Of a DNA stretch of 64,000 nt, positions 1-64,000 are shown piece after piece. Every line of letters starts with the position of its first letter. Position 1 is the first letter of the stretch. The stretch lies in the sequence record SRR20825019_200, one strand, 5' to 3'. The translations under genes and the position numbers were made by a program. The notes under the pieces were generated by a model. That model had not been told where the DNA came from and ran no database searches. It saw nothing but the letters and a program-made list of their open reading frames with translations.

Positions 1-1
1 G

Positions 2-1495
2 ACTGTGACATTCGATGATGACACGCCAACAGTCGAACCTGTCAGAACTGGCTTCATGACTAATCAGGTTGGCAATGTGTTTACTGATGACGTCAACATT
101 GAATATGGAGCGGATGGCTTTGGGGATGCAACTCTGACGGGTACGTTTGCTGAGTTCGAAGGTACAGATTACTGGACAAACACTGACGGTGAGTTCTTAC
201 TGTCTGGAGGCTTGAAGCTTCAGTACATTGAAGAAGTGGATGGAACTCTCTCTGCCTATGTAGAAGGTGAGGACCCATTACTAGCAGACCCAATTTTTAC
301 AGTTTCTTATGATGAATTGGCGGGTACCTATACGGTTAATCAAATCGGTGAACTGGATGGTGCAGCAGAGCTTATCACTATCGGTCTGACCGGTGGTTAC
401 GGTGGCGGTAATGATGGTGACCCTGCATTGTTCCCAAGCGCCGAAGAAGTTGGTGGAGCCTTCCCAGAGGGTTCTATCATGATCGTTGCTACTGCACTTG
501 ATCCAACTGATACCGTCAACTTTAACAATAACGGACTTGGGGTTTCTCAAGGCTCTAAGATCAACTATGACGCGAATGAGACACTCATACTAAATCTTAC
601 CGAGGCCGAAGATTATGAAGTTATCGGCAATAATGACCCAACACCAATAGGTGGTGGAACTCCTGATCGTGTCTACACATATACGGCAACATTGTACTTC
701 TGGAATTATGACGTTGACGCAGGAGAGTTAGCAGAAGTCAAGGTTTATAAAGATGGTGTGATTAAAGATACATTTACTTACGGTGTGGATGGCACAATAA
801 ATCTTGATGGAAGTTGGACATTTACTTCAGAAGTATCTGACTTTGATGAAATCAGAGTAACTGACGCCGGTGATGGTGGAAATGGCTTCGGGGTCTCACA
901 AGTTGTTATTACTGAAGGTGGCGAGGGCTTTGATAACACTATTGGTCTCAATATTGATGCAGAAGACGCTGATGGTGATGTTGTTACCGACGACTGGACG
1001 TTTACATTCAGTGGTGAATCTGTTGTCAGTGGCACCTCTGGTGATGACAAACTGCAGGGTAACGGTGATCCAGAAACTTTAGCTGGTGGTGAAGGTAATG
1101 ACATCCTTGTCGGTGGAGATGGTGATGATCTTCTTATTGGTGGACTGGGTGATGATGTTCTGACTGGTGGTACCGGCGCCGATGAGTTTGTCTGGTTGGA
1201 TGGAGATACCGGTACAGATGAAGTTACTGATTTCAATGCTGGTGAGGGTGACGTATTGAATCTAGCAGACTTGTTAGATCCTGATACCACATTGGACATT
1301 GGTGGGGCGGATAATCTCAATGACTACCTCACAGCTAACTTTGATGCGGAATCAAACACCACTACTATTAATGTCTATACTGATGGTAGTGCACAAGGCG
1401 CCGAAAATATCACTCAATCTATCGTGGTCAACGGCGATCAAACTGACCTGACCACATTGATTGCGAACGGTAACTTGAATGTAGATCAGAGCTAA
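2..1495 (+). CDS. C-terminal part of a large RTX / type I-secreted adhesin (5' end outside window)
   Basis: Frame open from the window edge; very acidic; tandem GGxGxDxL nonapeptides (GGEGNDIL, GGDGDDLL, GGLGDDVL, GGTGADEF) followed by a T1SS C-terminal target-like segment (DEVTDFNAGEGDVLNLADLL). Confidence 0.9.
   Translation, partial: TVTFDDDTPTVEPVRTGFMTNQVGNVFTDDVNIEYGADGFGDATLTGTFAEFEGTDYWTNTDGEFLLSGGLKLQYIEEVDGTLSAYVEGEDPLLADPIFTVSYDELAGTYTVNQIGELDGAAELITIGLTGGYGGGNDGDPALFPSAEEVGGAFPEGSIMIVATALDPTDTVNFNNNGLGVSQGSKINYDANETLILNLTEAEDYEVIGNNDPTPIGGGTPDRVYTYTATLYFWNYDVDAGELAEVKVYKDGVIKDTFTYGVDGTINLDGSWTFTSEVSDFDEIRVTDAGDGGNGFGVSQVVITEGGEGFDNTIGLNIDAEDADGDVVTDDWTFTFSGESVVSGTSGDDKLQGNGDPETLAGGEGNDILVGGDGDDLLIGGLGDDVLTGGTGADEFVWLDGDTGTDEVTDFNAGEGDVLNLADLLDPDTTLDIGGADNLNDYLTANFDAESNTTTINVYTDGSAQGAENITQSIVVNGDQTDLTTLIANGNLNVDQS
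1030..1190 (+). repeat. RTX calcium-binding nonapeptide repeats (about 6 units of 27 nt)
   Basis: Repeated ggtggN-ggtgatgat units encoding GGxGxDxL. Confidence 0.85.
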
Positions 1496-1529
1496 ACGTT
1501 AACAAGACAAAATATTAATTGTTCACTTT

Positions 1530-1558
1530 AGGCCGGCTTATTGCCGGCCTTTTTATTT
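1530..1558 (+). terminator. Intrinsic terminator of the RTX gene
   Basis: AGGCCGGC-ttatt-GCCGGCCT followed by TTTTATTT. Confidence 0.85.
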
Positions 1559-1585
1559 CTGTCCTATCAGATCAGTAAAGAAAGC

Positions 1586-1984
1586 TTACCAGCAGTTATT
1601 ATCCTGCGCGGTATGGTCTCCGGTTTCATCCACGGTCATGGTGCCGCAACGATCATTTGCCTGGGCGCCTTTAGGGGTGGAGGAGAGCGTAAAACTGTCT
1701 TGTGCTACTGCAGAAATAGCCAGGTCATAGAATTTGTTGTCGCCTTCTTTGGGGGATTCATTGAAAGGTAAAGCGGCTCCCACATAAGTGAAGTTCTCAC
1801 CATAATGGCGCTCCATATAACCTGCCAGTTCAAGTAAGTCTGCCTGAGCATTGGTGCGCCGGGTTTTTCTGACCTGTTCCTGATAGGAGGGCAAGGCAAT
1901 GGCTGCAATGATGCCGATAATGATGACGGTAATCATCAGCTCAATCAGGGTGAAGCCTTGTTGTAAGCATAAGCGCTTTCTCAT
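1586..1984 (-). CDS. pilE: Type IV minor pilin PilE
   Basis: Prepilin motif QQGFTLIELMITV, PSYQEQVRKTRR, C-terminal C...CW; last gene of the minor-pilin operon. Confidence 0.92.
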   Translation of the reverse strand: MRKRLCLQQGFTLIELMITVIIIGIIAAIALPSYQEQVRKTRRTNAQADLLELAGYMERHYGENFTYVGAALPFNESPKEGDNKFYDLAISAVAQDSFTLSSTPKGAQANDRCGTMTVDETGDHTAQDNNCW

Positions 1985-2262
1985 AATGGCGCGCCCTGGC
2001 GGACGATGATTGTGATAATCCGTCCAAACTCATCTGTTTCGAATGCGACTTCCTGGCCCACTGTTAATTCCAGGCTGGGTTCAGGCTCGGCATCACTGTT
2101 GAGGATGACTGCTTCGGCCGCTAACAGATATAATTGACCTCCAATCTTGACTTCACCAGCGCCTTTGTTGAGCTCTGTTATTGTGCCTTCATGGCTAAAT
2201 TCTTGCGCTTGTAGCGGGACTGTGAACAAGCTCAACAGCAGGAAAAAAGTGCTCAGTCGCAT
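1981..2262 (-). CDS. pilY2: PilY2-like small secreted protein
   Basis: Signal peptide (MRLSTFFLLLSLFTVPLQA), EGTITEL...VKIGGQLYLL; lies between pilY1 and pilE; start trimmed to the ATG at 2262. Confidence 0.65.
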   Translation of the reverse strand: MRLSTFFLLLSLFTVPLQAQEFSHEGTITELNKGAGEVKIGGQLYLLAAEAVILNSDAEPEPSLELTVGQEVAFETDEFGRIITIIVRQGAPL

Positions 2263-2267
2263 CAATT

Positions 2268-5200
2268 TTATCGCTTGTAGATGTAATCCAGTTGTCGCCA
2301 TGATTGCCTCCCCTGAGAGCCGGGTCCCGGATTCTCAATCGTGATTTCGATTTCACCCGATGAACCAGAGCTATATTTGAACTCTGTTTGCCCACCACCA
2401 TCATTAAGGATCCCCGGTGTGTTGTTAATGCCGACTTTCGATTTTTTGCCGCTGGCCGGCACATAATCATCATTACCGTCGTTATCAATATCGCCGAGAT
2501 TGACATAGTCTGTGACGGTGAAAGCCTTATCGCCGTTCAGGTCAAACGGCGAATACGTCAGCCTGCTGCCTGAAGTGGCATCCAGTTCCATCAGCCAACT
2601 GGTACCGCCATCACCACATGGGTCTTCTGAAGGTAAAAGGGTGGTAAAAATAACTTTGCCATTGCGCACAATGGCCTTGCTAACCTGGCGTTCACCATGA
2701 TTCATACTCGTGTCAGGATCAATCAAGTCAATGTACCAACCCATATCCGTTGACCAGTCGATGCTGTTTTCAGTGGTGACTCTCAACTCAAAGCCGGATT
2801 GCGTCACTTCATTAGTAATGGATTGTTGTAGTAGATCCGTTTTACTAAATGCACTGAATGGGGTTTGATCTTTATCCCAGATCCCATAAAAACTCTGAGT
2901 AGTCTGATTAACGTCGCTATTGTCACCAATTTCAAAATATTTTCCGGTACCGAATAACACCAGATAACCACTGCCAATTGGATGATTAATGACTTGGGGC
3001 TGGGTAGTAATCGGCTGACGGTTGCTGGGACTGCAAGCGGCGTCTGCACAAGCGGAATAAAGCGGTTGAGGGTCACCGCTTTGTTTCATGGCAAAATCCC
3101 AATCACCAGGTGTATCGGAGGTGATATCGATTTTCCACATATTGCCAAACAAATCACCAACATAAATCAGATCGGCGATCGCATCAGCATCGGTATCCAC
3201 AATAGCGGGTGTAGCAAGTCCATTGGGACGATTTTGTCCGGTTGGATCTTGGGCTGAACCTTGGAGAGTATCTAGAGGAGGTATGAGCAGATTGCCATCA
3301 GCAAGCTTCACTATATATAGCTTGGCAGTGCCAGTGGTACTGTCATTGGTACTACCGTCACCCGCATTATCTGCTGTGTTGTTATAGCCGCCGCTGAAGA
3401 TTGCGGCCCAGCTGCCGTCATGCATCCTGACAATGCTGGGCTGACCGAAGGTATATCCTAGTTCGGCATCTGATTTATTAATGTTTCCTTTATCAGTGAA
3501 TTCCCATAACACATCATCTTCATCGAAGTTTTCGGGGTCGGTGACATCCAGGGCGAAAATGCCCTGACCACCGGCACCCAGGCCCGAAACCAATATGGTT
3601 CTCCACTCACCATCAATGAAGGCATCAACAATGGTCGGAGTGCCATCTACAAAATATTCATGGTTGTAACCTGAAACGGTCAAATCGCTGAGGTTCTGAT
3701 ATACGCTTTCAGGGATATAGCTGAACAGCTCGACACCGGTCTCGGCATTAAAGGCGTGGAGCATGCCATCGTTGGCACCGACGTAGATAACCGGCTGACG
3801 GTTGAGGTTATCGGTTCTGAAAGTCGAGTAGGGTTTGGCGTTTTCGGCCGCGCTGGCCTCCCAGATATCCGGATAACGCTGTAGGGGCATAGTGACATAG
3901 GCCGGACTTGAATGAATAATATCCCCTAGCAACGTCTTACGGTTGCGGAAGCTGCCACCATTTGAGAGTTCATTCGAATCATCCCCTCTGAGGTAATTCA
4001 GTACCTGCTGACTGCCAAGTTGCGCTTGTTGAGATCCTGACAAGGCATTGAAGTCTGAGAAGGGAAGACCATCAGTGCCATTAAAGGTGAATATATTGCG
4101 ACTGCCCGGAGCCGGAATTAAATTACCGGCATCCCATGTTTCAGTCGCGCTGAGTGTGCCGTCTGCATTGACGCTGTATGCCAGTAACTGGCCGCTCCAG
4201 TCTTCGCTGTTGAATTTTGCCTGATAGATAAGGCTACTGGTTGAAATCGTCCCGGTGTTCAATGCGACGGAAGAGGCTGAAGACTGGCGTTTTGAAATGG
4301 AGGCCAGGACATCAGCGATGGCATCGGCCAACTGTTTTGGATTGGAAGCGCTGAAGAATCCACCGCGGCTATTGATAGTCGCGTGGAGCAGGTCGTCAAG
4401 ACGAGCCGGGCACTCACTGCCACTGCAATTACCAGAACTGGAAGGGTTGGTGTCAGGCCAACTGATATCAGTTTCGGTATCGATTGCAGCCCAGGCCGCG
4501 TCGGCATCAATTGAGCCGGTAAGGCCGAAGCTGATGCCGAATGTCGACATATGCTGCCAAAAAGCCGGATCGAGTGGCGATGTGGCGACATCATTCTCTA
4601 GATCAGTACGCAGATCCCGTTTCCAGTAATACATTGCCACATCGGCCAGTGTATTGCTTTGACTATCGCGGAACGGGCCAATCGGCGAGTATTGGAAGGG
4701 GTTGTTTTCAGGACCCGTAATGTTTGAGCCGGCTGTGTTATCCACATTGGCTCTGGCGTCACTGGTATCTGCATCGTAACTGCTGCCACCGCTCCAGTAA
4801 CCATCGGTCATCATGATGCTGTAGTTCAGGCGACAGCTATGATCAGAGCCACCTGATTCTCCCGGCGTTGAACTCCATGGTCCTTTGGAATCAGTTCGCG
4901 AATAGTATTGGCCGACATCGTCGAGTGCTTCACGCAGTGGTGTGCCGAGAGCCGGAATATCTCTGCCGTATAAATTATCGAAAAAGTCTTCTCGGGAAGT
5001 CTCAAAATCACGAACGCCATCAATGATGGTGCCGGTGGAAACGCCATCTACATCAGAAGAACCTTTGTTGATGGTGGCATAACCAATGCGTTTTTTACTT
5101 TGATCAACAAAAGCACGGCCTATACTGGCGCGTGCTGTCAGAATGCGCGAACGATAATAGGTATACCAGTTGGCGAAGTTCTGCATTTCCTGGGCGTAGG

Positions 5201-5957
5201 AGCATACGCCATCACCGCCGCAGTCGTCACGGTTGCTGCGGTTATGACCGCTGTAGTTAGGGGTACTGGAGCGAATCTCGACCCGGGTATAGTTGTTCCA
5301 GTTCCACTGACTACCCCCGTTATGCCAGAAGTAGGTTGCTGGCCAGAAAGACTTGTTGGATGATGAGCTTGAGCAGGAGCCGTTGCTGTCACAACTGCGC
5401 CATTGATTGTTATTATAACGACCATTATTTGTGGTCAGGTTTCGGGCAACATTATTGACATCACCGGCACTCCACCATGATGGGGCCGGGCAACTTCCGG
5501 TGTTTTCTGGGTTATGCAGGGCGCAGTCGGGATCAGCATTAGGGTAGAGCGAACCATCTTCTTTGACCCATGGCCGGTAAGTTACTGAAGGATCGTAATA
5601 GGTGCTGTTGAACTGCGGCGAACGCGTGGTGGCATTATAGGCATTGTTACTATCAACGGTAGCGACCTGCAAAAGTGTTTTGGAGTAGCTTGGATAAGGT
5701 GTACCAGTACCATAGATGCCATCGGGACTTGGAAACACCATGGCCGCATAGGAGCTCCCGGGAAAGGCCAGATCATCCGGTGTCACCTCAAATACCATTG
5801 AGCCCGAGTCATCAAGAATAAACATGATGTTAGGCTCCACACCGCCGCCGAGATAGAGTGGTGTTTTACTGAGACTCAGCGGGGCTGCCGTGGCGACCAT
5901 GTTGATAGAGAATAAAACCAGCGCGACACAGAGACTTTGCACAGTGCGTGACAACAT
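2268..5957 (-). CDS. pilY1: Type IV pilus tip adhesin PilY1/PilC
   Basis: Signal peptide, PNIMFILDDSGSM (vWA/MIDAS-like), NFANWYTYYRSR, YVGANDGMLHAF beta-propeller motif, Ca-loop DTDADAIAD, GRQSWRQL C-terminus. Confidence 0.95.
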   Translation of the reverse strand: MLSRTVQSLCVALVLFSINMVATAAPLSLSKTPLYLGGGVEPNIMFILDDSGSMVFEVTPDDLAFPGSSYAAMVFPSPDGIYGTGTPYPSYSKTLLQVATVDSNNAYNATTRSPQFNSTYYDPSVTYRPWVKEDGSLYPNADPDCALHNPENTGSCPAPSWWSAGDVNNVARNLTTNNGRYNNNQWRSCDSNGSCSSSSSNKSFWPATYFWHNGGSQWNWNNYTRVEIRSSTPNYSGHNRSNRDDCGGDGVCSYAQEMQNFANWYTYYRSRILTARASIGRAFVDQSKKRIGYATINKGSSDVDGVSTGTIIDGVRDFETSREDFFDNLYGRDIPALGTPLREALDDVGQYYSRTDSKGPWSSTPGESGGSDHSCRLNYSIMMTDGYWSGGSSYDADTSDARANVDNTAGSNITGPENNPFQYSPIGPFRDSQSNTLADVAMYYWKRDLRTDLENDVATSPLDPAFWQHMSTFGISFGLTGSIDADAAWAAIDTETDISWPDTNPSSSGNCSGSECPARLDDLLHATINSRGGFFSASNPKQLADAIADVLASISKRQSSASSVALNTGTISTSSLIYQAKFNSEDWSGQLLAYSVNADGTLSATETWDAGNLIPAPGSRNIFTFNGTDGLPFSDFNALSGSQQAQLGSQQVLNYLRGDDSNELSNGGSFRNRKTLLGDIIHSSPAYVTMPLQRYPDIWEASAAENAKPYSTFRTDNLNRQPVIYVGANDGMLHAFNAETGVELFSYIPESVYQNLSDLTVSGYNHEYFVDGTPTIVDAFIDGEWRTILVSGLGAGGQGIFALDVTDPENFDEDDVLWEFTDKGNINKSDAELGYTFGQPSIVRMHDGSWAAIFSGGYNNTADNAGDGSTNDSTTGTAKLYIVKLADGNLLIPPLDTLQGSAQDPTGQNRPNGLATPAIVDTDADAIADLIYVGDLFGNMWKIDITSDTPGDWDFAMKQSGDPQPLYSACADAACSPSNRQPITTQPQVINHPIGSGYLVLFGTGKYFEIGDNSDVNQTTQSFYGIWDKDQTPFSAFSKTDLLQQSITNEVTQSGFELRVTTENSIDWSTDMGWYIDLIDPDTSMNHGERQVSKAIVRNGKVIFTTLLPSEDPCGDGGTSWLMELDATSGSRLTYSPFDLNGDKAFTVTDYVNLGDIDNDGNDDYVPASGKKSKVGINNTPGILNDGGGQTEFKYSSGSSGEIEITIENPGPGSQGRQSWRQLDYIYKR

Positions 5958-5959
5958 GA

Positions 5960-6481
5960 CTAGAACCTCTTCGCAATCGTGCTTTGCAATAGCGTTCTGG
6001 CAACGTCGGTACCGCCGGTGCCCTGGCCGGTGACACGATAATAAACGGTGCCGTTGGGCACACCGCCATCTCCAATTACCAGATCGTCGGATTTAAAGTA
6101 CTGAAACTCAATAATGCTGCGTGGAGCGGATTTTATATTGGACAAGGCCACGCCATAACTCACGCTGTTGTTATTCCACCAGGCTTGATCCCGTTCCTGC
6201 CACCAGCTTTGCGGGTTGGTATCATCAGGATCCATCGCATTCAGTTTCCAGACCCGGGTAGCGCCGTCGTCAGTAGGGAGTGGTTCCACCAGTTGGCTGC
6301 TCAGCCAGTTTTCGGCATCTCTGAGAACGGTTTCTGTTGCTTCAAAAGAGAGTTCTTTATCCCGTTCGTTAGTGGCCATTTTCTGCTGCATCACACCGCT
6401 GCGCATCGAAGACAATCCGATGATAGTAATAAGCACCAGAAGAATCATACTGATGACCAGGGCGGCACCTTGCTGTTTCAT
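5960..6481 (-). CDS. pilX: Type IV minor pilin PilX
   Basis: QQGAALVISMILL (no Glu5), YYRVTGQGTGG, LLQST; AAGGAG RBS 7 nt before the ATG at 6481. Confidence 0.92.
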   Translation of the reverse strand: MKQQGAALVISMILLVLITIIGLSSMRSGVMQQKMATNERDKELSFEATETVLRDAENWLSSQLVEPLPTDDGATRVWKLNAMDPDDTNPQSWWQERDQAWWNNNSVSYGVALSNIKSAPRSIIEFQYFKSDDLVIGDGGVPNGTVYYRVTGQGTGGTDVARTLLQSTIAKRF

Positions 6482-6492
6482 AGTCACACTCC

Positions 6493-7512
6493 TTATGGCA
6501 CGCGGTTACGCAGCGTAATGGTTCTGGAGAAAACCGAGCGAAGTCGCCGGTCATTGGGTGTCACAGTCGTTCCATCCAGCACATAATCCTGAGGGCCATC
6601 CACGGTCAGGTTGTTATCCTCACTGACCATCACCAGATCAATCGAAATACTGACGACCTGACTCCAGTTACCAATGGCATTGGCACTGAGATAAGTATCT
6701 GCTGAGCCGTCTCCATCCGTGTCGGTGCCATATTCGAGCTGCAGAGACTCCACGCCACTGATGAGTTCTTCCACCGCATCGCTGCCCTGCTTCATATACA
6801 GAGCGGGAATACCATCAGGGTTGTTGCGGACATAAAAGCTGGTGGTGAGAATGCGGCTGATCCAGCCTCCGGTGTAGTTTTTGCCTAGTGCTTGAGTCGC
6901 ATTTCCCGGAGAAGTCGCATTGCCTTGGTTATGAACGAGGTTGCCGGATGTGCTGGGATTAGCATTGGTAATCTGGAATATGGCTGCCGATTCACAGTCA
7001 GTGACCATGACGATATCGGACTGTTGAAGGAGATTACCCGAAGCCACTTTAATCACGGCAGAGCCGGGCGGAGTTCCACCGGGATGTTGGGTAACCTGAA
7101 TTTCAGGTTGATTGATGGTTCTGAGGGTTATGACATCACTGCCCGCGACGGGATTAACAATGCTGGCATCAAGCGATGGAGTCCAGATACTAGGACCAGT
7201 GGCTTCGGCGCCCTGTAGTGGCATGCTGAAATTCCACAGGTAATTATTGGGTGTGTTGAGCGTATTGTTGACTTCATTGTCAGCAACCTGAAATGAACCG
7301 CAACCCTGGTAACCGACATTCAGCAGTTCATCCGTCAACACATGCATAGCGTAACGGCCGTTTTCCTGAATATGAGCTTTGGCAGTCTGCACCCGATACA
7401 TCTGCCGGCTGGAGAGAAAGACCTGAATGACTGCTGCAATGACGATGAGACTGAGCAACAGGGAAATCATCAGCTCGATTAAGGAGAGGCCTTGCTGCTT
7501 TCGGAAACTCAC
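6493..7512 (-). CDS. pilW: Type IV minor pilin PilW
   Basis: QQGLSLIELMISL, QENGRYA, ELISGVESLQLEYG, TITLRNR. Confidence 0.92.
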   Translation of the reverse strand: MSFRKQQGLSLIELMISLLLSLIVIAAVIQVFLSSRQMYRVQTAKAHIQENGRYAMHVLTDELLNVGYQGCGSFQVADNEVNNTLNTPNNYLWNFSMPLQGAEATGPSIWTPSLDASIVNPVAGSDVITLRTINQPEIQVTQHPGGTPPGSAVIKVASGNLLQQSDIVMVTDCESAAIFQITNANPSTSGNLVHNQGNATSPGNATQALGKNYTGGWISRILTTSFYVRNNPDGIPALYMKQGSDAVEELISGVESLQLEYGTDTDGDGSADTYLSANAIGNWSQVVSISIDLVMVSEDNNLTVDGPQDYVLDGTTVTPNDRRLRSVFSRTITLRNRVP

Positions 7513-7958
7513 TGAATGGCCCCTGCACAGACATAGCTGGTTGTACCCAGGGCGTCATCATCCTGCATTTCAGTCCAACTGATGGTGATGTCACAAACAA
7601 ACTCGGTATTGGCTGCAAAAGCCGGACAGACAATGCTGGCATCGCCCTGCGGCAGGGCGTTGTTAAGCTTAGTCAGCCATTCAGCAAGATCATTTTCTGC
7701 CACACTGCTGGGCGAAGCTGGCGGATCAGTATTCAACGCCAGTGCATAAGACCCGTTCTGAGCGCCCTGTTGATTGGCACGCATTCTGTCAAACATATTC
7801 GCGGCCAGCGTCGTTGCCTGACTGCGGAATTCGGCGCTCTGATTTACTTTCATGGATGTCACATGCAGGTGTGCCATGCCCAGCAGGCCAATCGCCAGAA
7901 CCAGCACGGCGATCATGACTTCCAGCAGGGTAAAGCCTTGCTCATACTTTACGGGCAT
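7509..7958 (-). CDS. pilV: Type IV minor pilin PilV
   Basis: GFTLLEVMIAVLVLAIGLLG, RSQATTLA..MFDRMRAN. Confidence 0.93.
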   Translation of the reverse strand: MPVKYEQGFTLLEVMIAVLVLAIGLLGMAHLHVTSMKVNQSAEFRSQATTLAANMFDRMRANQQGAQNGSYALALNTDPPASPSSVAENDLAEWLTKLNNALPQGDASIVCPAFAANTEFVCDITISWTEMQDDDALGTTSYVCAGAIQ

Positions 7959-8482
7959 GCGGCAACCCCGTCACTGATCGACGCGCGACCCGTGTTACTA
8001 ATACTGATAGAACGTGCTTGATTGATATTATTACCGGCACAGAGGGTGAAAGTATCATCGCCGGATCCTGCTGAGCTGATCGGATAACCGCTGGGCAGAT
8101 AAGCCATCCAGGTTTGATAATCATTGCCACTGGTCAGCGTGTAGTTGCCATCCAGCGGTTCACGGAGACGCAGTAATGTATCGGTGCCTACATCCAGTTG
8201 GCCATCGCCGTCGAGATCGGCAAACACCTGCCAGCCACTGGTCCAGTTACTGTCTATATTAGAGTTGCTTCTAATGGTTACCTGAGCGCCCCGGCGAATG
8301 GCCTCGCTTCTGGCGTAATACAACTCACTGAGTATGTCATTAGCCTGCGTTGTCAGCCGGTGGTTGCGGATCATCTCCGCAAAGCTGGGAGCTGCGAGCG
8401 TTGAAATGATGGCAGCAATGCTTAAAACCACAATCAATTCTATTAAAGTAAAACCACGCAAAAGCTGTTGCCTACAGCTCAT
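7949..8482 (-). CDS. fimT: FimT/FimU (GspH-family) minor pilin
   Basis: RGFTLIELIVV, APSF, YARSEAIRRG, W.SGWQVF.D.DGDG; GGAG RBS before the ATG at 8482. Confidence 0.88.
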   Translation of the reverse strand: MSCRQQLLRGFTLIELIVVLSIAAIISTLAAPSFAEMIRNHRLTTQANDILSELYYARSEAIRRGAQVTIRSNSNIDSNWTSGWQVFADLDGDGQLDVGTDTLLRLREPLDGNYTLTSGNDYQTWMAYLPSGYPISSAGSGDDTFTLCAGNNINQARSISISNTGRASISDGVAACP

Positions 8483-8619
8483 AGGTACTCCCATTAACCT
8501 TCCACTCGATGAATAGTCAGCTAATTCTAAGTTCATTGTCAATCTTGATACTGAGCGACTGGCTGACTGCCGTCTACCCCCCCGTGTGAGGGGGCATGCA
8601 TTCCTGTTGCCGCCTCGAG

Positions 8620-8635
8620 CGGCAAGATATTGCCG
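8620..8635. promoter_or_regulatory. Putative FleR/FlrC enhancer palindrome
   Basis: CGGCAA-GATA-TTGCCG about 65 bp upstream of the flgB sigma54 motif; the same palindrome recurs at 61863-61878. Confidence 0.65.
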
Positions 8636-8698
8636 ATGTGCAGCGGTGAATCTTGCTATGAACCCTGAAATTCCAGTCAACACAGCACTCTGAGAATC

Positions 8699-8714
8699 TG
8701 GCACGCAAACTGCT
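8699..8714 (+). promoter_or_regulatory. sigma54 promoter of flgBCDE
   Basis: TGGCAC-GCAAA-CTGCT (GG-N10-GC). Confidence 0.85.
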
Positions 8715-8750
8715 ATCTCTCAGTTGAAGAAAATTTTTGTGGAGTGTGAC

Positions 8751-9161
8751 ATGCCAATCACCTTTGATTCTGCCCTGGGAATTCATGCCGATGCACTGAA
8801 AGTGCGTTCACAGCGTGCTGAACTGCTGGCAGCTAATCTGGCTAATGCCGACACGCCTAATTTCAAGGCGCAGGACATTGATTTCAGATCAGCATTAAAT
8901 AATGCCATGGACAGTGGTAATCCGTCGATGATGAAAACTACGCATCAGAATCATATTCCGTTCACCGGTGGAGCTGGCAGTGAAGGTCTGATGGCACCGG
9001 TGCAGTTCCGTATGTCTATGCAGGACTCACTGGACGGCAACACCGTTGATGAGCAGGTCGAACAGGCACAGTTCATGCAGAACGCAGTTCAATATCAGGC
9101 CAGCCTGGAATTTCTGGGTGGCAAGTTCAGCAGCCTGACCAAGGCGCTTAGAGGAGAGTAA
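8751..9161 (+). CDS. flgB: Flagellar basal-body rod protein FlgB
   Basis: LAANLANADTPNFKAQD, DGNTVD; GGAG RBS before the ATG at 8751. Confidence 0.97.
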   Translation: MPITFDSALGIHADALKVRSQRAELLAANLANADTPNFKAQDIDFRSALNNAMDSGNPSMMKTTHQNHIPFTGGAGSEGLMAPVQFRMSMQDSLDGNTVDEQVEQAQFMQNAVQYQASLEFLGGKFSSLTKALRGE

Positions 9162-9163
9162 AC

Positions 9164-9580
9164 ATGTCTCTGTTTAATATTTTCGATATTGCCGGTACCG
9201 GCATGAGCGCTCAGTCGCTGCGACTCAATACCACGGCCAGTAACATGGCGAATGCTGACAGTGTCAGCAGCAGTGTTAATGAAGTTTACCGGGCACGTCA
9301 GCCGGTGTTCTCCGCGGTACTGGATGAGGCACAGGAAGGCTATAAAAAAGGTTCGGTGCAGGTCCATGGCGTCACTGAGAGTCAGGCACCGGTCAGAACT
9401 GAATACAACCCGACCCATCCGCTGGCGAATGAAGACGGCTATGTTTTCCATTCCAATGTCGATCCGATTAGCGAGATGGCCAATATGATGTCGGCGTCAC
9501 GTTCGTATCAGAACAATGTCGAGATCGCCAACACGTCCAAACAGCTCCTGCTGCGTACTTTGCAGCTGGGCCGTTCATAA
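9164..9580 (+). CDS. flgC: Rod protein FlgC
   Basis: RLNTTASNMANADS, YNPTHPLA, SASRSYQNN. Confidence 0.97.
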   Translation: MSLFNIFDIAGTGMSAQSLRLNTTASNMANADSVSSSVNEVYRARQPVFSAVLDEAQEGYKKGSVQVHGVTESQAPVRTEYNPTHPLANEDGYVFHSNVDPISEMANMMSASRSYQNNVEIANTSKQLLLRTLQLGRS

Positions 9581-9598
9581 GCACAGGAGTAGATAGTT

Positions 9599-10279
9599 AT
9601 GGCAGTGAATGGCGTGGGTGATAACCCCTATGGCTTTCTTAACGGTCAGACATCCGGCAGCACAAATGAGACCAAAGATACCGGTCAGCTGGCGCTGGAA
9701 GACTTTATGTCGCTGATGACCACCCAACTTAAAAACCAGGACCCGCTGAAACCGATGGAGAGTGGTGATTTTCTGGGGCAGATAGCCTCATTCGGTACCG
9801 TCAGCGGTATTGCCGATTTACAGGATTCCTTCTCCAGCTTTGCCAAGGCGATGCAGTCTGATCAGGCACTGCAGGGCTCTTCTCTGGTGGGGCGTTCAGT
9901 ACTGGTTCCTTCGTCAATAGGCTATATGACGCCGGATGGTGGTCTGAATGGCCAAATCAACGTGGCCGAACCGGTCACCGATTTGAAAGTGAAAGTTTAT
10001 AACGAAGCGGGTGTGGCTGTGAAAACACTCGATATGGGTGGCGCCTCCGGCTACACCAACTTCACCTGGGATGGTTTCGACGATAACGGCAAGGCGATGC
10101 CGGAAGGTGTGTATCAGTTTAAGGCAACCGGTACGGTCAACGGTGAAAATACCGCCTTTGCAACCGCAACCATTTCCAAAGTTTCCAGTGTTCTGGTGGG
10201 CTCGGGGAGCCAGGGTTTAACAGTGAATCTCGCGGGTATCGGTTCAGTACCGTTCAGCGAAGTACAAGAAATTATCTAA
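9599..10279 (+). CDS. flgD: Hook cap FlgD
   Basis: FMSLMTTQLKNQDPLKP, FTWDG. Confidence 0.96.
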   Translation: MAVNGVGDNPYGFLNGQTSGSTNETKDTGQLALEDFMSLMTTQLKNQDPLKPMESGDFLGQIASFGTVSGIADLQDSFSSFAKAMQSDQALQGSSLVGRSVLVPSSIGYMTPDGGLNGQINVAEPVTDLKVKVYNEAGVAVKTLDMGGASGYTNFTWDGFDDNGKAMPEGVYQFKATGTVNGENTAFATATISKVSSVLVGSGSQGLTVNLAGIGSVPFSEVQEII

Positions 10280-10286
10280 GGAGGAC

Positions 10287-11645
10287 ATGACTATGTCTTT
10301 TAGCACAGCATTAAGCGGTTTGAACGCAGCTACAGCGGACCTGAATGTTAAATCCAATAACATTGCCAACGTCAACACGACTGGTTTTAAACAATCCCGT
10401 GCCGAATTTGGTGATGTCTTCGCCGTTTCAGCATTTGGCTCGACCAGCAGTACAGCTATCGGTAATGGTGCGGTACTGCAGCAAGTTGCACAGCAGTTCA
10501 GCCAGGGTAACCTGGAATTCACTGATAACGCACTGGATCTCGCTATTAGCGGTGAGGGTTTCTTTGCCATGGCACCGGAAATCGACAGCGGCGAAGTCAT
10601 CTATACTCGTGCCGGTGAGTTCGGTGTCAATAAAGATGGTTACATCGTTTCCAACGAGGGCTGGTATTTGCGGGCTTTCCCTGTTAACAGCGATGGTCAG
10701 ATATCTGCGACCAGTATGAATGCCACCGGCCCAATTCAATTGCCGCCTTCGGTGGGCGCGCCGGAAGCGACAACCAATTTGAGTATTTCGACCAATTTGC
10801 CATCCACATCGCCGGGTATTGATGATGGTGCTGGTGGTTTGCTGGCGATCGACCCGAATGATCCGGATTCTTACAGCTTTTCTACTTCAGCGACCGTCTA
10901 CGACTCTCTGGGTAACGAGCATGTTGTAACCACCTACTATCAGCATATTGATTCCAATGCCGATGATGGCGGCGGTGCAGTCGGTGATAATCAGTGGCAA
11001 ATGGCCGCTTATATTGATGGTGGTGAAGTAAAAGGGGGCACCCCCGGTACACCTTTTGCGCTGGAAACTGACGCCCGTATCAGCTTTAATGCTGACGGTA
11101 CGCTGTCTTCAGTTGATTCCGACCCTGGTACAGCGGCAATTGATCCCATTACCCTGAGCTTTACCGATACCACCACGTCCGAGTGGGCCAGTGGTGCGCA
11201 AACTCAGTCAATCACGCTGTCTCTGAATGGTTCCACCCAGAACTCCGGCGCTTTTAATGTCGGTGCTTTGACCGTGAACGGTTTCCCGACAGGTCGTCTG
11301 ACCGGTGTCGATGTCAGTGAAGAAGGCCTGATTCGTGCCACCTACAGTAATGGTCAGGCTGTGCCGATCGGCAAAATTGCCCTCGGTGATTTTGCTAACC
11401 CACAAGCGCTGAACAAAATCGGCAGCACGGCCTGGAAAGAAACCACTGACTCTGGCCCGGTAATTGCCGGTGAAGCTTCAACCGGTAGTTTTGGTCAGGT
11501 TCAGGCGGGCGCTTTGGAAACTTCCAATGTTGATTTGACCAAGGAACTCGTCGGGTTGATTACCGCCCAGCGTAACTTCCAGGCTAACTCGAAAGCCATT
11601 GAGACCAACAACGCTATAACCCAGACCATTATCAACCTGCGTTAA
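10287..11645 (+). CDS. flgE: Hook protein FlgE
   Basis: [41 protein letters not shown]. Confidence 0.97.
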   Translation: MTMSFSTALSGLNAATADLNVKSNNIANVNTTGFKQSRAEFGDVFAVSAFGSTSSTAIGNGAVLQQVAQQFSQGNLEFTDNALDLAISGEGFFAMAPEIDSGEVIYTRAGEFGVNKDGYIVSNEGWYLRAFPVNSDGQISATSMNATGPIQLPPSVGAPEATTNLSISTNLPSTSPGIDDGAGGLLAIDPNDPDSYSFSTSATVYDSLGNEHVVTTYYQHIDSNADDGGGAVGDNQWQMAAYIDGGEVKGGTPGTPFALETDARISFNADGTLSSVDSDPGTAAIDPITLSFTDTTTSEWASGAQTQSITLSLNGSTQNSGAFNVGALTVNGFPTGRLTGVDVSEEGLIRATYSNGQAVPIGKIALGDFANPQALNKIGSTAWKETTDSGPVIAGEASTGSFGQVQAGALETSNVDLTKELVGLITAQRNFQANSKAIETNNAITQTIINLR

Positions 11646-11655
11646 GTTCGGCTTT

Positions 11656-11686
11656 AACCCCACTCAAAATTTTGAGTGGGGTTTTT
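11656..11686 (+). terminator. Terminator after flgE (perfect 28-bp palindrome)
   Basis: AACCCCACTCAAAA/TTTTGAGTGGGGTT followed by TTT. Confidence 0.8.
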
Positions 11687-11692
11687 GCAAAC

Positions 11693-11708
11693 TGGAACGA
11701 AAACTGCT
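11693..11708 (+). promoter_or_regulatory. sigma54 promoter of flgF
   Basis: TGGAAC-GAAAA-CTGCT. Confidence 0.75.
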
Positions 11709-11767
11709 TCACATAATTCAGCACACTTTTTTGACTGCCAGTCATTTTGTTATCAGAGGCAATTGCT

Positions 11768-12511
11768 ATGGACCGTAGTCTTTTTATCGCCATGAACGCC
11801 GCCCAGCAGACCATGCAGGCACAGGCGACCAATGCCAATAATCTGGCCAATATCAATACCACAGGTTTCCGTGCGGATTTCGAACAGTTCCGTAGCATGC
11901 CGGTGTTTGGCGAAGGTTTGCCGACACGCGTTTATTCAATGACCGAAAGACCAGGCACCGATTACCAGCAGGGCTCGGTCCAGTCGACCGGGCGTGAACT
12001 CGATATCTCGGTTCAGGGCGAAGGCTTTATTGCCGTACAGGGTAAAGATGGCCGGGAAGGGTATACCCGTGCCGGTGACCTGCAGATTACCGAAACCGGT
12101 CAGTTAGTGACTGGCACCGGTCTGGCGGTAATGGGTGAGGGTGGTCCGATTGCGATTCCGCCTGCAGAAAAAGTCGAAATTGGCAGTGACGGTACGATTT
12201 CAATTCGCCCTATCGGTGAAGCCGCCAACGCGCTGGCTGTTTTGGACCGAATCAAACTGGTGAAGCCGGATCTGCAACAGGTCATCAAAGATAATGATGG
12301 TTTGCTGCGGATGCGTGATGGCAGTGATGCCCCGCTGGATGCGACCGTGACAGTGTCTTCCGGTACGCTGGAAAGCAGTAATGTCAATGCGGTCGGCGCG
12401 CTGGTCAAAATGATAGAGCTGCAGCGGCAGTATGAAATGCAGGTCAAGATGATGAAAACCACGCAGGAAAACAGCGCCGCTTCGGCACGTTTAATGCAGA
12501 TGAATGGTTAA
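11768..12511 (+). CDS. flgF: Rod protein FlgF
   Basis: MDRSLFIAM, NLANINTTGFRAD, YTRAGDL, LESSNVN. Confidence 0.96.
   Translation: MDRSLFIAMNAAQQTMQAQATNANNLANINTTGFRADFEQFRSMPVFGEGLPTRVYSMTERPGTDYQQGSVQSTGRELDISVQGEGFIAVQGKDGREGYTRAGDLQITETGQLVTGTGLAVMGEGGPIAIPPAEKVEIGSDGTISIRPIGEAANALAVLDRIKLVKPDLQQVIKDNDGLLRMRDGSDAPLDATVTVSSGTLESSNVNAVGALVKMIELQRQYEMQVKMMKTTQENSAASARLMQMNG
12483..12498 (+). promoter_or_regulatory. sigma54 promoter of flgG (inside the flgF 3' end)
   Basis: CGGCAC-GTTTA-ATGCA; degenerate CGGCAA-TTT-TTACCG site downstream at 12522-12536. Confidence 0.65.
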
Positions 12512-12562
12512 CCGCCCAAAGCGGCAATTTTTACCGCCCGGCGTGACAGTAGGAGTTAAATT

Positions 12563-13348
12563 ATGAATCAGGCTTTATGGATTGCAAAAACCGGCCTTGA
12601 TGCCCAGCAAACCCGGATGTCAGTGATTTCCAATAACCTGGCAAACGTTAACACCACCGGTTTTAAACAGGATCGGGCGGTGTTCGAGGATCTGCTTTAT
12701 CAGACCATTCGTCAGCCCGGTGCCCAGTCATCAGCCAGCACGCAGTTGCCTTCCGGCTTGATGGTCGGTACCGGTGTCCGCACTGTTGCCACTGAAAAAG
12801 TGCACACCCAGGGTAATATTCAGCAGACGCAGAATGCGCTGGATATCGCGATACAGGGGCGTGGTTTTTTCCAGATCCTGATGCCGGACGGCACCCTGTC
12901 CTATACCCGTGACGGTACTTTCCAGCTGGATAATACTGGTCAGGTAGTGATGTCCAACGGTTATCCGCTGGAGCCGGGCATCACGATCCCGGAAGATGCC
13001 CAGAGTATTACCATCGGCTCTGACGGCACCGTCAGTGTCCTCCAGGCTGGTGATGCTGAACCAACGATTGTTGGTAATCTGGACTTGGCTGACTTTGTGA
13101 ATCCGACCGGGCTGCAACCGATTGGTGAGAACCTGTTCAGAGAGTCCGGTGCCAGTGGTCCGCCGCTTCTGGGTACACCGGGTCTGGATGGCTTTGGCAC
13201 AACCGTTGGTGGTGCCTTGGAAACTTCCAACGTCAATGTGGTGACTGAACTAATAAATATGATCGAAACCCAGAGAGCTTACGAGATGAATTCGAAAGCG
13301 ATCTCGACTTCCGATCAGATGCTGCAATACGCCAGCCAGAATCTTTAA
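12563..13348 (+). CDS. flgG: Distal rod protein FlgG
   Basis: [31 protein letters not shown]. Confidence 0.98.
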
Positions 13349-13362
13349 TTTCTCTCTCATTT

Positions 13363-13389
13363 AGCCGGCCATTTTTGGCCGGCTTTTTT
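13363..13389 (+). terminator. Intrinsic terminator after flgG
   Basis: AGCCGGCCA-tttt-TGGCCGGCT followed by TTTTT. Confidence 0.85.
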
Positions 13390-13469
13390 ATGTTTAGGGC
13401 TTGCTTCCCTAGCACCCACATAACTGCTATGACTGAAAAAGCGTCAAACAAGCTCTGTCTATCATCTTC

Positions 13470-13485
13470 TGGCACAAAGTCTGCA
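13470..13485 (+). promoter_or_regulatory. sigma54 promoter of flgHIJ
   Basis: TGGCAC-AAAGT-CTGCA. Confidence 0.82.
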
Positions 13486-13522
13486 AGCATCTCTCTGCAA
13501 AGCTTTTTTGTGGAGAGTCATA

Positions 13523-14227
13523 ATGAAATTTACGGTGCCACTTATATTGTTGTCCGCCGCGTTGCTCGCGGGCTGTAACAGCAATACCGTCAAGCGCGAC
13601 CCGGCTTACGCCGCCGTGCGTCCGGTACCAACACAGCAAGAAGAAAGAAATGACGGTGCGATTTTTGACGCCCGTAATAACATCGCGCTGTTCGAAGATT
13701 ACCGCGCCCGTCGCGTCGGCGATATTTTGACGGTCAGACTGGAAGAACAGACCGATGCCGAGAAAGAGACCGAAACCACGGTCAGCAAGAACAATAACAC
13801 CAGTATTGCCAACCCCACTATTTTTGGCGCCAGCCCGCAGTTTAGTCTGCCCAGTCAGCTTCCTCTGGATAACACCAGCAACAATAATCTGGCGTTTGGT
13901 TTTGGTTCCGAGCACGACTTTGAAGGCGAAGGTGAGAGCGAACAGAACAACCTGCTGTCAGGCAATGTCAGCGTTTCCGTCGTAGAAGTGCTGGCGAACG
14001 GCAATATGGTTATCCGCGGTGAAAAAGTCATCACCATCAATCAGGGCAATGAATATATCCGCCTCTCCGGTATTGTCAGTCCGCGCGATATCGAGGCAGA
14101 TAATTCTATCTCGTCGATAAGAATTGCCGATGCCCAGATTGCTTATGTGGGTGACGGTCCAACTAATGATGCCAATGTGATGGGCTGGCTCAGCCGTTTC
14201 TTTGTCAGCGCCCTGATGCCGTTCTGA
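13523..14227 (+). CDS. flgH: L-ring lipoprotein FlgH
   Basis: Lipobox [27 protein letters not shown]. Confidence 0.97.
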
Positions 14228-14235
14228 GGATAAGT

Positions 14236-15330
14236 ATGATGAATCTCAAATTTATATTGGCTACATTGCTTTTGACGGTATCCGGTCTGGCTCAGGCTGA
14301 ACGCGTCAAGGATCTGGCTTCCATTGCCGGGGTCCGTTCTAACCAGTTGATCGGTTACGGTCTGGTAGTCGGTCTTGATGGCAGTGGCGATAAAACCAAG
14401 TTTACCGGGCAGAGCCTGCGTAACTTCCTGGTGGAAATGGGCATTAATATCCCGCCCGGTACCGATCCGAAAAGTAAAAATGTGGCGGCGGTGTCGGTGC
14501 ATGCCGATTTACCGCCGTTTGTGAAACCCGGTCAGACTATTGATGTGACCGTTTCCTCGCTGGGAGATGCCAAAAGCCTTCGTGGCGGCAGTCTTTTAAT
14601 GACACCGCTGAAAGGTGCCGATGGCAATATCTACGCGATGGCGCAGGGCAATCTGGTTGTCGGTGGTTTTGGCGCTGATGCCGGTGATGGCTCACGGGTA
14701 ACGGTTAATATTCCCAGCGCCGGCCGGGTACCGAACGGTGCCACTGTCGAACGTGCGGTGAAAAATGCCTTTAATGTGGGCGATCATCTTGTGTTGAACC
14801 TTCACCGTCCCGATTTCACTACGGCCAGCCGTCTGACTGATGCGATTAACCATACGCTGGGCAAAGGCACCGCTAACTCGGTGGATGCCTCTTCAATCAG
14901 AGTGAATGCGCCGCGAGATCCGAGTCAGCGTGTACCTTTCCTGTCTTTGGTGGAAAACCTGGAGTTGAGTCCGGGCGAAGCGCCGGCGCGTGTCGTTGTC
15001 AACTCACGCAGTGGTACCGTCGTTATTGGTCAACATGTCCGGGTGACACCAGCTGCAGTCACCCATGGCAATCTGTCTGTAACCATTTCGGCTAATCCCG
15101 AGGTCAGTCAGCCTAATCCGCTGTCGCAGGGGCAGACCGTGGTCACCCCGAATTACGATATTGAAATCAGTGAAGAAGACAGCCGCATGTTTGTCTTTGA
15201 CCCGGGCGTGTCGCTGGATGAAATTGTCCGAGCCGTTAATCAGGTTGGTGCCGCACCGGGCGATCTGGTTGCGATTCTGGAAGCGCTGAAACAGGCCGGT
15301 GCATTACGCGCTGAGTTAGTGGTTATCTAA
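14236..15330 (+). CDS. flgI: P-ring protein FlgI
   Basis: [33 protein letters not shown]. Confidence 0.98.
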
Positions 15331-15332
15331 CC

Positions 15333-16307
15333 ATGGCGCTGGAATCCAAAATCGCCCAGTCTGCGATCGATTTTCATGGCCTCAACCAGCTTCGCCAGCA
15401 GGCGGGGCAGGGTCGGGATGAACAGCAGACCCTGCGCCAGGTAGCCGGCCAGTTTGAGTCATTGTTTGTAAACATGATGCTCAAATCGATGCGTCAGGCC
15501 AGCCTGGCAGAAGGCCTGTTTGATTCTGAACAAAGCAAAATGTATCAGGATATGGCTGACCAGCAGCTGGCTTCCGATCTGTCGATGCGTGGTGGTCTTG
15601 GCTTGCAGGATGTGATTATGCGTCAGTTAGGTGGTGAGCGTTATGCCAGCGGTACTGAAGCCAGGCCCGGGCAGACTTTCAGTATTGATACCGTGACTGT
15701 CCGGCCTTCGCTGGGTATCAAGGTGAATGAAAAGATTATTGAACAGATCCGCGAAGCCAGACCGAAGCCGCTGGCAGACGATCAAGAGGTTGTGGAAATC
15801 GATATGGCGGATATGCCGCAACGGTTCAACTCACCGGATGAATTTGTAGAAAAACTCTGGCCTTATGCTGAACGCGCGGCTGACAAACTGGGCGTAGCAC
15901 CGGAAGTGATTCTGTCACAGGCCGCACTGGAAACCGGCTGGGGTAAATATATTCTGGCCGACAAGCAGGGCAGCAGCTTCAATCTGTTCAATATCAAAGC
16001 GCATCGCTGGGATGGTGAGACGGTAGCGAAAAATGCCCTTGAGTATCGAGGTGGCAAGACGCTGCATGAGCAATCGCAGTTCCGTGCGTACGATTCCTAT
16101 CAGCAGAGTTTTGATGATTATGTACAGTTTTTACAAACTCAGCCCCGTTACAGTGAAGCCCTGCAGCATGTCGGCGATGCCGATGCTTTCATCGAACAAT
16201 TACACAAAGCTGGTTATGCGACCGATCCGCAATATGCCGACAAGATTAAACGCATTATGAACAGTGACACGTTGGCACAGATTTCGCTTGATGAATCCTA
16301 TCTGTGA
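15333..16307 (+). CDS. flgJ: Rod cap / peptidoglycan hydrolase FlgJ
   Basis: QFESLFVNMMLKSMR rod-binding region; QAALETGWG, NLFNIKA and GYATDPQYA muramidase motifs. Confidence 0.96.
   Translation: MALESKIAQSAIDFHGLNQLRQQAGQGRDEQQTLRQVAGQFESLFVNMMLKSMRQASLAEGLFDSEQSKMYQDMADQQLASDLSMRGGLGLQDVIMRQLGGERYASGTEARPGQTFSIDTVTVRPSLGIKVNEKIIEQIREARPKPLADDQEVVEIDMADMPQRFNSPDEFVEKLWPYAERAADKLGVAPEVILSQAALETGWGKYILADKQGSSFNLFNIKAHRWDGETVAKNALEYRGGKTLHEQSQFRAYDSYQQSFDDYVQFLQTQPRYSEALQHVGDADAFIEQLHKAGYATDPQYADKIKRIMNSDTLAQISLDESYL
16273..16288 (+). promoter_or_regulatory. sigma54 promoter of flgKL (inside the flgJ 3' end)
   Basis: TGGCAC-AGATT-TCGCT. Confidence 0.7.
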
Positions 16308-16338
16308 CGGTCGTTACATATAATGTGAGGAAACAACA

Positions 16339-17775
16339 ATGAGCTTATTAGGCATCGGTACTTCAGCTCTACTGACATCTCAGGGCAATCTTGCTACCAC
16401 AAGCCACAACATAAGCAATGTCAACACTGAGGGCTATACGCGTCAGCGGGTTGATCAATCGACTCGTATCCCTAACTTCTCCGGTGACCAGTATTTTGGT
16501 ACCGGTGTACAGATTTCCTCCGTAGGACGGATATATGACAATTTTCTGGCGAGCCAGGTCAGAACCTATACATCCCAGGAAGCACAGCAAAATACCTATA
16601 TGACCTACTCTCAGCAGGTCGACGACTTGCTGGGTGCCGGTGATCTGAGTATCAGCTCAGGTTTAAGCGCGTTTTTTAACGCTGCCAATGAGGTGGCTGA
16701 CGATCCGACGTCTATCGCCGCCAGACAGTTGATGATGACTCAGGGTGACTTGCTGGCCAATCGTTTTAATACGATGGACACCCGGCTGACGCAACTGGAT
16801 TCACAGATAGATTACGACCTCACGGTCTCAGTGGATGAAATCAATAATATTTCCAAAGGTATTGCCGATCTGAATCAGGCGATCACCGAAGCCCGGGGAC
16901 AGGGTGCAGAACCCAATGATTTGCTGGATCAGCGGGACAGGCTGATCACCGAGTTATCAGGCTTGGTATCAGTGACAGCCATTGAACAATCCAATGGTTC
17001 GGTCAATATTCTGGTGGGTAATGGCCAGGCGCTGGTCGCAGGTGTGTCCAATGTCAGGTTGTCGACTATCACCGATAATTCAACCTCACCTCCCCGATTA
17101 GGCGTTGGCTTTGGTAATAATCAAATTAATATCACGTCACAATTAACGGGTGGTAAGGTCGGTGGCGCACTGGAGTTTCGCCGAAATACGGTGGATGATA
17201 CCCGGGCAGAGCTCGATCTGCTGGCGCAATCGGTCGTTGAGGGCATTAATGCGGTTCACAATAATGCCACCAATATTGCCGATGGAGGGCAGGGCTCAGT
17301 TGATCTGGATGGCAATGATGGTGTTGATTTCTTCAACCCGGCAAATATTACCGCTGCTTCTATTTCGATGGCAATCTCTGACCCCCGTCAGATTGCGGCC
17401 TCGTCCAAATTCGACGCAGCGACGGGTACTGTCAATATTTCAGGTCCGGGTAATAACGAAAATGCACTGGCACTGGCCAATCTGGAGCAGGATAAGACAC
17501 TGGTTCAGGTTTCTCCCGGTGTGACCCGGTCACTGTCAGAGCAATATAGTGTGTTGGTTTCCGATGTGGCAACACGTACTCGCCAGGCTGAAGTCAGTCA
17601 GGAAACGCAGCTGGCCCTGTTACAACAAACCAAACAACGCTTTGACGCGGTAGGTGGCGTTAATCTTGATGAAGAGGCAGCGCAGTTGATTAAGTATCAG
17701 CAATCCTATCAGGCTGCCTCACAAATCATCGTGGTATCCAATACTATTTTCCAGTCACTGATTAACGCAGTGTAG
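16339..17775 (+). CDS. flgK: Hook-associated protein FlgK
   Basis: HNISNVNTEGYTRQ, NDLLDQRD, GVNLDEEA. Confidence 0.97.
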   Translation: MSLLGIGTSALLTSQGNLATTSHNISNVNTEGYTRQRVDQSTRIPNFSGDQYFGTGVQISSVGRIYDNFLASQVRTYTSQEAQQNTYMTYSQQVDDLLGAGDLSISSGLSAFFNAANEVADDPTSIAARQLMMTQGDLLANRFNTMDTRLTQLDSQIDYDLTVSVDEINNISKGIADLNQAITEARGQGAEPNDLLDQRDRLITELSGLVSVTAIEQSNGSVNILVGNGQALVAGVSNVRLSTITDNSTSPPRLGVGFGNNQINITSQLTGGKVGGALEFRRNTVDDTRAELDLLAQSVVEGINAVHNNATNIADGGQGSVDLDGNDGVDFFNPANITAASISMAISDPRQIAASSKFDAATGTVNISGPGNNENALALANLEQDKTLVQVSPGVTRSLSEQYSVLVSDVATRTRQAEVSQETQLALLQQTKQRFDAVGGVNLDEEAAQLIKYQQSYQAASQIIVVSNTIFQSLINAV

Positions 17776-17784
17776 GAGCATCAT

Positions 17785-18690
17785 ATGCGTATTTCCACGT
17801 CATACATTCAACAGCAGAGCGTTGATACCATGCTGCGCCAGCAAAAGCAGCTGGCAGATACACAGTTGCAGGTTTCAACCGGACAGCGCGTACTGTCGCC
17901 CTCAGACGACCCCATTGCCGCAGTCAAGATCCTCGGGCTGGAACGGGAAAAGAATATCAATGAGCAATATCTGCTCAATGCCGATGTAGCCGAAGCTAAA
18001 ATATCCAAAGCCGAAACAACGCTGAGCAGTGCGACTGACCTGATTCAGCGTATTCGGGAACTGGCAATACAGGGGCTGAATGATTCCAATGATGCCTCGG
18101 CCAGGGCCGGTATTGCTGAAGAGGTGCGTGAGTTAAATAAAAGTCTGGTCAGTCTGGCCAACACCACCGATGCGAATGGTGAATATCTGTTTTCAGGTTA
18201 TCAATCATTTACCCAGGCTTTCGATCCCACAACCTTCGCCTACAACGGCGACAGTGGTGAGCGTCATTTACGGGTTGGCAGTGATTACACGGTTGAAGTG
18301 AATGAGCCGGGTGATGCTATTTTTGTACAGACCAATGCTGATGCCAGTGTTCAGTCAATTTTTCAGACCATTGATGACTTTGCCACCGCATTGAGCACTA
18401 ACACAGTGGGCACCGCACCTAATGACGGTGAGTTTCTGGATAATATGAACACATCCATTGACTCCCTGACCTCAGCCAGAGCGAGAATGGGTTCAAAAAT
18501 GAATGCCATTGATCAGCAACGATCCATTAATAACGATGGCTTGACCAGCCTCGATACCAGTCTCACCAAACTTAAAGATCTGGATTACGCAGAAGCGATT
18601 TCCAGATTAAACGCTCAAACCACCGGCTTGCAGGCAGCACAGCAGGCTTATGTGAAAGTGCAAGGACTGTCCCTGTTCAATTTTTTATGA
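17785..18690 (+). CDS. flgL: Hook-associated protein FlgL
   Basis: MRIST, PSDDP, GEYLFSG, LSLFNFL. Confidence 0.97.
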   Translation: MRISTSYIQQQSVDTMLRQQKQLADTQLQVSTGQRVLSPSDDPIAAVKILGLEREKNINEQYLLNADVAEAKISKAETTLSSATDLIQRIRELAIQGLNDSNDASARAGIAEEVRELNKSLVSLANTTDANGEYLFSGYQSFTQAFDPTTFAYNGDSGERHLRVGSDYTVEVNEPGDAIFVQTNADASVQSIFQTIDDFATALSTNTVGTAPNDGEFLDNMNTSIDSLTSARARMGSKMNAIDQQRSINNDGLTSLDTSLTKLKDLDYAEAISRLNAQTTGLQAAQQAYVKVQGLSLFNFL

Positions 18691-18727
18691 AACACTTGAC
18701 GCTGTTTAGCCATAGTTGATTGTTCAA

Positions 18728-19501
18728 ATGAAAGCAGTAATTCTGGCAGGTGGCCTTGGCACAAGAATCAGCGAAGAATCAGTAAACAAACCTAAACCCA
18801 TGATCGAAATCGGCGGTAAGCCGATCCTCTGGCATATTATGAAAATCTATTCTCACCACGGGGTGAATGATTTCATTATCTGTTGCGGGTACAAGGGCTA
18901 TTTAATTAAGGAATACTTCGCGAATTATTTTTTGCATATGTCCGATGTGACCTTTGATATGCAAAACAATAAGATGCATGTTCACGAAGCCCATGCCGAA
19001 CCCTGGAAAGTCACACTGGTCGATACTGGTGATAGCAGTATGACTGGTGGGCGTATCCGTCGTATCGCCGATTATGTCCGTGACGATGAGGCATTTTGCC
19101 TGACTTATGGTGATGGGGTGGGCAATATTGATGTCGGCGCCAGTATCGCTTTTCACCAGCAGCACAAACGGCTGGCCACAGTGACGGCAGCCTACCCCCA
19201 GGCGAAATTTGGTGCCCTGGACATTGAAGGCGACCGGGTCGCGCATTTTCAGGAAAAACCCAAAGGTGATAACGGCATGGTCAGTGCTGGCTTTTTTGTT
19301 CTGTCGCCCAAGGTCATTGATTATATCGCGGGTGATGAAACCAGCTGGGAAGCCAGTCCACTGCAGAATCTGGCGATAGATGATCAACTCTCGGTTTTTC
19401 GACATGATCGGTTCTGGCAGCCCATGGATACATTGCGGGACAAACAACACCTGGAACAGCTCTGGCAGTCCGGCAAGGCGCCGTGGAAAGTGTGGTCATG
19501 A
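18728..19501 (+). CDS. rfbF: Glucose-1-phosphate cytidylyltransferase
   Basis: [44 protein letters not shown]. Confidence 0.96.
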
Positions 19502-20574
19502 ATAGTCGCTTCTGGTCAGGTCGCCGGGTGTTTATTACCGGCCACACCGGTTTTAAAGGTGCCTGGCTGGGTTACTGGTTAAGGCAGATGGGAGCGGACG
19601 TACGTGGCTATGCACTGGCCCCGGAACAGTCACCGGCATTGTTTGATGTTTTGCAGCTGGATAAGGATATGCCTTCTCCGTATGCCGATATCAATGCGCT
19701 GGCAACACTCAAAACAACCATCAGGCAGTTCGAACCTGAGGTCGTCTTTCATATGGCCGCGCAATCGCTGGTCAAACCCTCGTATGAATTTCCGGTACAG
19801 ACTTATCAGACCAATGTGATGGGCACCGTGAATCTGCTTGAGAGTGTGCGCGAGTTGCCCTCGGTGAAGGCCGTGGTCGTGGTTACGTCAGACAAATGTT
19901 ACGAGAATCTGGAACGTGAATGGCCATACCGCGAAAGCGATCGTCTCGGCGGTCATGACCCCTACAGTAACAGCAAGGCCTGCGCCGAGCTGGTGACGGC
20001 TTCCTATCGCGCTTCCTTTTTCCAGCAGTCAGCAACAGCCGTGGCCAGTGTGAGGGCTGGTAATGTGATTGGTGGTGGTGACTGGTCAGCGCACCGTTTG
20101 CTGCCGGATATTATCCGGGCCTGGCAGTCAGGTCAGACTTTGCCGGTCAGGAACCCGGAAGCGGTGCGACCCTGGCAACATGTGCTGGATCCACTGTCAG
20201 GTTACCTTATGCTGGCTGAGCGACTGGTTGAAGAAGGCCAGACTTACGCCCGGGCCTGGAATTTTGGCCCCCTGCAGCAGGCCATGCAGCCGGTTCGCAG
20301 GCTGGTTGAGGCTGCGGTAGAAGAATGCAGCGGTTTTGCCTGGAAGGCTGAACCCCAACCCGAGCATCATGAAGCGCAACTGCTGATGCTGGATTGTAGC
20401 ATGGCCCAAAAAGAATTGGGCTGGCGACCCCAATGGTCACTGGAGCAAGGCCTGGAAAAAACCTTTGCCTGGTACCGGGCCTTTTATGAGGGTGACGATA
20501 TGCGTGCGATCTGCGACCAGCAGATTGAAGCTTTCGTTAACCAAGCGCCCCAGAGCAATAGGGCAATGTTATGA
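19498..20574 (+). CDS. rfbG: CDP-glucose 4,6-dehydratase
   Basis: [36 protein letters not shown]. Confidence 0.96.
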
Positions 20575-22223
20575 GCATGAACCCTTTCCATCAGTTTGAG
20601 CCGCTGACGAATGCGCCGTCGATGATGACCGGTGATATTTGTATCATGGCAAATCGCAGCGCCTCGCCCGGCCTCTATGTCGTGGCTGCTATGCAGGATC
20701 AGGAACTTGAATGTTACGAAGTTCAGCCTGCGCCAGCTATTGCGTCAGGCCATGATCAGCTTTACCTGCCCTTGCCGTTATTTGATGATGGCGGTATTCG
20801 GGTCGATCTGCGCAAGCCGGTTTATGCCCGCGCTGCCGAACTCAGGCAGACCGAAGCCCGTCTTGACCCTGTTATGCAGGAGCAGCTACTGCGTGCGTTG
20901 GTTCAGCGACAGGTATCCCGTTACAGTGCGTTTAAATATCAGCCGCAGTCATTTGCTGCGGGTGAGTCGGCGGTGCCGGTGTCGGGTAAAGTGCTGGGCG
21001 CTGAGGAGTTGCATCACCTGGTCGATGCCTCGCTGGATGGCTGGTTGACCACCGGCCGTTTTAACAAACAATTCGAACAACTGCTGGCAGAATTTATCGG
21101 TGTTCGGCATGTGCTTACGGTTAACTCCGGCTCTTCAGCTAATTTGCTGGCCTTATCCGCCTTGACCTCACCAAAACTGGGAGACAGAGCACTGAAGCCC
21201 GGTGATGAAGTGATCACTGTCGCTGCGGGTTTCCCGACCACGGTTAACCCGATTATTCAAAATGGTCTGGTGCCGGTTTTTGTTGATATTACTTTGCCGT
21301 CCTACAATATTGATGTCAGTCAGCTGCAAGCGGCGCTGTCCGATAAAACCCGGGCCATCATGATGGCTCACACTCTGGGTAATACGTTTAATCTGGAGGC
21401 GGTCGTGTCGTTTGCCCGTCAACATGACTTATGGCTGGTGGAAGACTGCTGTGATGCCTTAGGCACAAGCTATACACCCGCTACAACCCTGACCGATGCC
21501 CGTGGTAAAGACATTGAAGCGAACGTGCCGAGACATGTTGGTAAGTTCGGCGATATTGCGACGCTAAGCTTTTATCCGGCCCATCACATTACGATGGGGG
21601 AAGGTGGGGCAGTTTATACCGACAATGGCCAACTCAAACTGATCCTGGAATCTTTCCGGGATTGGGGACGGGACTGTTTCTGCGAGCCGGGGCAGGATAA
21701 TACCTGCAAGAAGCGTTTCGGTTACCAGCTGGGACAGCTGCCTTGTGGTTATGATCATAAATATACCTACTCGCACCTGGGTTACAATTTGAAGATATCG
21801 GATATGCAGGCGGCTGTGGCGGTCGCACAGATGCAACGACTGCCGGACTTTATTGAACGTCGCAAAGCCAATTTCCAACGTTTGCATGCGGGGCTGAGTC
21901 ATCTGCGGACGTTTTTGCTGTTAGCTGAGGCTGAGCCGAATGCCGACCCTTCCTGGTTTGGTTTTGCCATCACGCTGAAACAGGGCAAGCGCGCCGAGTT
22001 TATTCAGTATCTGGAACAGCATAAGATTGCCAATCGTCTGGTTTTCGGCGGTAACCTGACCAAGCAGCCTTATTTTGACAATCTTGATTATCGGGTCGTG
22101 GGTGATCTTGCTGTGACAGACAAGGTGATGCACGATTCACTCTGGATCGGGGTGTTTCCGGGGCTGACCGACACCATGATTGACTACATGATTGATACTA
22201 TCAGCGATTATTTCAACAAGTGA
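20571..22223 (+). CDS. rfbH: CDP-4-keto-6-deoxyglucose 3-dehydrase (E1, DdhC/RfbH) with a ~100-aa N-terminal extension
   Basis: [31 protein letters not shown] (His in place of the PLP Lys), [24 protein letters not shown]. Confidence 0.93.
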
Positions 22224-22225
22224 CT

Positions 22226-23743
22226 ATGACCCAACAAAACGCAATCTATCAAAAGCTGTTCGTGCTGGAGATGGCGAATAACCATCAGGGCTCGGTTGAA
22301 CACGGCAAGCGTGTTATTCAGGAGATGAAAGCGGTCTGTGATGACTTTCCCTTCCGCTTTGCCTTCAAGCTGCAGTATCGCAATCTCAAGACTTTTATCC
22401 ACCCCGATTTTCGCGATCGGGAGGACATTAAATACGTCAAACGCTTCCGTGATACCGAGCTGGATGAATCGCAGTTACTGGAATTAAAGCAGGCGATTGA
22501 TGAAGCCGGTTTTGTCAGTATGTGCACGCCTTTTGATGAGGATTCAGTCGACTGGATCGAGCAGCACAATTTCGATTTGCTGAAAATTGCCTCCTGCTCC
22601 CTGACCGACTGGCCTTTGCTGGAACGCATTGCTTTGTCTCCGCTGCCATTGGTAGCGTCGACAGCCGGCGCCACCCTGGAAGAGATTCAGAATGTGGTGC
22701 AATTCTTTTTGCACCGGGGAAAGAATCTGGCGGTGATGCACTGTGTCGGTGAATATCCGACGCCGCGGGCGCATCTGCAACTGGGCCAGATTAAATTGCT
22801 GAAACAGCGCTTCCCCGAATTGCCGGTGGGCTATTCAACCCATGAAGACCCGAATGAAACCGAAGCGGTAAAAATGGCCATCGCTGCCGGTGCCGAGCTG
22901 TTTGAAAAGCATGTTGGTGTCGGTGAGCTCAATGCCTATTCTGCCAACCCGGATCAGGTGAGACAGTGGCTGCTCTCGGCGCAGGCAGGTTTTGCGATGA
23001 TGGGGCTCGACAATGAGCGGGTGCCGGTCACGGAAACTGAACTGGCTACTCTGAACTCTCTGCGTCGTGCGGTGTTTGCCAAAACAGACCTCGCAGCCGG
23101 TCAGCCGCTGCAGGCGGAAGATTTTTATCTCGCCATTCCCAGTGAACCGGGTCAATTGCTGGCCAATGATTTATCCAAGTACCAGCAATTCGAACTGAGC
23201 AAAGCGGTGGAAGCGAACCAACCCATTCGTTTTGAGCATTTGTCGGTAACCAATATCCGTCCCAAAGTGTTTGATGCCCTGGCGAAGGTCTGCACGTTAT
23301 TGAGAGAGGCGAATATCACGGTCGCAGATGGGGTCAATTGCCAGCTGTCTCATCATTACGGCATTGAAGCTTTTGAAAACACCGGTGCCACGATCATTGA
23401 TGTGGTCAATCGCGAATACTGCAAAAAAATTCTGGTCCTGTTGCCCGGCCAGCAGCACCCCGTGCATGCCCACCAGAAAAAGGAAGAGACCTTTAATGTG
23501 CTTTCCGGGGAGATGCAACTGCAACTGGGAGCGGAAAGCAAAACCATCAAAGCCGGTGAAATGGTCACAGTGGAGCGGGGTATGCGGCATGCATTCAGCA
23601 GTGAGACCGGCGTGATTTTCGAAGAACTGTCCACCACTCACTACAATGATGATTCCTATTATGAGGATGTGGCCATCAACCGTAACAGCCGTCGTAAAAC
23701 CAACCTGATTTTTCGTTCTGACTGGCTGACGGCGGAGTGGTAA
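22226..23743 (+). CDS. NeuB-family PEP-dependent synthase + SAF domain + D-lyxose-isomerase-like cupin fusion
   Basis: EMANNHQG, CTPFDEDSVD, KIASC, MHCVGEYP, GYSTHE, EKH (NeuB); RRAVFAKTDL..G (SAF); NREYCKKILVLLPGQQHPVHAH.KKEETF (lyxose-isomerase-type cupin). Confidence 0.85.
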   Translation: MTQQNAIYQKLFVLEMANNHQGSVEHGKRVIQEMKAVCDDFPFRFAFKLQYRNLKTFIHPDFRDREDIKYVKRFRDTELDESQLLELKQAIDEAGFVSMCTPFDEDSVDWIEQHNFDLLKIASCSLTDWPLLERIALSPLPLVASTAGATLEEIQNVVQFFLHRGKNLAVMHCVGEYPTPRAHLQLGQIKLLKQRFPELPVGYSTHEDPNETEAVKMAIAAGAELFEKHVGVGELNAYSANPDQVRQWLLSAQAGFAMMGLDNERVPVTETELATLNSLRRAVFAKTDLAAGQPLQAEDFYLAIPSEPGQLLANDLSKYQQFELSKAVEANQPIRFEHLSVTNIRPKVFDALAKVCTLLREANITVADGVNCQLSHHYGIEAFENTGATIIDVVNREYCKKILVLLPGQQHPVHAHQKKEETFNVLSGEMQLQLGAESKTIKAGEMVTVERGMRHAFSSETGVIFEELSTTHYNDDSYYEDVAINRNSRRKTNLIFRSDWLTAEW

Positions 23744-25566
23744 TGGCCAAACAACGTGTAGCAGACTATATTTTTTCGCGGGTTGCAGATTTAGGTGTCA
23801 AGGATGTTTTCCTGTTGCCCGGTGGCGGTGCCATGCATCTGGTCGATGCCCTGGGGCAGAATCCGGATCTGAATTTTATTCCCACCCATCATGAACAGGC
23901 GGCCAGTATTGCGGCGGAGGCTTATTCACGGGTTAATGAATTGCTCGGTGTGGCGTTGGTCACTACCGGTCCCGGTGCCACTAATGCAATTACTGCTGTG
24001 GCCGGGGCCTGGATAGAGTCGGTACCCTTGCTGATTATTTCCGGTCAGGTTAAACGCGCCGATATGAAAGCAGACAGCGGCGTCAGACAGATGGGGCCGC
24101 AGGAAGTGGATATCGTGTCAGTGGTGAAATCGATTACCAAGTATGCGGTAACGGTGGCGGAGCCCGACAACATTGGCCGGTGCCTCGATGAGGCCATTCA
24201 TGAGGCGACTACCGGACGCAAGGGTCCGGTCTGGCTGGATATCCCGCTCGACGTGCAGGGGAGTCAGATTGATCCAGAGCGACTTGAACGTCTGTCAGTC
24301 GCAACTCCACCAGAAGCAGCAACATCACTGGATCTGGATGAGATTGTTAACTTGATTCAACAGGCCAGACGACCATTGATTCTTGCCGGTCACGGGATTC
24401 GTTTATCAGGTGCTGCCAAAGCTTTTCAGGATCTGTATCAGGGATTAAATATACCGGTGCTAACCACCTGGAATTCACTGGACCTGATTCCCTATGCACA
24501 TCGTCTGTGTGCCGGCAGGCCTGGTTCGGTGGCGCTGCGGCCGGCCAATTTTGCCGCCCAGAACTGCGACTTGCTGATCAGTATCGGTGCCCGTCTGGAT
24601 AATGTGGTGACAGCCCACAACCCGGCCAATTTTGCAGGCCACGCTGAAAGGGTCATTGTCGATATTGATCCGGCTGAACTGAAAAAACATCAGTTGAATA
24701 ACGCGCGTCTGATTGAGGCCGATGCCGGCGAGTTTATTAATCAACTTGCCACTGCCGCGAGCCACGTACGTTCTGATTGTGAAGCCTGGCTGGATACCAT
24801 TGATAACTGGAAACAGCGCTATCCACGCTGTGATGGAGAAGTCTTTCCTACCGAAGGGGCAATCAGTCACTACCATTTTGTGGACCGCCTGTCGGCGCTG
24901 GCACCGGAAAATGAGCTTATCATCACTGGCAGTTCCGGGCTGTCAGTTGAGGTGTTTTATTCCAGCTTCATTAACAAACCCGGCCAGCGTGTATTCCTGA
25001 CTTCCGGGTTGGGGGCAATGGGCTATGGTCTGCCTGCGACTATCGGTGGCTGTCTGGGGGCAGGACGAAAACCCGTCTTGTCGGTGGAAGGCGATGGCAG
25101 TCTGCAACTGAACCTGCAGGAATTAAGCACGCTTAAGGCAATGAATCTGCCGATTCGCATGTTTGTAATGAATAACAATGGCTATGCCTCGATTCGCAAC
25201 ACCCAGCGCAATTATTTTGATGGACGTTATGTTGCTACCGGTAATGAAGCCGGTCTGATCATCCCGGATGTTGTCAAAGTGGCGCAGGCCATGGGGATTG
25301 AAGCCATTCGGATTAATGACGCCGCTGAGCTTGATGACAAAATTGCCTACGTCATTCAGCACCCCGGGCCCATCATTTGTGATGTCAGCATCATCAAGGA
25401 TGAAGCCTTATGGCCCAAAGTCTCGGCAATACCGCAGCCGGATGGTTCGATGATATCGATGCCGCTGGAAGATATGTCGCCGTTATTGTCACTGAACACA
25501 CTGGAACAGGAAATGCAGGTGCCGTTGTCAGAAGCTTCCAGGCAGGTGGATAGAGGGAATGATTGA
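23743..25566 (+). CDS. ThDP-dependent acetolactate-synthase-like carboligase (YerE-like)
   Basis: GGGAMHL, HHEQAASIAAE, TTGPGATN, GAMGYGLP, GDGS...NNNGY ThDP motif; embedded in a CDP-sugar cluster with no ilvH/ilvN subunit. Confidence 0.85.
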   Translation: MAKQRVADYIFSRVADLGVKDVFLLPGGGAMHLVDALGQNPDLNFIPTHHEQAASIAAEAYSRVNELLGVALVTTGPGATNAITAVAGAWIESVPLLIISGQVKRADMKADSGVRQMGPQEVDIVSVVKSITKYAVTVAEPDNIGRCLDEAIHEATTGRKGPVWLDIPLDVQGSQIDPERLERLSVATPPEAATSLDLDEIVNLIQQARRPLILAGHGIRLSGAAKAFQDLYQGLNIPVLTTWNSLDLIPYAHRLCAGRPGSVALRPANFAAQNCDLLISIGARLDNVVTAHNPANFAGHAERVIVDIDPAELKKHQLNNARLIEADAGEFINQLATAASHVRSDCEAWLDTIDNWKQRYPRCDGEVFPTEGAISHYHFVDRLSALAPENELIITGSSGLSVEVFYSSFINKPGQRVFLTSGLGAMGYGLPATIGGCLGAGRKPVLSVEGDGSLQLNLQELSTLKAMNLPIRMFVMNNNGYASIRNTQRNYFDGRYVATGNEAGLIIPDVVKVAQAMGIEAIRINDAAELDDKIAYVIQHPGPIICDVSIIKDEALWPKVSAIPQPDGSMISMPLEDMSPLLSLNTLEQEMQVPLSEASRQVDRGND

Positions 25567-26605
25567 AGATAGGGCCGATGAGACGCGGCCACTTGCTAGC
25601 TGTCCCTGCTGTGAGCAAGCAGCTTCAAGCTTGAGTGATGTCTTTCTTCGCTGCGCCGGATGTCAGCACACCTGGCGACGCGAACCCACTGAACATGCTG
25701 TCAATTATGCGCAGTTATCACGCCGTAATCAGGAACAATCGCCAAGTTACCGACGTAAGCTCAGTGACCGGCTACAGACATTGAGCAGTCTGCTGTTCGC
25801 TGATTGCAATGTGCTGGAAGTCGGTTGTGCCGAAGGTGGACTCGGTGCCAGGATAAAGCAGCAATATGCGCTTCAGTATGAGGGGGTGGAACCCTCCCGG
25901 GATGTTGAGACGGCTCAGCAACGACTCGATAAGGTCTATCGTGACGTTAGCGATATCGATGAGGCGAAGCAATACGATCTGGTCATGGCTTTTCATGTGC
26001 TTGAGCACATTGAGAATATCTCATCAGCATTGCAAGCCTGGAAAGCCCTGCTGAAACCGGGAGGCCATCTGCTGGTAGAGGTACCTAATCGCTCCGGTCA
26101 TCCCTTATTAGCCATCGATCAGCATCCAGAGCACCTGCATCAATTTACTGTGGCGTCGCTTGTGACCTTGATGACAAGACTGGATATGGCGGTGATAGCG
26201 GTTTCAACCGGACACTTTGAATCCTCGCTTTACCGCGATAGCATTCGTTTGCTCGCCAGCCCGCGGCTTGCTGACCAGCAGAGACAGGCAAGACTGCAGC
26301 AGATTTGTCGACAGCTGTTTCCACAGCCGGTATTGATTTACGGCATCGGCGGTGATTTTGTTAACTGTGTTGAGCCGCTGCTGGACTCAATTCCTGTAGC
26401 AGGGCTTCGCGATGGTGCTGTTCAGCGTCAGGGTAGTGTTATTGATGGTCATACCATTGTGCGCTTCGACCCGGATAAAGATAAGTTTTATCCGGTATTG
26501 ATTGCCTCACTGCATTTTGAAGAGGAAATTCGGCAAGATTTATTGTCGATGGGCGTCGACAGAGAACGCATTGTGACTTTGAGTGACCTTTATGGAGACG
26601 ACTAG
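25559..26605 (+). CDS. Class I SAM methyltransferase with N-terminal Cys motifs
   Basis: CPCC..CAGC, VLEVGCAEG, FHVLEH, EVPN. Confidence 0.85.
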   Translation: MIEDRADETRPLASCPCCEQAASSLSDVFLRCAGCQHTWRREPTEHAVNYAQLSRRNQEQSPSYRRKLSDRLQTLSSLLFADCNVLEVGCAEGGLGARIKQQYALQYEGVEPSRDVETAQQRLDKVYRDVSDIDEAKQYDLVMAFHVLEHIENISSALQAWKALLKPGGHLLVEVPNRSGHPLLAIDQHPEHLHQFTVASLVTLMTRLDMAVIAVSTGHFESSLYRDSIRLLASPRLADQQRQARLQQICRQLFPQPVLIYGIGGDFVNCVEPLLDSIPVAGLRDGAVQRQGSVIDGHTIVRFDPDKDKFYPVLIASLHFEEEIRQDLLSMGVDRERIVTLSDLYGDD

Positions 26606-27638
26606 ACATCCGCTGATCGAAGAGGATCTGACCAGCATCGCGCGTCAGTCTCTGCCCTGGACACAACTTAAGGATCAGCATCTGCTGATTACCGGCGCCA
26701 CGGGATTTATTGGCGGCTATATACTGGAATTACTCAGTTTTCTGAATGAGCATGACCCTGACAACAACATTCATATTACTGCTCTGGTTCGAGACCAGAA
26801 ACGGTTTTGTCAGCGTTTTCCTCATCTTAGCGACAGAGCGGATATCGAGTTGCTGGTAGGTGACCTGACAGAAGTTAAGCCTTTAACCTCAAAAAAATCA
26901 GTGGACTACATTATTCACTGCGCCAGCGAAGCCAGCCCCCGTAATTATCTGCAACACCCAGCTGACACTATCAGCGTCAACACGCTGGGCACGCTGTTGT
27001 TACTGGAAGTCGCCCGTGCCAATCAGGCTCGATTTTTATATCTCAGTAGTGGTGCGATTTACGGTCAGAGCGAGCAGGAAATTTTGTCCGAGCAGGATTA
27101 CGGCATCGTTGACCCGCTGGATGAACGGGCTTGTTACAGCGAAGGCAAAAGAGCCGGTGAAGCAATAAGCATGGCTTATCATCGTCAGTTTGGCCTGGAT
27201 ATCCGCATTGCCCGGGTTTCTCATACCTACGGTCCCGGTCTGGAACTTGATGACGGCAGGGTATTTACCGATTTTATGGCAGATGCGCTGGCAGGTCGCA
27301 ATATCAGTGTAAAAGGCTGTCCGGATGATGCTAGGCCCTTCTGCTATATCAGCGATATGGTTGAGGGTTTACTGCTTATTCTGTTGAGTGGTGAGTCAGG
27401 GCAGGCCTATAACGTCGGTGCTGACAGCCAGGTAACGATTGCCGAACTGGCACAATTATTGTGTGAGATTAGCCGGCATCCGATCGGCGTACGACTGCCG
27501 GAAAAGGCTCTGGCTAATCCGGCATTACGCAGCTCAGGGTATTTCAATATTGAGAAAATGAGAGGTCTGGGCTGGGCATGTCGCATCCCGCCCGAGACCG
27601 GGTTTGAAAGAATGTATCGGTTTTATTCAACGTTATGA
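26592..27638 (+). CDS. NAD(P)-dependent epimerase/dehydratase/reductase (extended SDR)
   Basis: ITGATGFIG, YLSS, YSEGK, RPFCYISD. Confidence 0.9.
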   Translation: METTRHPLIEEDLTSIARQSLPWTQLKDQHLLITGATGFIGGYILELLSFLNEHDPDNNIHITALVRDQKRFCQRFPHLSDRADIELLVGDLTEVKPLTSKKSVDYIIHCASEASPRNYLQHPADTISVNTLGTLLLLEVARANQARFLYLSSGAIYGQSEQEILSEQDYGIVDPLDERACYSEGKRAGEAISMAYHRQFGLDIRIARVSHTYGPGLELDDGRVFTDFMADALAGRNISVKGCPDDARPFCYISDMVEGLLLILLSGESGQAYNVGADSQVTIAELAQLLCEISRHPIGVRLPEKALANPALRSSGYFNIEKMRGLGWACRIPPETGFERMYRFYSTL

Positions 27639-28543
27639 CAAAAAGGGCTATGGTGGACACCGCATTTTTTCTGCATCTGCCCAAAACAGGTGGCAGTTCT
27701 ATCCGTACCTTAATCAATGCTAACTATGCCAGCGATGAGTTACTGAACCTGTATGGCTCTCAGCCGGAAATTTTCAACAACTGCATGGCAACATCATGGG
27801 AGCAACGTCAACAGCTCAAGCTGGTACAGGGTCATATGCCCTATGGTGTGCACGATTATCTGGGCCTGCCTGACCAGCGCTATTTCTTTTTTTTGCGAGA
27901 GCCGGTATCACGGACTTTGTCTGATATTGAGCATAGTAAAAGACATCCATCACATGGCTTTCATCACATTCTGTCTGTCCCGGAGCTGGACTTGGCGGGG
28001 AGAATAGAGAAAGCAAAAAGCTTGTGTTATTACCGTAATAATATGACGCATTTTCTCAGTGGCACGTTTTTCACCCGCGATGTCACGCTGACCGATTTCC
28101 ACCTGGCATTGAAACGGGTACGCAACAGTGAGTTTGTCGGTATTACCGAGCAAAGTGAGTTGTCTTTGTTATTAATGGCCCGTCGCTTGGGCTGGAAGCA
28201 GGTGATTCCGGTCAAATGCAATGTGTCACCGGCACAGACATCGAGTCTGGTTGAGGATAACTACGCCCGCTGTCAATCGATGGTGGATTATGACATTCAG
28301 CTTTATCAGGCTGCACAGGAACGCTTTGAACAGGAAGTGGCAGCGCAGGGGCCGTTATTAACGGAGGCGGCACAGCAGATGGGTGAGTTGCTGCAGCAGC
28401 AGGAAACCGACTACCCGGAGATAAAGTATTCGACCTATCTGGTGGGGCACCCGCTGGCAATCGAATTGGATCAATATCATCAGCAAATAGCGAGTCACGA
28501 CCCGCTGGGTCGCTGGTTGCAGATAGAGAAGGTAAAGGGATGA
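27635..28543 (+). CDS. Sulfotransferase
   Basis: FLHLPKTGGSS (5'-PSB loop), GHMPYGVH, LREPVSR.LS (3'-PB), FVGITE. Confidence 0.85.
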   Translation: MTKRAMVDTAFFLHLPKTGGSSIRTLINANYASDELLNLYGSQPEIFNNCMATSWEQRQQLKLVQGHMPYGVHDYLGLPDQRYFFFLREPVSRTLSDIEHSKRHPSHGFHHILSVPELDLAGRIEKAKSLCYYRNNMTHFLSGTFFTRDVTLTDFHLALKRVRNSEFVGITEQSELSLLLMARRLGWKQVIPVKCNVSPAQTSSLVEDNYARCQSMVDYDIQLYQAAQERFEQEVAAQGPLLTEAAQQMGELLQQQETDYPEIKYSTYLVGHPLAIELDQYHQQIASHDPLGRWLQIEKVKG

Positions 28544-29718
28544 GTTCTCGTAGCTGCGTTGTCTGCCACACTGATGACAAGTTGCATTTACACCGGCAGT
28601 TTTTTGTCTCTCCCGATATCGCCTCGCCACTCCATTATGATGTAGTGGAATGCCGGCAATGCGGATTTATCTTTGCCGATTCACTGCCCGCGGAAGAAGC
28701 CCTGAATGCCTATTATGCGGCCTCCGGCCATCATCTGCATGTTGAGTTACCGGACGGTATCAGAGACATTCATGCTGGCATGTACCAGTTTATTCGACAA
28801 CATGTTCCACTCAGTGACGACCATCGAATACTCGATATCGGCAGTTCGATGGGACATTTTCTGAATTACTTCAAGCAGGCTGGCATGACTCACCTGACAG
28901 GGATTGAGCCAAGTCTGGAAGCGGCCAGTCTGGCCCGTCAGCATTATGGAATCGAAGTGCACACCACCCCTTTTGCTGATTATCAGGCTGAAACGGAGTT
29001 TGATCTAATTAGTTTATGTGGTGTGTTGGAACATCTGATAGCACCGGATCAGGTACTGGCCAAAATTTGTGACATGTTGTCTGACGATGGCAGGGTATTT
29101 ATCGCTGTACCTGATGCAGACAGGTTTGGCAGCATTGTTTCAGATGAGCCTTTTCTTGAGTTTGCGCTTGAGCATATCAACTTTTTTGGTCGTCAGAGCC
29201 TGACCCGGCTTTTTCATGAAAACGGTTTTGAAGTTTTAAGTTGTGATAGCGTTTACAACGACTTTTATAACAATAATTACCTGTATCTGATTGCCAGCAA
29301 AGCAGAGGATGAAAGCACTGCGATTTTTCCGGCCGGGACCAGTTCGACTCACGCCAGCGTGAACCAGTATATCGCTCAGTCAAAATCACTGCTGGCAGAC
29401 ATTGACCAGTTGTTTGAAGCTTTGCGTGCCCGTCAGCAACAGTTGATCGTCTGGGGCGCCGGTTCGCTGACCCGTCGACTGTGTGCCACCACAGGACTGA
29501 GCGGCGTGGAATTACTCGGTTTCATCGATAAAAATGTTGACTTACAAGGCAAGCAATTACTCGGTAAAACCATTCATGCACCGGCATGGCTGGCGGATCA
29601 AACCGACCAGACAATATTTATCGCCAGCACCACCTATGCGGATGAAATCCGTGACGAACTGCTTAACCAGCATCATTGGCAGGGTGATATTCTCACGCTG
29701 AAAAACTACACATCATGA
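28540..29718 (+). CDS. Class I SAM methyltransferase with N-terminal Cys motifs
   Basis: CVVC..CRQCGFIF, ILDIGSSMG, VLEHL, EHINFF. Confidence 0.85.
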   Translation: MSSRSCVVCHTDDKLHLHRQFFVSPDIASPLHYDVVECRQCGFIFADSLPAEEALNAYYAASGHHLHVELPDGIRDIHAGMYQFIRQHVPLSDDHRILDIGSSMGHFLNYFKQAGMTHLTGIEPSLEAASLARQHYGIEVHTTPFADYQAETEFDLISLCGVLEHLIAPDQVLAKICDMLSDDGRVFIAVPDADRFGSIVSDEPFLEFALEHINFFGRQSLTRLFHENGFEVLSCDSVYNDFYNNNYLYLIASKAEDESTAIFPAGTSSTHASVNQYIAQSKSLLADIDQLFEALRARQQQLIVWGAGSLTRRLCATTGLSGVELLGFIDKNVDLQGKQLLGKTIHAPAWLADQTDQTIFIASTTYADEIRDELLNQHHWQGDILTLKNYTS

Positions 29719-31163
29719 GTCATCGAAAAACCGATCAAATTCCGCTTACGGTCGCCTTGCTGACCTATAACCGCTGTAGCAACTATCTTAAAAAAGCCGT
29801 CGAAGCTATCCTTGCGCAGAGCTATCGCGAATTCGAGTTTTTAGTGCTGGATAACGCCAGTCCTGATGATACGGCAGAGTACATCCTGTCTCTCGATGAC
29901 CCCCGGGTAAGATACGTGCGTAATGCGCCCGGCTCCTCGGTCGAGTTCAATTACATGTCCGCTTATCACCTGGCACGAGGGCATCGCATTATCGTGACCC
30001 ATGATGATGACATCATGGAACTGGATATGCTTGAGACCCAGATGCAATTTATGGACACACATCCGGAGGTCATTCTTGCCTGGACCGGGGTAACGCTGAT
30101 TGATAGTGACGATAAGGTGATCGGCGTCAATCACCACACGATGTCTGACAGTCAGGTTTTTCAGCCCGGTGAATATCTGCTGAACTTTCTCTATTCCAGA
30201 CTCTGGCCAGTGCCCAGTACCATCATTCTGGATCGTCGCTACAGTCTTTCCTGGCAGATAGGGCTGCATTATTTCAATACCAAAACGGTAAGAAAAAACC
30301 GTCGGGGTAAGCAGGTCGAAGGAGCAGAGGATGCCTTGTTCCCAGCCAGAGCCAATGTCAAGCATGCGGTCGCGTTTATCGCCAAACCGCTTATGCGTTA
30401 TCGTCTGCACCTCAATCAGGGCACGAATAACGTAAATCTCTCAACCCCTTCCATATATTTGTATAGAGCTTTAAAAAGGCTGGCAAGAAAAAGTCCGCTG
30501 GCCCAACAATACGATGCGCTGTTTGACAGTTATATTGATCGCTTCCGACTGCAGCAGAAGTTGACCGGACTGGAGCGCTATCCATTACATCCGGCCACCC
30601 GAAAATCATTACTAAAGCAGACCCGTAGCTGGTCCCATCAGGTTAGTGGCTGTGCCGAAGCCTTTTATCCCATCCTGCCATTATTTATTCTGCATCGCCT
30701 CATCAGCAGCGATGCTATTGATGTGCCAGTGGTGTCACGAGCATATTGTCCCAGCCCTGATAAATCATTTACCACGGCAACGCAGGCGTTTTATGCCTGG
30801 TATTGGAAGCTGGTGGATGGGGAGAGTGCCGCCGTCGCACTTGATGCCACAAAAAAGGTGGCTATTCTGGGCAGCGCGCTGGTGGCTGCCTTGTTGATTC
30901 TGGACCTCAAAAACAGGGGCATCGATGTCATTGCCTGCCTGGAATCAAATGTCTCGCGTCAGGGAGGAACACTGTTGGGCGTACCGATTGTGCCCATCCA
31001 CGTTCTTTCTGAGCCTGACTCCCCGATTCAGCAAGTGGTGTTGAGTTCAGAAAAAAATCAGGAAGCCCAATTGACACAGATAATTCACAAGTTGACGGTT
31101 GCGCCGCCGCCGGTTGTGTCTTGGAAGCAGCTTGTGTTTGCGCAGGAGAGTAGCGATGAATAA
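29715..31163 (+). CDS. GT2-family glycosyltransferase with C-terminal extension
   Basis: TVALLTYNR, VLDNASPDDT, HDDD, ED motif. Confidence 0.88.
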   Translation: MSHRKTDQIPLTVALLTYNRCSNYLKKAVEAILAQSYREFEFLVLDNASPDDTAEYILSLDDPRVRYVRNAPGSSVEFNYMSAYHLARGHRIIVTHDDDIMELDMLETQMQFMDTHPEVILAWTGVTLIDSDDKVIGVNHHTMSDSQVFQPGEYLLNFLYSRLWPVPSTIILDRRYSLSWQIGLHYFNTKTVRKNRRGKQVEGAEDALFPARANVKHAVAFIAKPLMRYRLHLNQGTNNVNLSTPSIYLYRALKRLARKSPLAQQYDALFDSYIDRFRLQQKLTGLERYPLHPATRKSLLKQTRSWSHQVSGCAEAFYPILPLFILHRLISSDAIDVPVVSRAYCPSPDKSFTTATQAFYAWYWKLVDGESAAVALDATKKVAILGSALVAALLILDLKNRGIDVIACLESNVSRQGGTLLGVPIVPIHVLSEPDSPIQQVVLSSEKNQEAQLTQIIHKLTVAPPPVVSWKQLVFAQESSDE

Positions 31164-32265
31164 ATTAACTTCATTCCAGACGGTCGCTTATCAGGCCGTT
31201 ACGCATTCATCCGGCACATCACATTATTTCAACGATACCGAGTTCTTTGATGAGTTCTTTGCACTGGTGCTTGAGCCGGAACAGGCCGTGGTAGATGTTG
31301 GCTTTAATATCGGTATTCAGGCTGAACTCTACCTGAAATACACACGCAGTCCGATCCTGGGGTTTGAAGCTTCTGAGGCTATCTATCAATTTGCCAAGAA
31401 TAAGTTTGCCGGTGAGCCCCAAATTCAGCTTTATAATCAAGCCGTCTCGAATCAGTCCGGCAGTGCCGATTTTATAGAAACGGCAATATGGGGCGCCGGC
31501 AGTCTTAAATATACCGAGGGCATGGCCTATTGTGGTGTTGGCGAGGACTATACGGTCAACACCGTCGAGCTGGTACGGCTGGATGATGCGCTGGCAAATC
31601 AGAATAATATCGGGCTGATTAAGCTGGATATTGAAGGTGCAGAATTATTAGCACTGGATGGCGCCAGAGAACTGCTGGCACGAAACCGACCTTATATCGT
31701 GATGGAATACTGTCACAATGCACTCAGCTTTGAGCTGAACGGGGAGGCCATTACAGCTGATACGCTGTATCACTTTTCCCGTGATATCGGTTACACGGTT
31801 TACAACATCTATGGCATCTGTCTTAGTAATAAAGCGGTCTGGGACACATCGATCCTCAAAGATACGGCGGACGTCTTCCTGATACCGGATGAAAAACTCA
31901 GCCACTGGAGCACGCAGTTGTTACCGGTTTATCAGTACCGTATTTATGACAAAATGCTGGCGGTGATGGAAAGCGGATTGCCAGGGCATCACCTCTGGCT
32001 GACAGCGCTGCCTTCACGACTCTATGAGATTATCAACCATTCAACTGAACCTGTGGCAAAAGCGTTTTTGCAGAAAACCAGTGCCCAGCTGCAGCAGTCG
32101 CTGGCGTCCCGTGATGAGATTTTCGCTATTAAGAAATTAAGCCGTCGAGCCGGAATTTTGCTGGCTTTGTTATTTGAAGGATTGATTGAACCTGCCTATC
32201 AGCTGGGGGCGATGAAGAGCCTGACCGGACAGCAGTTGGATGACTTTGAGCAGCAGTTGACTTAA
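31156..32265 (+). CDS. FkbM-family methyltransferase
   Basis: VVDVGFNIG, GFEA, IKLDIEGAELLALDG; AGGAG RBS before the ATG at 31156. Confidence 0.88.
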   Translation: MNKLTSFQTVAYQAVTHSSGTSHYFNDTEFFDEFFALVLEPEQAVVDVGFNIGIQAELYLKYTRSPILGFEASEAIYQFAKNKFAGEPQIQLYNQAVSNQSGSADFIETAIWGAGSLKYTEGMAYCGVGEDYTVNTVELVRLDDALANQNNIGLIKLDIEGAELLALDGARELLARNRPYIVMEYCHNALSFELNGEAITADTLYHFSRDIGYTVYNIYGICLSNKAVWDTSILKDTADVFLIPDEKLSHWSTQLLPVYQYRIYDKMLAVMESGLPGHHLWLTALPSRLYEIINHSTEPVAKAFLQKTSAQLQQSLASRDEIFAIKKLSRRAGILLALLFEGLIEPAYQLGAMKSLTGQQLDDFEQQLT

Positions 32266-32296
32266 GCCCTTTACCTACCCAGGACAAAAACACGTT

Positions 32297-32926
32297 TTGA
32301 ATATCATTTTCGACCTTGATGGCACGCTGATCGATTCCTCCCCGGCTATACTGGCAGCGCTGGAACAGGCGCTGGAAAAGAATCAGGTCAGACCTCAATT
32401 GCCGATGACTCATGAACTTATCGGCCCCCCTTTAAAACAGTTACTGCCGACGCTGACGGGGCTGACCGATGCAAAAAAGCTGGCCGAGGTCGCCGATGCA
32501 TTCAAAGCGATCTACGATCATGACAGCTACCGATCCAGTAGCGTGTATGACGGAATAGACTCGCTACTTCAGGACTTGTATCGCGACCAATATCAGCTTT
32601 TTATTGCCACCAATAAACGGTCAGTGCCGACACAGAAAATTGTTGAGTATCTTGACTGGCATCGCATGCTGACCGGAGCTTATTCGCTGGATAGTTTTGC
32701 CGGTCTGGCTTTAAAAAAAGAATTATTGGCCAAGATAATGCAGAATCATCAGCTGAATCCGAATCAGACAATTTATGTTGGTGACACCGACTCTGATTAT
32801 CAGGCAGCCAAGGCCAATGGTCTGAACTACATCATGGTGCAGTGGGGCTACGGACAATGTGATGATGTCACGGTGCCCCGTGCAAACAATGTCCAGCAGT
32901 TGGCTGCGCTGCTCAAACAGCCTTAA
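32297..32926 (+). CDS. HAD-family phosphatase
   Basis: IIFDLDGTLIDS, ATNK, YVGDT..D; TTG start. Confidence 0.88.
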   Translation: MNIIFDLDGTLIDSSPAILAALEQALEKNQVRPQLPMTHELIGPPLKQLLPTLTGLTDAKKLAEVADAFKAIYDHDSYRSSSVYDGIDSLLQDLYRDQYQLFIATNKRSVPTQKIVEYLDWHRMLTGAYSLDSFAGLALKKELLAKIMQNHQLNPNQTIYVGDTDSDYQAAKANGLNYIMVQWGYGQCDDVTVPRANNVQQLAALLKQP

Positions 32927-32967
32927 TTCAGTGACAGTATGAGCTCCGTCACAGCAGGGAGAAATGA

Positions 32968-35900
32968 ATGATCAGGCAACCCAGCTTTTTTCAATGTATC
33001 AATCTGCCTTTTTATATTTATGCACCTGATTTTTCTCAGCAGTCAGCGGGTATCCGGGCCCTGCATTATCTTTGTCATGCCCTCAATGAAATGGGCAGAG
33101 AGGCCTACCTTGTCGGCACCGATATAGAAAGTGAGACGCTCAGGACCCCCCTGTTGCGGGGCAGTGACATTATCCGTCACGTCAAGTCCGGCCTGATGCC
33201 GATCATGATCTATCCGGAAGTGGTGCGTGGCAATCCGCTGCGAATGCCTTTTGTTGTTCGCTGGTGGCTGAATAAACCGGGTTATGTCGGTGGCGACGAA
33301 AATCTCTCCGCCGATGAGTTATTTTTTACCTACTCAAAAGGCTTTGTGCCCGAGGACATGGATGTCGATTTACTCAATATTCCCCTCATCGACAAATCCT
33401 TGTTCCATAACGAAAACAACCCTCATGACAAGCAGCGAAGTGGTGCCTGCTTTTACGCCCATAAATTCCTGGCGAAAGGCGGAGAACTGACTGAGCACGC
33501 CAAAGATGCGACCAGTCTCTGTCAGGATGTTTCACTGAGCCATGAACAGATTGCAGATACTCTTCGCCGATCTGAAGTCCTCTACTGCTATGAGCCGACC
33601 TCGATGATAGGTGAGGCACTGTTATGTGGTTGTCCGGTGGTCATGGTGGATTCGGAGTTCCTGCGGAATAATATGCGCGAGCCGATACACGGTCCCGGTA
33701 TCGCGTATTCGAGCAGCCATGATGCGCTTGAGCAGGCCAAAGCCACGGTAGCGGAAGTGCGTTACAACAATCAGCAATCGATTAAGTATTGCTGGTGGCA
33801 AATTGATCAGTTTCTACGCAAAACAACCAGTGAGTTTGAGCCCAGACTGGAAACAGTGGATTGGCACGACCTCGATTGGGTAATGAGACTCTCAAAATTG
33901 ATCAAATCGAGAGAGCCCGATACTGACAGATTATTAGAGGCCCTGAATGTTTATGACGGTGTTTGGGAAAAACAGCACTTACTGACCGAAGCCAGAGCCA
34001 GCGTGATGGCAGAGCGTTTATCTACGGGCTGGCAACAGATGCCCGGAATGCATTTGCTCATGGTGGTCAATGCTCATGAGCTTGATAGCCTCGCAGTCAC
34101 CTTGATGTCACTTCAGGAACAACTTTATTCGGCCTGGGGTCTGACGATCTTAAGTAACATTCCGGCCCCCGCTATTTTCAATGATATCCCGGACAATATT
34201 GAATGGCTTGAGATTGACAGCTCAATCAACGAGGCTATTGAGATAGCCATTGAATCCGCTGGTTTAGAATGGATTATGCAGTTGTTACCGGGTGACAGTC
34301 TGGCGCCACATGCCTTGTTAAGTTTTGCGGAAACGGTTAACTATCAACCGAACAAGCACTTCATCTACTGTGATGAAAAAGCTGGTGAGGAGCTCAGATT
34401 CAAGCCCGGTTTCAGCCTGGATTATCTGCGGGCATGGTCCTATCTTGGCCGTGGGCTGATGGTTAGCCGGGAAGCCTATAGAGCCGTGGGCGGGTATACA
34501 GGTTTTGCTTATGTTTATGCCACCGATATGGCGTTCAAGGTGTTTGAGTATTACGGTGAATCGGTCTTTGCTCATATTCCCGATGTGCTCTATACCGCGG
34601 TGAGTGATGAACAGGATCGCGCGACCCTGACCGAAAACGAATGGCTGATAAGGCATGGACATTTCCAGCGCTTGAAGTTGCCGGTCACGATTTCTCATCC
34701 CGAACACAAAAACCGTTTTGAGACCCGGTTCAAGCCTAAAACGCATCCCTTGGTCTCGATTCTGATAGCCCATCAGAGTCAAGCGACCCCGCTGGCACTG
34801 TGTCTGGATGACCTCGTGGCTAACACCGATTACCCCAACTACGAGATTGTGGTTGTAGATGTCAGCAGTGATATAGAGGATCTGCAGGATATTTACGCGC
34901 AACAGCAGCAGCGTTTGGGCGAACGGTTTCAGCTTGTACATAGTGAGGAAACGAGCTACGCAGCCGCGATCAACAAGGCAGCCGGAAAAGCGAAGGGTGA
35001 CTATTTGGTCGTGCTTTCCTGTTATGCCAGAACGATTAACGGCAATTGGCTATCCCAATTATTACCGCAGGTTCAGCGCGAGGATGTTGCTGTCGTCGGT
35101 GCCAGAATTATTACCGATGCGAATACGGTTGTTCATGCTGGTGGCGTACTGGGATGTACTGATGATGTCCTGGGCTTGTATCACGGTCTCGATATTGCTG
35201 AGCCGGGTTACATGGAACGCGCCCACTGTATTCAGGAATACAGCAGTGTGTCTTCCGCCTGCCTGATTGTCAGTAAAGGTCATTACCTTCAGGCAGGTGG
35301 ACTGGCTGAGGATTCACTCGCCGACAGTAAATATTTGATTACGGACTTTTGTCTGCAACAAAAGACATTGCATGGCCGGATTCTCTGGACTCCTTATGCC
35401 ACGGTCTATCTTGATATCAGGCCGGCGGGAACCCACAATGGCGTCAGAGATTACAGCGGTGAGTCTGACGCGGTCATACTCAGTAAATGGCGTTCAGTTT
35501 TTGCGATGGACCCCTTTTTCAATACCAATCTGAGTTTAAATCAACGGCAGTGTTTGCCGGAGACGCAGATTGTTTGCCGCTGGGATCCGCGTATTAAGGA
35601 CAAATCCCGAATTATGGCATTGCCGCTCAATAGCTCCGGTGTTGGCGAGTATCGTCTGAAAGCACCGTTGAGAGCATTGGAAGAGGCGGGACTGATAGAA
35701 CTTGCCTGGCTACCTGAGCATGAGTCACAGGAAAAGCCAAGACTGCCAAGCCTGTTTGAGCTAAATCGCCTTCAGCCGGATGTGCTTTATGTTCAGCAGG
35801 CACTGAGCGACCGACTGTATGACTTTCTTTATGATGTGAGTCAGCATACTGATATCAAGATTATTTTTTCGCTGGATGATTTGGTCACTGATTTGCCGCC

Positions 35901-36609
35901 GCTGAGTGATCGGCACCGGCAGGTATTTCGTGATATGCGCTATCGTCTGCGTCGCACTCTTGCGTTATGTCATCGGGCCATTGTAACCACCGAACCGTTG
36001 GCAGCCCTGTGTCGACAATACTGCGATGATGTTGTTGTTATTCCTAATCGTCTGGAAGCGAAACGTTGGTTATCTATCGATTACAAAAAGACTCAAGCGG
36101 TAGCAAAGCCGCGGGTCGGCTGGGCAGGCGCCTGGCAGCATAAAGGCGATCTGAGCATGATGACAGAGATTGTCAAAGCGCTCGCCGATAGGGTGGACTG
36201 GATTTTTATGGGGATGTGTCCGCCTGAGGTCCGACCTTATGTCAAAGAATTTCATGAGTTCGTGCGTTTTGATGATTATCCTCAGAAGCTGGCGGAGCTC
36301 AATCTGGATTTGGCGCTGGCGCCATTGGATATTCATCCCTTTAATGAAGCCAAGAGTAATTTACGTTTGCTTGAATACGGCATCATGGGCTGGCCGGTGA
36401 TTGCTACAGATATCTACCCTTATCGGCAGTTCGATGCGCCTGTCACACTGGTCGGCAACAATGAACAGGCCTGGAAAGAACACATTCTTGCCGCTTTGCA
36501 AAAACCGGAGATAATTGCCGCCCAAGGTCGGCAACTCGCCGACTGGGTCCGCCAGAACTTTATCCTGGAAGATCATCTTTCAGATTGGGTTGATGCATTA
36601 AATGTTTAA
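32968..36609 (+). CDS. Large multi-domain flagellin O-glycosyltransferase (FgtA/Fgt1-like)
   Basis: N-terminal SAGIRALHYLCHALN module, two GT2-like modules (P...LDYLRAW.YLG; PLVSILI...DPFFNTNLS), C-terminal GT-B-like module (KPRVGWAG, LALAPL..HPFNEAKSNLRLLEYG); directly upstream of flagellin. Confidence 0.85.
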   Translation: MIRQPSFFQCINLPFYIYAPDFSQQSAGIRALHYLCHALNEMGREAYLVGTDIESETLRTPLLRGSDIIRHVKSGLMPIMIYPEVVRGNPLRMPFVVRWWLNKPGYVGGDENLSADELFFTYSKGFVPEDMDVDLLNIPLIDKSLFHNENNPHDKQRSGACFYAHKFLAKGGELTEHAKDATSLCQDVSLSHEQIADTLRRSEVLYCYEPTSMIGEALLCGCPVVMVDSEFLRNNMREPIHGPGIAYSSSHDALEQAKATVAEVRYNNQQSIKYCWWQIDQFLRKTTSEFEPRLETVDWHDLDWVMRLSKLIKSREPDTDRLLEALNVYDGVWEKQHLLTEARASVMAERLSTGWQQMPGMHLLMVVNAHELDSLAVTLMSLQEQLYSAWGLTILSNIPAPAIFNDIPDNIEWLEIDSSINEAIEIAIESAGLEWIMQLLPGDSLAPHALLSFAETVNYQPNKHFIYCDEKAGEELRFKPGFSLDYLRAWSYLGRGLMVSREAYRAVGGYTGFAYVYATDMAFKVFEYYGESVFAHIPDVLYTAVSDEQDRATLTENEWLIRHGHFQRLKLPVTISHPEHKNRFETRFKPKTHPLVSILIAHQSQATPLALCLDDLVANTDYPNYEIVVVDVSSDIEDLQDIYAQQQQRLGERFQLVHSEETSYAAAINKAAGKAKGDYLVVLSCYARTINGNWLSQLLPQVQREDVAVVGARIITDANTVVHAGGVLGCTDDVLGLYHGLDIAEPGYMERAHCIQEYSSVSSACLIVSKGHYLQAGGLAEDSLADSKYLITDFCLQQKTLHGRILWTPYATVYLDIRPAGTHNGVRDYSGESDAVILSKWRSVFAMDPFFNTNLSLNQRQCLPETQIVCRWDPRIKDKSRIMALPLNSSGVGEYRLKAPLRALEEAGLIELAWLPEHESQEKPRLPSLFELNRLQPDVLYVQQALSDRLYDFLYDVSQHTDIKIIFSLDDLVTDLPPLSDRHRQVFRDMRYRLRRTLALCHRAIVTTEPLAALCRQYCDDVVVIPNRLEAKRWLSIDYKKTQAVAKPRVGWAGAWQHKGDLSMMTEIVKALADRVDWIFMGMCPPEVRPYVKEFHEFVRFDDYPQKLAELNLDLALAPLDIHPFNEAKSNLRLLEYGIMGWPVIATDIYPYRQFDAPVTLVGNNEQAWKEHILAALQKPEIIAAQGRQLADWVRQNFILEDHLSDWVDALNV

Positions 36610-36653
36610 TTTAATCATGATGTTAAGATAAATTTAATCTCATGATTTAAAGT

Positions 36654-36669
36654 TGGTATACAAACTGCT
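36654..36669 (+). promoter_or_regulatory. sigma54 promoter of flagellin 1
   Basis: TGGTAT-ACAAA-CTGCT, sharing the CAAACTGCT of the flgB promoter; TTGCC/GGCAA half-sites downstream at 36690-36709. Confidence 0.75.
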
Positions 36670-36735
36670 TAACTCCCACCGAGCCTGCTTTGCCACCGTA
36701 TGCGGGCAATTAAATAATGGAATGGGAGAACACAA

Positions 36736-37530
36736 ATGCCATTAATCGTGAATACCAATATTGCGTCATTGAATGCACAACGCAATTTGACCAAATCGCA
36801 AGACGAACTGAATGTGGCACTGCAACGCTTATCATCCGGCCTACGTGTTAACAGTGCCAAAGATGATGCGGCAGGGCTTTATACTGCTGAACAGATGACA
36901 GCAGATATCCGTGGTGCCAACCAGGCTGCACGAAATGCGGCTGACGGTATCTCTTTCGCCCAGGTGGCGGAGGGTGCGCTTGCTGAAATTACCAACAACC
37001 TCCAGCGAATTCGTGAGATTGCGGTGCAGTCAGCTAACGGCACAGTGACAGACAGAACCGGTCTGCAAGCTGAGGTGACTGAGCTGGAAGCGGAAAACGC
37101 TCGTATTATCGCCAATACTAAATTTAATGGCACTCTGGTATTGAGTGGTGTGTCATTGAGCTTCCAGGTTGGCGCTGACAGTGGCGACACGGTAACTGTT
37201 TCTGCTACCGCAGCAACCACAACCACTGCCGACGTATCCACATCAGCTGGTGCCTCAACGGCACTGGGTACATTGGATACTGATATTGATAACCTCAGTA
37301 CGCTGCGTGCGACTTTCGGTGCGATTCAAAATCGCTTCGAGGCCGTCATTTCGAATCTGCAGAGCCTGTCAGAAAATACCAGTGCGGCAAGAAGCCGTAT
37401 CCTCGATGCTGACTTTGCTGCTGAGACGGCAAAACTGACTCGTGCCCAGATCCTGCAACAGGCCGGTACCTCTATTCTGGCGCAGGCCAACACTTTGCCA
37501 CAGAATGCATTGTCGTTGTTACAGGGTTAA
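36736..37530 (+). CDS. fliC: Flagellin 1 (264 aa; probable minor, sigma54-class)
   Basis: [47 protein letters not shown]. Confidence 0.97.
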
Positions 37531-37553
37531 GCCAATTAAAAAAAGCGTGATGG

Positions 37554-37587
37554 TGGTCAGGTTTTTCGAAGCCTGACCATTTTTTTT
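37554..37587 (+). terminator. Intrinsic terminator with UUCG loop after flagellin 1
   Basis: TGGTCAGGTTT-TTCG-AAGCCTGACCA followed by T8. Confidence 0.9.
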
Positions 37588-37597
37588 AAAATTTAGT

Positions 37598-37625
37598 TAA
37601 AGAAATACTCCCTCACTGCCGCTAA
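37598..37625 (+). promoter_or_regulatory. sigma28 (FliA) promoter of flagellin 2
   Basis: TAAAGAAA-N12-GCCGCTAA versus consensus TAAAGTTT-N11-GCCGATAA. Confidence 0.72.
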
Positions 37626-37716
37626 TGTTTTCGGAGGCGGTAAAAACTGGATTTTCATAGTTTGTCCGCCATGTATAAAGCGAGCTGAAGCTCGCATCTG
37701 TGAGGGAGTAAATCTC

Positions 37717-38508
37717 ATGGCATTAGTAGTAAACACTAATATCGCATCATTGAATGCACAGCGTAACCTGAATAAATCACAAGACACCCTGAATACAGCA
37801 CTGCAACGTCTGTCTTCCGGTCTTCGTGTTAACAGTGCAAAAGACGATGCGGCTGGCCTGTACACTGCTCAGCAAATGACCGCTGATATTCGTGGTGCGA
37901 ACCAGGCTGCACGTAATGCGGCTGATGGTATCTCACTGTCTCAGGTCGCTGAAGGTGCACTGGCAGAAATCAGCAACAACCTGCAACGTATCCGTGAAAT
38001 CGCGGTTCAGTCTGCTAACGGTACTGTTACTGACCGTACTGGTCTGCAAGCTGAGGTTACTCAGCTGGAAGCAGAAAATACTCGTATCATCAGCAGCACC
38101 AAATTTAACGGTACTGCCGTACTGAGCGGACTGAGCCTGAATATTCAGGTAGGCCAGGACAGTGGTGATACCGTAGGCGTCAGTGCTTCATCACTGTCAA
38201 TCACCACTGCCGATGTAAGTACTTCAGGCGGTGCCGATACTGCACTGGGTACACTGGACACTGATATCAACACTGTTAGTACTTTGCGTGCGACCTTCGG
38301 TGCGATTCAAAACCGTTTCGAAGCGGTTATTTCCAACCTGCAAAGCTTCTCGGAAAATACTACAGCTGCCCGTAGCCGTATTATTGATGCTGACTTTGCT
38401 GCTGAAACTGCTAATCTGACTAAAGCGCAGATTCTGCAACAGGCTGGTGTATCGATTGTTTCTCAGGCGAATGTTATTCCTCAGTCAGCGTTGTCGCTGC
38501 TTGGATAA
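37717..38508 (+). CDS. fliC: Flagellin 2 (263 aa; probable major, sigma28-class)
   Basis: Same flagellin termini as flagellin 1; strong bias to CGT/GCT/ACT/CTG codons typical of high expression. Confidence 0.97.
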
Positions 38509-38599
38509 GCATAAGCAAGGAACAAGATGATGAAAGGGATAAGCCTGGCGGGTAATGTACTCTCCGGGCTTATGCCGTTTCACGGTTAGGAGGAAGACA

Positions 38600-39001
38600 A
38601 TGGCTAATAACGAAGTATTAGTACAATCTGGCCTTCAATCAGTGCAAAACAATGTTACTGGTCAGTCTAAACCGGCCGAAAAACCGGTTCAGACTGGCTC
38701 TGTTTCTGAATCATCTGCCGCGAGGGAAGAGGCTAAATCGCGAGGTTTTGAACAGCAGAGGGAACAGCAGCAAGAGCGAACAGAAGCTTTGCGTGATAAG
38801 GTTGCTGAATTAAATGATTACATGCAGAACTTGAATCGAAGTCTGCAGTTTAGCGTTGATGATGAAAGCGGCGACACAGTAATTAAAGTCGTTGATTCTG
38901 AAACGGAAGAGCTTGTCCGTCAAATTCCGTCCGAGGAAATTTTGCGGGCACGTAATGCGATTGAAAAATATCGCGGTATCTTATTAGAGACCCAGGCATG
39001 A
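38600..39001 (+). CDS. flaG: FlaG
   Basis: RSLQFSVD..SG..VIKVVD.ET.ELVRQIPSEE; AGGAGG RBS before the ATG at 38600. Confidence 0.93.
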   Translation: MANNEVLVQSGLQSVQNNVTGQSKPAEKPVQTGSVSESSAAREEAKSRGFEQQREQQQERTEALRDKVAELNDYMQNLNRSLQFSVDDESGDTVIKVVDSETEELVRQIPSEEILRARNAIEKYRGILLETQA

Positions 39002-39017
39002 TGGCCTGGATTTTGCA
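39002..39017 (+). promoter_or_regulatory. sigma54 promoter of fliDST
   Basis: TGGCCT-GGATT-TTGCA. Confidence 0.72.
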
Positions 39018-39051
39018 GACATAACAATATCGTTTTGTCGGAGTAGAGACT

Positions 39052-40389
39052 ATGGCCACAATCACATCGCTCGGTGTCGGTACGGGGCTGGACTTGGAAA
39101 ACATCGTCAGCAGTTTGATGCAGATTGAGCGTCAACCGCTGGCTCGCCTGGAAGGTAAAGAAAAAATCATCAATGCACAGATCAGTGCGTATGGTTCTTT
39201 CAAAAGTAAACTCTCCGCTTTCCAGACGGCGATGGAGTCTCTGGGCTCGGCATCGGCCTTTAAACAATACCAGTCCAGTTCACAGGACGAGGACATTTTC
39301 ACTTCCTCAGCCAGCAGTGATGCTGTTACAGGATCTTACAACATCAAGGTTAACTCGCTGGCTCAGCGTGACAAACTGGCATCTTCCGCCTATACAGACA
39401 CCACTAATCTGGGGCAGGGGACCTTGTCTATTGCAGTCGGTTCAGAAAGCTTTGATGTGGCGATTGACGGCACTAATAACTCCTTGGCAGGCATTCGAAA
39501 CGCGATTAACAATGCCACCGATAACACGGGCGTTGTTGCGTCGATTATTACTGACGACGCGGGAGCGCGCCTGGTATTAACCTCTGAAGATACCGGTACC
39601 GAGAATGCGGTCAATGTCTCTGTTTCCGGAGATTCTGACGGTAATGACACGGATGCCAGCGGTTTGTCAGCTTTCGTCAATGCCAATATGACGTCTATTA
39701 CTTCTGCAACGGATGCGGTTATCGAAATCGATAATTTCACCGTTACCAGCAGTTCTAATACGATCACTGATGCCATTGAAGGGGTCACTATCAATGCCAA
39801 ATCATTGGGAACTTCAACGCTCGAAATAAGCCGTAATGATGATGCGATTCTGGAGTCAGTGAAAGAGTTTGCCACGGCCTACAACGACCTGATGAAAGAA
39901 ATTAAAACCCAGCGTAGTGGACAGCTTGAAGCAGACAGTACCTTATTGACCATTGAGCGTCAGATCCGGGATGTATTTAATTCAGGTTCATCGATTACGG
40001 GCTCCGGTTTTCGTTATTTAATTGAAGGCGGTGTGTCAGTAGATAAAACCGGTGAAATGAAGGTGGATGAGGAGCAGGTTTCCTCGCTGCTGAATTCCGA
40101 CTTCAGTTCCTTTGTCAATCTGTTCTCTGCAGAGGGTGAGGGCTTTGCCAACCGATTGAATTCACTGGCTGATGGCTGGCTGCAGACGGATGGCTTGATC
40201 GATTCACGTGAAGACGGTCTCAATGCGCGGTTGGATAACATAGACAGGCAGCGCGACCGGATGGAAGCACGACTGGCCACCACTGAGGAGCGTATCAGAG
40301 CGCAGTATGTGGCGATGGATACCTTGGTCAGCAGTCTCAATTCGCAAGGGGATTATCTGTTATCGCAGTTATCCGCTTTGAACAAGTAA
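39052..40389 (+). CDS. fliD: Filament cap FliD
   Basis: MATITSLGVGTGLD, ISAYG, SSSNTITDAIEGVT, QYVAMD.LVSSLNSQ. Confidence 0.96.
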   Translation: MATITSLGVGTGLDLENIVSSLMQIERQPLARLEGKEKIINAQISAYGSFKSKLSAFQTAMESLGSASAFKQYQSSSQDEDIFTSSASSDAVTGSYNIKVNSLAQRDKLASSAYTDTTNLGQGTLSIAVGSESFDVAIDGTNNSLAGIRNAINNATDNTGVVASIITDDAGARLVLTSEDTGTENAVNVSVSGDSDGNDTDASGLSAFVNANMTSITSATDAVIEIDNFTVTSSSNTITDAIEGVTINAKSLGTSTLEISRNDDAILESVKEFATAYNDLMKEIKTQRSGQLEADSTLLTIERQIRDVFNSGSSITGSGFRYLIEGGVSVDKTGEMKVDEEQVSSLLNSDFSSFVNLFSAEGEGFANRLNSLADGWLQTDGLIDSREDGLNARLDNIDRQRDRMEARLATTEERIRAQYVAMDTLVSSLNSQGDYLLSQLSALNK

Positions 40390-40418
40390 ACTAGTATTAA
40401 TCATCAAGGGTTTGGAGT

Positions 40419-40817
40419 ATGCAGGAGATGGTGAACAAGAAAGCAATGGAAGGTTACGGCCGCGGCGCTATCGAATCTGAAGTTAACTACGCTTCACCTT
40501 ATCGCATCATTCAGATGCTGATGGAAGGTGCACTGGCAAGGTTAGCTACCGCAAAAGGCTGTATCGCCCGTAATGAAATTGCCGAGAAGGGGCGCCAGAT
40601 TGCATGGTGTATCCGTATCATCGAAGGCCTCAAAGCCAGCCTTGATGCAGAGCAGGGCGGCCAGATTGCTGACAATCTTGATGCTTTATACGATTACATC
40701 AATCGTCGCCTGTTGGATGCCAACATGAATAACGATGTCGAGATTCTGGATGAGGTCACTCGACTCATTGAAGAGATCAAAGAAGGCTGGGATGGTATTC
40801 CCGCAGAGTATCACTGA
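40419..40817 (+). CDS. fliS: Flagellin chaperone FliS
   Basis: ASPYRIIQMLMEG, GGQIADNLDALYDY, IKEGWDGI (exact start uncertain). Confidence 0.96.
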   Translation: MQEMVNKKAMEGYGRGAIESEVNYASPYRIIQMLMEGALARLATAKGCIARNEIAEKGRQIAWCIRIIEGLKASLDAEQGGQIADNLDALYDYINRRLLDANMNNDVEILDEVTRLIEEIKEGWDGIPAEYH

Positions 40818-41119
40818 TGAAAGAAATCGAGTTGTTGCAGGCAGCGATAGCAAATACCAAGGCCATGCTAACCGCTGCTGAACAAGGTGACTGGTCAAGC
40901 ATAGCTGAATTGGAAGTGGTTCGCAGCAATCAACTCGAACAGGCGTTTCCATTGCCTGAACACAGCGATACGGTATCTGTGAGCGCGCTGCTTGCGGAAC
41001 TGATTGAACTCAACCAGCAGGTTGAGACACATTGTTCTGAGGCAAGAAAATCCTTACAAACGGAACTGAGTCGGTTCACCCAGAAGAAACGGGCAGCTGC
41101 TGCTTATCGTTCTGTATAA
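40817..41119 (+). CDS. fliT: FliT chaperone
   Basis: ML.AAEQGDW..I..LE..R, C-terminal AAAAY; located after fliS. Confidence 0.8.
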   Translation: MKEIELLQAAIANTKAMLTAAEQGDWSSIAELEVVRSNQLEQAFPLPEHSDTVSVSALLAELIELNQQVETHCSEARKSLQTELSRFTQKKRAAAAYRSV

Positions 41120-41137
41120 AACCCTACAAATATCCCT

Positions 41138-41152
41138 GTCATTTTTTTGACA
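41138..41152. promoter_or_regulatory. Putative FleQ box overlapping a TTGACA hexamer upstream of fleQ
   Basis: GTCA-TTTTTT-TGAC fits GTCA-N6-TGAC; TTGACA at 41147-41152. Confidence 0.6.
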
Positions 41153-41233
41153 ATCACGCTGCAAAAATGCTTAACTCCATGCTTGAAATAAACGATTCGA
41201 TACTGTCGATCTGAGTGCAAGGCTGGAGTAAGT

Positions 41234-42649
41234 ATGAGTGGAAATCATGTGCTGGTAGTGGAAGGCGACACTGATCGGCGCGAGATGTTATCGACCCTTA
41301 TCGAGTTTGTTAACTGCCAGCCGGTGATTATCGACGAGCCGGAAGTCTGGTTTGATCAAATCGACAACCTCAACGACATCGTGATGGCTATTATCGGCGA
41401 CTGCGGTAATCGTCACACCACCAAACAACTCCTTCGAGAACTGGTCAATCATGAGGCCCGCGTTCCGGTTTTCACGCTGGACCTGCCTGGTAATGAGAGC
41501 ATTGAGTTTCCCGGCACTATTGGCTCACTACGTTTTCCGATTAAATACCCGCAACTGAATAACGCACTGCAACAAGCTACGATTTATCGTGGAGAAATTC
41601 AGCGTAACGAGACCAGCAACGGCAGTCTGTTCCGCTCTCTGGTGGGTAACAGCCGTGCTGTCAAACAGGTGCAGCGGATGATTGATCAGGTGGCTGACTC
41701 TGAAGCCAATGTGTTGATTCTGGGTGAGTCAGGCACGGGTAAAGAAGTGGTCGCACGCAATCTTCATCACTTCTCCAGCCGCCGTGATAAGCCCTTTGTA
41801 CCGGTCAACTGTGGCGCGATTCCAGGCGAACTGCTGGAAAGCGAACTGTTCGGTCATGAAAAGGGGGCTTTCACCGGCGCCATAACCGCTCGCAAAGGAC
41901 GCTTTGAACTGGCAGAGGGCGGTACGTTGTTTCTGGATGAAATCGGCGATATGCCACTGCCGATGCAGGTCAAGCTGCTGCGGGTATTGCAGGAGCGCAC
42001 CTTTGAACGCGTCGGCAGTAATAAAACCCAGACTGCCAATGTGCGGGTTATTGCTGCAACCCACCGTGATCTGGAAGTACATATCAACGAAGGTCGCTTC
42101 CGGGAGGATTTATTTTACCGTCTGAATGTCTTTCCGATTGAAATGCCGGCGCTGCGTGAACGCCCGGAAGATATCCCGCTATTGGTTAATGAACTGATTA
42201 AACGTATCGAGCATGAGAACCGCGGCACGGTGAACCTGACCCAGGCAGCAATGACATCGCTGTGTCGATATGGCTGGCCCGGTAATGTCCGGGAACTGGC
42301 CAATGTGGTGGAAAGACTGGTCATTCTCTATCCTTATGGCACGGTAGATTACGATGATCTACCTGCCAAGTATCAGCTTGAGGGTGATGCGCTGCCCGAG
42401 CAAATCACGGCAATTATCAACGCGGTGCCACAGGCCGAAAGCGCCCGCAACCTGTCCGACGCATTGGCGAAACCCGCTGAACAGACGAGCGAGGCAAACC
42501 TGGCTGAGTCTCTGGAATACATGCTGATCAAACAGGCCCTGGATGAGGCAACTGGTGTTGTGGCTCATGCCGCCCAGAAGCTGAAAATGCGCCGTACCAC
42601 CTTGGTTGAGAAGATGCGTAAATATGGGATCCAGCGTGAGGGTGAATAA
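41234..42649 (+). CDS. fleQ: sigma54 master regulator FleQ/FlrA
   Basis: FleQ N-domain, [37 protein letters not shown]. Confidence 0.96.
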
Positions 42650-42664
42650 GCCACTCAATGCAGT

Positions 42665-42745
42665 GTCGGTCTTTTGACTGCCAAACTTGAAAGTTGTCCA
42701 AGTCATTGTAAATAAATAGAAAAAGTTTCAGGCATAGTAATTGCT
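42665..42745 (+). promoter_or_regulatory. fleSR promoter: FleQ-like box, IHF-like site and sigma54 motif
   Basis: GTCG-GTCTTT-TGAC (42665-42678); CAAGTCATTGTAA (42699-42711, IHF-like); AGGCAT-AGTAA-TTGCT (42730-42745). Confidence 0.75.
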
Positions 42746-42787
42746 ATCTCCCTGTCGTAAGGCATCAAGCCAATGGGAGCAGTAATA

Positions 42788-43972
42788 ATGAACCTGAAAC
42801 TATCAACCTCTACCGCTGACATCGTACGTCCGCCGGTTGGCCGCGCTTCGGCACTGAAACAGGCGGAACAATTCTGGCAGCCTGCGGGACAGTCCTGGCA
42901 GAGTGAAACCAGTGCTGACAAGCAGGAAGCGGATCGACTCGCAAACCGTCATAGCCGTTTGCTTGCAGTATTACCGGCCGGTGTGGTGGTGATTGATGGT
43001 GAAGGTATCGTGCAGGAAGCCAACGCTGCAGCGATTGATTTGCTGGGTGAACCGCTTTCCGGCGAGCGCTGGATTCATATTATTGATCGCGCCTTCAATC
43101 CCCAGCCGGGTGATGGTCATGACGTGTCATTACGCGACGGTCGTCTGGTTCATATTTCTACCAGTCCAATGGGTAGTGAACCCGGTCAGTTGATCCTGCT
43201 GCAGGATGTGACCGATACCCGCGCCCTGCAGAACAAAGTTTCCCACTTGCAGCGTCTGTCTACGATGGGCGAAGTAGCTGCCAGACTGGCGCATCAGATC
43301 AGAACCCCATTGTCATCCGCCCTGCTGTATCTCGCCCCGCTGTTGAAAGAAGACAGTGAAGCTGCGGTAAGGCATCGTTTTGCCGGACGCCTCAAGCACA
43401 GCCTGACCCATATGGAGCAACTGGTTCGAGATATGCTGGCATTCTCCCGCGGCAGCATGGCGTCGACTTCACCGGTTGCTATTACCAGCCTGCTCGATGA
43501 AGTCCTGCAGCAGTTTCAGTCCCAACCGCAATCTGAACAATTCCAGATCAGCATTCATAACAACGTTAATGATGGCCATGTATACGGCAGTCAGGCGGCG
43601 CTGGCGAGTGCTATTAATAACTTGCTGAATAACGCCCGTCAGGCGTGCGGTGATGAGGGCAACATCCGTATTTTTGCCGAGTTTGTTGAAGATAATAACC
43701 AGGCCTGGATTGATATCAGTGTCGAGGATAATGGCCCCGGCATCAGCGAGGCTGATCGCGACAAGATCCTGACTCCGTTCTACACCACCCGTGCCAACGG
43801 CACGGGGCTGGGCCTTGCTGTGGTGCAATCGATTGCCAAAGCACATAAAGGCGAGCTCTGGGTTGAGAGCGATGAAGGCGAGGGCAGCACCTTCGGTCTG
43901 CGCCTGCCAATTTACCAGTCACAAGTTCAAGCCGATGCCACTGCGGCAGTTCAACAGGAGTGTGTTTCATGA
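42788..43972 (+). CDS. fleS: PAS sensor histidine kinase FleS/FlrB
   Basis: DGHDVSLRDGR, LAHQIRTPLSSA, DNGPG, GTGLGL. Confidence 0.95.
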   Translation: MNLKLSTSTADIVRPPVGRASALKQAEQFWQPAGQSWQSETSADKQEADRLANRHSRLLAVLPAGVVVIDGEGIVQEANAAAIDLLGEPLSGERWIHIIDRAFNPQPGDGHDVSLRDGRLVHISTSPMGSEPGQLILLQDVTDTRALQNKVSHLQRLSTMGEVAARLAHQIRTPLSSALLYLAPLLKEDSEAAVRHRFAGRLKHSLTHMEQLVRDMLAFSRGSMASTSPVAITSLLDEVLQQFQSQPQSEQFQISIHNNVNDGHVYGSQAALASAINNLLNNARQACGDEGNIRIFAEFVEDNNQAWIDISVEDNGPGISEADRDKILTPFYTTRANGTGLGLAVVQSIAKAHKGELWVESDEGEGSTFGLRLPIYQSQVQADATAAVQQECVS

Positions 43973-45348
43973 ATCAGTCAACCATTCTGGTGGTAGAAGA
44001 CGATGCCAACCTGCGAGGAGCGCTTTGCGATACGCTGGAACTGGCCGGCTATCAGGTGACCGGCATGGAACATGGCCAGTCTGCTTTGGATACCATCGCC
44101 AGTCAGCCGGTCAGTCTGCTGCTGAGTGATCTGCAGATGCAGCCGATGGACGGCCATACCCTGCTGAAAAAAGCCAAAGCGATGATGCCTGATTTGCCGG
44201 TCGTGATGATGACCGCCTATGGCACGGTACAGAGTGCGGTCGAGGCGATGCATCAGGGCGCCTCAGATTACCTGCTCAAACCGTTTGAAGCCGATGAGTT
44301 ACTGGCCCGTGTGCAGCGTTATGTCAGTCAACTGGGACAGGAAGAAGGCGATATGGTGGCCGAGTCCCGTGTTTCAAGAGAATTACAGGCTTTGGCCAAG
44401 CGCGTGGCTGACAGTGATGCGACTGTATTAATTAATGGCGAAAGTGGTACCGGTAAGGAAGTGCTGGCGCGTTATCTCCACAGCCATTCTTCGCGTATTG
44501 ATAAACCCTTCGTCGCGATTAACTGTGCCGCTATTCCGGAAAATATGCTGGAAGCGACGCTGTTTGGTTATGAAAAAGGGGCTTTCACCGGCGCCAGTCA
44601 GGCCTATGCCGGTAAATTCGAACAGGCTAATCACGGCACGATTCTGCTCGATGAGATCTCAGAGATGGATCTGGCATTGCAGGCCAAACTGTTGCGTGTG
44701 CTGCAGGAAAAAGAAGTGGAGCGCATCGGCGGCCGTAAGGTGTTGTCACTTGATGTGAGAGTGCTGGCCACCACCAACCGGACCTTACGTGATGAAGTGA
44801 AAGCCGGTCGTTTTCGTGAGGATTTGTTCTACAGGCTGAATGTCTTTCCGCTGCAGATTTCGCCCTTGCGCGAGCGTCGTGACGATATTCTGGCTCTGTC
44901 TCAGCGACTGCTGAGCAAACACGCCAGCCAGAGCGGGCGGGTGGCACCGGTGCTTGACCAGTTTGCCCGTGACAAGCTGTTGTCACACAGCTGGCCCGGT
45001 AATGTGCGTGAACTCGATAATGTGCTGCAACGGGCGCTCATTCTGCAAAGCGGGGAAACCCTCAGCGGTGATGATATTGCCTTCGAAGCACTGTCTGGCG
45101 CAGAACAAAACCCGGTCATAGTGGAAGTGGATGCTACCGATCCCACTGTCACAGCGATGACGGATGGTCAGGATCTGCGTAGCCAGGAACAGCGTCATAT
45201 TCTCGACATGCTGGAAAAAAATCAGGGCAGCCGTCGATTGACTGCCAGAGAGCTGGGCATCAGTGAACGTACGCTGCGTTACAAGATTGCGCGCTTCCGT
45301 GACCAGGGTGTCGATATTCCTGACAAAACTGGCAAGAAGTCTGCATAG
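43969..45348 (+). CDS. fleR: sigma54 response regulator FleR/FlrC
   Basis: Receiver domain, [25 protein letters not shown]. Confidence 0.95.
   Translation: MNQSTILVVEDDANLRGALCDTLELAGYQVTGMEHGQSALDTIASQPVSLLLSDLQMQPMDGHTLLKKAKAMMPDLPVVMMTAYGTVQSAVEAMHQGASDYLLKPFEADELLARVQRYVSQLGQEEGDMVAESRVSRELQALAKRVADSDATVLINGESGTGKEVLARYLHSHSSRIDKPFVAINCAAIPENMLEATLFGYEKGAFTGASQAYAGKFEQANHGTILLDEISEMDLALQAKLLRVLQEKEVERIGGRKVLSLDVRVLATTNRTLRDEVKAGRFREDLFYRLNVFPLQISPLRERRDDILALSQRLLSKHASQSGRVAPVLDQFARDKLLSHSWPGNVRELDNVLQRALILQSGETLSGDDIAFEALSGAEQNPVIVEVDATDPTVTAMTDGQDLRSQEQRHILDMLEKNQGSRRLTARELGISERTLRYKIARFRDQGVDIPDKTGKKSA
45330..45345 (+). promoter_or_regulatory. sigma54 promoter of fliEFGHIJ (inside the fleR 3' end)
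   Basis: TGGCAA-GAAGT-CTGCA. Confidence 0.72.
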
Positions 45349-45396
45349 ACTTTTCAAGCCTTTTGCTAGCTACTTTTATCCCCGTGGGAGAAATTC

Positions 45397-45732
45397 ATGA
45401 TTAACGCGATTGACCCGAACCAGCTATTGACTCAGATGCGAGCCATGCAGGCTCAAGCCAATGACAACGTCAAACCGGCACCTGCCCAGGAAGGTCAGGG
45501 AAGCGACCGGGTGGACTTCTCCAAGGTGATGCAGAATGCAGTGGGCCAGGTTAATGAGTTGCAACAAAGCTCCGGCGATTTGAAAACCGCTTTTGAGATG
45601 GGGGATCCCAACGTCAATCTGGCTGATGTCATGATTGCATCGCAGAAGGCCAGTGTCGCTTTCGAAGCAACCATGCAGGTCCGTAACAAAATGGTAGAGG
45701 CGTATCAGGAAGTGATGCGCATGTCGATTTAA
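45397..45732 (+). CDS. fliE: FliE
   Basis: DVMIASQKASVAF..MQVRNKMVEAYQEVMRM. Confidence 0.96.
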   Translation: MINAIDPNQLLTQMRAMQAQANDNVKPAPAQEGQGSDRVDFSKVMQNAVGQVNELQQSSGDLKTAFEMGDPNVNLADVMIASQKASVAFEATMQVRNKMVEAYQEVMRMSI

Positions 45733-45761
45733 TCGCCCTTTAGTCTGAATTAGAGAAAGCC

Positions 45762-47459
45762 ATGGAAAACGTCCCTGCCACCACTGCTAATCAAGCCAAT
45801 ATGAATGCTCCTGCTCCGCGGCCTACCACGCCGCTGGCGGCAATGCAGAACAATCTCACCCGTCAGCCGGTGGTCAAGCAGATGCTGTTTCTGCTGGCAA
45901 TTGCTGCCAGCATTGCTGTTGGTGGCTGGGTATTGATGTGGTCTCAAACCCCTTCCTATCAGGTGCTGTTTGCCAATATGGCACCGCAGGAATCGACTGA
46001 AGTTGTCGATGTGCTCGCGCAGATGGGCGTGGATTATAAACTGGATCCCGCGACGGGGGCCCTGATGGTCCCGGCCGGTGAAGTCCAGAATCTGCGGATG
46101 CGGCTGGCCGCGGAAGGCCTGCCTCGCAGCACCTCGCAGGGGATGGAAATGCTGAACCAGGATCAGGGCTTCGGCACCAGTCAGTTTATCGAAAGGGCGC
46201 GTTATCAGCGGGCGCTGGAAGAGGAACTGTCACGCTCTATCTCTGAACTCAATAACGTCAAGAGCGCCCGTGTTCACCTGGCCATCCCCAAACAATCCGT
46301 GTTTGTTCGTGATCGCAAAGATCCGACGGCTTCTGTTGTCGTTAATCTTTACGCCGGCCGATCACTGGAGAAAGGCCATATCAACGCGATCACGCATATG
46401 GTCGCCTCAAGCGTCCCCAATATGACCAATGCTGATGTCACAGTGGTCGATCAGCGCGGCAATCTGCTGACCCAACCTGAACGCGAAGCCGGCATTGCCA
46501 TGAGCGACAGCCAGCTCGAATACACGCAGAAGGTCGAAAAGCTCTATATCAGCCGGATAGAAGATATCCTGACCCCGATTGTGGGTATGAATGGTGTTCG
46601 TGCCCAGGTGGTGGCCGATATTGACTTCACCATGACCGAACAGACCCAGGAAAGTTATAACCCGGATATGGGCGCCTTACGTAGCGAACAGATCCGTGAA
46701 GAAGCCCGTGTCGGCGCCAACGGTGCTGTCGGTGTCCCCGGTGCCCTGACTAATCAACCGCCAGGTGGCGGTGTTGCGCCAGAGGAGACAGCCAATGTTG
46801 ATGAAGATGGCAACCCGATACCGGCACCGCGTCCAGAGTCTTCGACCATGAGCGCAACCCGTAACTTTGAACTGGACCGTACGATCAGTCATACCCGTGC
46901 GGCGCCCGGTGAAGTCAGAAAGCTGAGTGTGGCGGTGCTGGTGGATGAACGCCGCAGCGTCGATGCCGAAGGTAATGTTGTCTCCACGCCTTTAAATGAA
47001 GCGGAAATGAATCGTATCAATGCACTGGTGACCGATGCCATCGGCTTTAATCCGGCCCGTGGTGACAGTCTGAATATTGTCAATGCCGCCTTTGCTGCAC
47101 CGGAAAATATTGAGCCGTTGCCGGAAAAACCTATCTGGGAGCAGGCCTGGGTCTGGACTGTAGCGAAGCAGGCAGCCGGTGCGCTGGTGGTCTTGTTCCT
47201 GATTTTCGGCGTGATTCGCCCGGCATTCAGAGATATGAGTAAAGTACCGGCAGAAGCCAGTAACAATAATGCTGCAGCTGAATTGGCCGCTCAGCAGGCG
47301 CTGTCCAACAAGGGTGGCGTCAGCAGTGAAGAGATTGCTAAACTTGCCAAAGGCTCGGACCAAATGGAAGAGCAATTAAGTAATGTTCGAAGCCTGGTGC
47401 AGCAAGATCCCGCGCTGGTGGCACAAGTGGTCAAGAACTGGACAGCGAGTGATGCCTGA
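45762..47459 (+). CDS. fliF: MS-ring protein FliF
   Basis: FGTSQF, ARVHLAIPKQSVF, GVPGALTNQPP, RGDSL. Confidence 0.97.
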   Translation: MENVPATTANQANMNAPAPRPTTPLAAMQNNLTRQPVVKQMLFLLAIAASIAVGGWVLMWSQTPSYQVLFANMAPQESTEVVDVLAQMGVDYKLDPATGALMVPAGEVQNLRMRLAAEGLPRSTSQGMEMLNQDQGFGTSQFIERARYQRALEEELSRSISELNNVKSARVHLAIPKQSVFVRDRKDPTASVVVNLYAGRSLEKGHINAITHMVASSVPNMTNADVTVVDQRGNLLTQPEREAGIAMSDSQLEYTQKVEKLYISRIEDILTPIVGMNGVRAQVVADIDFTMTEQTQESYNPDMGALRSEQIREEARVGANGAVGVPGALTNQPPGGGVAPEETANVDEDGNPIPAPRPESSTMSATRNFELDRTISHTRAAPGEVRKLSVAVLVDERRSVDAEGNVVSTPLNEAEMNRINALVTDAIGFNPARGDSLNIVNAAFAAPENIEPLPEKPIWEQAWVWTVAKQAAGALVVLFLIFGVIRPAFRDMSKVPAEASNNNAAAELAAQQALSNKGGVSSEEIAKLAKGSDQMEEQLSNVRSLVQQDPALVAQVVKNWTASDA

Positions 47460-48469
47460 TGGCCGAAGAAGTTAGAAAACTGAGCGGTACTGAAAGAGCA
47501 GCAGTGTTTCTGCGCTCAATCGGGGAAGCCGATGCGGCGGAAGTTCTCAAGCACATGAGCCCGAAAGAAGTGCAGAAAGTGGGTCAGGCGATGGCCACGC
47601 TGAATAATGTGACTCGTGAGGAAGTACAGAACGTCCTCGGCAGTTTTGTCACCACGGTGGAACAGGAAACCGGCCTCGGTATCGGTTCGCACGATTATGT
47701 ACGCAAAATGCTGGTCGGTGCACTGGGTGAGGATCGTGCCGGCAGCCTGCTTGACCGGATACTTTCCGGCAGCAATACCAACGGCCTGGAACAGCTTAAA
47801 TGGATGGATGCCCGCGGCATCTATGAAGTGATCCGGCTGGAGCATCCGCAGATCATTGCCATTGTTTGCTCGTTTCTGGATGCCGATCAGGCTGCCGAAG
47901 TATTGTCACTGTTTCCTGAAAGGGATCAATCAACCATCCTGCTGCGCATCGCGACACTGGATGGAGTCCAGCCTGCCGCTTTGTCCGAGCTTAATGAAAT
48001 TCTGGAAAAACAATTCAGCGGTAATGCCGGTGCTCAGACCACCACTGTCGGCGGCCTGAAAACGGCAGCGGATATTCTCAACTTTTTCGATAGTACCAGT
48101 GAAGCGGCGATCATCGATAAGATCAAAGAGTCTGAGCCGGATCTGGGGCAAAACATTGAAGATCTGATGTTTGTCTTCGACAATCTGAATGAAGTTGACG
48201 ATCGCAGCATCCAGACCCTGATGCGTGAGATCCAGACCGATCAGCTGCAATTGGCGTTGAAAGGGGCCGACGAGAACCTGAAAGAAAAATTCCTCAACAA
48301 TATGTCACAACGTGCCGCTGAAATGATGCGTGATGATCTTGAGGCGATGGGCCCGGTCAGACTCAGCGATGTAGAAGGTGCGCAGAAAGCCATTCTGGCG
48401 ACAGCGCGCAATCTGGCCGAAAAAGGGGAAATCATGCTGGGCGGTGGAGCCGGCGATGACTACATCTGA
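47459..48469 (+). CDS. fliG: Motor switch FliG
   Basis: EHPQIIA, MFVFDN, GPVRLSDVE. Confidence 0.98.
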   Translation: MAEEVRKLSGTERAAVFLRSIGEADAAEVLKHMSPKEVQKVGQAMATLNNVTREEVQNVLGSFVTTVEQETGLGIGSHDYVRKMLVGALGEDRAGSLLDRILSGSNTNGLEQLKWMDARGIYEVIRLEHPQIIAIVCSFLDADQAAEVLSLFPERDQSTILLRIATLDGVQPAALSELNEILEKQFSGNAGAQTTTVGGLKTAADILNFFDSTSEAAIIDKIKESEPDLGQNIEDLMFVFDNLNEVDDRSIQTLMREIQTDQLQLALKGADENLKEKFLNNMSQRAAEMMRDDLEAMGPVRLSDVEGAQKAILATARNLAEKGEIMLGGGAGDDYI

Positions 48470-49151
48470 TGACGATACCCTGGTTACCAGGCACACCAAT
48501 ATCTTATCGGCGGAAGAGCTCGCCGATGCTTTTGAGCGCTGGGAGGCGCCGAGAATGGTCTCGGTCAGCGATGTCGAGGGCGATGCGAGCATGCTTAATG
48601 TTAAAGCCATCGAAGCCTTACAGCAGCAGGCACAGGAAGAAGGTTACAAAGCCGGTTTTGAAGAAGGCCATAAAGCCGGTATGGAAGCCGGTCAGGAAGC
48701 CGGAAAAAAAGACATTCAGCAGCAGTTAGCCTATCTGCAGCAGATCCTTGGCAGCCTTGAGCAGCCGTTGACTGATCTGGATCAGCAGATTGAAAAGGAT
48801 CTGGTTAATCTCGCCATCACTATGACGCGTCAGTTGCTTCGGCGTGAACTCAAACAAGAGCCGGAACATGTGATAGGGGCAATGCGTGCCGCGTTGCAGG
48901 CCCTGCCGGTCAGTGATCGCAAACTCAAAATTTATGTCCACCCGGATGATCTGACCATTATCCAGAAAGGTCTGTCGCTGGAAGGCGATGACAACTCGCG
49001 CCAGTGGATCGAAGATCCGCTGCTGACCCGTGGCGGTGTCAGACTGGAAACCGCCGACACGACCATCGATGCGACGGTGGAAGCCCGACTCAACAGTGTC
49101 ATCAGCAGACTACTCGGTGAAGAGCGCGGAGAAGCCGATGGCGGTGAATAA
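48456..49151 (+). CDS. fliH: FliH
   Basis: GxxxG repeats [31 protein letters not shown]. Confidence 0.94.
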
Positions 49152-50559
49152 CCGGCAACCGCAGTGGCAGCAAAAGCTGCAGGAATACCAGCAACGGCTT
49201 GATAGTGACAGCAGCAACGATGTTCTGGTGGAAGGCCGTCTGACCCGGATGGTCGGTCTGACCCTGGAAGCGGTGGGTTTTCAGGCGCCGGTCGGTAGTC
49301 GCTGTGAAGTGTTGGGCAGTGGTCAGAAACCAATTGAAGCCGAAGTCGTCGGTTTTGCCGGAGAAACTTTATACCTGATGCCGACCGGTGATATGCGAGG
49401 TCTGGTACCTAATGCCAAAGTGCGTCCTATCCGCAGTGATTCCCAGGTGCCGGTGGGTGAGGGCATGCTGGGCCGTGTCGTTGATGGTGCCGGTAAACCG
49501 CTGGACGGCAAAGGCCCGCTTAAAGTCAGAGACAAAATGCCACTGCATGGCGAACCGGTCAATCCGCTGGCGCGATCGCCGGTGCGCAAACATCTGGACG
49601 TCGGTGTGCAGAGTATTAATGCCCTGCTCAGTATCGGCCGTGGTCAGCGTATGGGGCTGTTTGCCGGCAGTGGTGTCGGTAAAAGCGTGCTGTTGGGCAT
49701 GATGACCCGCTTTACCGAAGCCGATGTCATTGTTGTCGGCCTGATTGGTGAGCGTGGCCGCGAGGTGAAAGAATTTATTGAAGATATTCTGGGGGAAGAA
49801 GGTTTGTCCCGTTCGGTGGTGGTTGCCTCCCCGGCCGATCATTCACCGTTGATGCGTTTGCATGGCGCCATGCTGGCGACCTCGATCGCTGAGTATTTCC
49901 GCGATCAGGGCAAGCAGGTGCTGCTGCTGATGGATTCGCTGACCCGTTTTGCCCAGGCCCAGCGTGAGATTGCCCTCGCTATTGGTGAACCACCTGCAAC
50001 CAAAGGTTATCCCCCTTCCGTGTTTTCCCTGTTGCCGCAACTGGTCGAGCGTGCCGGTAATGGTCCGGCCGGTGGTGGTGCGATTACCGCGATTTATACC
50101 GTGCTCACCGAGGGCGATGATCAGCAGGACCCGGTCGCTGATGCGGCTCGTGCCATTCTCGATGGCCATATTGTGCTTTCACGTCAACTGGCAGAATCCG
50201 GCCAATATCCGGCGGTGGATGTGGAAGCTTCCATCAGCCGGGTCATGCCGCAGATTGTTGATGCCGAGCATTTGCAACGCGCTCAGCAGTTCAAACAGCT
50301 TTATTCGACTTACCGCCAGAACCAGGATCTTATCAGTGTCGGCGCATACAGCCGTGGCAGTGATCCCCTGATTGATGAAGCCATCGCGATGTACCCGGCA
50401 TTGTTGCAATTGTTGCGACAAGGTATGGATCAGGCTGTAGACTGGCAACAAAGTGTGCAGCGTTTGCAGCAGGTGACAGAGATGCGTAAACAGTTGCAGA
50501 ATCAGCCTCGTCAGGGGCAACAGACACCGGCTGTTATAGAGGGCAACCGGCGTTTCTAG
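49138..50559 (+). CDS. fliI: Export ATPase FliI
   Basis: [41 protein letters not shown]. Confidence 0.97.
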
Positions 50560-50597
50560 ACAGATATCGGCTAAATATACGATGAATTGAGCGGATT

Positions 50598-51044
50598 ATG
50601 AGTCGAACACGGAAACTGGATCCTGTGATTGATATGGCCCGTAAGGCCACCGAGTCAGAGCTCATTAAACTGGGTGAGCACAATGCCTTACTGCAGCGCG
50701 AGCAGAATCAGCTTGATGATCTGATTCAGTATCGTGAGGAATACCTGTCACGTTTCCGTCAGGGTGACCCGATGCAGATGTCAGCCAAAAAAGCCCTCGA
50801 TCTGCGAGGCTTCCTGGCGCAGTTGGATCAAGCCATCCAGGCGCAGCAACTTCAGGTGAATCAGAGCCGCCAGGTGGTCGACCGCCAGCAGCAAAACTGG
50901 TTCCAGGCGCGCAATAAAGAACAGGCGCTGGATTCTCTGATGGCCCGATATCGTGCCGATGAAGACGTTAAACAGCAGCGTCGGGAACAGCGCGAGAATG
51001 ATGAACATACCAACGCCATGTGGCTGCGTTCACGGCGTGACTGA
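50598..51044 (+). CDS. fliJ: FliJ
   Basis: Coiled coil with QYREEY, FLAQLDQAI, RREQRENDE; located after fliI. Confidence 0.92.
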   Translation: MSRTRKLDPVIDMARKATESELIKLGEHNALLQREQNQLDDLIQYREEYLSRFRQGDPMQMSAKKALDLRGFLAQLDQAIQAQQLQVNQSRQVVDRQQQNWFQARNKEQALDSLMARYRADEDVKQQRREQRENDEHTNAMWLRSRRD

Positions 51045-51093
51045 ACCTTAATTGAACACAATCCCCTTCCGCTAAAAACTGTAAAAAAAGCAG

Positions 51094-51120
51094 TCATCTT
51101 TTTCTTCCTGCTGCCGATAA
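51094..51120 (+). promoter_or_regulatory. sigma28 promoter of the chemosensory operon
   Basis: TCATCTTT-N11-GCCGATAA (perfect -10). Confidence 0.72.
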
Positions 51121-51181
51121 TGATGGTTGTAAGCAGTGCCCTGAAATCAGGGCTTTGCTGAAACCGGCAAGGAGCGAAGAA

Positions 51182-51349
51182 ATGTCTGCAGCACAAAGAG
51201 AGGATCAGCATCAGGCTGACAAGCCTGCGATGTCACTTCCGCTGTTCAAGCCCAACCAGAGCCTTTTCTATCTGCAGGCCAAGTCGAGTTGGCATCAGCG
51301 CTGGCAGCACGTTATTGAACAGTGCAGTGCTTGTTTTATCCGTTATTGA
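51182..51349 (+). CDS. Candidate 55-aa small protein of unknown function
   Basis: AAGGAG RBS 7 nt before the ATG; stop codon 6 nt before the STAS gene; no family recognised. Confidence 0.4.
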   Translation: MSAAQREDQHQADKPAMSLPLFKPNQSLFYLQAKSSWHQRWQHVIEQCSACFIRY

Positions 51350-51355
51350 GCAGGG

Positions 51356-51643
51356 ATGCGTATGAACAGTATTAGTGACATTCAATGCGGCGAACAACTG
51401 ACTATTGCCCAATGTGCAGAGGTTTATATGCAGTTACAGGCTGCGATGGCTGAAGGGCAGGCCGTGAATATTGATACAAGCCAACTGCAGCGGGTCGATA
51501 CCGCGGCCTTACAACTGTTCTATAGTTTCCAGCGTGATGCCCGGGCGCAGGGACTGGTGACGATATGGTCAGAACCCAGTAAGTTTTTTTGTGATGCAGT
51601 CGATATATTGGGCATGGACGCATTTTATCGGCACAATGATTAG
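51356..51643 (+). CDS. STAS-domain protein
   Basis: LTIAQ, IDTSQLQRVDTAALQL; typical position upstream of cheY-cheA. Confidence 0.85.
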   Translation: MRMNSISDIQCGEQLTIAQCAEVYMQLQAAMAEGQAVNIDTSQLQRVDTAALQLFYSFQRDARAQGLVTIWSEPSKFFCDAVDILGMDAFYRHND

Positions 51644-51678
51644 TATTGGTCCGAGTCATTAAAGGGAGTGACATTGTT

Positions 51679-52041
51679 ATGGCAAACATATTGGCAGTAG
51701 ATGACTCTGCTTCGATGCGGCAAATGGTCGCTTTTACGCTCAAAGGCGCTGGACATGTGGTGACCGATGCGGAAGACGGTAAACACGCACTTGAAATTGC
51801 CAGACAGAAAACATTTGATCTGGTACTGACCGACGTCAATATGCCGGTCATGGACGGCCTGAGTCTGACCCGTGAGTTACGTCAGCTGCCGAACTATCGC
51901 TTCACCCCTATTCTGGTTCTGACCACCGAAGCGGGCCCGGATAAAAAACAGGAAGGCCGTGCCGCCGGGGCGACCGGCTGGCTGGTCAAGCCGTTCAATC
52001 CGGAACAACTGCTCGCCACAGTCAAGAAAGTGCTGGGCTGA
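51679..52041 (+). CDS. cheY: CheY
   Basis: ILAVDDSASMRQMV, TDVNMP, LTTE, GWLVKPF. Confidence 0.96.
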   Translation: MANILAVDDSASMRQMVAFTLKGAGHVVTDAEDGKHALEIARQKTFDLVLTDVNMPVMDGLSLTRELRQLPNYRFTPILVLTTEAGPDKKQEGRAAGATGWLVKPFNPEQLLATVKKVLG

Positions 52042-52071
52042 GTTTTTTAAGTTATTGAGTCGGAGTCGGTC

Positions 52072-54105
52072 ATGAGCATTGATGTCTCCCAGTTTCATCA
52101 GGTGTTTTTCGAAGAGAGTTTCGAAGGGCTTGATGCCATGGAAATGGGACTCCTGGGCATGCAGGACGGGTCACCTGATGCCGAGACCATCAATACCATT
52201 TTCCGCGCTGCGCACTCTATTAAAGGCGGTGCCGGGACTTTCGGTTTCAGTCAGGTTTCTGAGTTCACCCATGGTCTGGAAACACTGCTTGACCAGATGC
52301 GTAACGGCGAGCGTGATGTCAGCCAGCCAGCGATCAATAGCCTGCTGCAGGCAGTCGATGTGCTCCGCGACATGCTGACCGCAGTACAGCAAAACAACGC
52401 TATTGATACTGACAGCGCTGACTCGGTGAGTCAGCAGATTCTGGCTTTACTGCAAACAGACAGGCCTGCATCCGTTGAAGTTGATACCCCGGTCGCTGCG
52501 CTGACTCAGTCTGAAGGTTGGCAAATTCATTTCAAACCCCACCCGCATTTGTTGCAAACCGGTAACGACCCGGTGCGCATACTGCATGAACTGGCCGAAC
52601 TCGGTGACCTGTCGGTTGAGCTCGATAGTTCGGCATTGCCGGCATTCACTGCATTGGAGCCCGAAGACTGTTACCTTGCATGGACTCTGGAATTGCGGGG
52701 TAATGTCACGCTGGAACAGATCAACGAAATTTTCGAGTGGGTTGAGGGTGACTGTGAGTTAAGCATTATTCCGCTGGCAGAGGAAAATGCTGCAGAACCG
52801 ACGGCTAAATCCGGACAACTTAGCGACGAAAAGATAGCTACGCCCCCCCCTTCCGCAGCCGTTCCTGCCTCTGAAGCTAAAAAAACTACCACTGACACAG
52901 CGATGTCGTCGATCCGTGTCGGGACCGATAAGGTCGATTCTCTGATCAATCTGGTGGGAGAACTGGTTATTACCCAGTCGATGCTGAGCCAGTTGGGTGA
53001 GAATTTTGATCTCAGCCGTATGCAGCAATTAATTGATGGCCTGGAACAACTGGAGCGAAACACCCGTGAACTGCAGGATGGCATTATGCGCATTCGCATG
53101 TTGCCTATCAGCTTCGCTTTCAACCGTTTCCCGAGGCTGGTTCATGATCTCAGTGCCAAAATGGGCAAGCAGGTTGAACTCAAACTGAGCGGTGAGCAGA
53201 CCGAACTCGACAAGACCGTGATGGAAAAGATCGGTGATCCGCTGGTGCACCTGGTGCGTAATTCCCTCGATCATGGTCTGGAAACGCCGGAAAAACGCCT
53301 CGCCGCAGGCAAGCCGGAAACGGGTTTCCTTCACCTCAATGCCTACCACCAGGGCGGCACGATTGTGATTGAAATCAGTGATGATGGTGCGGGACTCAAT
53401 GAGGAAAAAATCCTTAGCAAAGCGATTGAACGTGGTCTGGTTGCCATCGATGACAATCTGACACCGGACAAAATTCACGAACTGATCTTTATGCCCGGCT
53501 TTTCCACCGCGGATGTCGTCAATGATGTTTCAGGCCGTGGTGTCGGAATGGATGTGGTACGAAAAAATATCCACAGTCTGGGTGGCAGTGTTGAGGTCAG
53601 TTCGACTGCCGGTGTGGGGTCGACCTTCACTATCCGCTTGCCGCTGACACTGGCGATTATGGATGGGCAGACCATTCAGGTCGGTGATCAGCGTTATATC
53701 ATTCCACTTACTGCCATCATTGAATCGGTCGAGATTAAACCCGGTACGGTCAAACATGTGACTGGCAAAGGCGAGGTTTACAGTCTGCGTGATGAATACC
53801 TGCCGATTATCCGCCTTTATCAATTGTTCAATCTCACGCCACGCAGTGAACAACTGGAAGAGGGGTTACTGGTGGTGGTCGAGTTTGAAGACCAAAAAGT
53901 CGGTCTGCTTGTGGATGAGTTACTGGCGCAGCAGCAGGTGGTGATTAAGAGCCTGGAAACCAACTATCGCAAAGTCACCGGTATGGCCGGCGCCACCATT
54001 CTCGGTGATGGCACGGTGGCTTTGATTCTCGATATTTCAGGCTTATTGGCTTTGTATCGCAACCCGTCGCTTGCCCGTATTTCGACAAGCATTCGGGCAG
54101 CCTAG
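52072..54105 (+). CDS. cheA: CheA
   Basis: IFRAAHSIKGGA, HLVRNSLDHG, GRGVGMDVV, C-terminal CheW-like domain. Confidence 0.97.
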   Translation: MSIDVSQFHQVFFEESFEGLDAMEMGLLGMQDGSPDAETINTIFRAAHSIKGGAGTFGFSQVSEFTHGLETLLDQMRNGERDVSQPAINSLLQAVDVLRDMLTAVQQNNAIDTDSADSVSQQILALLQTDRPASVEVDTPVAALTQSEGWQIHFKPHPHLLQTGNDPVRILHELAELGDLSVELDSSALPAFTALEPEDCYLAWTLELRGNVTLEQINEIFEWVEGDCELSIIPLAEENAAEPTAKSGQLSDEKIATPPPSAAVPASEAKKTTTDTAMSSIRVGTDKVDSLINLVGELVITQSMLSQLGENFDLSRMQQLIDGLEQLERNTRELQDGIMRIRMLPISFAFNRFPRLVHDLSAKMGKQVELKLSGEQTELDKTVMEKIGDPLVHLVRNSLDHGLETPEKRLAAGKPETGFLHLNAYHQGGTIVIEISDDGAGLNEEKILSKAIERGLVAIDDNLTPDKIHELIFMPGFSTADVVNDVSGRGVGMDVVRKNIHSLGGSVEVSSTAGVGSTFTIRLPLTLAIMDGQTIQVGDQRYIIPLTAIIESVEIKPGTVKHVTGKGEVYSLRDEYLPIIRLYQLFNLTPRSEQLEEGLLVVVEFEDQKVGLLVDELLAQQQVVIKSLETNYRKVTGMAGATILGDGTVALILDISGLLALYRNPSLARISTSIRAA

Positions 54106-54113
54106 GATCGATC

Positions 54114-54620
54114 ATGATAGAGCTCAGCCAAACTAACGAAATTCTGGATATGTTCGATGTGATGGGTAGCGTTGAAGCCGGGATGCAGCAATTTCTGACT
54201 TTTGAACTCAACAAGGAACATTACGGTGTCGAAATCCTGCGGGTACAGGAAATCAAAGGATGGGACCCTGTCACCCCGATCCCCAATACGCCCCCCTATC
54301 TCTGTGGTGTATTGAATCTGCGCGGGGCCATCGTACCGATTGTCGATCTGCGCTTGTTCTTTGGTATGCCGTTTGAGCCCTATACCAAGACCACCGTTGT
54401 GGTGGTGCTCAAAGTGCAGGATGTCACCCAGCGCACCGTGGGGATTGTCGTTGATGCTGTGTCGGATGCCCACAATGTGCATCCGGATGAGATTCAGCCG
54501 GCGCCTGATTTTGGCGAGCAAGTCAGTACCGGGTTTATTAGCGGCATCACCCGCATGAATGACAATATGGTCATGTTGCTGGATATCGATAAATTACTCA
54601 GCAGCGAACAGATTGGCTGA
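54114..54620 (+). CDS. cheW: CheW
   Basis: QFLTF..YGVEILRVQEI, GVLNLRGAIVPIVDLR. Confidence 0.96.
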   Translation: MIELSQTNEILDMFDVMGSVEAGMQQFLTFELNKEHYGVEILRVQEIKGWDPVTPIPNTPPYLCGVLNLRGAIVPIVDLRLFFGMPFEPYTKTTVVVVLKVQDVTQRTVGIVVDAVSDAHNVHPDEIQPAPDFGEQVSTGFISGITRMNDNMVMLLDIDKLLSSEQIG

Positions 54621-54622
54621 CG

Positions 54623-55399
54623 ATGGCACAAAACGCAGCCCGAATTATTGCGATCATGAACCAGAAAGGCGGTGTCGGTAAGACCACGACCACAGTCAAC
54701 CTGGGACATGCTTTGGCACTGGCCGGCCAGCGGGTCGCATTGCTGGATCTGGACCCGCAGGGACAGGTCGCCACCAGTCTGGGGTTTGACAATAATCAGC
54801 CGGGGCTGGACAGCGTGTTGCTGGATGGCACGGCGATTGACGATATTAAAATCCCGGCCCGTGACCGCTTGGATCTGATCGTTGCCGGCACCCGACTTAA
54901 CGAGTTTGAGCATACCAGTCAGGGTGGCATACAACGGGGGCATCGCTTGCGTGAAGCACTTCAGCAGTCGTCTTTGAATCAATATGATTATGTTTTGATT
55001 GATTGTCCGCCGTCCTCCGGTCTGCTTGGCGTCAATGCCATGTTTGCCGCCAGTGAACTGTTGATTCCGGTATCTGGTGATTATCTGTCATTGCAGGGGC
55101 TGTCGCGGATGATCCAGATTCTCAAACGGGCTGAAGAACTGGCCGGTCACCGGATTAAATTATGGCTGGTCTCCACCCGGATGCAGATGCGGCGAAAGCT
55201 GACCGAAGAGGTCAGAAACCGCATTCTGAAATATTTCCCCGGCCGGGTGTTTTTTACCCCGGTTCGGGAAAACGTCGCCCTGGCCGAGTGCCCTAGCTTT
55301 GGCAAAACCATTTTTGATTATCGAAAAAACAGTCCGGGCGCTGAGGATTATCTGTCTTTGGCGCAGGATGTTATGAGTGGGAGAGCAGCTGATGGCTGA
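54623..55399 (+). CDS. ParA-family ATPase (PpfA/ParC-like array positioning)
   Basis: [31 protein letters not shown]; lies inside a che operon with no parB. Confidence 0.88.
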
Positions 55400-57779
55400 G
55401 AACAAACAAGCGATGGGCAATGACCCGCTGGCCTGGCTGGTAGAGCAAGAGGATGTTGATGTGGCCGAGACCGCGGTATCAGAAAAGACTGAAAAAAACC
55501 GCAAAAAAACAGTCACCGACACTCAAGAAAAAGCCGAAAAAACCGATACTGAAATGGTAGAACAGAGCTTCGCGCAACTGGCGGGCCAGGGTGAGCAGTT
55601 GGTCAAAGCATTTTATGAGCATCTGTTTGTGCATAACCCGGAACTAAAGCCTCTGTTTGAAGGTGTCTCCACCCCAGGTCAGCAAAAAAAACTGCTGGCA
55701 GCCTTAATGCTGCTGGTCAACAACCTGCGTAAACCGGAGATTTTGCAGGACTATCTCAAAGGGCTTGGCAACCGTCATCAAAGCTATGGTGTCAGGGCCG
55801 AAGATTACGACAAAGTCAAAGCCAGCTTGTTGTTTGTGATGAGCCGGCTGGCAGGTGATAACTGGACGGAATCAGTTGAAAACGCCTGGCGTAATACTTT
55901 GAATGCGGTCGCTCAGCAGATGCTGGGCGCTTATGATTCGCTGGAGGAATCCGATATGGCAGTCACATCGGTCAAACAAGAAAATGATTTCACAAATGTG
56001 ATGGCAAAAGCCCTGGATGGCGCTGTCACTGCCATTATGATGGTGGACAGGGATTTCACAATCACCTACGCCAACCAGTCTACGCTGGATATGCTGGCCG
56101 AACATGAAGACACCTTGAGGCACGCCTTTCCCGCCTTCAGCGTAAAAAGTCTGGTCGGTTCCAATATTGATGATTTTCATAAAAATCCAAGGCATCAGCG
56201 TCAGTTGTTGAGTGACCCGGGAAACCTGCCTTACACCGCTGATATCAAAGTCGGCCCGTTGGCCTTCAGGCTTAATGTGACCGCCATGTTTGATGATAGC
56301 GATGATTACATCGGCAACATGTTGGAGTGGCACAACATTACCGAAGAGAAGCTGCGTAATGCCGATATTCATGGCCAGTTCGAAGCGATTAATAAAGCGA
56401 TGGGGGTTATCAGCTTTAATATGGATGGCACCATCGTCGATATTAACGAGAACTTCCTCAATGTGGTGGGCTACAGTCGTGATGAGGTGGTCGGTAAGCA
56501 TCACCGGATGTTTGCTGAATCAGCGCTTGCTAATAGTGCTGCATATTCCGAGTTCTGGGCCAAGCTCAACCGGGGTGAATTTGACAGTGGTGAATATAAA
56601 CGGGTGGGCAAAGATGGGCGTGAAATCTGGCTACAGGCCAGTTATAACCCGGTTCTGGATTTAAACGGCAAGCCCTACAAAGTCGTTAAATACGCCGCGG
56701 ATATCACTGAACAGAAACAATTACAGATGACCGTGGAATCGGTACTGGAATCAACCGCCGTGATAATGAATGCGATGGCTGAGGGTGACCTGACTAAACT
56801 GATGGAAGGGGAATACGACGGTGAGTTTGCCCTGTTGCAGCAGGCTATCAACGGTACCGTCAACAAGATGTCCTCGGTCGTACAGGACATTACTGAAGCA
56901 TCGATCAATATCTCTGCGGCTGCCAGTGAAATTTCCCAGGGTAATGTCGATCTGAGTCAGCGTACCGAAGAGCAGGCCTCTTCGCTGGAAGAGACAGCGT
57001 CCAGTATGGAAGAACTGACCAGTACGGTCAGACAGAATTCCGACAATGCCCGTCAGGCCAATCAGTTGGCGGTGGATGCGCGTGAAAAAGCGGAAAAAGG
57101 AGGGGCGGTCATCCAGAATGCCATTCAGGCAATGGCAGCGATCAGTGCTTCAAGTAAGAAAGTCGCTGACATTATAGGCGTGATTGACGAAATTGCTTTC
57201 CAGACCAACCTGCTGGCACTTAATGCGGCCGTCGAAGCAGCCCGTGCTGGAGAACAGGGCCGCGGCTTTGCTGTGGTGGCCTCTGAAGTGCGAAATCTGG
57301 CACAGCGCTCAGCCGCTGCAGCCAAGGAAATCAAGGAGCTCATCAACGACAGCGGCGAGAAAGTGAAAGAAGGTTCCGCTCTGGTCGATGAATCCGGCAG
57401 AACGCTGGAAGAGATTGTTGAAGGCGCCAAGAAAGTCGGCGATATTATTTCTGAAATTGCCGCAGCTGGCATCGAGCAGACTTCGGGGATTGAGCAGGTC
57501 AATAAAGCCGTCACTCAGATGGATGAGATGACCCAGCAGAATGCGGCGCTGGTGGAACAAGCGGCGGCCGCCAGTGAGTCGCTCGACGAGCAGGGACAGA
57601 GCCTGCAACAGATGATGGCATTCTTTCATACGGGGCAGGAAATGGCACGTCCGCCACAACAGGCGCCGACTGCTGCCCGTCCCCAGCCTAAACAAAGACC
57701 TGCGGCAAGACCGGAGCGTCCCGTGTTTGGACGTCAGGCATTGGCAAAGCAGGATGATGATGAATGGGATGAGTTTTAG
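55392..57779 (+). CDS. Cytoplasmic chemoreceptor: globin-PAS-PAS-HAMP-MA (Aer2-like)
   Basis: No TM segment; globin (FY..LF..NPE.KPLF, QQKKL, LGNRH..YGV); PAS with [11 protein letters not shown] and terminal W; second PAS ([16 protein letters not shown]); [31 protein letters not shown]-terminal EWDEF. Confidence 0.92.
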
Positions 57780-57784
57780 TTGAT

Positions 57785-57813
57785 AAGCCGGGCAGACGGG
57801 GACTGCCCGGTTT
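57785..57813 (+). terminator. Hairpin between the receptor gene and cheR (weak terminator or mRNA stabiliser)
   Basis: AAGCCGGGCAG-N7-CTGCCCGGTTT with only a short U tail. Confidence 0.5.
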
Positions 57814-57828
57814 CAATACGAAGGAACG

Positions 57829-58668
57829 ATGATGAGCGGTGTGCTCGGGCGCGAATTCACATTTTCTGACAGACAGTTCAAACGGCTGCGTGTTTTTGTG
57901 GCCCAACAGACCGGTATTGCACTGACAGAAGCAAAAAAAGATATGGTCTACGGCCGTCTGTCAAAACGCATTCGTGCCAATTTCGACGGTAACTTTCAGG
58001 CATTTTGTGATGCCATTGAAAACGGTGATGCGCAGGAACAGGACTTTCTGATTAACGCCATTACCACCAACCTGACAGCGTTTTTCCGTGAAGCTCATCA
58101 TTTTGATTATCTGCGTGGGCGGCTGCTGCCTGATCTGATGCGGCGAAATGCAGCGAGCCGTAAATTGCGGATCTGGTCTGCCGGTTGCTCAACCGGTGAA
58201 GAACCTTACAGCATCGCGATGTGCCTGGCCGCTGAAAAACAGCTGGCAGACTGGGATATTAAAATTCTGGCGACCGATCTGGATGCCAATGTACTGAAGC
58301 ATGCCGAAGCGGGTATCTACTCCGAGGACAGGCTCAGCAAATTACCGGAACAGGAACGGCAATGGTTTCAGCGCGGCCGGGGCAGTAAGGCCGGTCTGGT
58401 CAGGCTGAAGCCGGCGCTGAGGCAGCGAGTGACTTTCAAGCGGCTGAACCTCCTGAACGACTGGCCGATGCGGGGCCCATTTGACCTGATTTTCTGCCGT
58501 AATGTCGTGATCTATTTTGATAAATCGACGCAGACCCGCCTGTTCGATCGTTTTGCTGACTTACTGGTGCCGGATGGACAACTGTTTATCGGCCATTCCG
58601 AGACACTCTATAAAGTCACTGATCGCTTCACCTCATTGGGAAATACTATCTACAGGCGGACGTACTGA
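57829..58668 (+). CDS. cheR: CheR
   Basis: NAITTNLTAFFRE.HHF, IWSAGCSTGEEPYS, IFCRNV.IYFD. Confidence 0.97.
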   Translation: MMSGVLGREFTFSDRQFKRLRVFVAQQTGIALTEAKKDMVYGRLSKRIRANFDGNFQAFCDAIENGDAQEQDFLINAITTNLTAFFREAHHFDYLRGRLLPDLMRRNAASRKLRIWSAGCSTGEEPYSIAMCLAAEKQLADWDIKILATDLDANVLKHAEAGIYSEDRLSKLPEQERQWFQRGRGSKAGLVRLKPALRQRVTFKRLNLLNDWPMRGPFDLIFCRNVVIYFDKSTQTRLFDRFADLLVPDGQLFIGHSETLYKVTDRFTSLGNTIYRRTY

Positions 58669-59291
58669 TGCTGGCACGGTCATTACAGCCCGCACCGCTG
58701 CCGGGTTTTGAACATATTAACCGCTACTGGGACCGTCATCATACTTGCTGGGCGGCCAAACTCCTGCCTGGTGAGTTTTATGTCACCACCGAACCGGATG
58801 AAATCATCTGTACTACACTGGGTTCCTGTGTGTCAGCCTGCATTCGCGACCCGCAAGCCGGTGTGGCGGGAATGAACCACTTTATGTTGCCGAGCAGTTC
58901 GGAAGACAATCCCAGTTGGATGAATATGGCGACCCGTTTCGGCAGTGCCGCGATGGAATACCTGATTAATGAAATGCTCAAGCAGGGTGCCAGCAGGGAA
59001 ACCATGGAAGTCAAACTGGTGGGTGGCGGCCGCATTATTCGCAGCCTGTATGACGTGGGACTTCGCAATATCGACTTTGTACTCGAATATGCCCGATTAG
59101 AAGGACTCAACGTTCTGGCGAAAGATCTGGGTGATATTTATCCGCGCAAGGTGGTATTTCATCCTGACAGCGGCAGCATGCGGGTCAAGCGTTTACGCTC
59201 ACTGCATAACGACACCCTAATTCAGCGCGAACAGCATTATGTTGCCGAACTGGAAACCCAACCGGTGGCCGGCGATGTTGAGTTGTTTTAG
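58668..59291 (+). CDS. cheD: CheD
   Basis: [26 protein letters not shown]. Confidence 0.96.
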
Positions 59292-59304
59292 GCAGGGGCC
59301 TGTC

Positions 59305-60369
59305 ATGAACCCGCTGAAAGTCATCGTGGTGGATGATTCTGCTTTGGTCAGGCAGCTTTTGAGTGAGATCCTCAACAGTGATCCGGCTATTGACGTGGTG
59401 GCAACGGCTGCAGACCCCTATCAGGCCCGTGAAAAAATCAAGCAATTCAATCCGGATGTGTTGACGCTGGATGTGGAAATGCCGCGCATGGATGGTGTCA
59501 CCTTTCTACGCAATCTGATGCGGCTGCGTCCGATGCCGGTAGTGATGGTCTCGACGCTGACCGAGAAAGGGGCGCAGGTCACGCTGGAAGCCTTGTCTCT
59601 GGGCGCTTTTGATTTTGTTGCCAAGCCCAAACTGGATCTGTCGCATACGCTGGAAGACTACGCCGAAGAGATTATTGCCAAGGTGAAGGCAGCGGCGGCC
59701 ATGCCGGTTTCTGCATTGACTCCCAGACCCGGCCTGCAGATCGAGCAAAAGCTCACTGCCGATGCGATTCTGGCAAAGGCCACAGGCACGACCTTGAAAA
59801 CCACAGACAAAATTATTGCTATCGGTGCCTCTACCGGTGGTACTGAGGCTATCAAGGAGGTGCTTTGTGCTTTACCGCCTTCGGCACCGGGTGTGGTGAT
59901 TACCCAGCATATTCCGGCGGCTTTCAGCGCTGCTTTTGCCAAGCGGGTGAATGGTCTGTCGCCGATGCAGGTTCGCCAGGCTGAAGACGGTGAGCAGATT
60001 CTTGCCGGGCATGTCTATATTGCGCCGGGAGACAAACACCTGCTGGTGGAACGCAGTGGTGCGCGCTATTACTGCCGGCTCAATGACGGGCCGCCGGTGT
60101 CACGTCACAAGCCCTCAGTGGATGTACTGTTCCGTTCTGTTGCTCAGCATGTCGGTCCCAATGCCATCGGTGTGATGCTGACAGGGATGGGGGATGATGG
60201 CGCACAGGGCATGCTGGAGATGAGACAGGCGGGGGCACAGAACCTGGTACAGGATGAAAAAAGCAGCATTGTCTGGGGTATGCCCGGTGCCGCTTTTAAG
60301 CTGGGTGCGGCAGAAAAAGCGATCAGCTTACAAAAAATCGCTGCAGAAATACTCAAATTGAGTCGATAA
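59305..60369 (+). CDS. cheB: CheB
   Basis: Receiver domain plus [28 protein letters not shown]. Confidence 0.97.
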
Positions 60370-60396
60370 AGAAAAGGGATTCAGGGGTAAAAAGAC

Positions 60397-61572
60397 ATGG
60401 ATACACAAGCATTAAAAGAGGCATTGCCGGCCGCCATGGTGGCACTGTTACTGGCAGCCGTTGCTTACTGGCTTTCAGACTGGCGTCTGGCATTGCTGTT
60501 AATGATATCCAGTCTGGCAGTTTATCTTCTGAAGCAGCCAAAAACCGACTCAGCCATGGCAGAAACAGATGATAACAGCGAGCAGGAAGCGCTGGCGGAA
60601 GTAGCGCAACTGAGCCGTGAAACACTGAGTACGCTGCAGCAGCAAATCAGTCAGATCGTAGATGAAAATCGCCAGGTTGCCAGCCTCATCAGCAATGCCA
60701 TCAGCAAACTGACTGACAGTTTCCAGGGCATGAATGAACAGACCGAATATGAAGACCGCATGCTGCACAGCCTGATCGATGATGACGATCGGGGGCAGAA
60801 TTTCGGCGAATTCATAAACGAAACCGAGTCCGTTCTTATTTATCTGGCAGACACCGTGCTCAAAACCAGTCAGGAAAGTCAGGAGGTGATGAGTAAACTG
60901 GAGGCCATGAATAACAAGGTCGACGGTGTGATTTCTTTACTTGATGATGTTAAGGATATTGCTTCGCAGACTAATCTGCTGGCTTTGAACGCCGCCATTG
61001 AAGCCGCTCGTGCCGGTGAGGCCGGCCGTGGCTTTGCCGTGGTTGCCGATGAGGTCAGAAAACTGTCGCAGAAATCGGATGCTTTCAGTGATGAAATCAG
61101 TGATATTACGATGAGCGTCAAAACCACTTTGCAGGATGCATTGAAAAAGGTCTCGGATGTGGTGACCGCCGATACCGATATGGCCAGGGACTGCAAAACC
61201 AAGGTGGGTGATATTTCAGCACGGATGTTGCAGTTGAATGATAAAACCCAGCAGGTCATTAACGGCACCGGCGACGTCAGTCAGTCGATTGCCGATCTGG
61301 TTAACCAGGCGGTGACATCATTGCAGTTTGAGGACATGTGCACCCAGTTAAGTCAGCATATTAATAAACGACTGGATACCATCAATGAACTCGCTGAGAT
61401 CATCGGGGAATTGCAGCAGGCACAAACGCAGCCCGATAATCTTGAGCAATGCCGCCAGATGCTGGCCGGCGTTAAGCAACGTGCTGAGAGTCTGCAGCCG
61501 AAAATTGCCGCAACGCAACATAAATCGGTGACCCAGCAAAGCCTGGATAGTGGCGATATAGAATTATTTTAA
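60397..61572 (+). CDS. Chemoreceptor, McpA/CttP-like
   Basis: Two adjacent N-terminal TM helices, MA hairpin-tip motif, [10 protein letters not shown]-terminal [15 protein letters not shown]. Confidence 0.88.
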
Positions 61573-61587
61573 TCTGCCTTGTGACAG

Positions 61588-61603
61588 TGGCATAACGATT
61601 GCA
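61588..61603 (+). promoter_or_regulatory. sigma54 promoter of fliK
   Basis: TGGCAT-AACGA-TTGCA, near consensus. Confidence 0.85.
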
Positions 61604-61653
61604 AAAGCTCCTGTGTCAATTAACAGGTGAGCTTGATCTCAGCAGGAGTTTGT

Positions 61654-63075
61654 ATGCCACAACCCGTCATGATTCAGACCGAGCCGGTGTCGGCGGTCAG
61701 TGCCAGAAAAAACGCCGGTGTCGGCGACAGGGCTGATAAATCAGCATTTTCTTCTGAACTCAGTCAGCAGATTGAGCAGGGGCAGGCGGCTAATAATCGG
61801 GCCCAGTCAGATAAAAACCAGGCGGCAAAGTCGGCGGACCAGGAGCAGAATGTTGCCGCTGACGGCAATAAATTGCCGGCCGAGGACGATAAAAAAGCCG
61901 TGTCAGAAACTCAGTCCGACTCAGAAACCCGTAAGGAATCTGATACTGGGCAGCAGGCAAAAAATACTGACTCCGATGCTGAGCCGAAAGAGGCGGAACA
62001 GGAAGCTGACGGTTCAAGTGCGGACAGCAGCGAACAGGAAGCCGCAGTGGTTGTCGCACCCGGGCAATCTGCCGATACCGGCAAAAGTGCTGAGCTCAGT
62101 GATAAAAAGGCTGATAAACCAGTTCGGGCCCAGGTCAGTGTGAGCCAGCAGGCTGTGGATAATGCCAAAACTACTTCTGTGGAAATGACAGCCAAAGCGC
62201 ATCCCAAGCAAGCAGAACCGGTGACAGCCGAAACAGCGCCATCTAATACAAAAACCACGCAGCAGACAGCCACCAAAACTATCAGCGACACCATTGAAAA
62301 GCTGAATGGCGAAGAACAGCAGCGTGCGCAGAAAGCGACGCCAAATTTAGCCGCCGCGCTGAAACAATTATCTGAAGACAATGCTGAGCCGCCCAAAATA
62401 CGTGCTGATATTATGGATGCTTTACAGCGCCAGCAGAACAAGCCGGAGGTCACCACCAACTTGCGTAATCTGATGGCGGCGCAGCAGTCTGAAGCCAAAC
62501 CGGCAGTGACGCTGCCTCCGATCTTAACTGACAAAGCCGCAGCGGATTCCGCCGGCAGTGCTCTGACGCCAACCAGTCTCACTGGCCTGGTTTCAACCCA
62601 GAGCGGTAGTCAGGGTAGCGCAATCAGTCAACCAACCCTGAGCTTGCCGGTTCAGCCGAATATGCAAAATCCGGCCTGGTCGCAGGTGATGAGCAGTCGG
62701 GTCGTGTGGATGGCAAAAGAAGGTGTGCAGCAAGCAGAACTGCGCATGAATCCCGCCAATCTGGGCCCGGTTGAAGTTAAATTGCATGTACAAAACGATC
62801 AGGCCAGTGTAACTTTTCTTGCCCAGCAGGGAACAACGCGCGAAGCGCTTGAGCAGGCTCTACCCAGATTGCGTGAAAGTTTTGCTGAAAGCGGTCTGCA
62901 ACTGGCCAATGCTGAAGTGGGTGAACAGCAGCATCAGCAGCAGGAGCAATCTGAACAGGCAAACGATTCTCATATTTTTGCTCAAGCCAGCCGTCAGGAT
63001 GACGATATAGATAATGAGACCGTTGAAACGGTCAGCTCAGATGAGGCATCGGTGGGCCTCAGCTTGTATGCCTGA
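61654..63075 (+). CDS. fliK: Hook-length control protein FliK
   Basis: Low-complexity N-region; [42 protein letters not shown] before the ATG at 61654. Confidence 0.95.
61863..61878. promoter_or_regulatory. Putative FleR/FlrC enhancer within fliK
   Basis: CGGCAA-TAAA-TTGCCG, same geometry as 8620-8635. Confidence 0.6.
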
Positions 63076-63113
63076 GCCATTACAAAATTAAGTTTTATCC
63101 GGGAGAGACGGAC

Positions 63114-64000
63114 GTGTTTAAACTTGAAAACCTTTCATTAAGAAAAAGAATGTACCTGATAGGTGGCTTCGGTATTCTCGGCCTGCTTGGTCTGGCCGTG
63201 CTGGAGTGGTTCATGTTGACCTCTGGGACCAGTGCGACTAATCAGCTTTATGCTGTTTTAGGTTATGTTGTGGTGGGTAGTGCCGTCATTATGTACCTGG
63301 CGCATGTGATCGGCCGCTTTGGTGACCGCAGAGCCACGAATCTGGTTGAAGCGATTCAGAACATTAAGAAAGGCGATCTGACCCAGAAGGTCGTGATCCC
63401 CGGTAAAAGTGATTTCAGCTGGATGGCATTTGAGCTTGATAGCGCACGTAAAAATGTTGCCAATCTGGTTCATACGCTGGTGGGCGGTGTTTCCCAGCTC
63501 AATACGGCCACCCAGAATATGCAGGCCATCAGTAAAGAAACGGTGGATGGCGTGCTGAAGCAGCAAACCGAGACCACGCAGGTCGCTACCGCGATGAACG
63601 AAATGACGGCCTCTGTCCAGGAAGTCGCCCGCACTGCATCCAGTGCAGCGGAAGCGGCACGCAATGCTGACAGCGAAGCCAAATCCGGTAAGCAGGTGGT
63701 CATGGAAACCATGGAAGCGATTGATTCGCTGGCCAACGAAGTGGAAAAAGCGGCTCAGCAGTTGAGCAGCCTGGAAGCGGATATCGGCAATATCGGTGCG
63801 ATTGTGGATGTGATTCGCGGTATTACTGAACAAACCAATCTGTTGGCATTGAATGCCGCGATTGAAGCGGCCCGCGCCGGTGAGCATGGTCGTGGTTTTG
63901 CCGTGGTAGCGGATGAAGTTCGTACCCTGGCAGCCAGAACCCAGTCGTCCACCCATGAAATTGAAGAAATGGTGGAGCGTCTGCAGCAAGGTGCTCAGGT
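63114..64000 (+). CDS. Methyl-accepting chemotaxis protein (3' truncated; absent from the ORF track)
   Basis: GGAGA RBS and GTG start; read manually as [25 protein letters not shown]..., two TMs, HAMP (KGDLTQKV), [32 protein letters not shown]. Confidence 0.92.

Follow-up and report, generated by a model that had tools for sequence, protein, structure and literature searches.

The gene island described here, which lies among the flagellar genes of a Methylophaga-like marine bacterium, is most likely a builder of a rare, long-branched sugar. It was found in a window of 64,000 nucleotides, the whole stretch of DNA analyzed. Judged from its sequence, the island would be a flagellin-glycosylation operon, and on balance we favor a core that produces a 3,6-dideoxyhexose in CDP-activated form, carrying at C4 a long polyhydroxyalkyl branch derived from a sugar. 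From gene position, the branched sugar probably decorates the flagellar filament. The general scheme, in which a YerE-like enzyme joins a hydroxy-2-keto acid to CDP-4-keto-3,6-dideoxyglucose, dates from a 2022 publication (PMC9306805), and the island is therefore a variant rather than a new class of pathway. The point of variation is a NeuB-type synthase, a relative of sialic-acid synthase, which would make the branch donor and so replace the aldolase of the published acyl-branched-sugar scheme (PMC9306805).

Island layout and flagellar setting

The operon between flgL and the flagellin genes opens with rfbF, rfbG and rfbH, followed by a NeuB-SAF-cupin fusion and a YerE-like ThDP enzyme; it also encodes methyltransferases, glycosyltransferases, an SDR, a HAD phosphatase and a sulfotransferase-like protein (Table 1). 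The gap between flgL and rfbF is 25 nt, and adjoining genes from rfbF through the GT2 gene overlap by 4 to 23 nt. Coordinates and family matches confirmed the tight run of rfbF-rfbG-rfbH, NeuB fusion, ThDP enzyme, methyltransferase and SDR genes from flgL to the flagellins that had been claimed in the original prediction, and all genes named there were found on the plus strand. The predicted span of 18728 to 27638 was too short, however, as the island ends at 36609. The operon has no strong internal terminator; the sole strong terminator-like site was a hairpin at 37552-37581, 3' of the first flagellin gene.

Table 1. Genes and domains of the island and its flagellar borders.
Feature	Position	Strand	Evidence or remark
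flgK	16339-17775	+	Pfam FlgK_D1, E 1.7e-68; upstream border of island
flgL	17785-18690	+	Flagellin_N/C in 301-aa FlgL-sized protein; upstream border
rfbF, glucose-1-phosphate cytidylyltransferase	18728-19501	+	TIGR02623, 453.8 bits vs. cut-off 300.25
rfbG, CDP-glucose 4,6-dehydratase	19483-20574	+	TIGR02622, 497 bits vs. cut-off 278.45
rfbH (E1), CDP-4-keto-6-deoxyglucose 3-dehydrase	20571-22223	+	NF011936, 705 bits vs. cut-off 423
NeuB-SAF-cupin fusion	22220-23743	+	Pfam NeuB 4.6e-40, SAF, Cupin_2, Lyx_isomer
PEP-condensing synthase domain of fusion	residues about 1-342	+	
D-lyxose-isomerase-like cupin of fusion	residues 343-507, bases 23246-23740	+	
YerE-like ThDP-dependent carboligase, three-domain	23737-25566	+	TPP_enzyme_N/M/C
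Class I SAM methyltransferase MT1	25559-26605	+	Methyltransf_23, E 2.3e-23
Extended SDR, candidate YerF-like reductase of branch keto group	26583-27638	+	Epimerase family, E 6e-46; putative role
Sulfotransferase-like protein, 302 aa	27635-28543	+	Pfam Gal-3-0_sulfotr, E 8.6e-4, below cut-off; a lead only
Class I SAM methyltransferase MT2	28540-29718	+	Methyltransf_23, E 3.7e-24
GT2 glycosyltransferase, 482 aa	29715-31163	+	Glycos_transf_2, E 9e-18
FkbM-family methyltransferase	31156-32265	+	TIGR01444, 75.5 bits vs. cut-off 37.7
HAD-superfamily phosphatase	32297-32926	+	HAD_2, E 5.1e-32; DLDGT motif
Multidomain glycosyltransferase, 1213 aa (GT2 + GT1-like C-terminus), candidate flagellin glycosyltransferase	32968-36609	+	Glycos_transf_2, E 1.2e-11; Glyco_trans_1_4, E 1.8e-4
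Two flagellin genes (264 and 263 aa)	36736-37530 and 37717-38508	+	NCBIfam flagellin models

Sequence inspection showed a Ser/Thr-rich central patch in each of the two flagellins. Co-occurrence was counted in 80 loci, the best of the 582 genomic loci confirmed to carry the NeuB-cupin fusion. The cassette stood beside flgK/flgL or flagellin genes in seven of these 80 loci, among them four from Methylophaga that share this flgL-rfbF junction, and flagellin genes adjoined it in three unrelated lineages (L049, L075, L079). The same chemistry could serve another target, with the branched sugar entering LPS, capsule or another surface glycan and the flagellar position being incidental, which we regard as unlikely but credible. 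All published acyl-branched sugars occur in LPS or LOS (PMC9306805; PMC12247030), 73 of the 80 loci lacked a flagellar gene within 10 kb, and the scanned window ORFs included no Maf- or FlmG-type flagellin transferase. On the other hand, the operon is wedged between flgL and the flagellins as described above, this placement recurs in Methylophaga and the other lineages, and the Pfam scan found no Wzx, Wzy, WaaL or ABC export genes in the island.

Enzymes of the island

RfbF, RfbG and RfbH all scored above their own equivalog cut-offs. The ATG at 18728 gives RfbF its usual MKAVILAGG start, and RfbF was the only nucleotidyltransferase in the Pfam scans, which covered 58 window ORFs (15 + 39 + 4). 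Residues 104-548 of RfbH aligned with 3bcx, the solved structure of the Yersinia E1 dehydrase (E 6e-180), and RfbH retains both the catalytic His that stands in for Lys and the Fe-S motif CxCx7C. The protein is extended at its N-terminus by about 100 aa, and its residues 1-140 matched no Pfam family. An E3 (AscD/RfbI-type) reductase was absent from the same 58 ORFs, so 3-deoxygenation would rely on an unlinked reductase.

The fusion fell below the equivalog cut-offs for both NeuB (133 vs. 400 bits) and PseI (112 vs. 340 bits). The closest solved relative of its NeuB and SAF part was PDB 3g8r (E 1.3e-111, residues 10-342), a structural-genomics entry named "probable spore coat polysaccharide biosynthesis protein E" and presumably from Chromobacterium violaceum. 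Unlike the fusion, 3g8r is a stand-alone protein of 350 aa with no cupin, and we know of no published function for it. The NeuB domain retains the HxD/E and KH histidines, which aligned with the metal site of N. meningitidis NeuB. The cupin domain was modeled with a pLDDT of 94.5, and the top six Foldseek hits were D-lyxose isomerases (TM about 0.7, 166-173 aligned columns, E 4e-11 to 2e-9), with 2y0o and 7nzo-q as the best fold matches. In this model, the cupin adopts the D-lyxose/D-mannose isomerase fold, in agreement with the isomerase domain that had been predicted inside the fusion.

The ThDP enzyme was under every acetolactate synthase cut-off. Its two best solved relatives were the two YerE-like structures, with JanthE of Janthinobacterium sp. 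HH01 (PDB 8rph/8rpi/8rpj; 380.8 bits for 8rph) nearer than PpYerE (5ahk, 281.6 bits); the best AHAS scored 252.8 bits. The alignment with 8rph was full-length, pairing residues 5-602 with JanthE residues 6-609 and including the C-terminal tail. The window's enzyme has a canonical GDG where JanthE has its reported CDG motif (PMC12247030). The donors reported for JanthE are short or hydrophobic, from pyruvate to 4-methyl-2-oxopentanoate, and include no polyhydroxy acids (PMC12247030), which speaks against a long polyhydroxy donor. Steitz et al. 2022 demonstrated gamma-hydroxy-2-keto acids as substrates of ErwE and MMAR_2332, and C4 to C8 donors were proposed for erwiniose, caryophyllose and gastriose (PMC9306805). 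ErwE rejects pyruvate. Compared by eye, the start of myGE in the supplement lacked N-terminal motifs common to the ThDP enzymes of the window and of M. szulgai.

Among the remaining genes, the SDR reached no NCBIfam equivalog cut-off. The nearest Atlas clusters to the sulfotransferase-like protein (score 0.97) carry Sulfotransfer_2 / Gal-3-O-sulfotransferase. MT2 homologues were found within 10 kb in 38 of the 80 loci and lay 3' of the ThDP gene in many related loci. The FkbM methyltransferase probably starts at the ATG at 31156, with a GGAG-like site upstream. Residues 1-611 of the 1213-aa glycosyltransferase matched no Pfam family; full-length homologues occur in Methylophaga, Zoogloea and Aromatoleum.

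Co-occurrence and predicted pathway

A ThDP homologue was present within 1 kb of the fusion in 63/80 loci and within 10 kb in 68/80, and its gene was downstream on the same strand in 63 loci. Where at least 3 kb were available on both sides, the homologue was present in 52 of 55 loci (exceptions L012, L033 and L040), and the adjacency spans many phyla. RfbH was found within 10 kb in 53 of the 80 loci, and RfbG and RfbF were counted in 57 and 50 of them, respectively; the 27 loci lacking RfbH within 10 kb include some in which the contig ends. Among the 263 rare-family representatives of the loci, CTP_transf_3 did not figure as a recurrent family. The 58 window ORFs held no CTP_transf_3 / CMP-sugar synthetase and no Maf family member, and apart from rfbG and rfbH they included no PseB/LegB- or PseC/LegC-type gene. 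The gene kdsB, beside lpxK, was the only strong CTP_transf_3 gene in two Methylophaga genomes, where the fusion was also the only NeuB-family gene. These scans bear out the original prediction that the window lacks a CMP-nonulosonate synthetase, PseB/C, LegB/C and Maf, and the counts point to the ThDP enzyme, not a CMP-synthetase, as the partner of the fusion. Together with the cupin fold and the two Methylophaga genomes, the ThDP adjacency supports the proposal that the YerE-like ThDP enzyme receives a long 2-keto acid from a NeuB-type synthase carrying its own isomerase domain.

The HAD at 32297 had been proposed as a possible phosphatase for the NeuB step. A HAD or HAD-fold phosphatase did lie within 1 kb of the fusion in 47/80 loci, and an unnamed 200-aa neighbor of the fusion folds as a HAD phosphatase. 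A homologue of the window's own HAD was found no more than 1 kb from the fusion gene in 5/80 loci. In the window, it is 8.5 kb from the NeuB gene and directly 5' of the 1213-aa glycosyltransferase, and in some Methylophaga (P0147, P0149, P0150) it is fused to a glycosyltransferase of that type, which makes the link of this particular gene to the NeuB step ambiguous.

In the proposed pathway, RfbF, RfbG and RfbH, assigned by homology, would convert glucose-1-phosphate to CDP-4-keto-3,6-dideoxy-D-glucose. A HAD phosphatase would strip the phosphate from a ketose phosphate, and the D-lyxose-isomerase-like cupin may turn the freed ketose into an aldose of the D-lyxose or D-mannose type. The NeuB domain would condense this aldose with PEP, the product of the fusion most likely being a C8 or C9 3-deoxy-2-ulosonic acid. 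By analogy with ErwE and MMAR_2332, the ThDP enzyme would decarboxylate the acid and add what remains, a C7 or C8 unit, at the keto group on C4 of the CDP-sugar, giving a tertiary alcohol with a branch that is deoxy at its second carbon. A point against this step is that 3-deoxy-2-ulosonic acids are mostly cyclic in solution, whereas ThDP attack needs the open keto form. The SDR could then reduce the 1'-keto group in the manner of YerF. Three methyltransferases, and possibly the sulfotransferase-like protein, would decorate the product, and gene position suggests that the GT2 enzyme and the 1213-aa glycosyltransferase attach the glycan to Ser/Thr of the two flagellins.

A yersiniose-type route seems improbable. 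Here the ThDP enzyme would use pyruvate or a short 2-keto acid to build a two- to four-carbon branch, with the fusion and HAD making a separate KDN- or KDO-like acid activated elsewhere, e.g., by KdsB. This would fit the use of pyruvate by YerE, the acceptance of pyruvate and other short donors by JanthE (PMC12247030), and the existence of KdsB in related Methylophaga genomes. However, two independent pathways would not explain an adjacency of fusion and ThDP gene kept in 63/80 loci and many phyla, and the island has no second nucleotidyltransferase, nor is CTP_transf_3 a recurrent neighbor. We give still less weight to a plain decarboxylase that would shorten the NeuB product by one carbon to a 2-deoxy-aldose; this aldose would enter the glycan by another route while RfbFGH and the SDR make a paratose/abequose-type 3,6-dideoxyhexose. 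Simple decarboxylation of 2-keto acids is common among ThDP enzymes of this fold, and the SDR, matched at the level of the Epimerase family only, could be a 4-ketoreductase; yet it reached no equivalog cut-off, the best solved relatives of the ThDP enzyme are ketone-accepting carboligases, and a free 2-deoxy-aldose would need a kinase and a nucleotidyltransferase, neither present in the 58-ORF scans. Some cupins are NDP-ketosugar isomerases or epimerases, but to our knowledge no NeuB-family enzyme has a ketone acceptor. It is thus very hard to credit that NeuB, whose chemistry is PEP addition to a carbonyl (PMC12531865), acts on the C4 keto group of the CDP-ketosugar, with the cupin isomerizing the CDP-sugar and the ThDP enzyme trimming or extending a pyruvyl branch, as the cupin aligns whole-length with free-sugar D-lyxose isomerases and not FdtA or RmlC types, and the phosphatase, the conserved third partner (47/80), fits a sugar-phosphate input.

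Relation to known systems

The long-branch pathway favored here is closest to the published "unifying scheme", whose members are erwiniose (ErwI/J/E/F, Pectobacterium atrosepticum), caryophyllose (MMAR_2331/2332, Mycobacterium marinum) and gastriose (MygI/MyGE/MygF, M. gastri) (PMC9306805). Shared features are the genes for CDP-4-keto-3,6-dideoxyglucose, an NAD(P)H oxidoreductase, a ThDP enzyme of the YerE-like kind and an enzyme dedicated to making the donor, a hydroxylated 3-deoxy-2-keto acid; R. palustris additionally has a SAM methyltransferase. The published long-branch clusters contain pyruvate aldolases, not NeuB-type synthases (PMC9306805), and are situated in LPS or LOS loci, whereas the island lies in a flagellar locus, has a PEP-dependent NeuB-type synthase-isomerase fusion and a HAD phosphatase, and lacks an E3 reductase gene. 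Its predicted donor is sugar-derived, C8 or C9.

In the yersiniose A pathway of Yersinia pseudotuberculosis (DdhA-D, YerE, YerF), the Yersinia enzymes are close homologues of RfbF, RfbG and RfbH, and both systems have an SDR and ThDP enzymes that belong to one subclass. Yersinia YerE uses pyruvate to give a two-carbon branch, and Yersinia has no NeuB partner and encodes E3. The nonulosonic acid synthases NeuB, LegI and PseI, and the KDN-9-P synthase/phosphatase route, resemble the fusion in the NeuB catalytic and SAF domains, the aligned metal-binding histidines and a partner HAD phosphatase. The fusion differs in its scores below the NeuB and PseI cut-offs, in its lack of a CMP-synthetase partner and in its D-lyxose-isomerase-like cupin, and its constant neighbor is a ThDP carboligase.

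The island and its flagellar setting

The window, a contig from a metagenome, had Methylophaga as its closest relatives. The NeuB-SAF-cupin fusion was 82–85% identical to the proteins of three Methylophaga records; for FlgK and FlgL, identity to the Methylophaga counterparts was 67–78%. A large polar-flagellum and chemotaxis locus ran on the plus strand from 8.7 kb to the window end, and it contained an 18-kb block of 13 genes between flgL and two flagellin genes. Pfam and NCBIfam searches of the window ORFs confirmed the gene content named in the original prediction (rfbF, rfbG and rfbH, the NeuB fusion, a ThDP enzyme, methyltransferases and an SDR). Overlaps of 4 to 23 nt linked the genes from rfbF through the GT2 gene; the final three genes of the island were spaced by 31–41 nt or overlapped. 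In a search of positions 18000–37900, a convincing terminator-like hairpin was found only after the first flagellin. Sigma-70 promoter-like matches were not enriched (22 observed vs. 22.3 in shuffles).

Sugar-synthesis and glycosyltransferase genes thus lie within a flagellar locus and adjoin the flagellins, which is the arrangement of a flagellin glycosylation island. This placement was repeated in L001–L004 of the 80 closest genomic loci with the fusion (numbered here with the prefix L). Across all 80, the cassette abutted flagellar genes in seven: L049, L075, L079 and the four from Methylophaga. Both flagellins carried a Ser/Thr-rich central patch, and the position of the genes points to flagellin as the glycan target. 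Pfam and homologue searches matched none of the window proteins to a known flagellin transferase family.

The downstream genes of the island encoded three methyltransferases (two of class I and one of the FkbM family), two glycosyltransferases (a GT2 enzyme and a multidomain protein of 1213 aa, the big GT), an extended SDR, a HAD phosphatase and a sulfotransferase-like protein. The sulfotransferase-like protein (302 aa) matched the Pfam Gal-3-O-sulfotransferase family below cut-off, at E 8.6e-4, and its nearest Atlas clusters scored 0.97; judged by this similarity, the island glycan may be sulfated. From its TTG start, the FkbM gene overlapped the GT2 gene by 65 nt, and a downstream ATG, preceded by a GGAG-like site, seems the likelier start. 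Residues 1–611 of the big GT matched no Pfam family, and its homologue search returned generic names only, with no named flagellin transferase.

Other features of the window were a type IV pilus minor-pilin/PilY1 cluster (GspH/FimU-like, PilW, PilX, PilY1), which included a ComP_DUS-type pilin (DNA-uptake-sequence receptor family), and, beside the pilus genes, a 496-aa ORF with RTX calcium-binding repeats. In an 800-aa chemoreceptor, the MCP signalling domain was combined with PAS domains and a globin domain.

Table. Positions of the features discussed in the text.
Feature	Position	Strand	Remark
RTX-repeat ORF	5-1495		
Type IV pilus minor-pilin/PilY1 cluster	1586-8704	-	
ComP_DUS-type pilin	1586-1984	-	
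flgL	17785-18690	+	upstream border of island
rfbF (start)	18728	+	
RfbH N-terminal extension	20571-20880	+	
NeuB-SAF-cupin fusion	22220-23743	+	
ThDP enzyme	23737-25566	+	
SDR	26583-27638	+	
Sulfotransferase-like gene	27635-28543	+	
Class I methyltransferase MT2	28540-29718	+	
FkbM gene, TTG start	31099	+	
FkbM/GT2 overlap	31099-31163	+	
FkbM gene, ATG start	31156	+	
HAD phosphatase	32297-32926	+	
Big GT	32968-36609	+	
Flagellin gene, first	36736-37530	+	downstream of island
Flagellin gene, second	37717-38508	+	downstream of island
Chemoreceptor	55377-57779		

CDP-sugar genes, ThDP enzyme and fusion

RfbF, RfbG and RfbH widely exceeded their NCBIfam equivalog cut-offs, as a cytidylyltransferase, a 4,6-dehydratase and an E1 dehydrase, respectively. 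RfbH matched the solved E1 dehydrase of Yersinia pseudotuberculosis (E 6e-180); its CxCx7C iron-sulfur motif was intact, as was the His found in place of the PLP lysine. It also carried an N-terminal extension of ~100 aa that is absent from the solved Yersinia E1 (437 aa), and in which neither a Pfam family match nor a cysteine cluster was found. Long RfbH proteins were likewise present in two Methylophaga loci (550 aa in L002 and 547 aa in L003). The window shares these three enzymes with the Asc/Ddh/Rfb pathway, but the E3 reductase (AscD/RfbI type) of that pathway is not encoded in its cluster, and Pfam scans of the 58 window ORFs found no FNR-like or ferredoxin-domain protein that could represent this [2Fe-2S] flavin reductase.

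The three rfb genes, which account for CDP-4-keto-3,6-dideoxyglucose, lay directly upstream of the fusion and the ThDP gene. The ThDP enzyme (609 aa) contained TPP_enzyme_N, M and C domains, each at E < 1e-32, and missed all acetolactate synthase NCBIfam cut-offs. Its two best solved relatives were 8rph, aligned over the full length at 380.8 bits, and 5ahk (281.6 bits), which we take to be PpYerE; the best AHAS scored below both, at 252.8 bits. The EGDGS of the ThDP enzyme aligned with the CDG of 8rph, the window's enzyme having GDG there. The review PMC12247030 describes PpYerE and JanthE as the YerE-like enzymes with structures and assigns the unusual CDG motif to JanthE, and because 8rph has this motif we identify it with JanthE. 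The JanthE donors reported in the same review were short or hydrophobic. By its sequence relationships the ThDP enzyme is YerE-like, and ketone carboligation is predicted for it.

The fusion (507 aa) joined a NeuB domain (PF03102, E 4.6e-40), a SAF domain (PF08666, E 1.3e-5) and a C-terminal cupin. It reached neither the NeuB equivalog TIGR03569 (133.1 vs. a cut-off of 399.65 bits) nor the PseI equivalog TIGR03586 (111.9 vs. 340.25 bits). The fusion has the NeuB + SAF architecture in common with NeuB, LegI and PseI synthases, but differs from them in falling below the equivalog cut-offs and in having no adjoining CMP-synthetase gene. The nearest solved relative of the NeuB part was 3g8r, a stand-alone protein (E 1.3e-111). 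Two histidines of the NeuB part aligned with histidines of the metal site in N. meningitidis NeuB.

The last 165 residues were modelled as the cupin from a 43-sequence alignment (pLDDT 94.5). The six best Foldseek PDB matches of the model were D-lyxose isomerases of Bacillus subtilis and Thermofilum, which covered the whole domain at a TM of about 0.7 and E values of 4e-11 to 2e-9 (for 2y0o and 7nzo-q, TM 0.71–0.73 and 24% identity). The E. coli sugar isomerase Z5688 and L-ribose isomerases followed. Lyx_isomer (PF07385) scored 28.6 bits on the fusion against a cut-off of 20.8. In the 43 sequences, H76, E81 and H115 were invariant and H71 nearly so; these four are presumably the metal ligands, going by the cupin motif HxH...E...H. 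From its model, the cupin domain is predicted to be a sugar isomerase.

The fusion family was widespread: of 8000 candidates in the homologue search, 6844 reached E ≤ 1e-10. The best 120 were all 495–521 aa long, and all had NeuB and Cupin_2 domains.

Proposed route to a branched sugar

In published clusters, a hydroxylated 3-deoxy-2-keto acid is produced by a dedicated donor enzyme. It is then decarboxylated and joined to CDP-4-keto-3,6-dideoxyglucose by a YerE-like enzyme, and a YerF-like reductase completes the branch (Steitz et al. 2022, PMC9306805). The donor supplier in that scheme is a pyruvate aldolase (BphI/HpcH type), whereas the NeuB-cupin fusion occupies this place in the window. 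Pfam scans of the 58 window ORFs found no aldolase family.

We propose that phosphatase, isomerase and PEP-dependent synthase would together form the donor supplier in the window, turning a lyxose-type pentose into an 8-carbon acid or a mannose-type hexose into a 9-carbon acid. The ThDP enzyme would then decarboxylate this ulosonic acid and graft the remainder onto the CDP-dideoxyhexose, giving a branch with a deoxy position because the C3 methylene comes from PEP. The HAD phosphatase lay far from the NeuB gene. In some Methylophaga it formed the N-terminal part of a fusion with the big GT (homologues P0147, P0149 and P0150, 1437–1438 aa), which ties the HAD as much to the transferase as to the NeuB step.

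The original prediction had listed CMP-nonulosonate synthetase, PseB/C, LegB/C and Maf transferase as absent from the window, and this list was confirmed: no CTP_transf_3 and no Maf domain occurred in the 58 window ORFs, where RfbF was the sole nucleotidyltransferase encoded. The NeuB product would therefore lack a separate activation route and would have to merge into the CDP-sugar. We infer all of the catalytic steps, and on balance regard it as probable that the fusion product is fed through the ThDP enzyme into the CDP-sugar. More tentatively, the fusion may be a dedicated side-chain factory, making no terminal acidic sugar, and the filament may be coated with a branched sugar of 13 to 14 carbons that is methylated and perhaps also sulfated.

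The pathway type is already known; what sets this variant apart as new is its NeuB-type supplier and its flagellar setting. Our literature search, which ran without the in-silico survey by Krug et al. 2024 (reportedly more than 200 YerE-like clusters) and the JanthE paper of Lanza et al. 2024, found no paper linking NeuB-type enzymes to branched sugars. Among the 20 papers listed of 1,041, branched-sugar names appeared alongside NeuB or flagellin terms in passing only, in two general reviews (PMC13522838, PMC9912281), and no paper dealt with such a link. A phylogeny of nonulosonate synthases (PMC8208679) mentions neither a cupin nor a fusion, and the supplement of PMC9306805 contains no mention of MygI, NeuB, sialic, neuraminate or cupin and does not give the MygI aldolase family.

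If correct, the proposed route would yield the first caryophyllose/gastriose-class glycan on flagellin, and would take acyl-branched sugars beyond LPS and LOS. It would also give a first assigned function to the very large NeuB-cupin family, in which routine annotation labels the genes sialic-acid or spore-coat synthases. Next to the pyruvate aldolase, it would constitute a second long-donor route into YerE-like carboligases, PEP-dependent and starting from a sugar. Biocatalysis would gain ThDP enzymes that may take polyhydroxylated C8 or C9 keto acids.

Genomic neighbourhoods of the fusion

A genome scan confirmed 582 fusion loci, of which the best 80 were compared; these span many bacterial phyla and some archaea. 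Homologues of window proteins were located by tblastn (E ≤ 1e-8, HSP at least half of the query). One of the refuting outcomes named with the original prediction was that the fusion keeps company with CMP-synthetases and not with ThDP enzymes. The counts favoured the prediction: a ThDP homologue lay within 1 kb of the fusion in 63/80 loci, and CTP_transf_3 was not a recurrent neighbour. Within 10 kb, the ThDP homologue was present in 68/80 loci, RfbG in 57, RfbH in 53, RfbF in 50 and an MT2-like methyltransferase in 38. ThDP enzyme and RfbH occurred together in 44 of the 80. Where at least 3 kb was available on both sides of the fusion, 52 of 55 loci had the ThDP homologue, the roomy loci without it being L012, L033 and L040. 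No alternative ThDP enzyme was found among six large neighbours scanned in L012, L033, L040 and L073.

None of the frequent neighbour families of the fusion was a CMP-sugar synthetase. In a check of 263 representatives of rarer neighbour families (150–520 aa), CTP_transf_3 was absent from the lists of most-frequent families, so that it can occur in at most 2/150 and at most 1/113 members. Two Methylophaga genomes, reached via L002 and L003, were also checked; L003 belongs to M. sulfidovorans DSM 11578, which shares the flgL-rfbFGH-NeuB-cupin-ThDP core with the window. The fusion was the only NeuB-family gene in each, and their only strong CTP_transf_3 gene was kdsB, beside lpxK.

In many loci, a 200-aa protein with no Pfam family was encoded between the fusion and the ThDP gene. 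It contained a DxD motif, and the Foldseek matches of its model (pLDDT 96) were led by HAD-superfamily phosphatases. If canonical HAD proteins and this HAD-fold protein are counted together, 47/80 loci had a phosphatase no more than 1 kb from the fusion.

Three mycobacterial loci, L044 (Mycobacterium angelicum), L047 (M. szulgai) and L064 (Mycolicibacterium rhodesiae), contained rfbF/G/H, GT2, the fusion and a ThDP enzyme 59–60% identical to that of the window. Going by these gene sequences, the mycobacterial cassettes suggest horizontal spread, and they possibly make a branched sugar of lipooligosaccharide.

Radical-SAM enzymes, absent from the window, were frequent in related cassettes (L003, L007, L008, L012, L033, L040 and others). 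Those of the SPASM type were found in 30 related loci and the B12-binding type with TPR in 17, and NUDIX hydrolases were present in 23.
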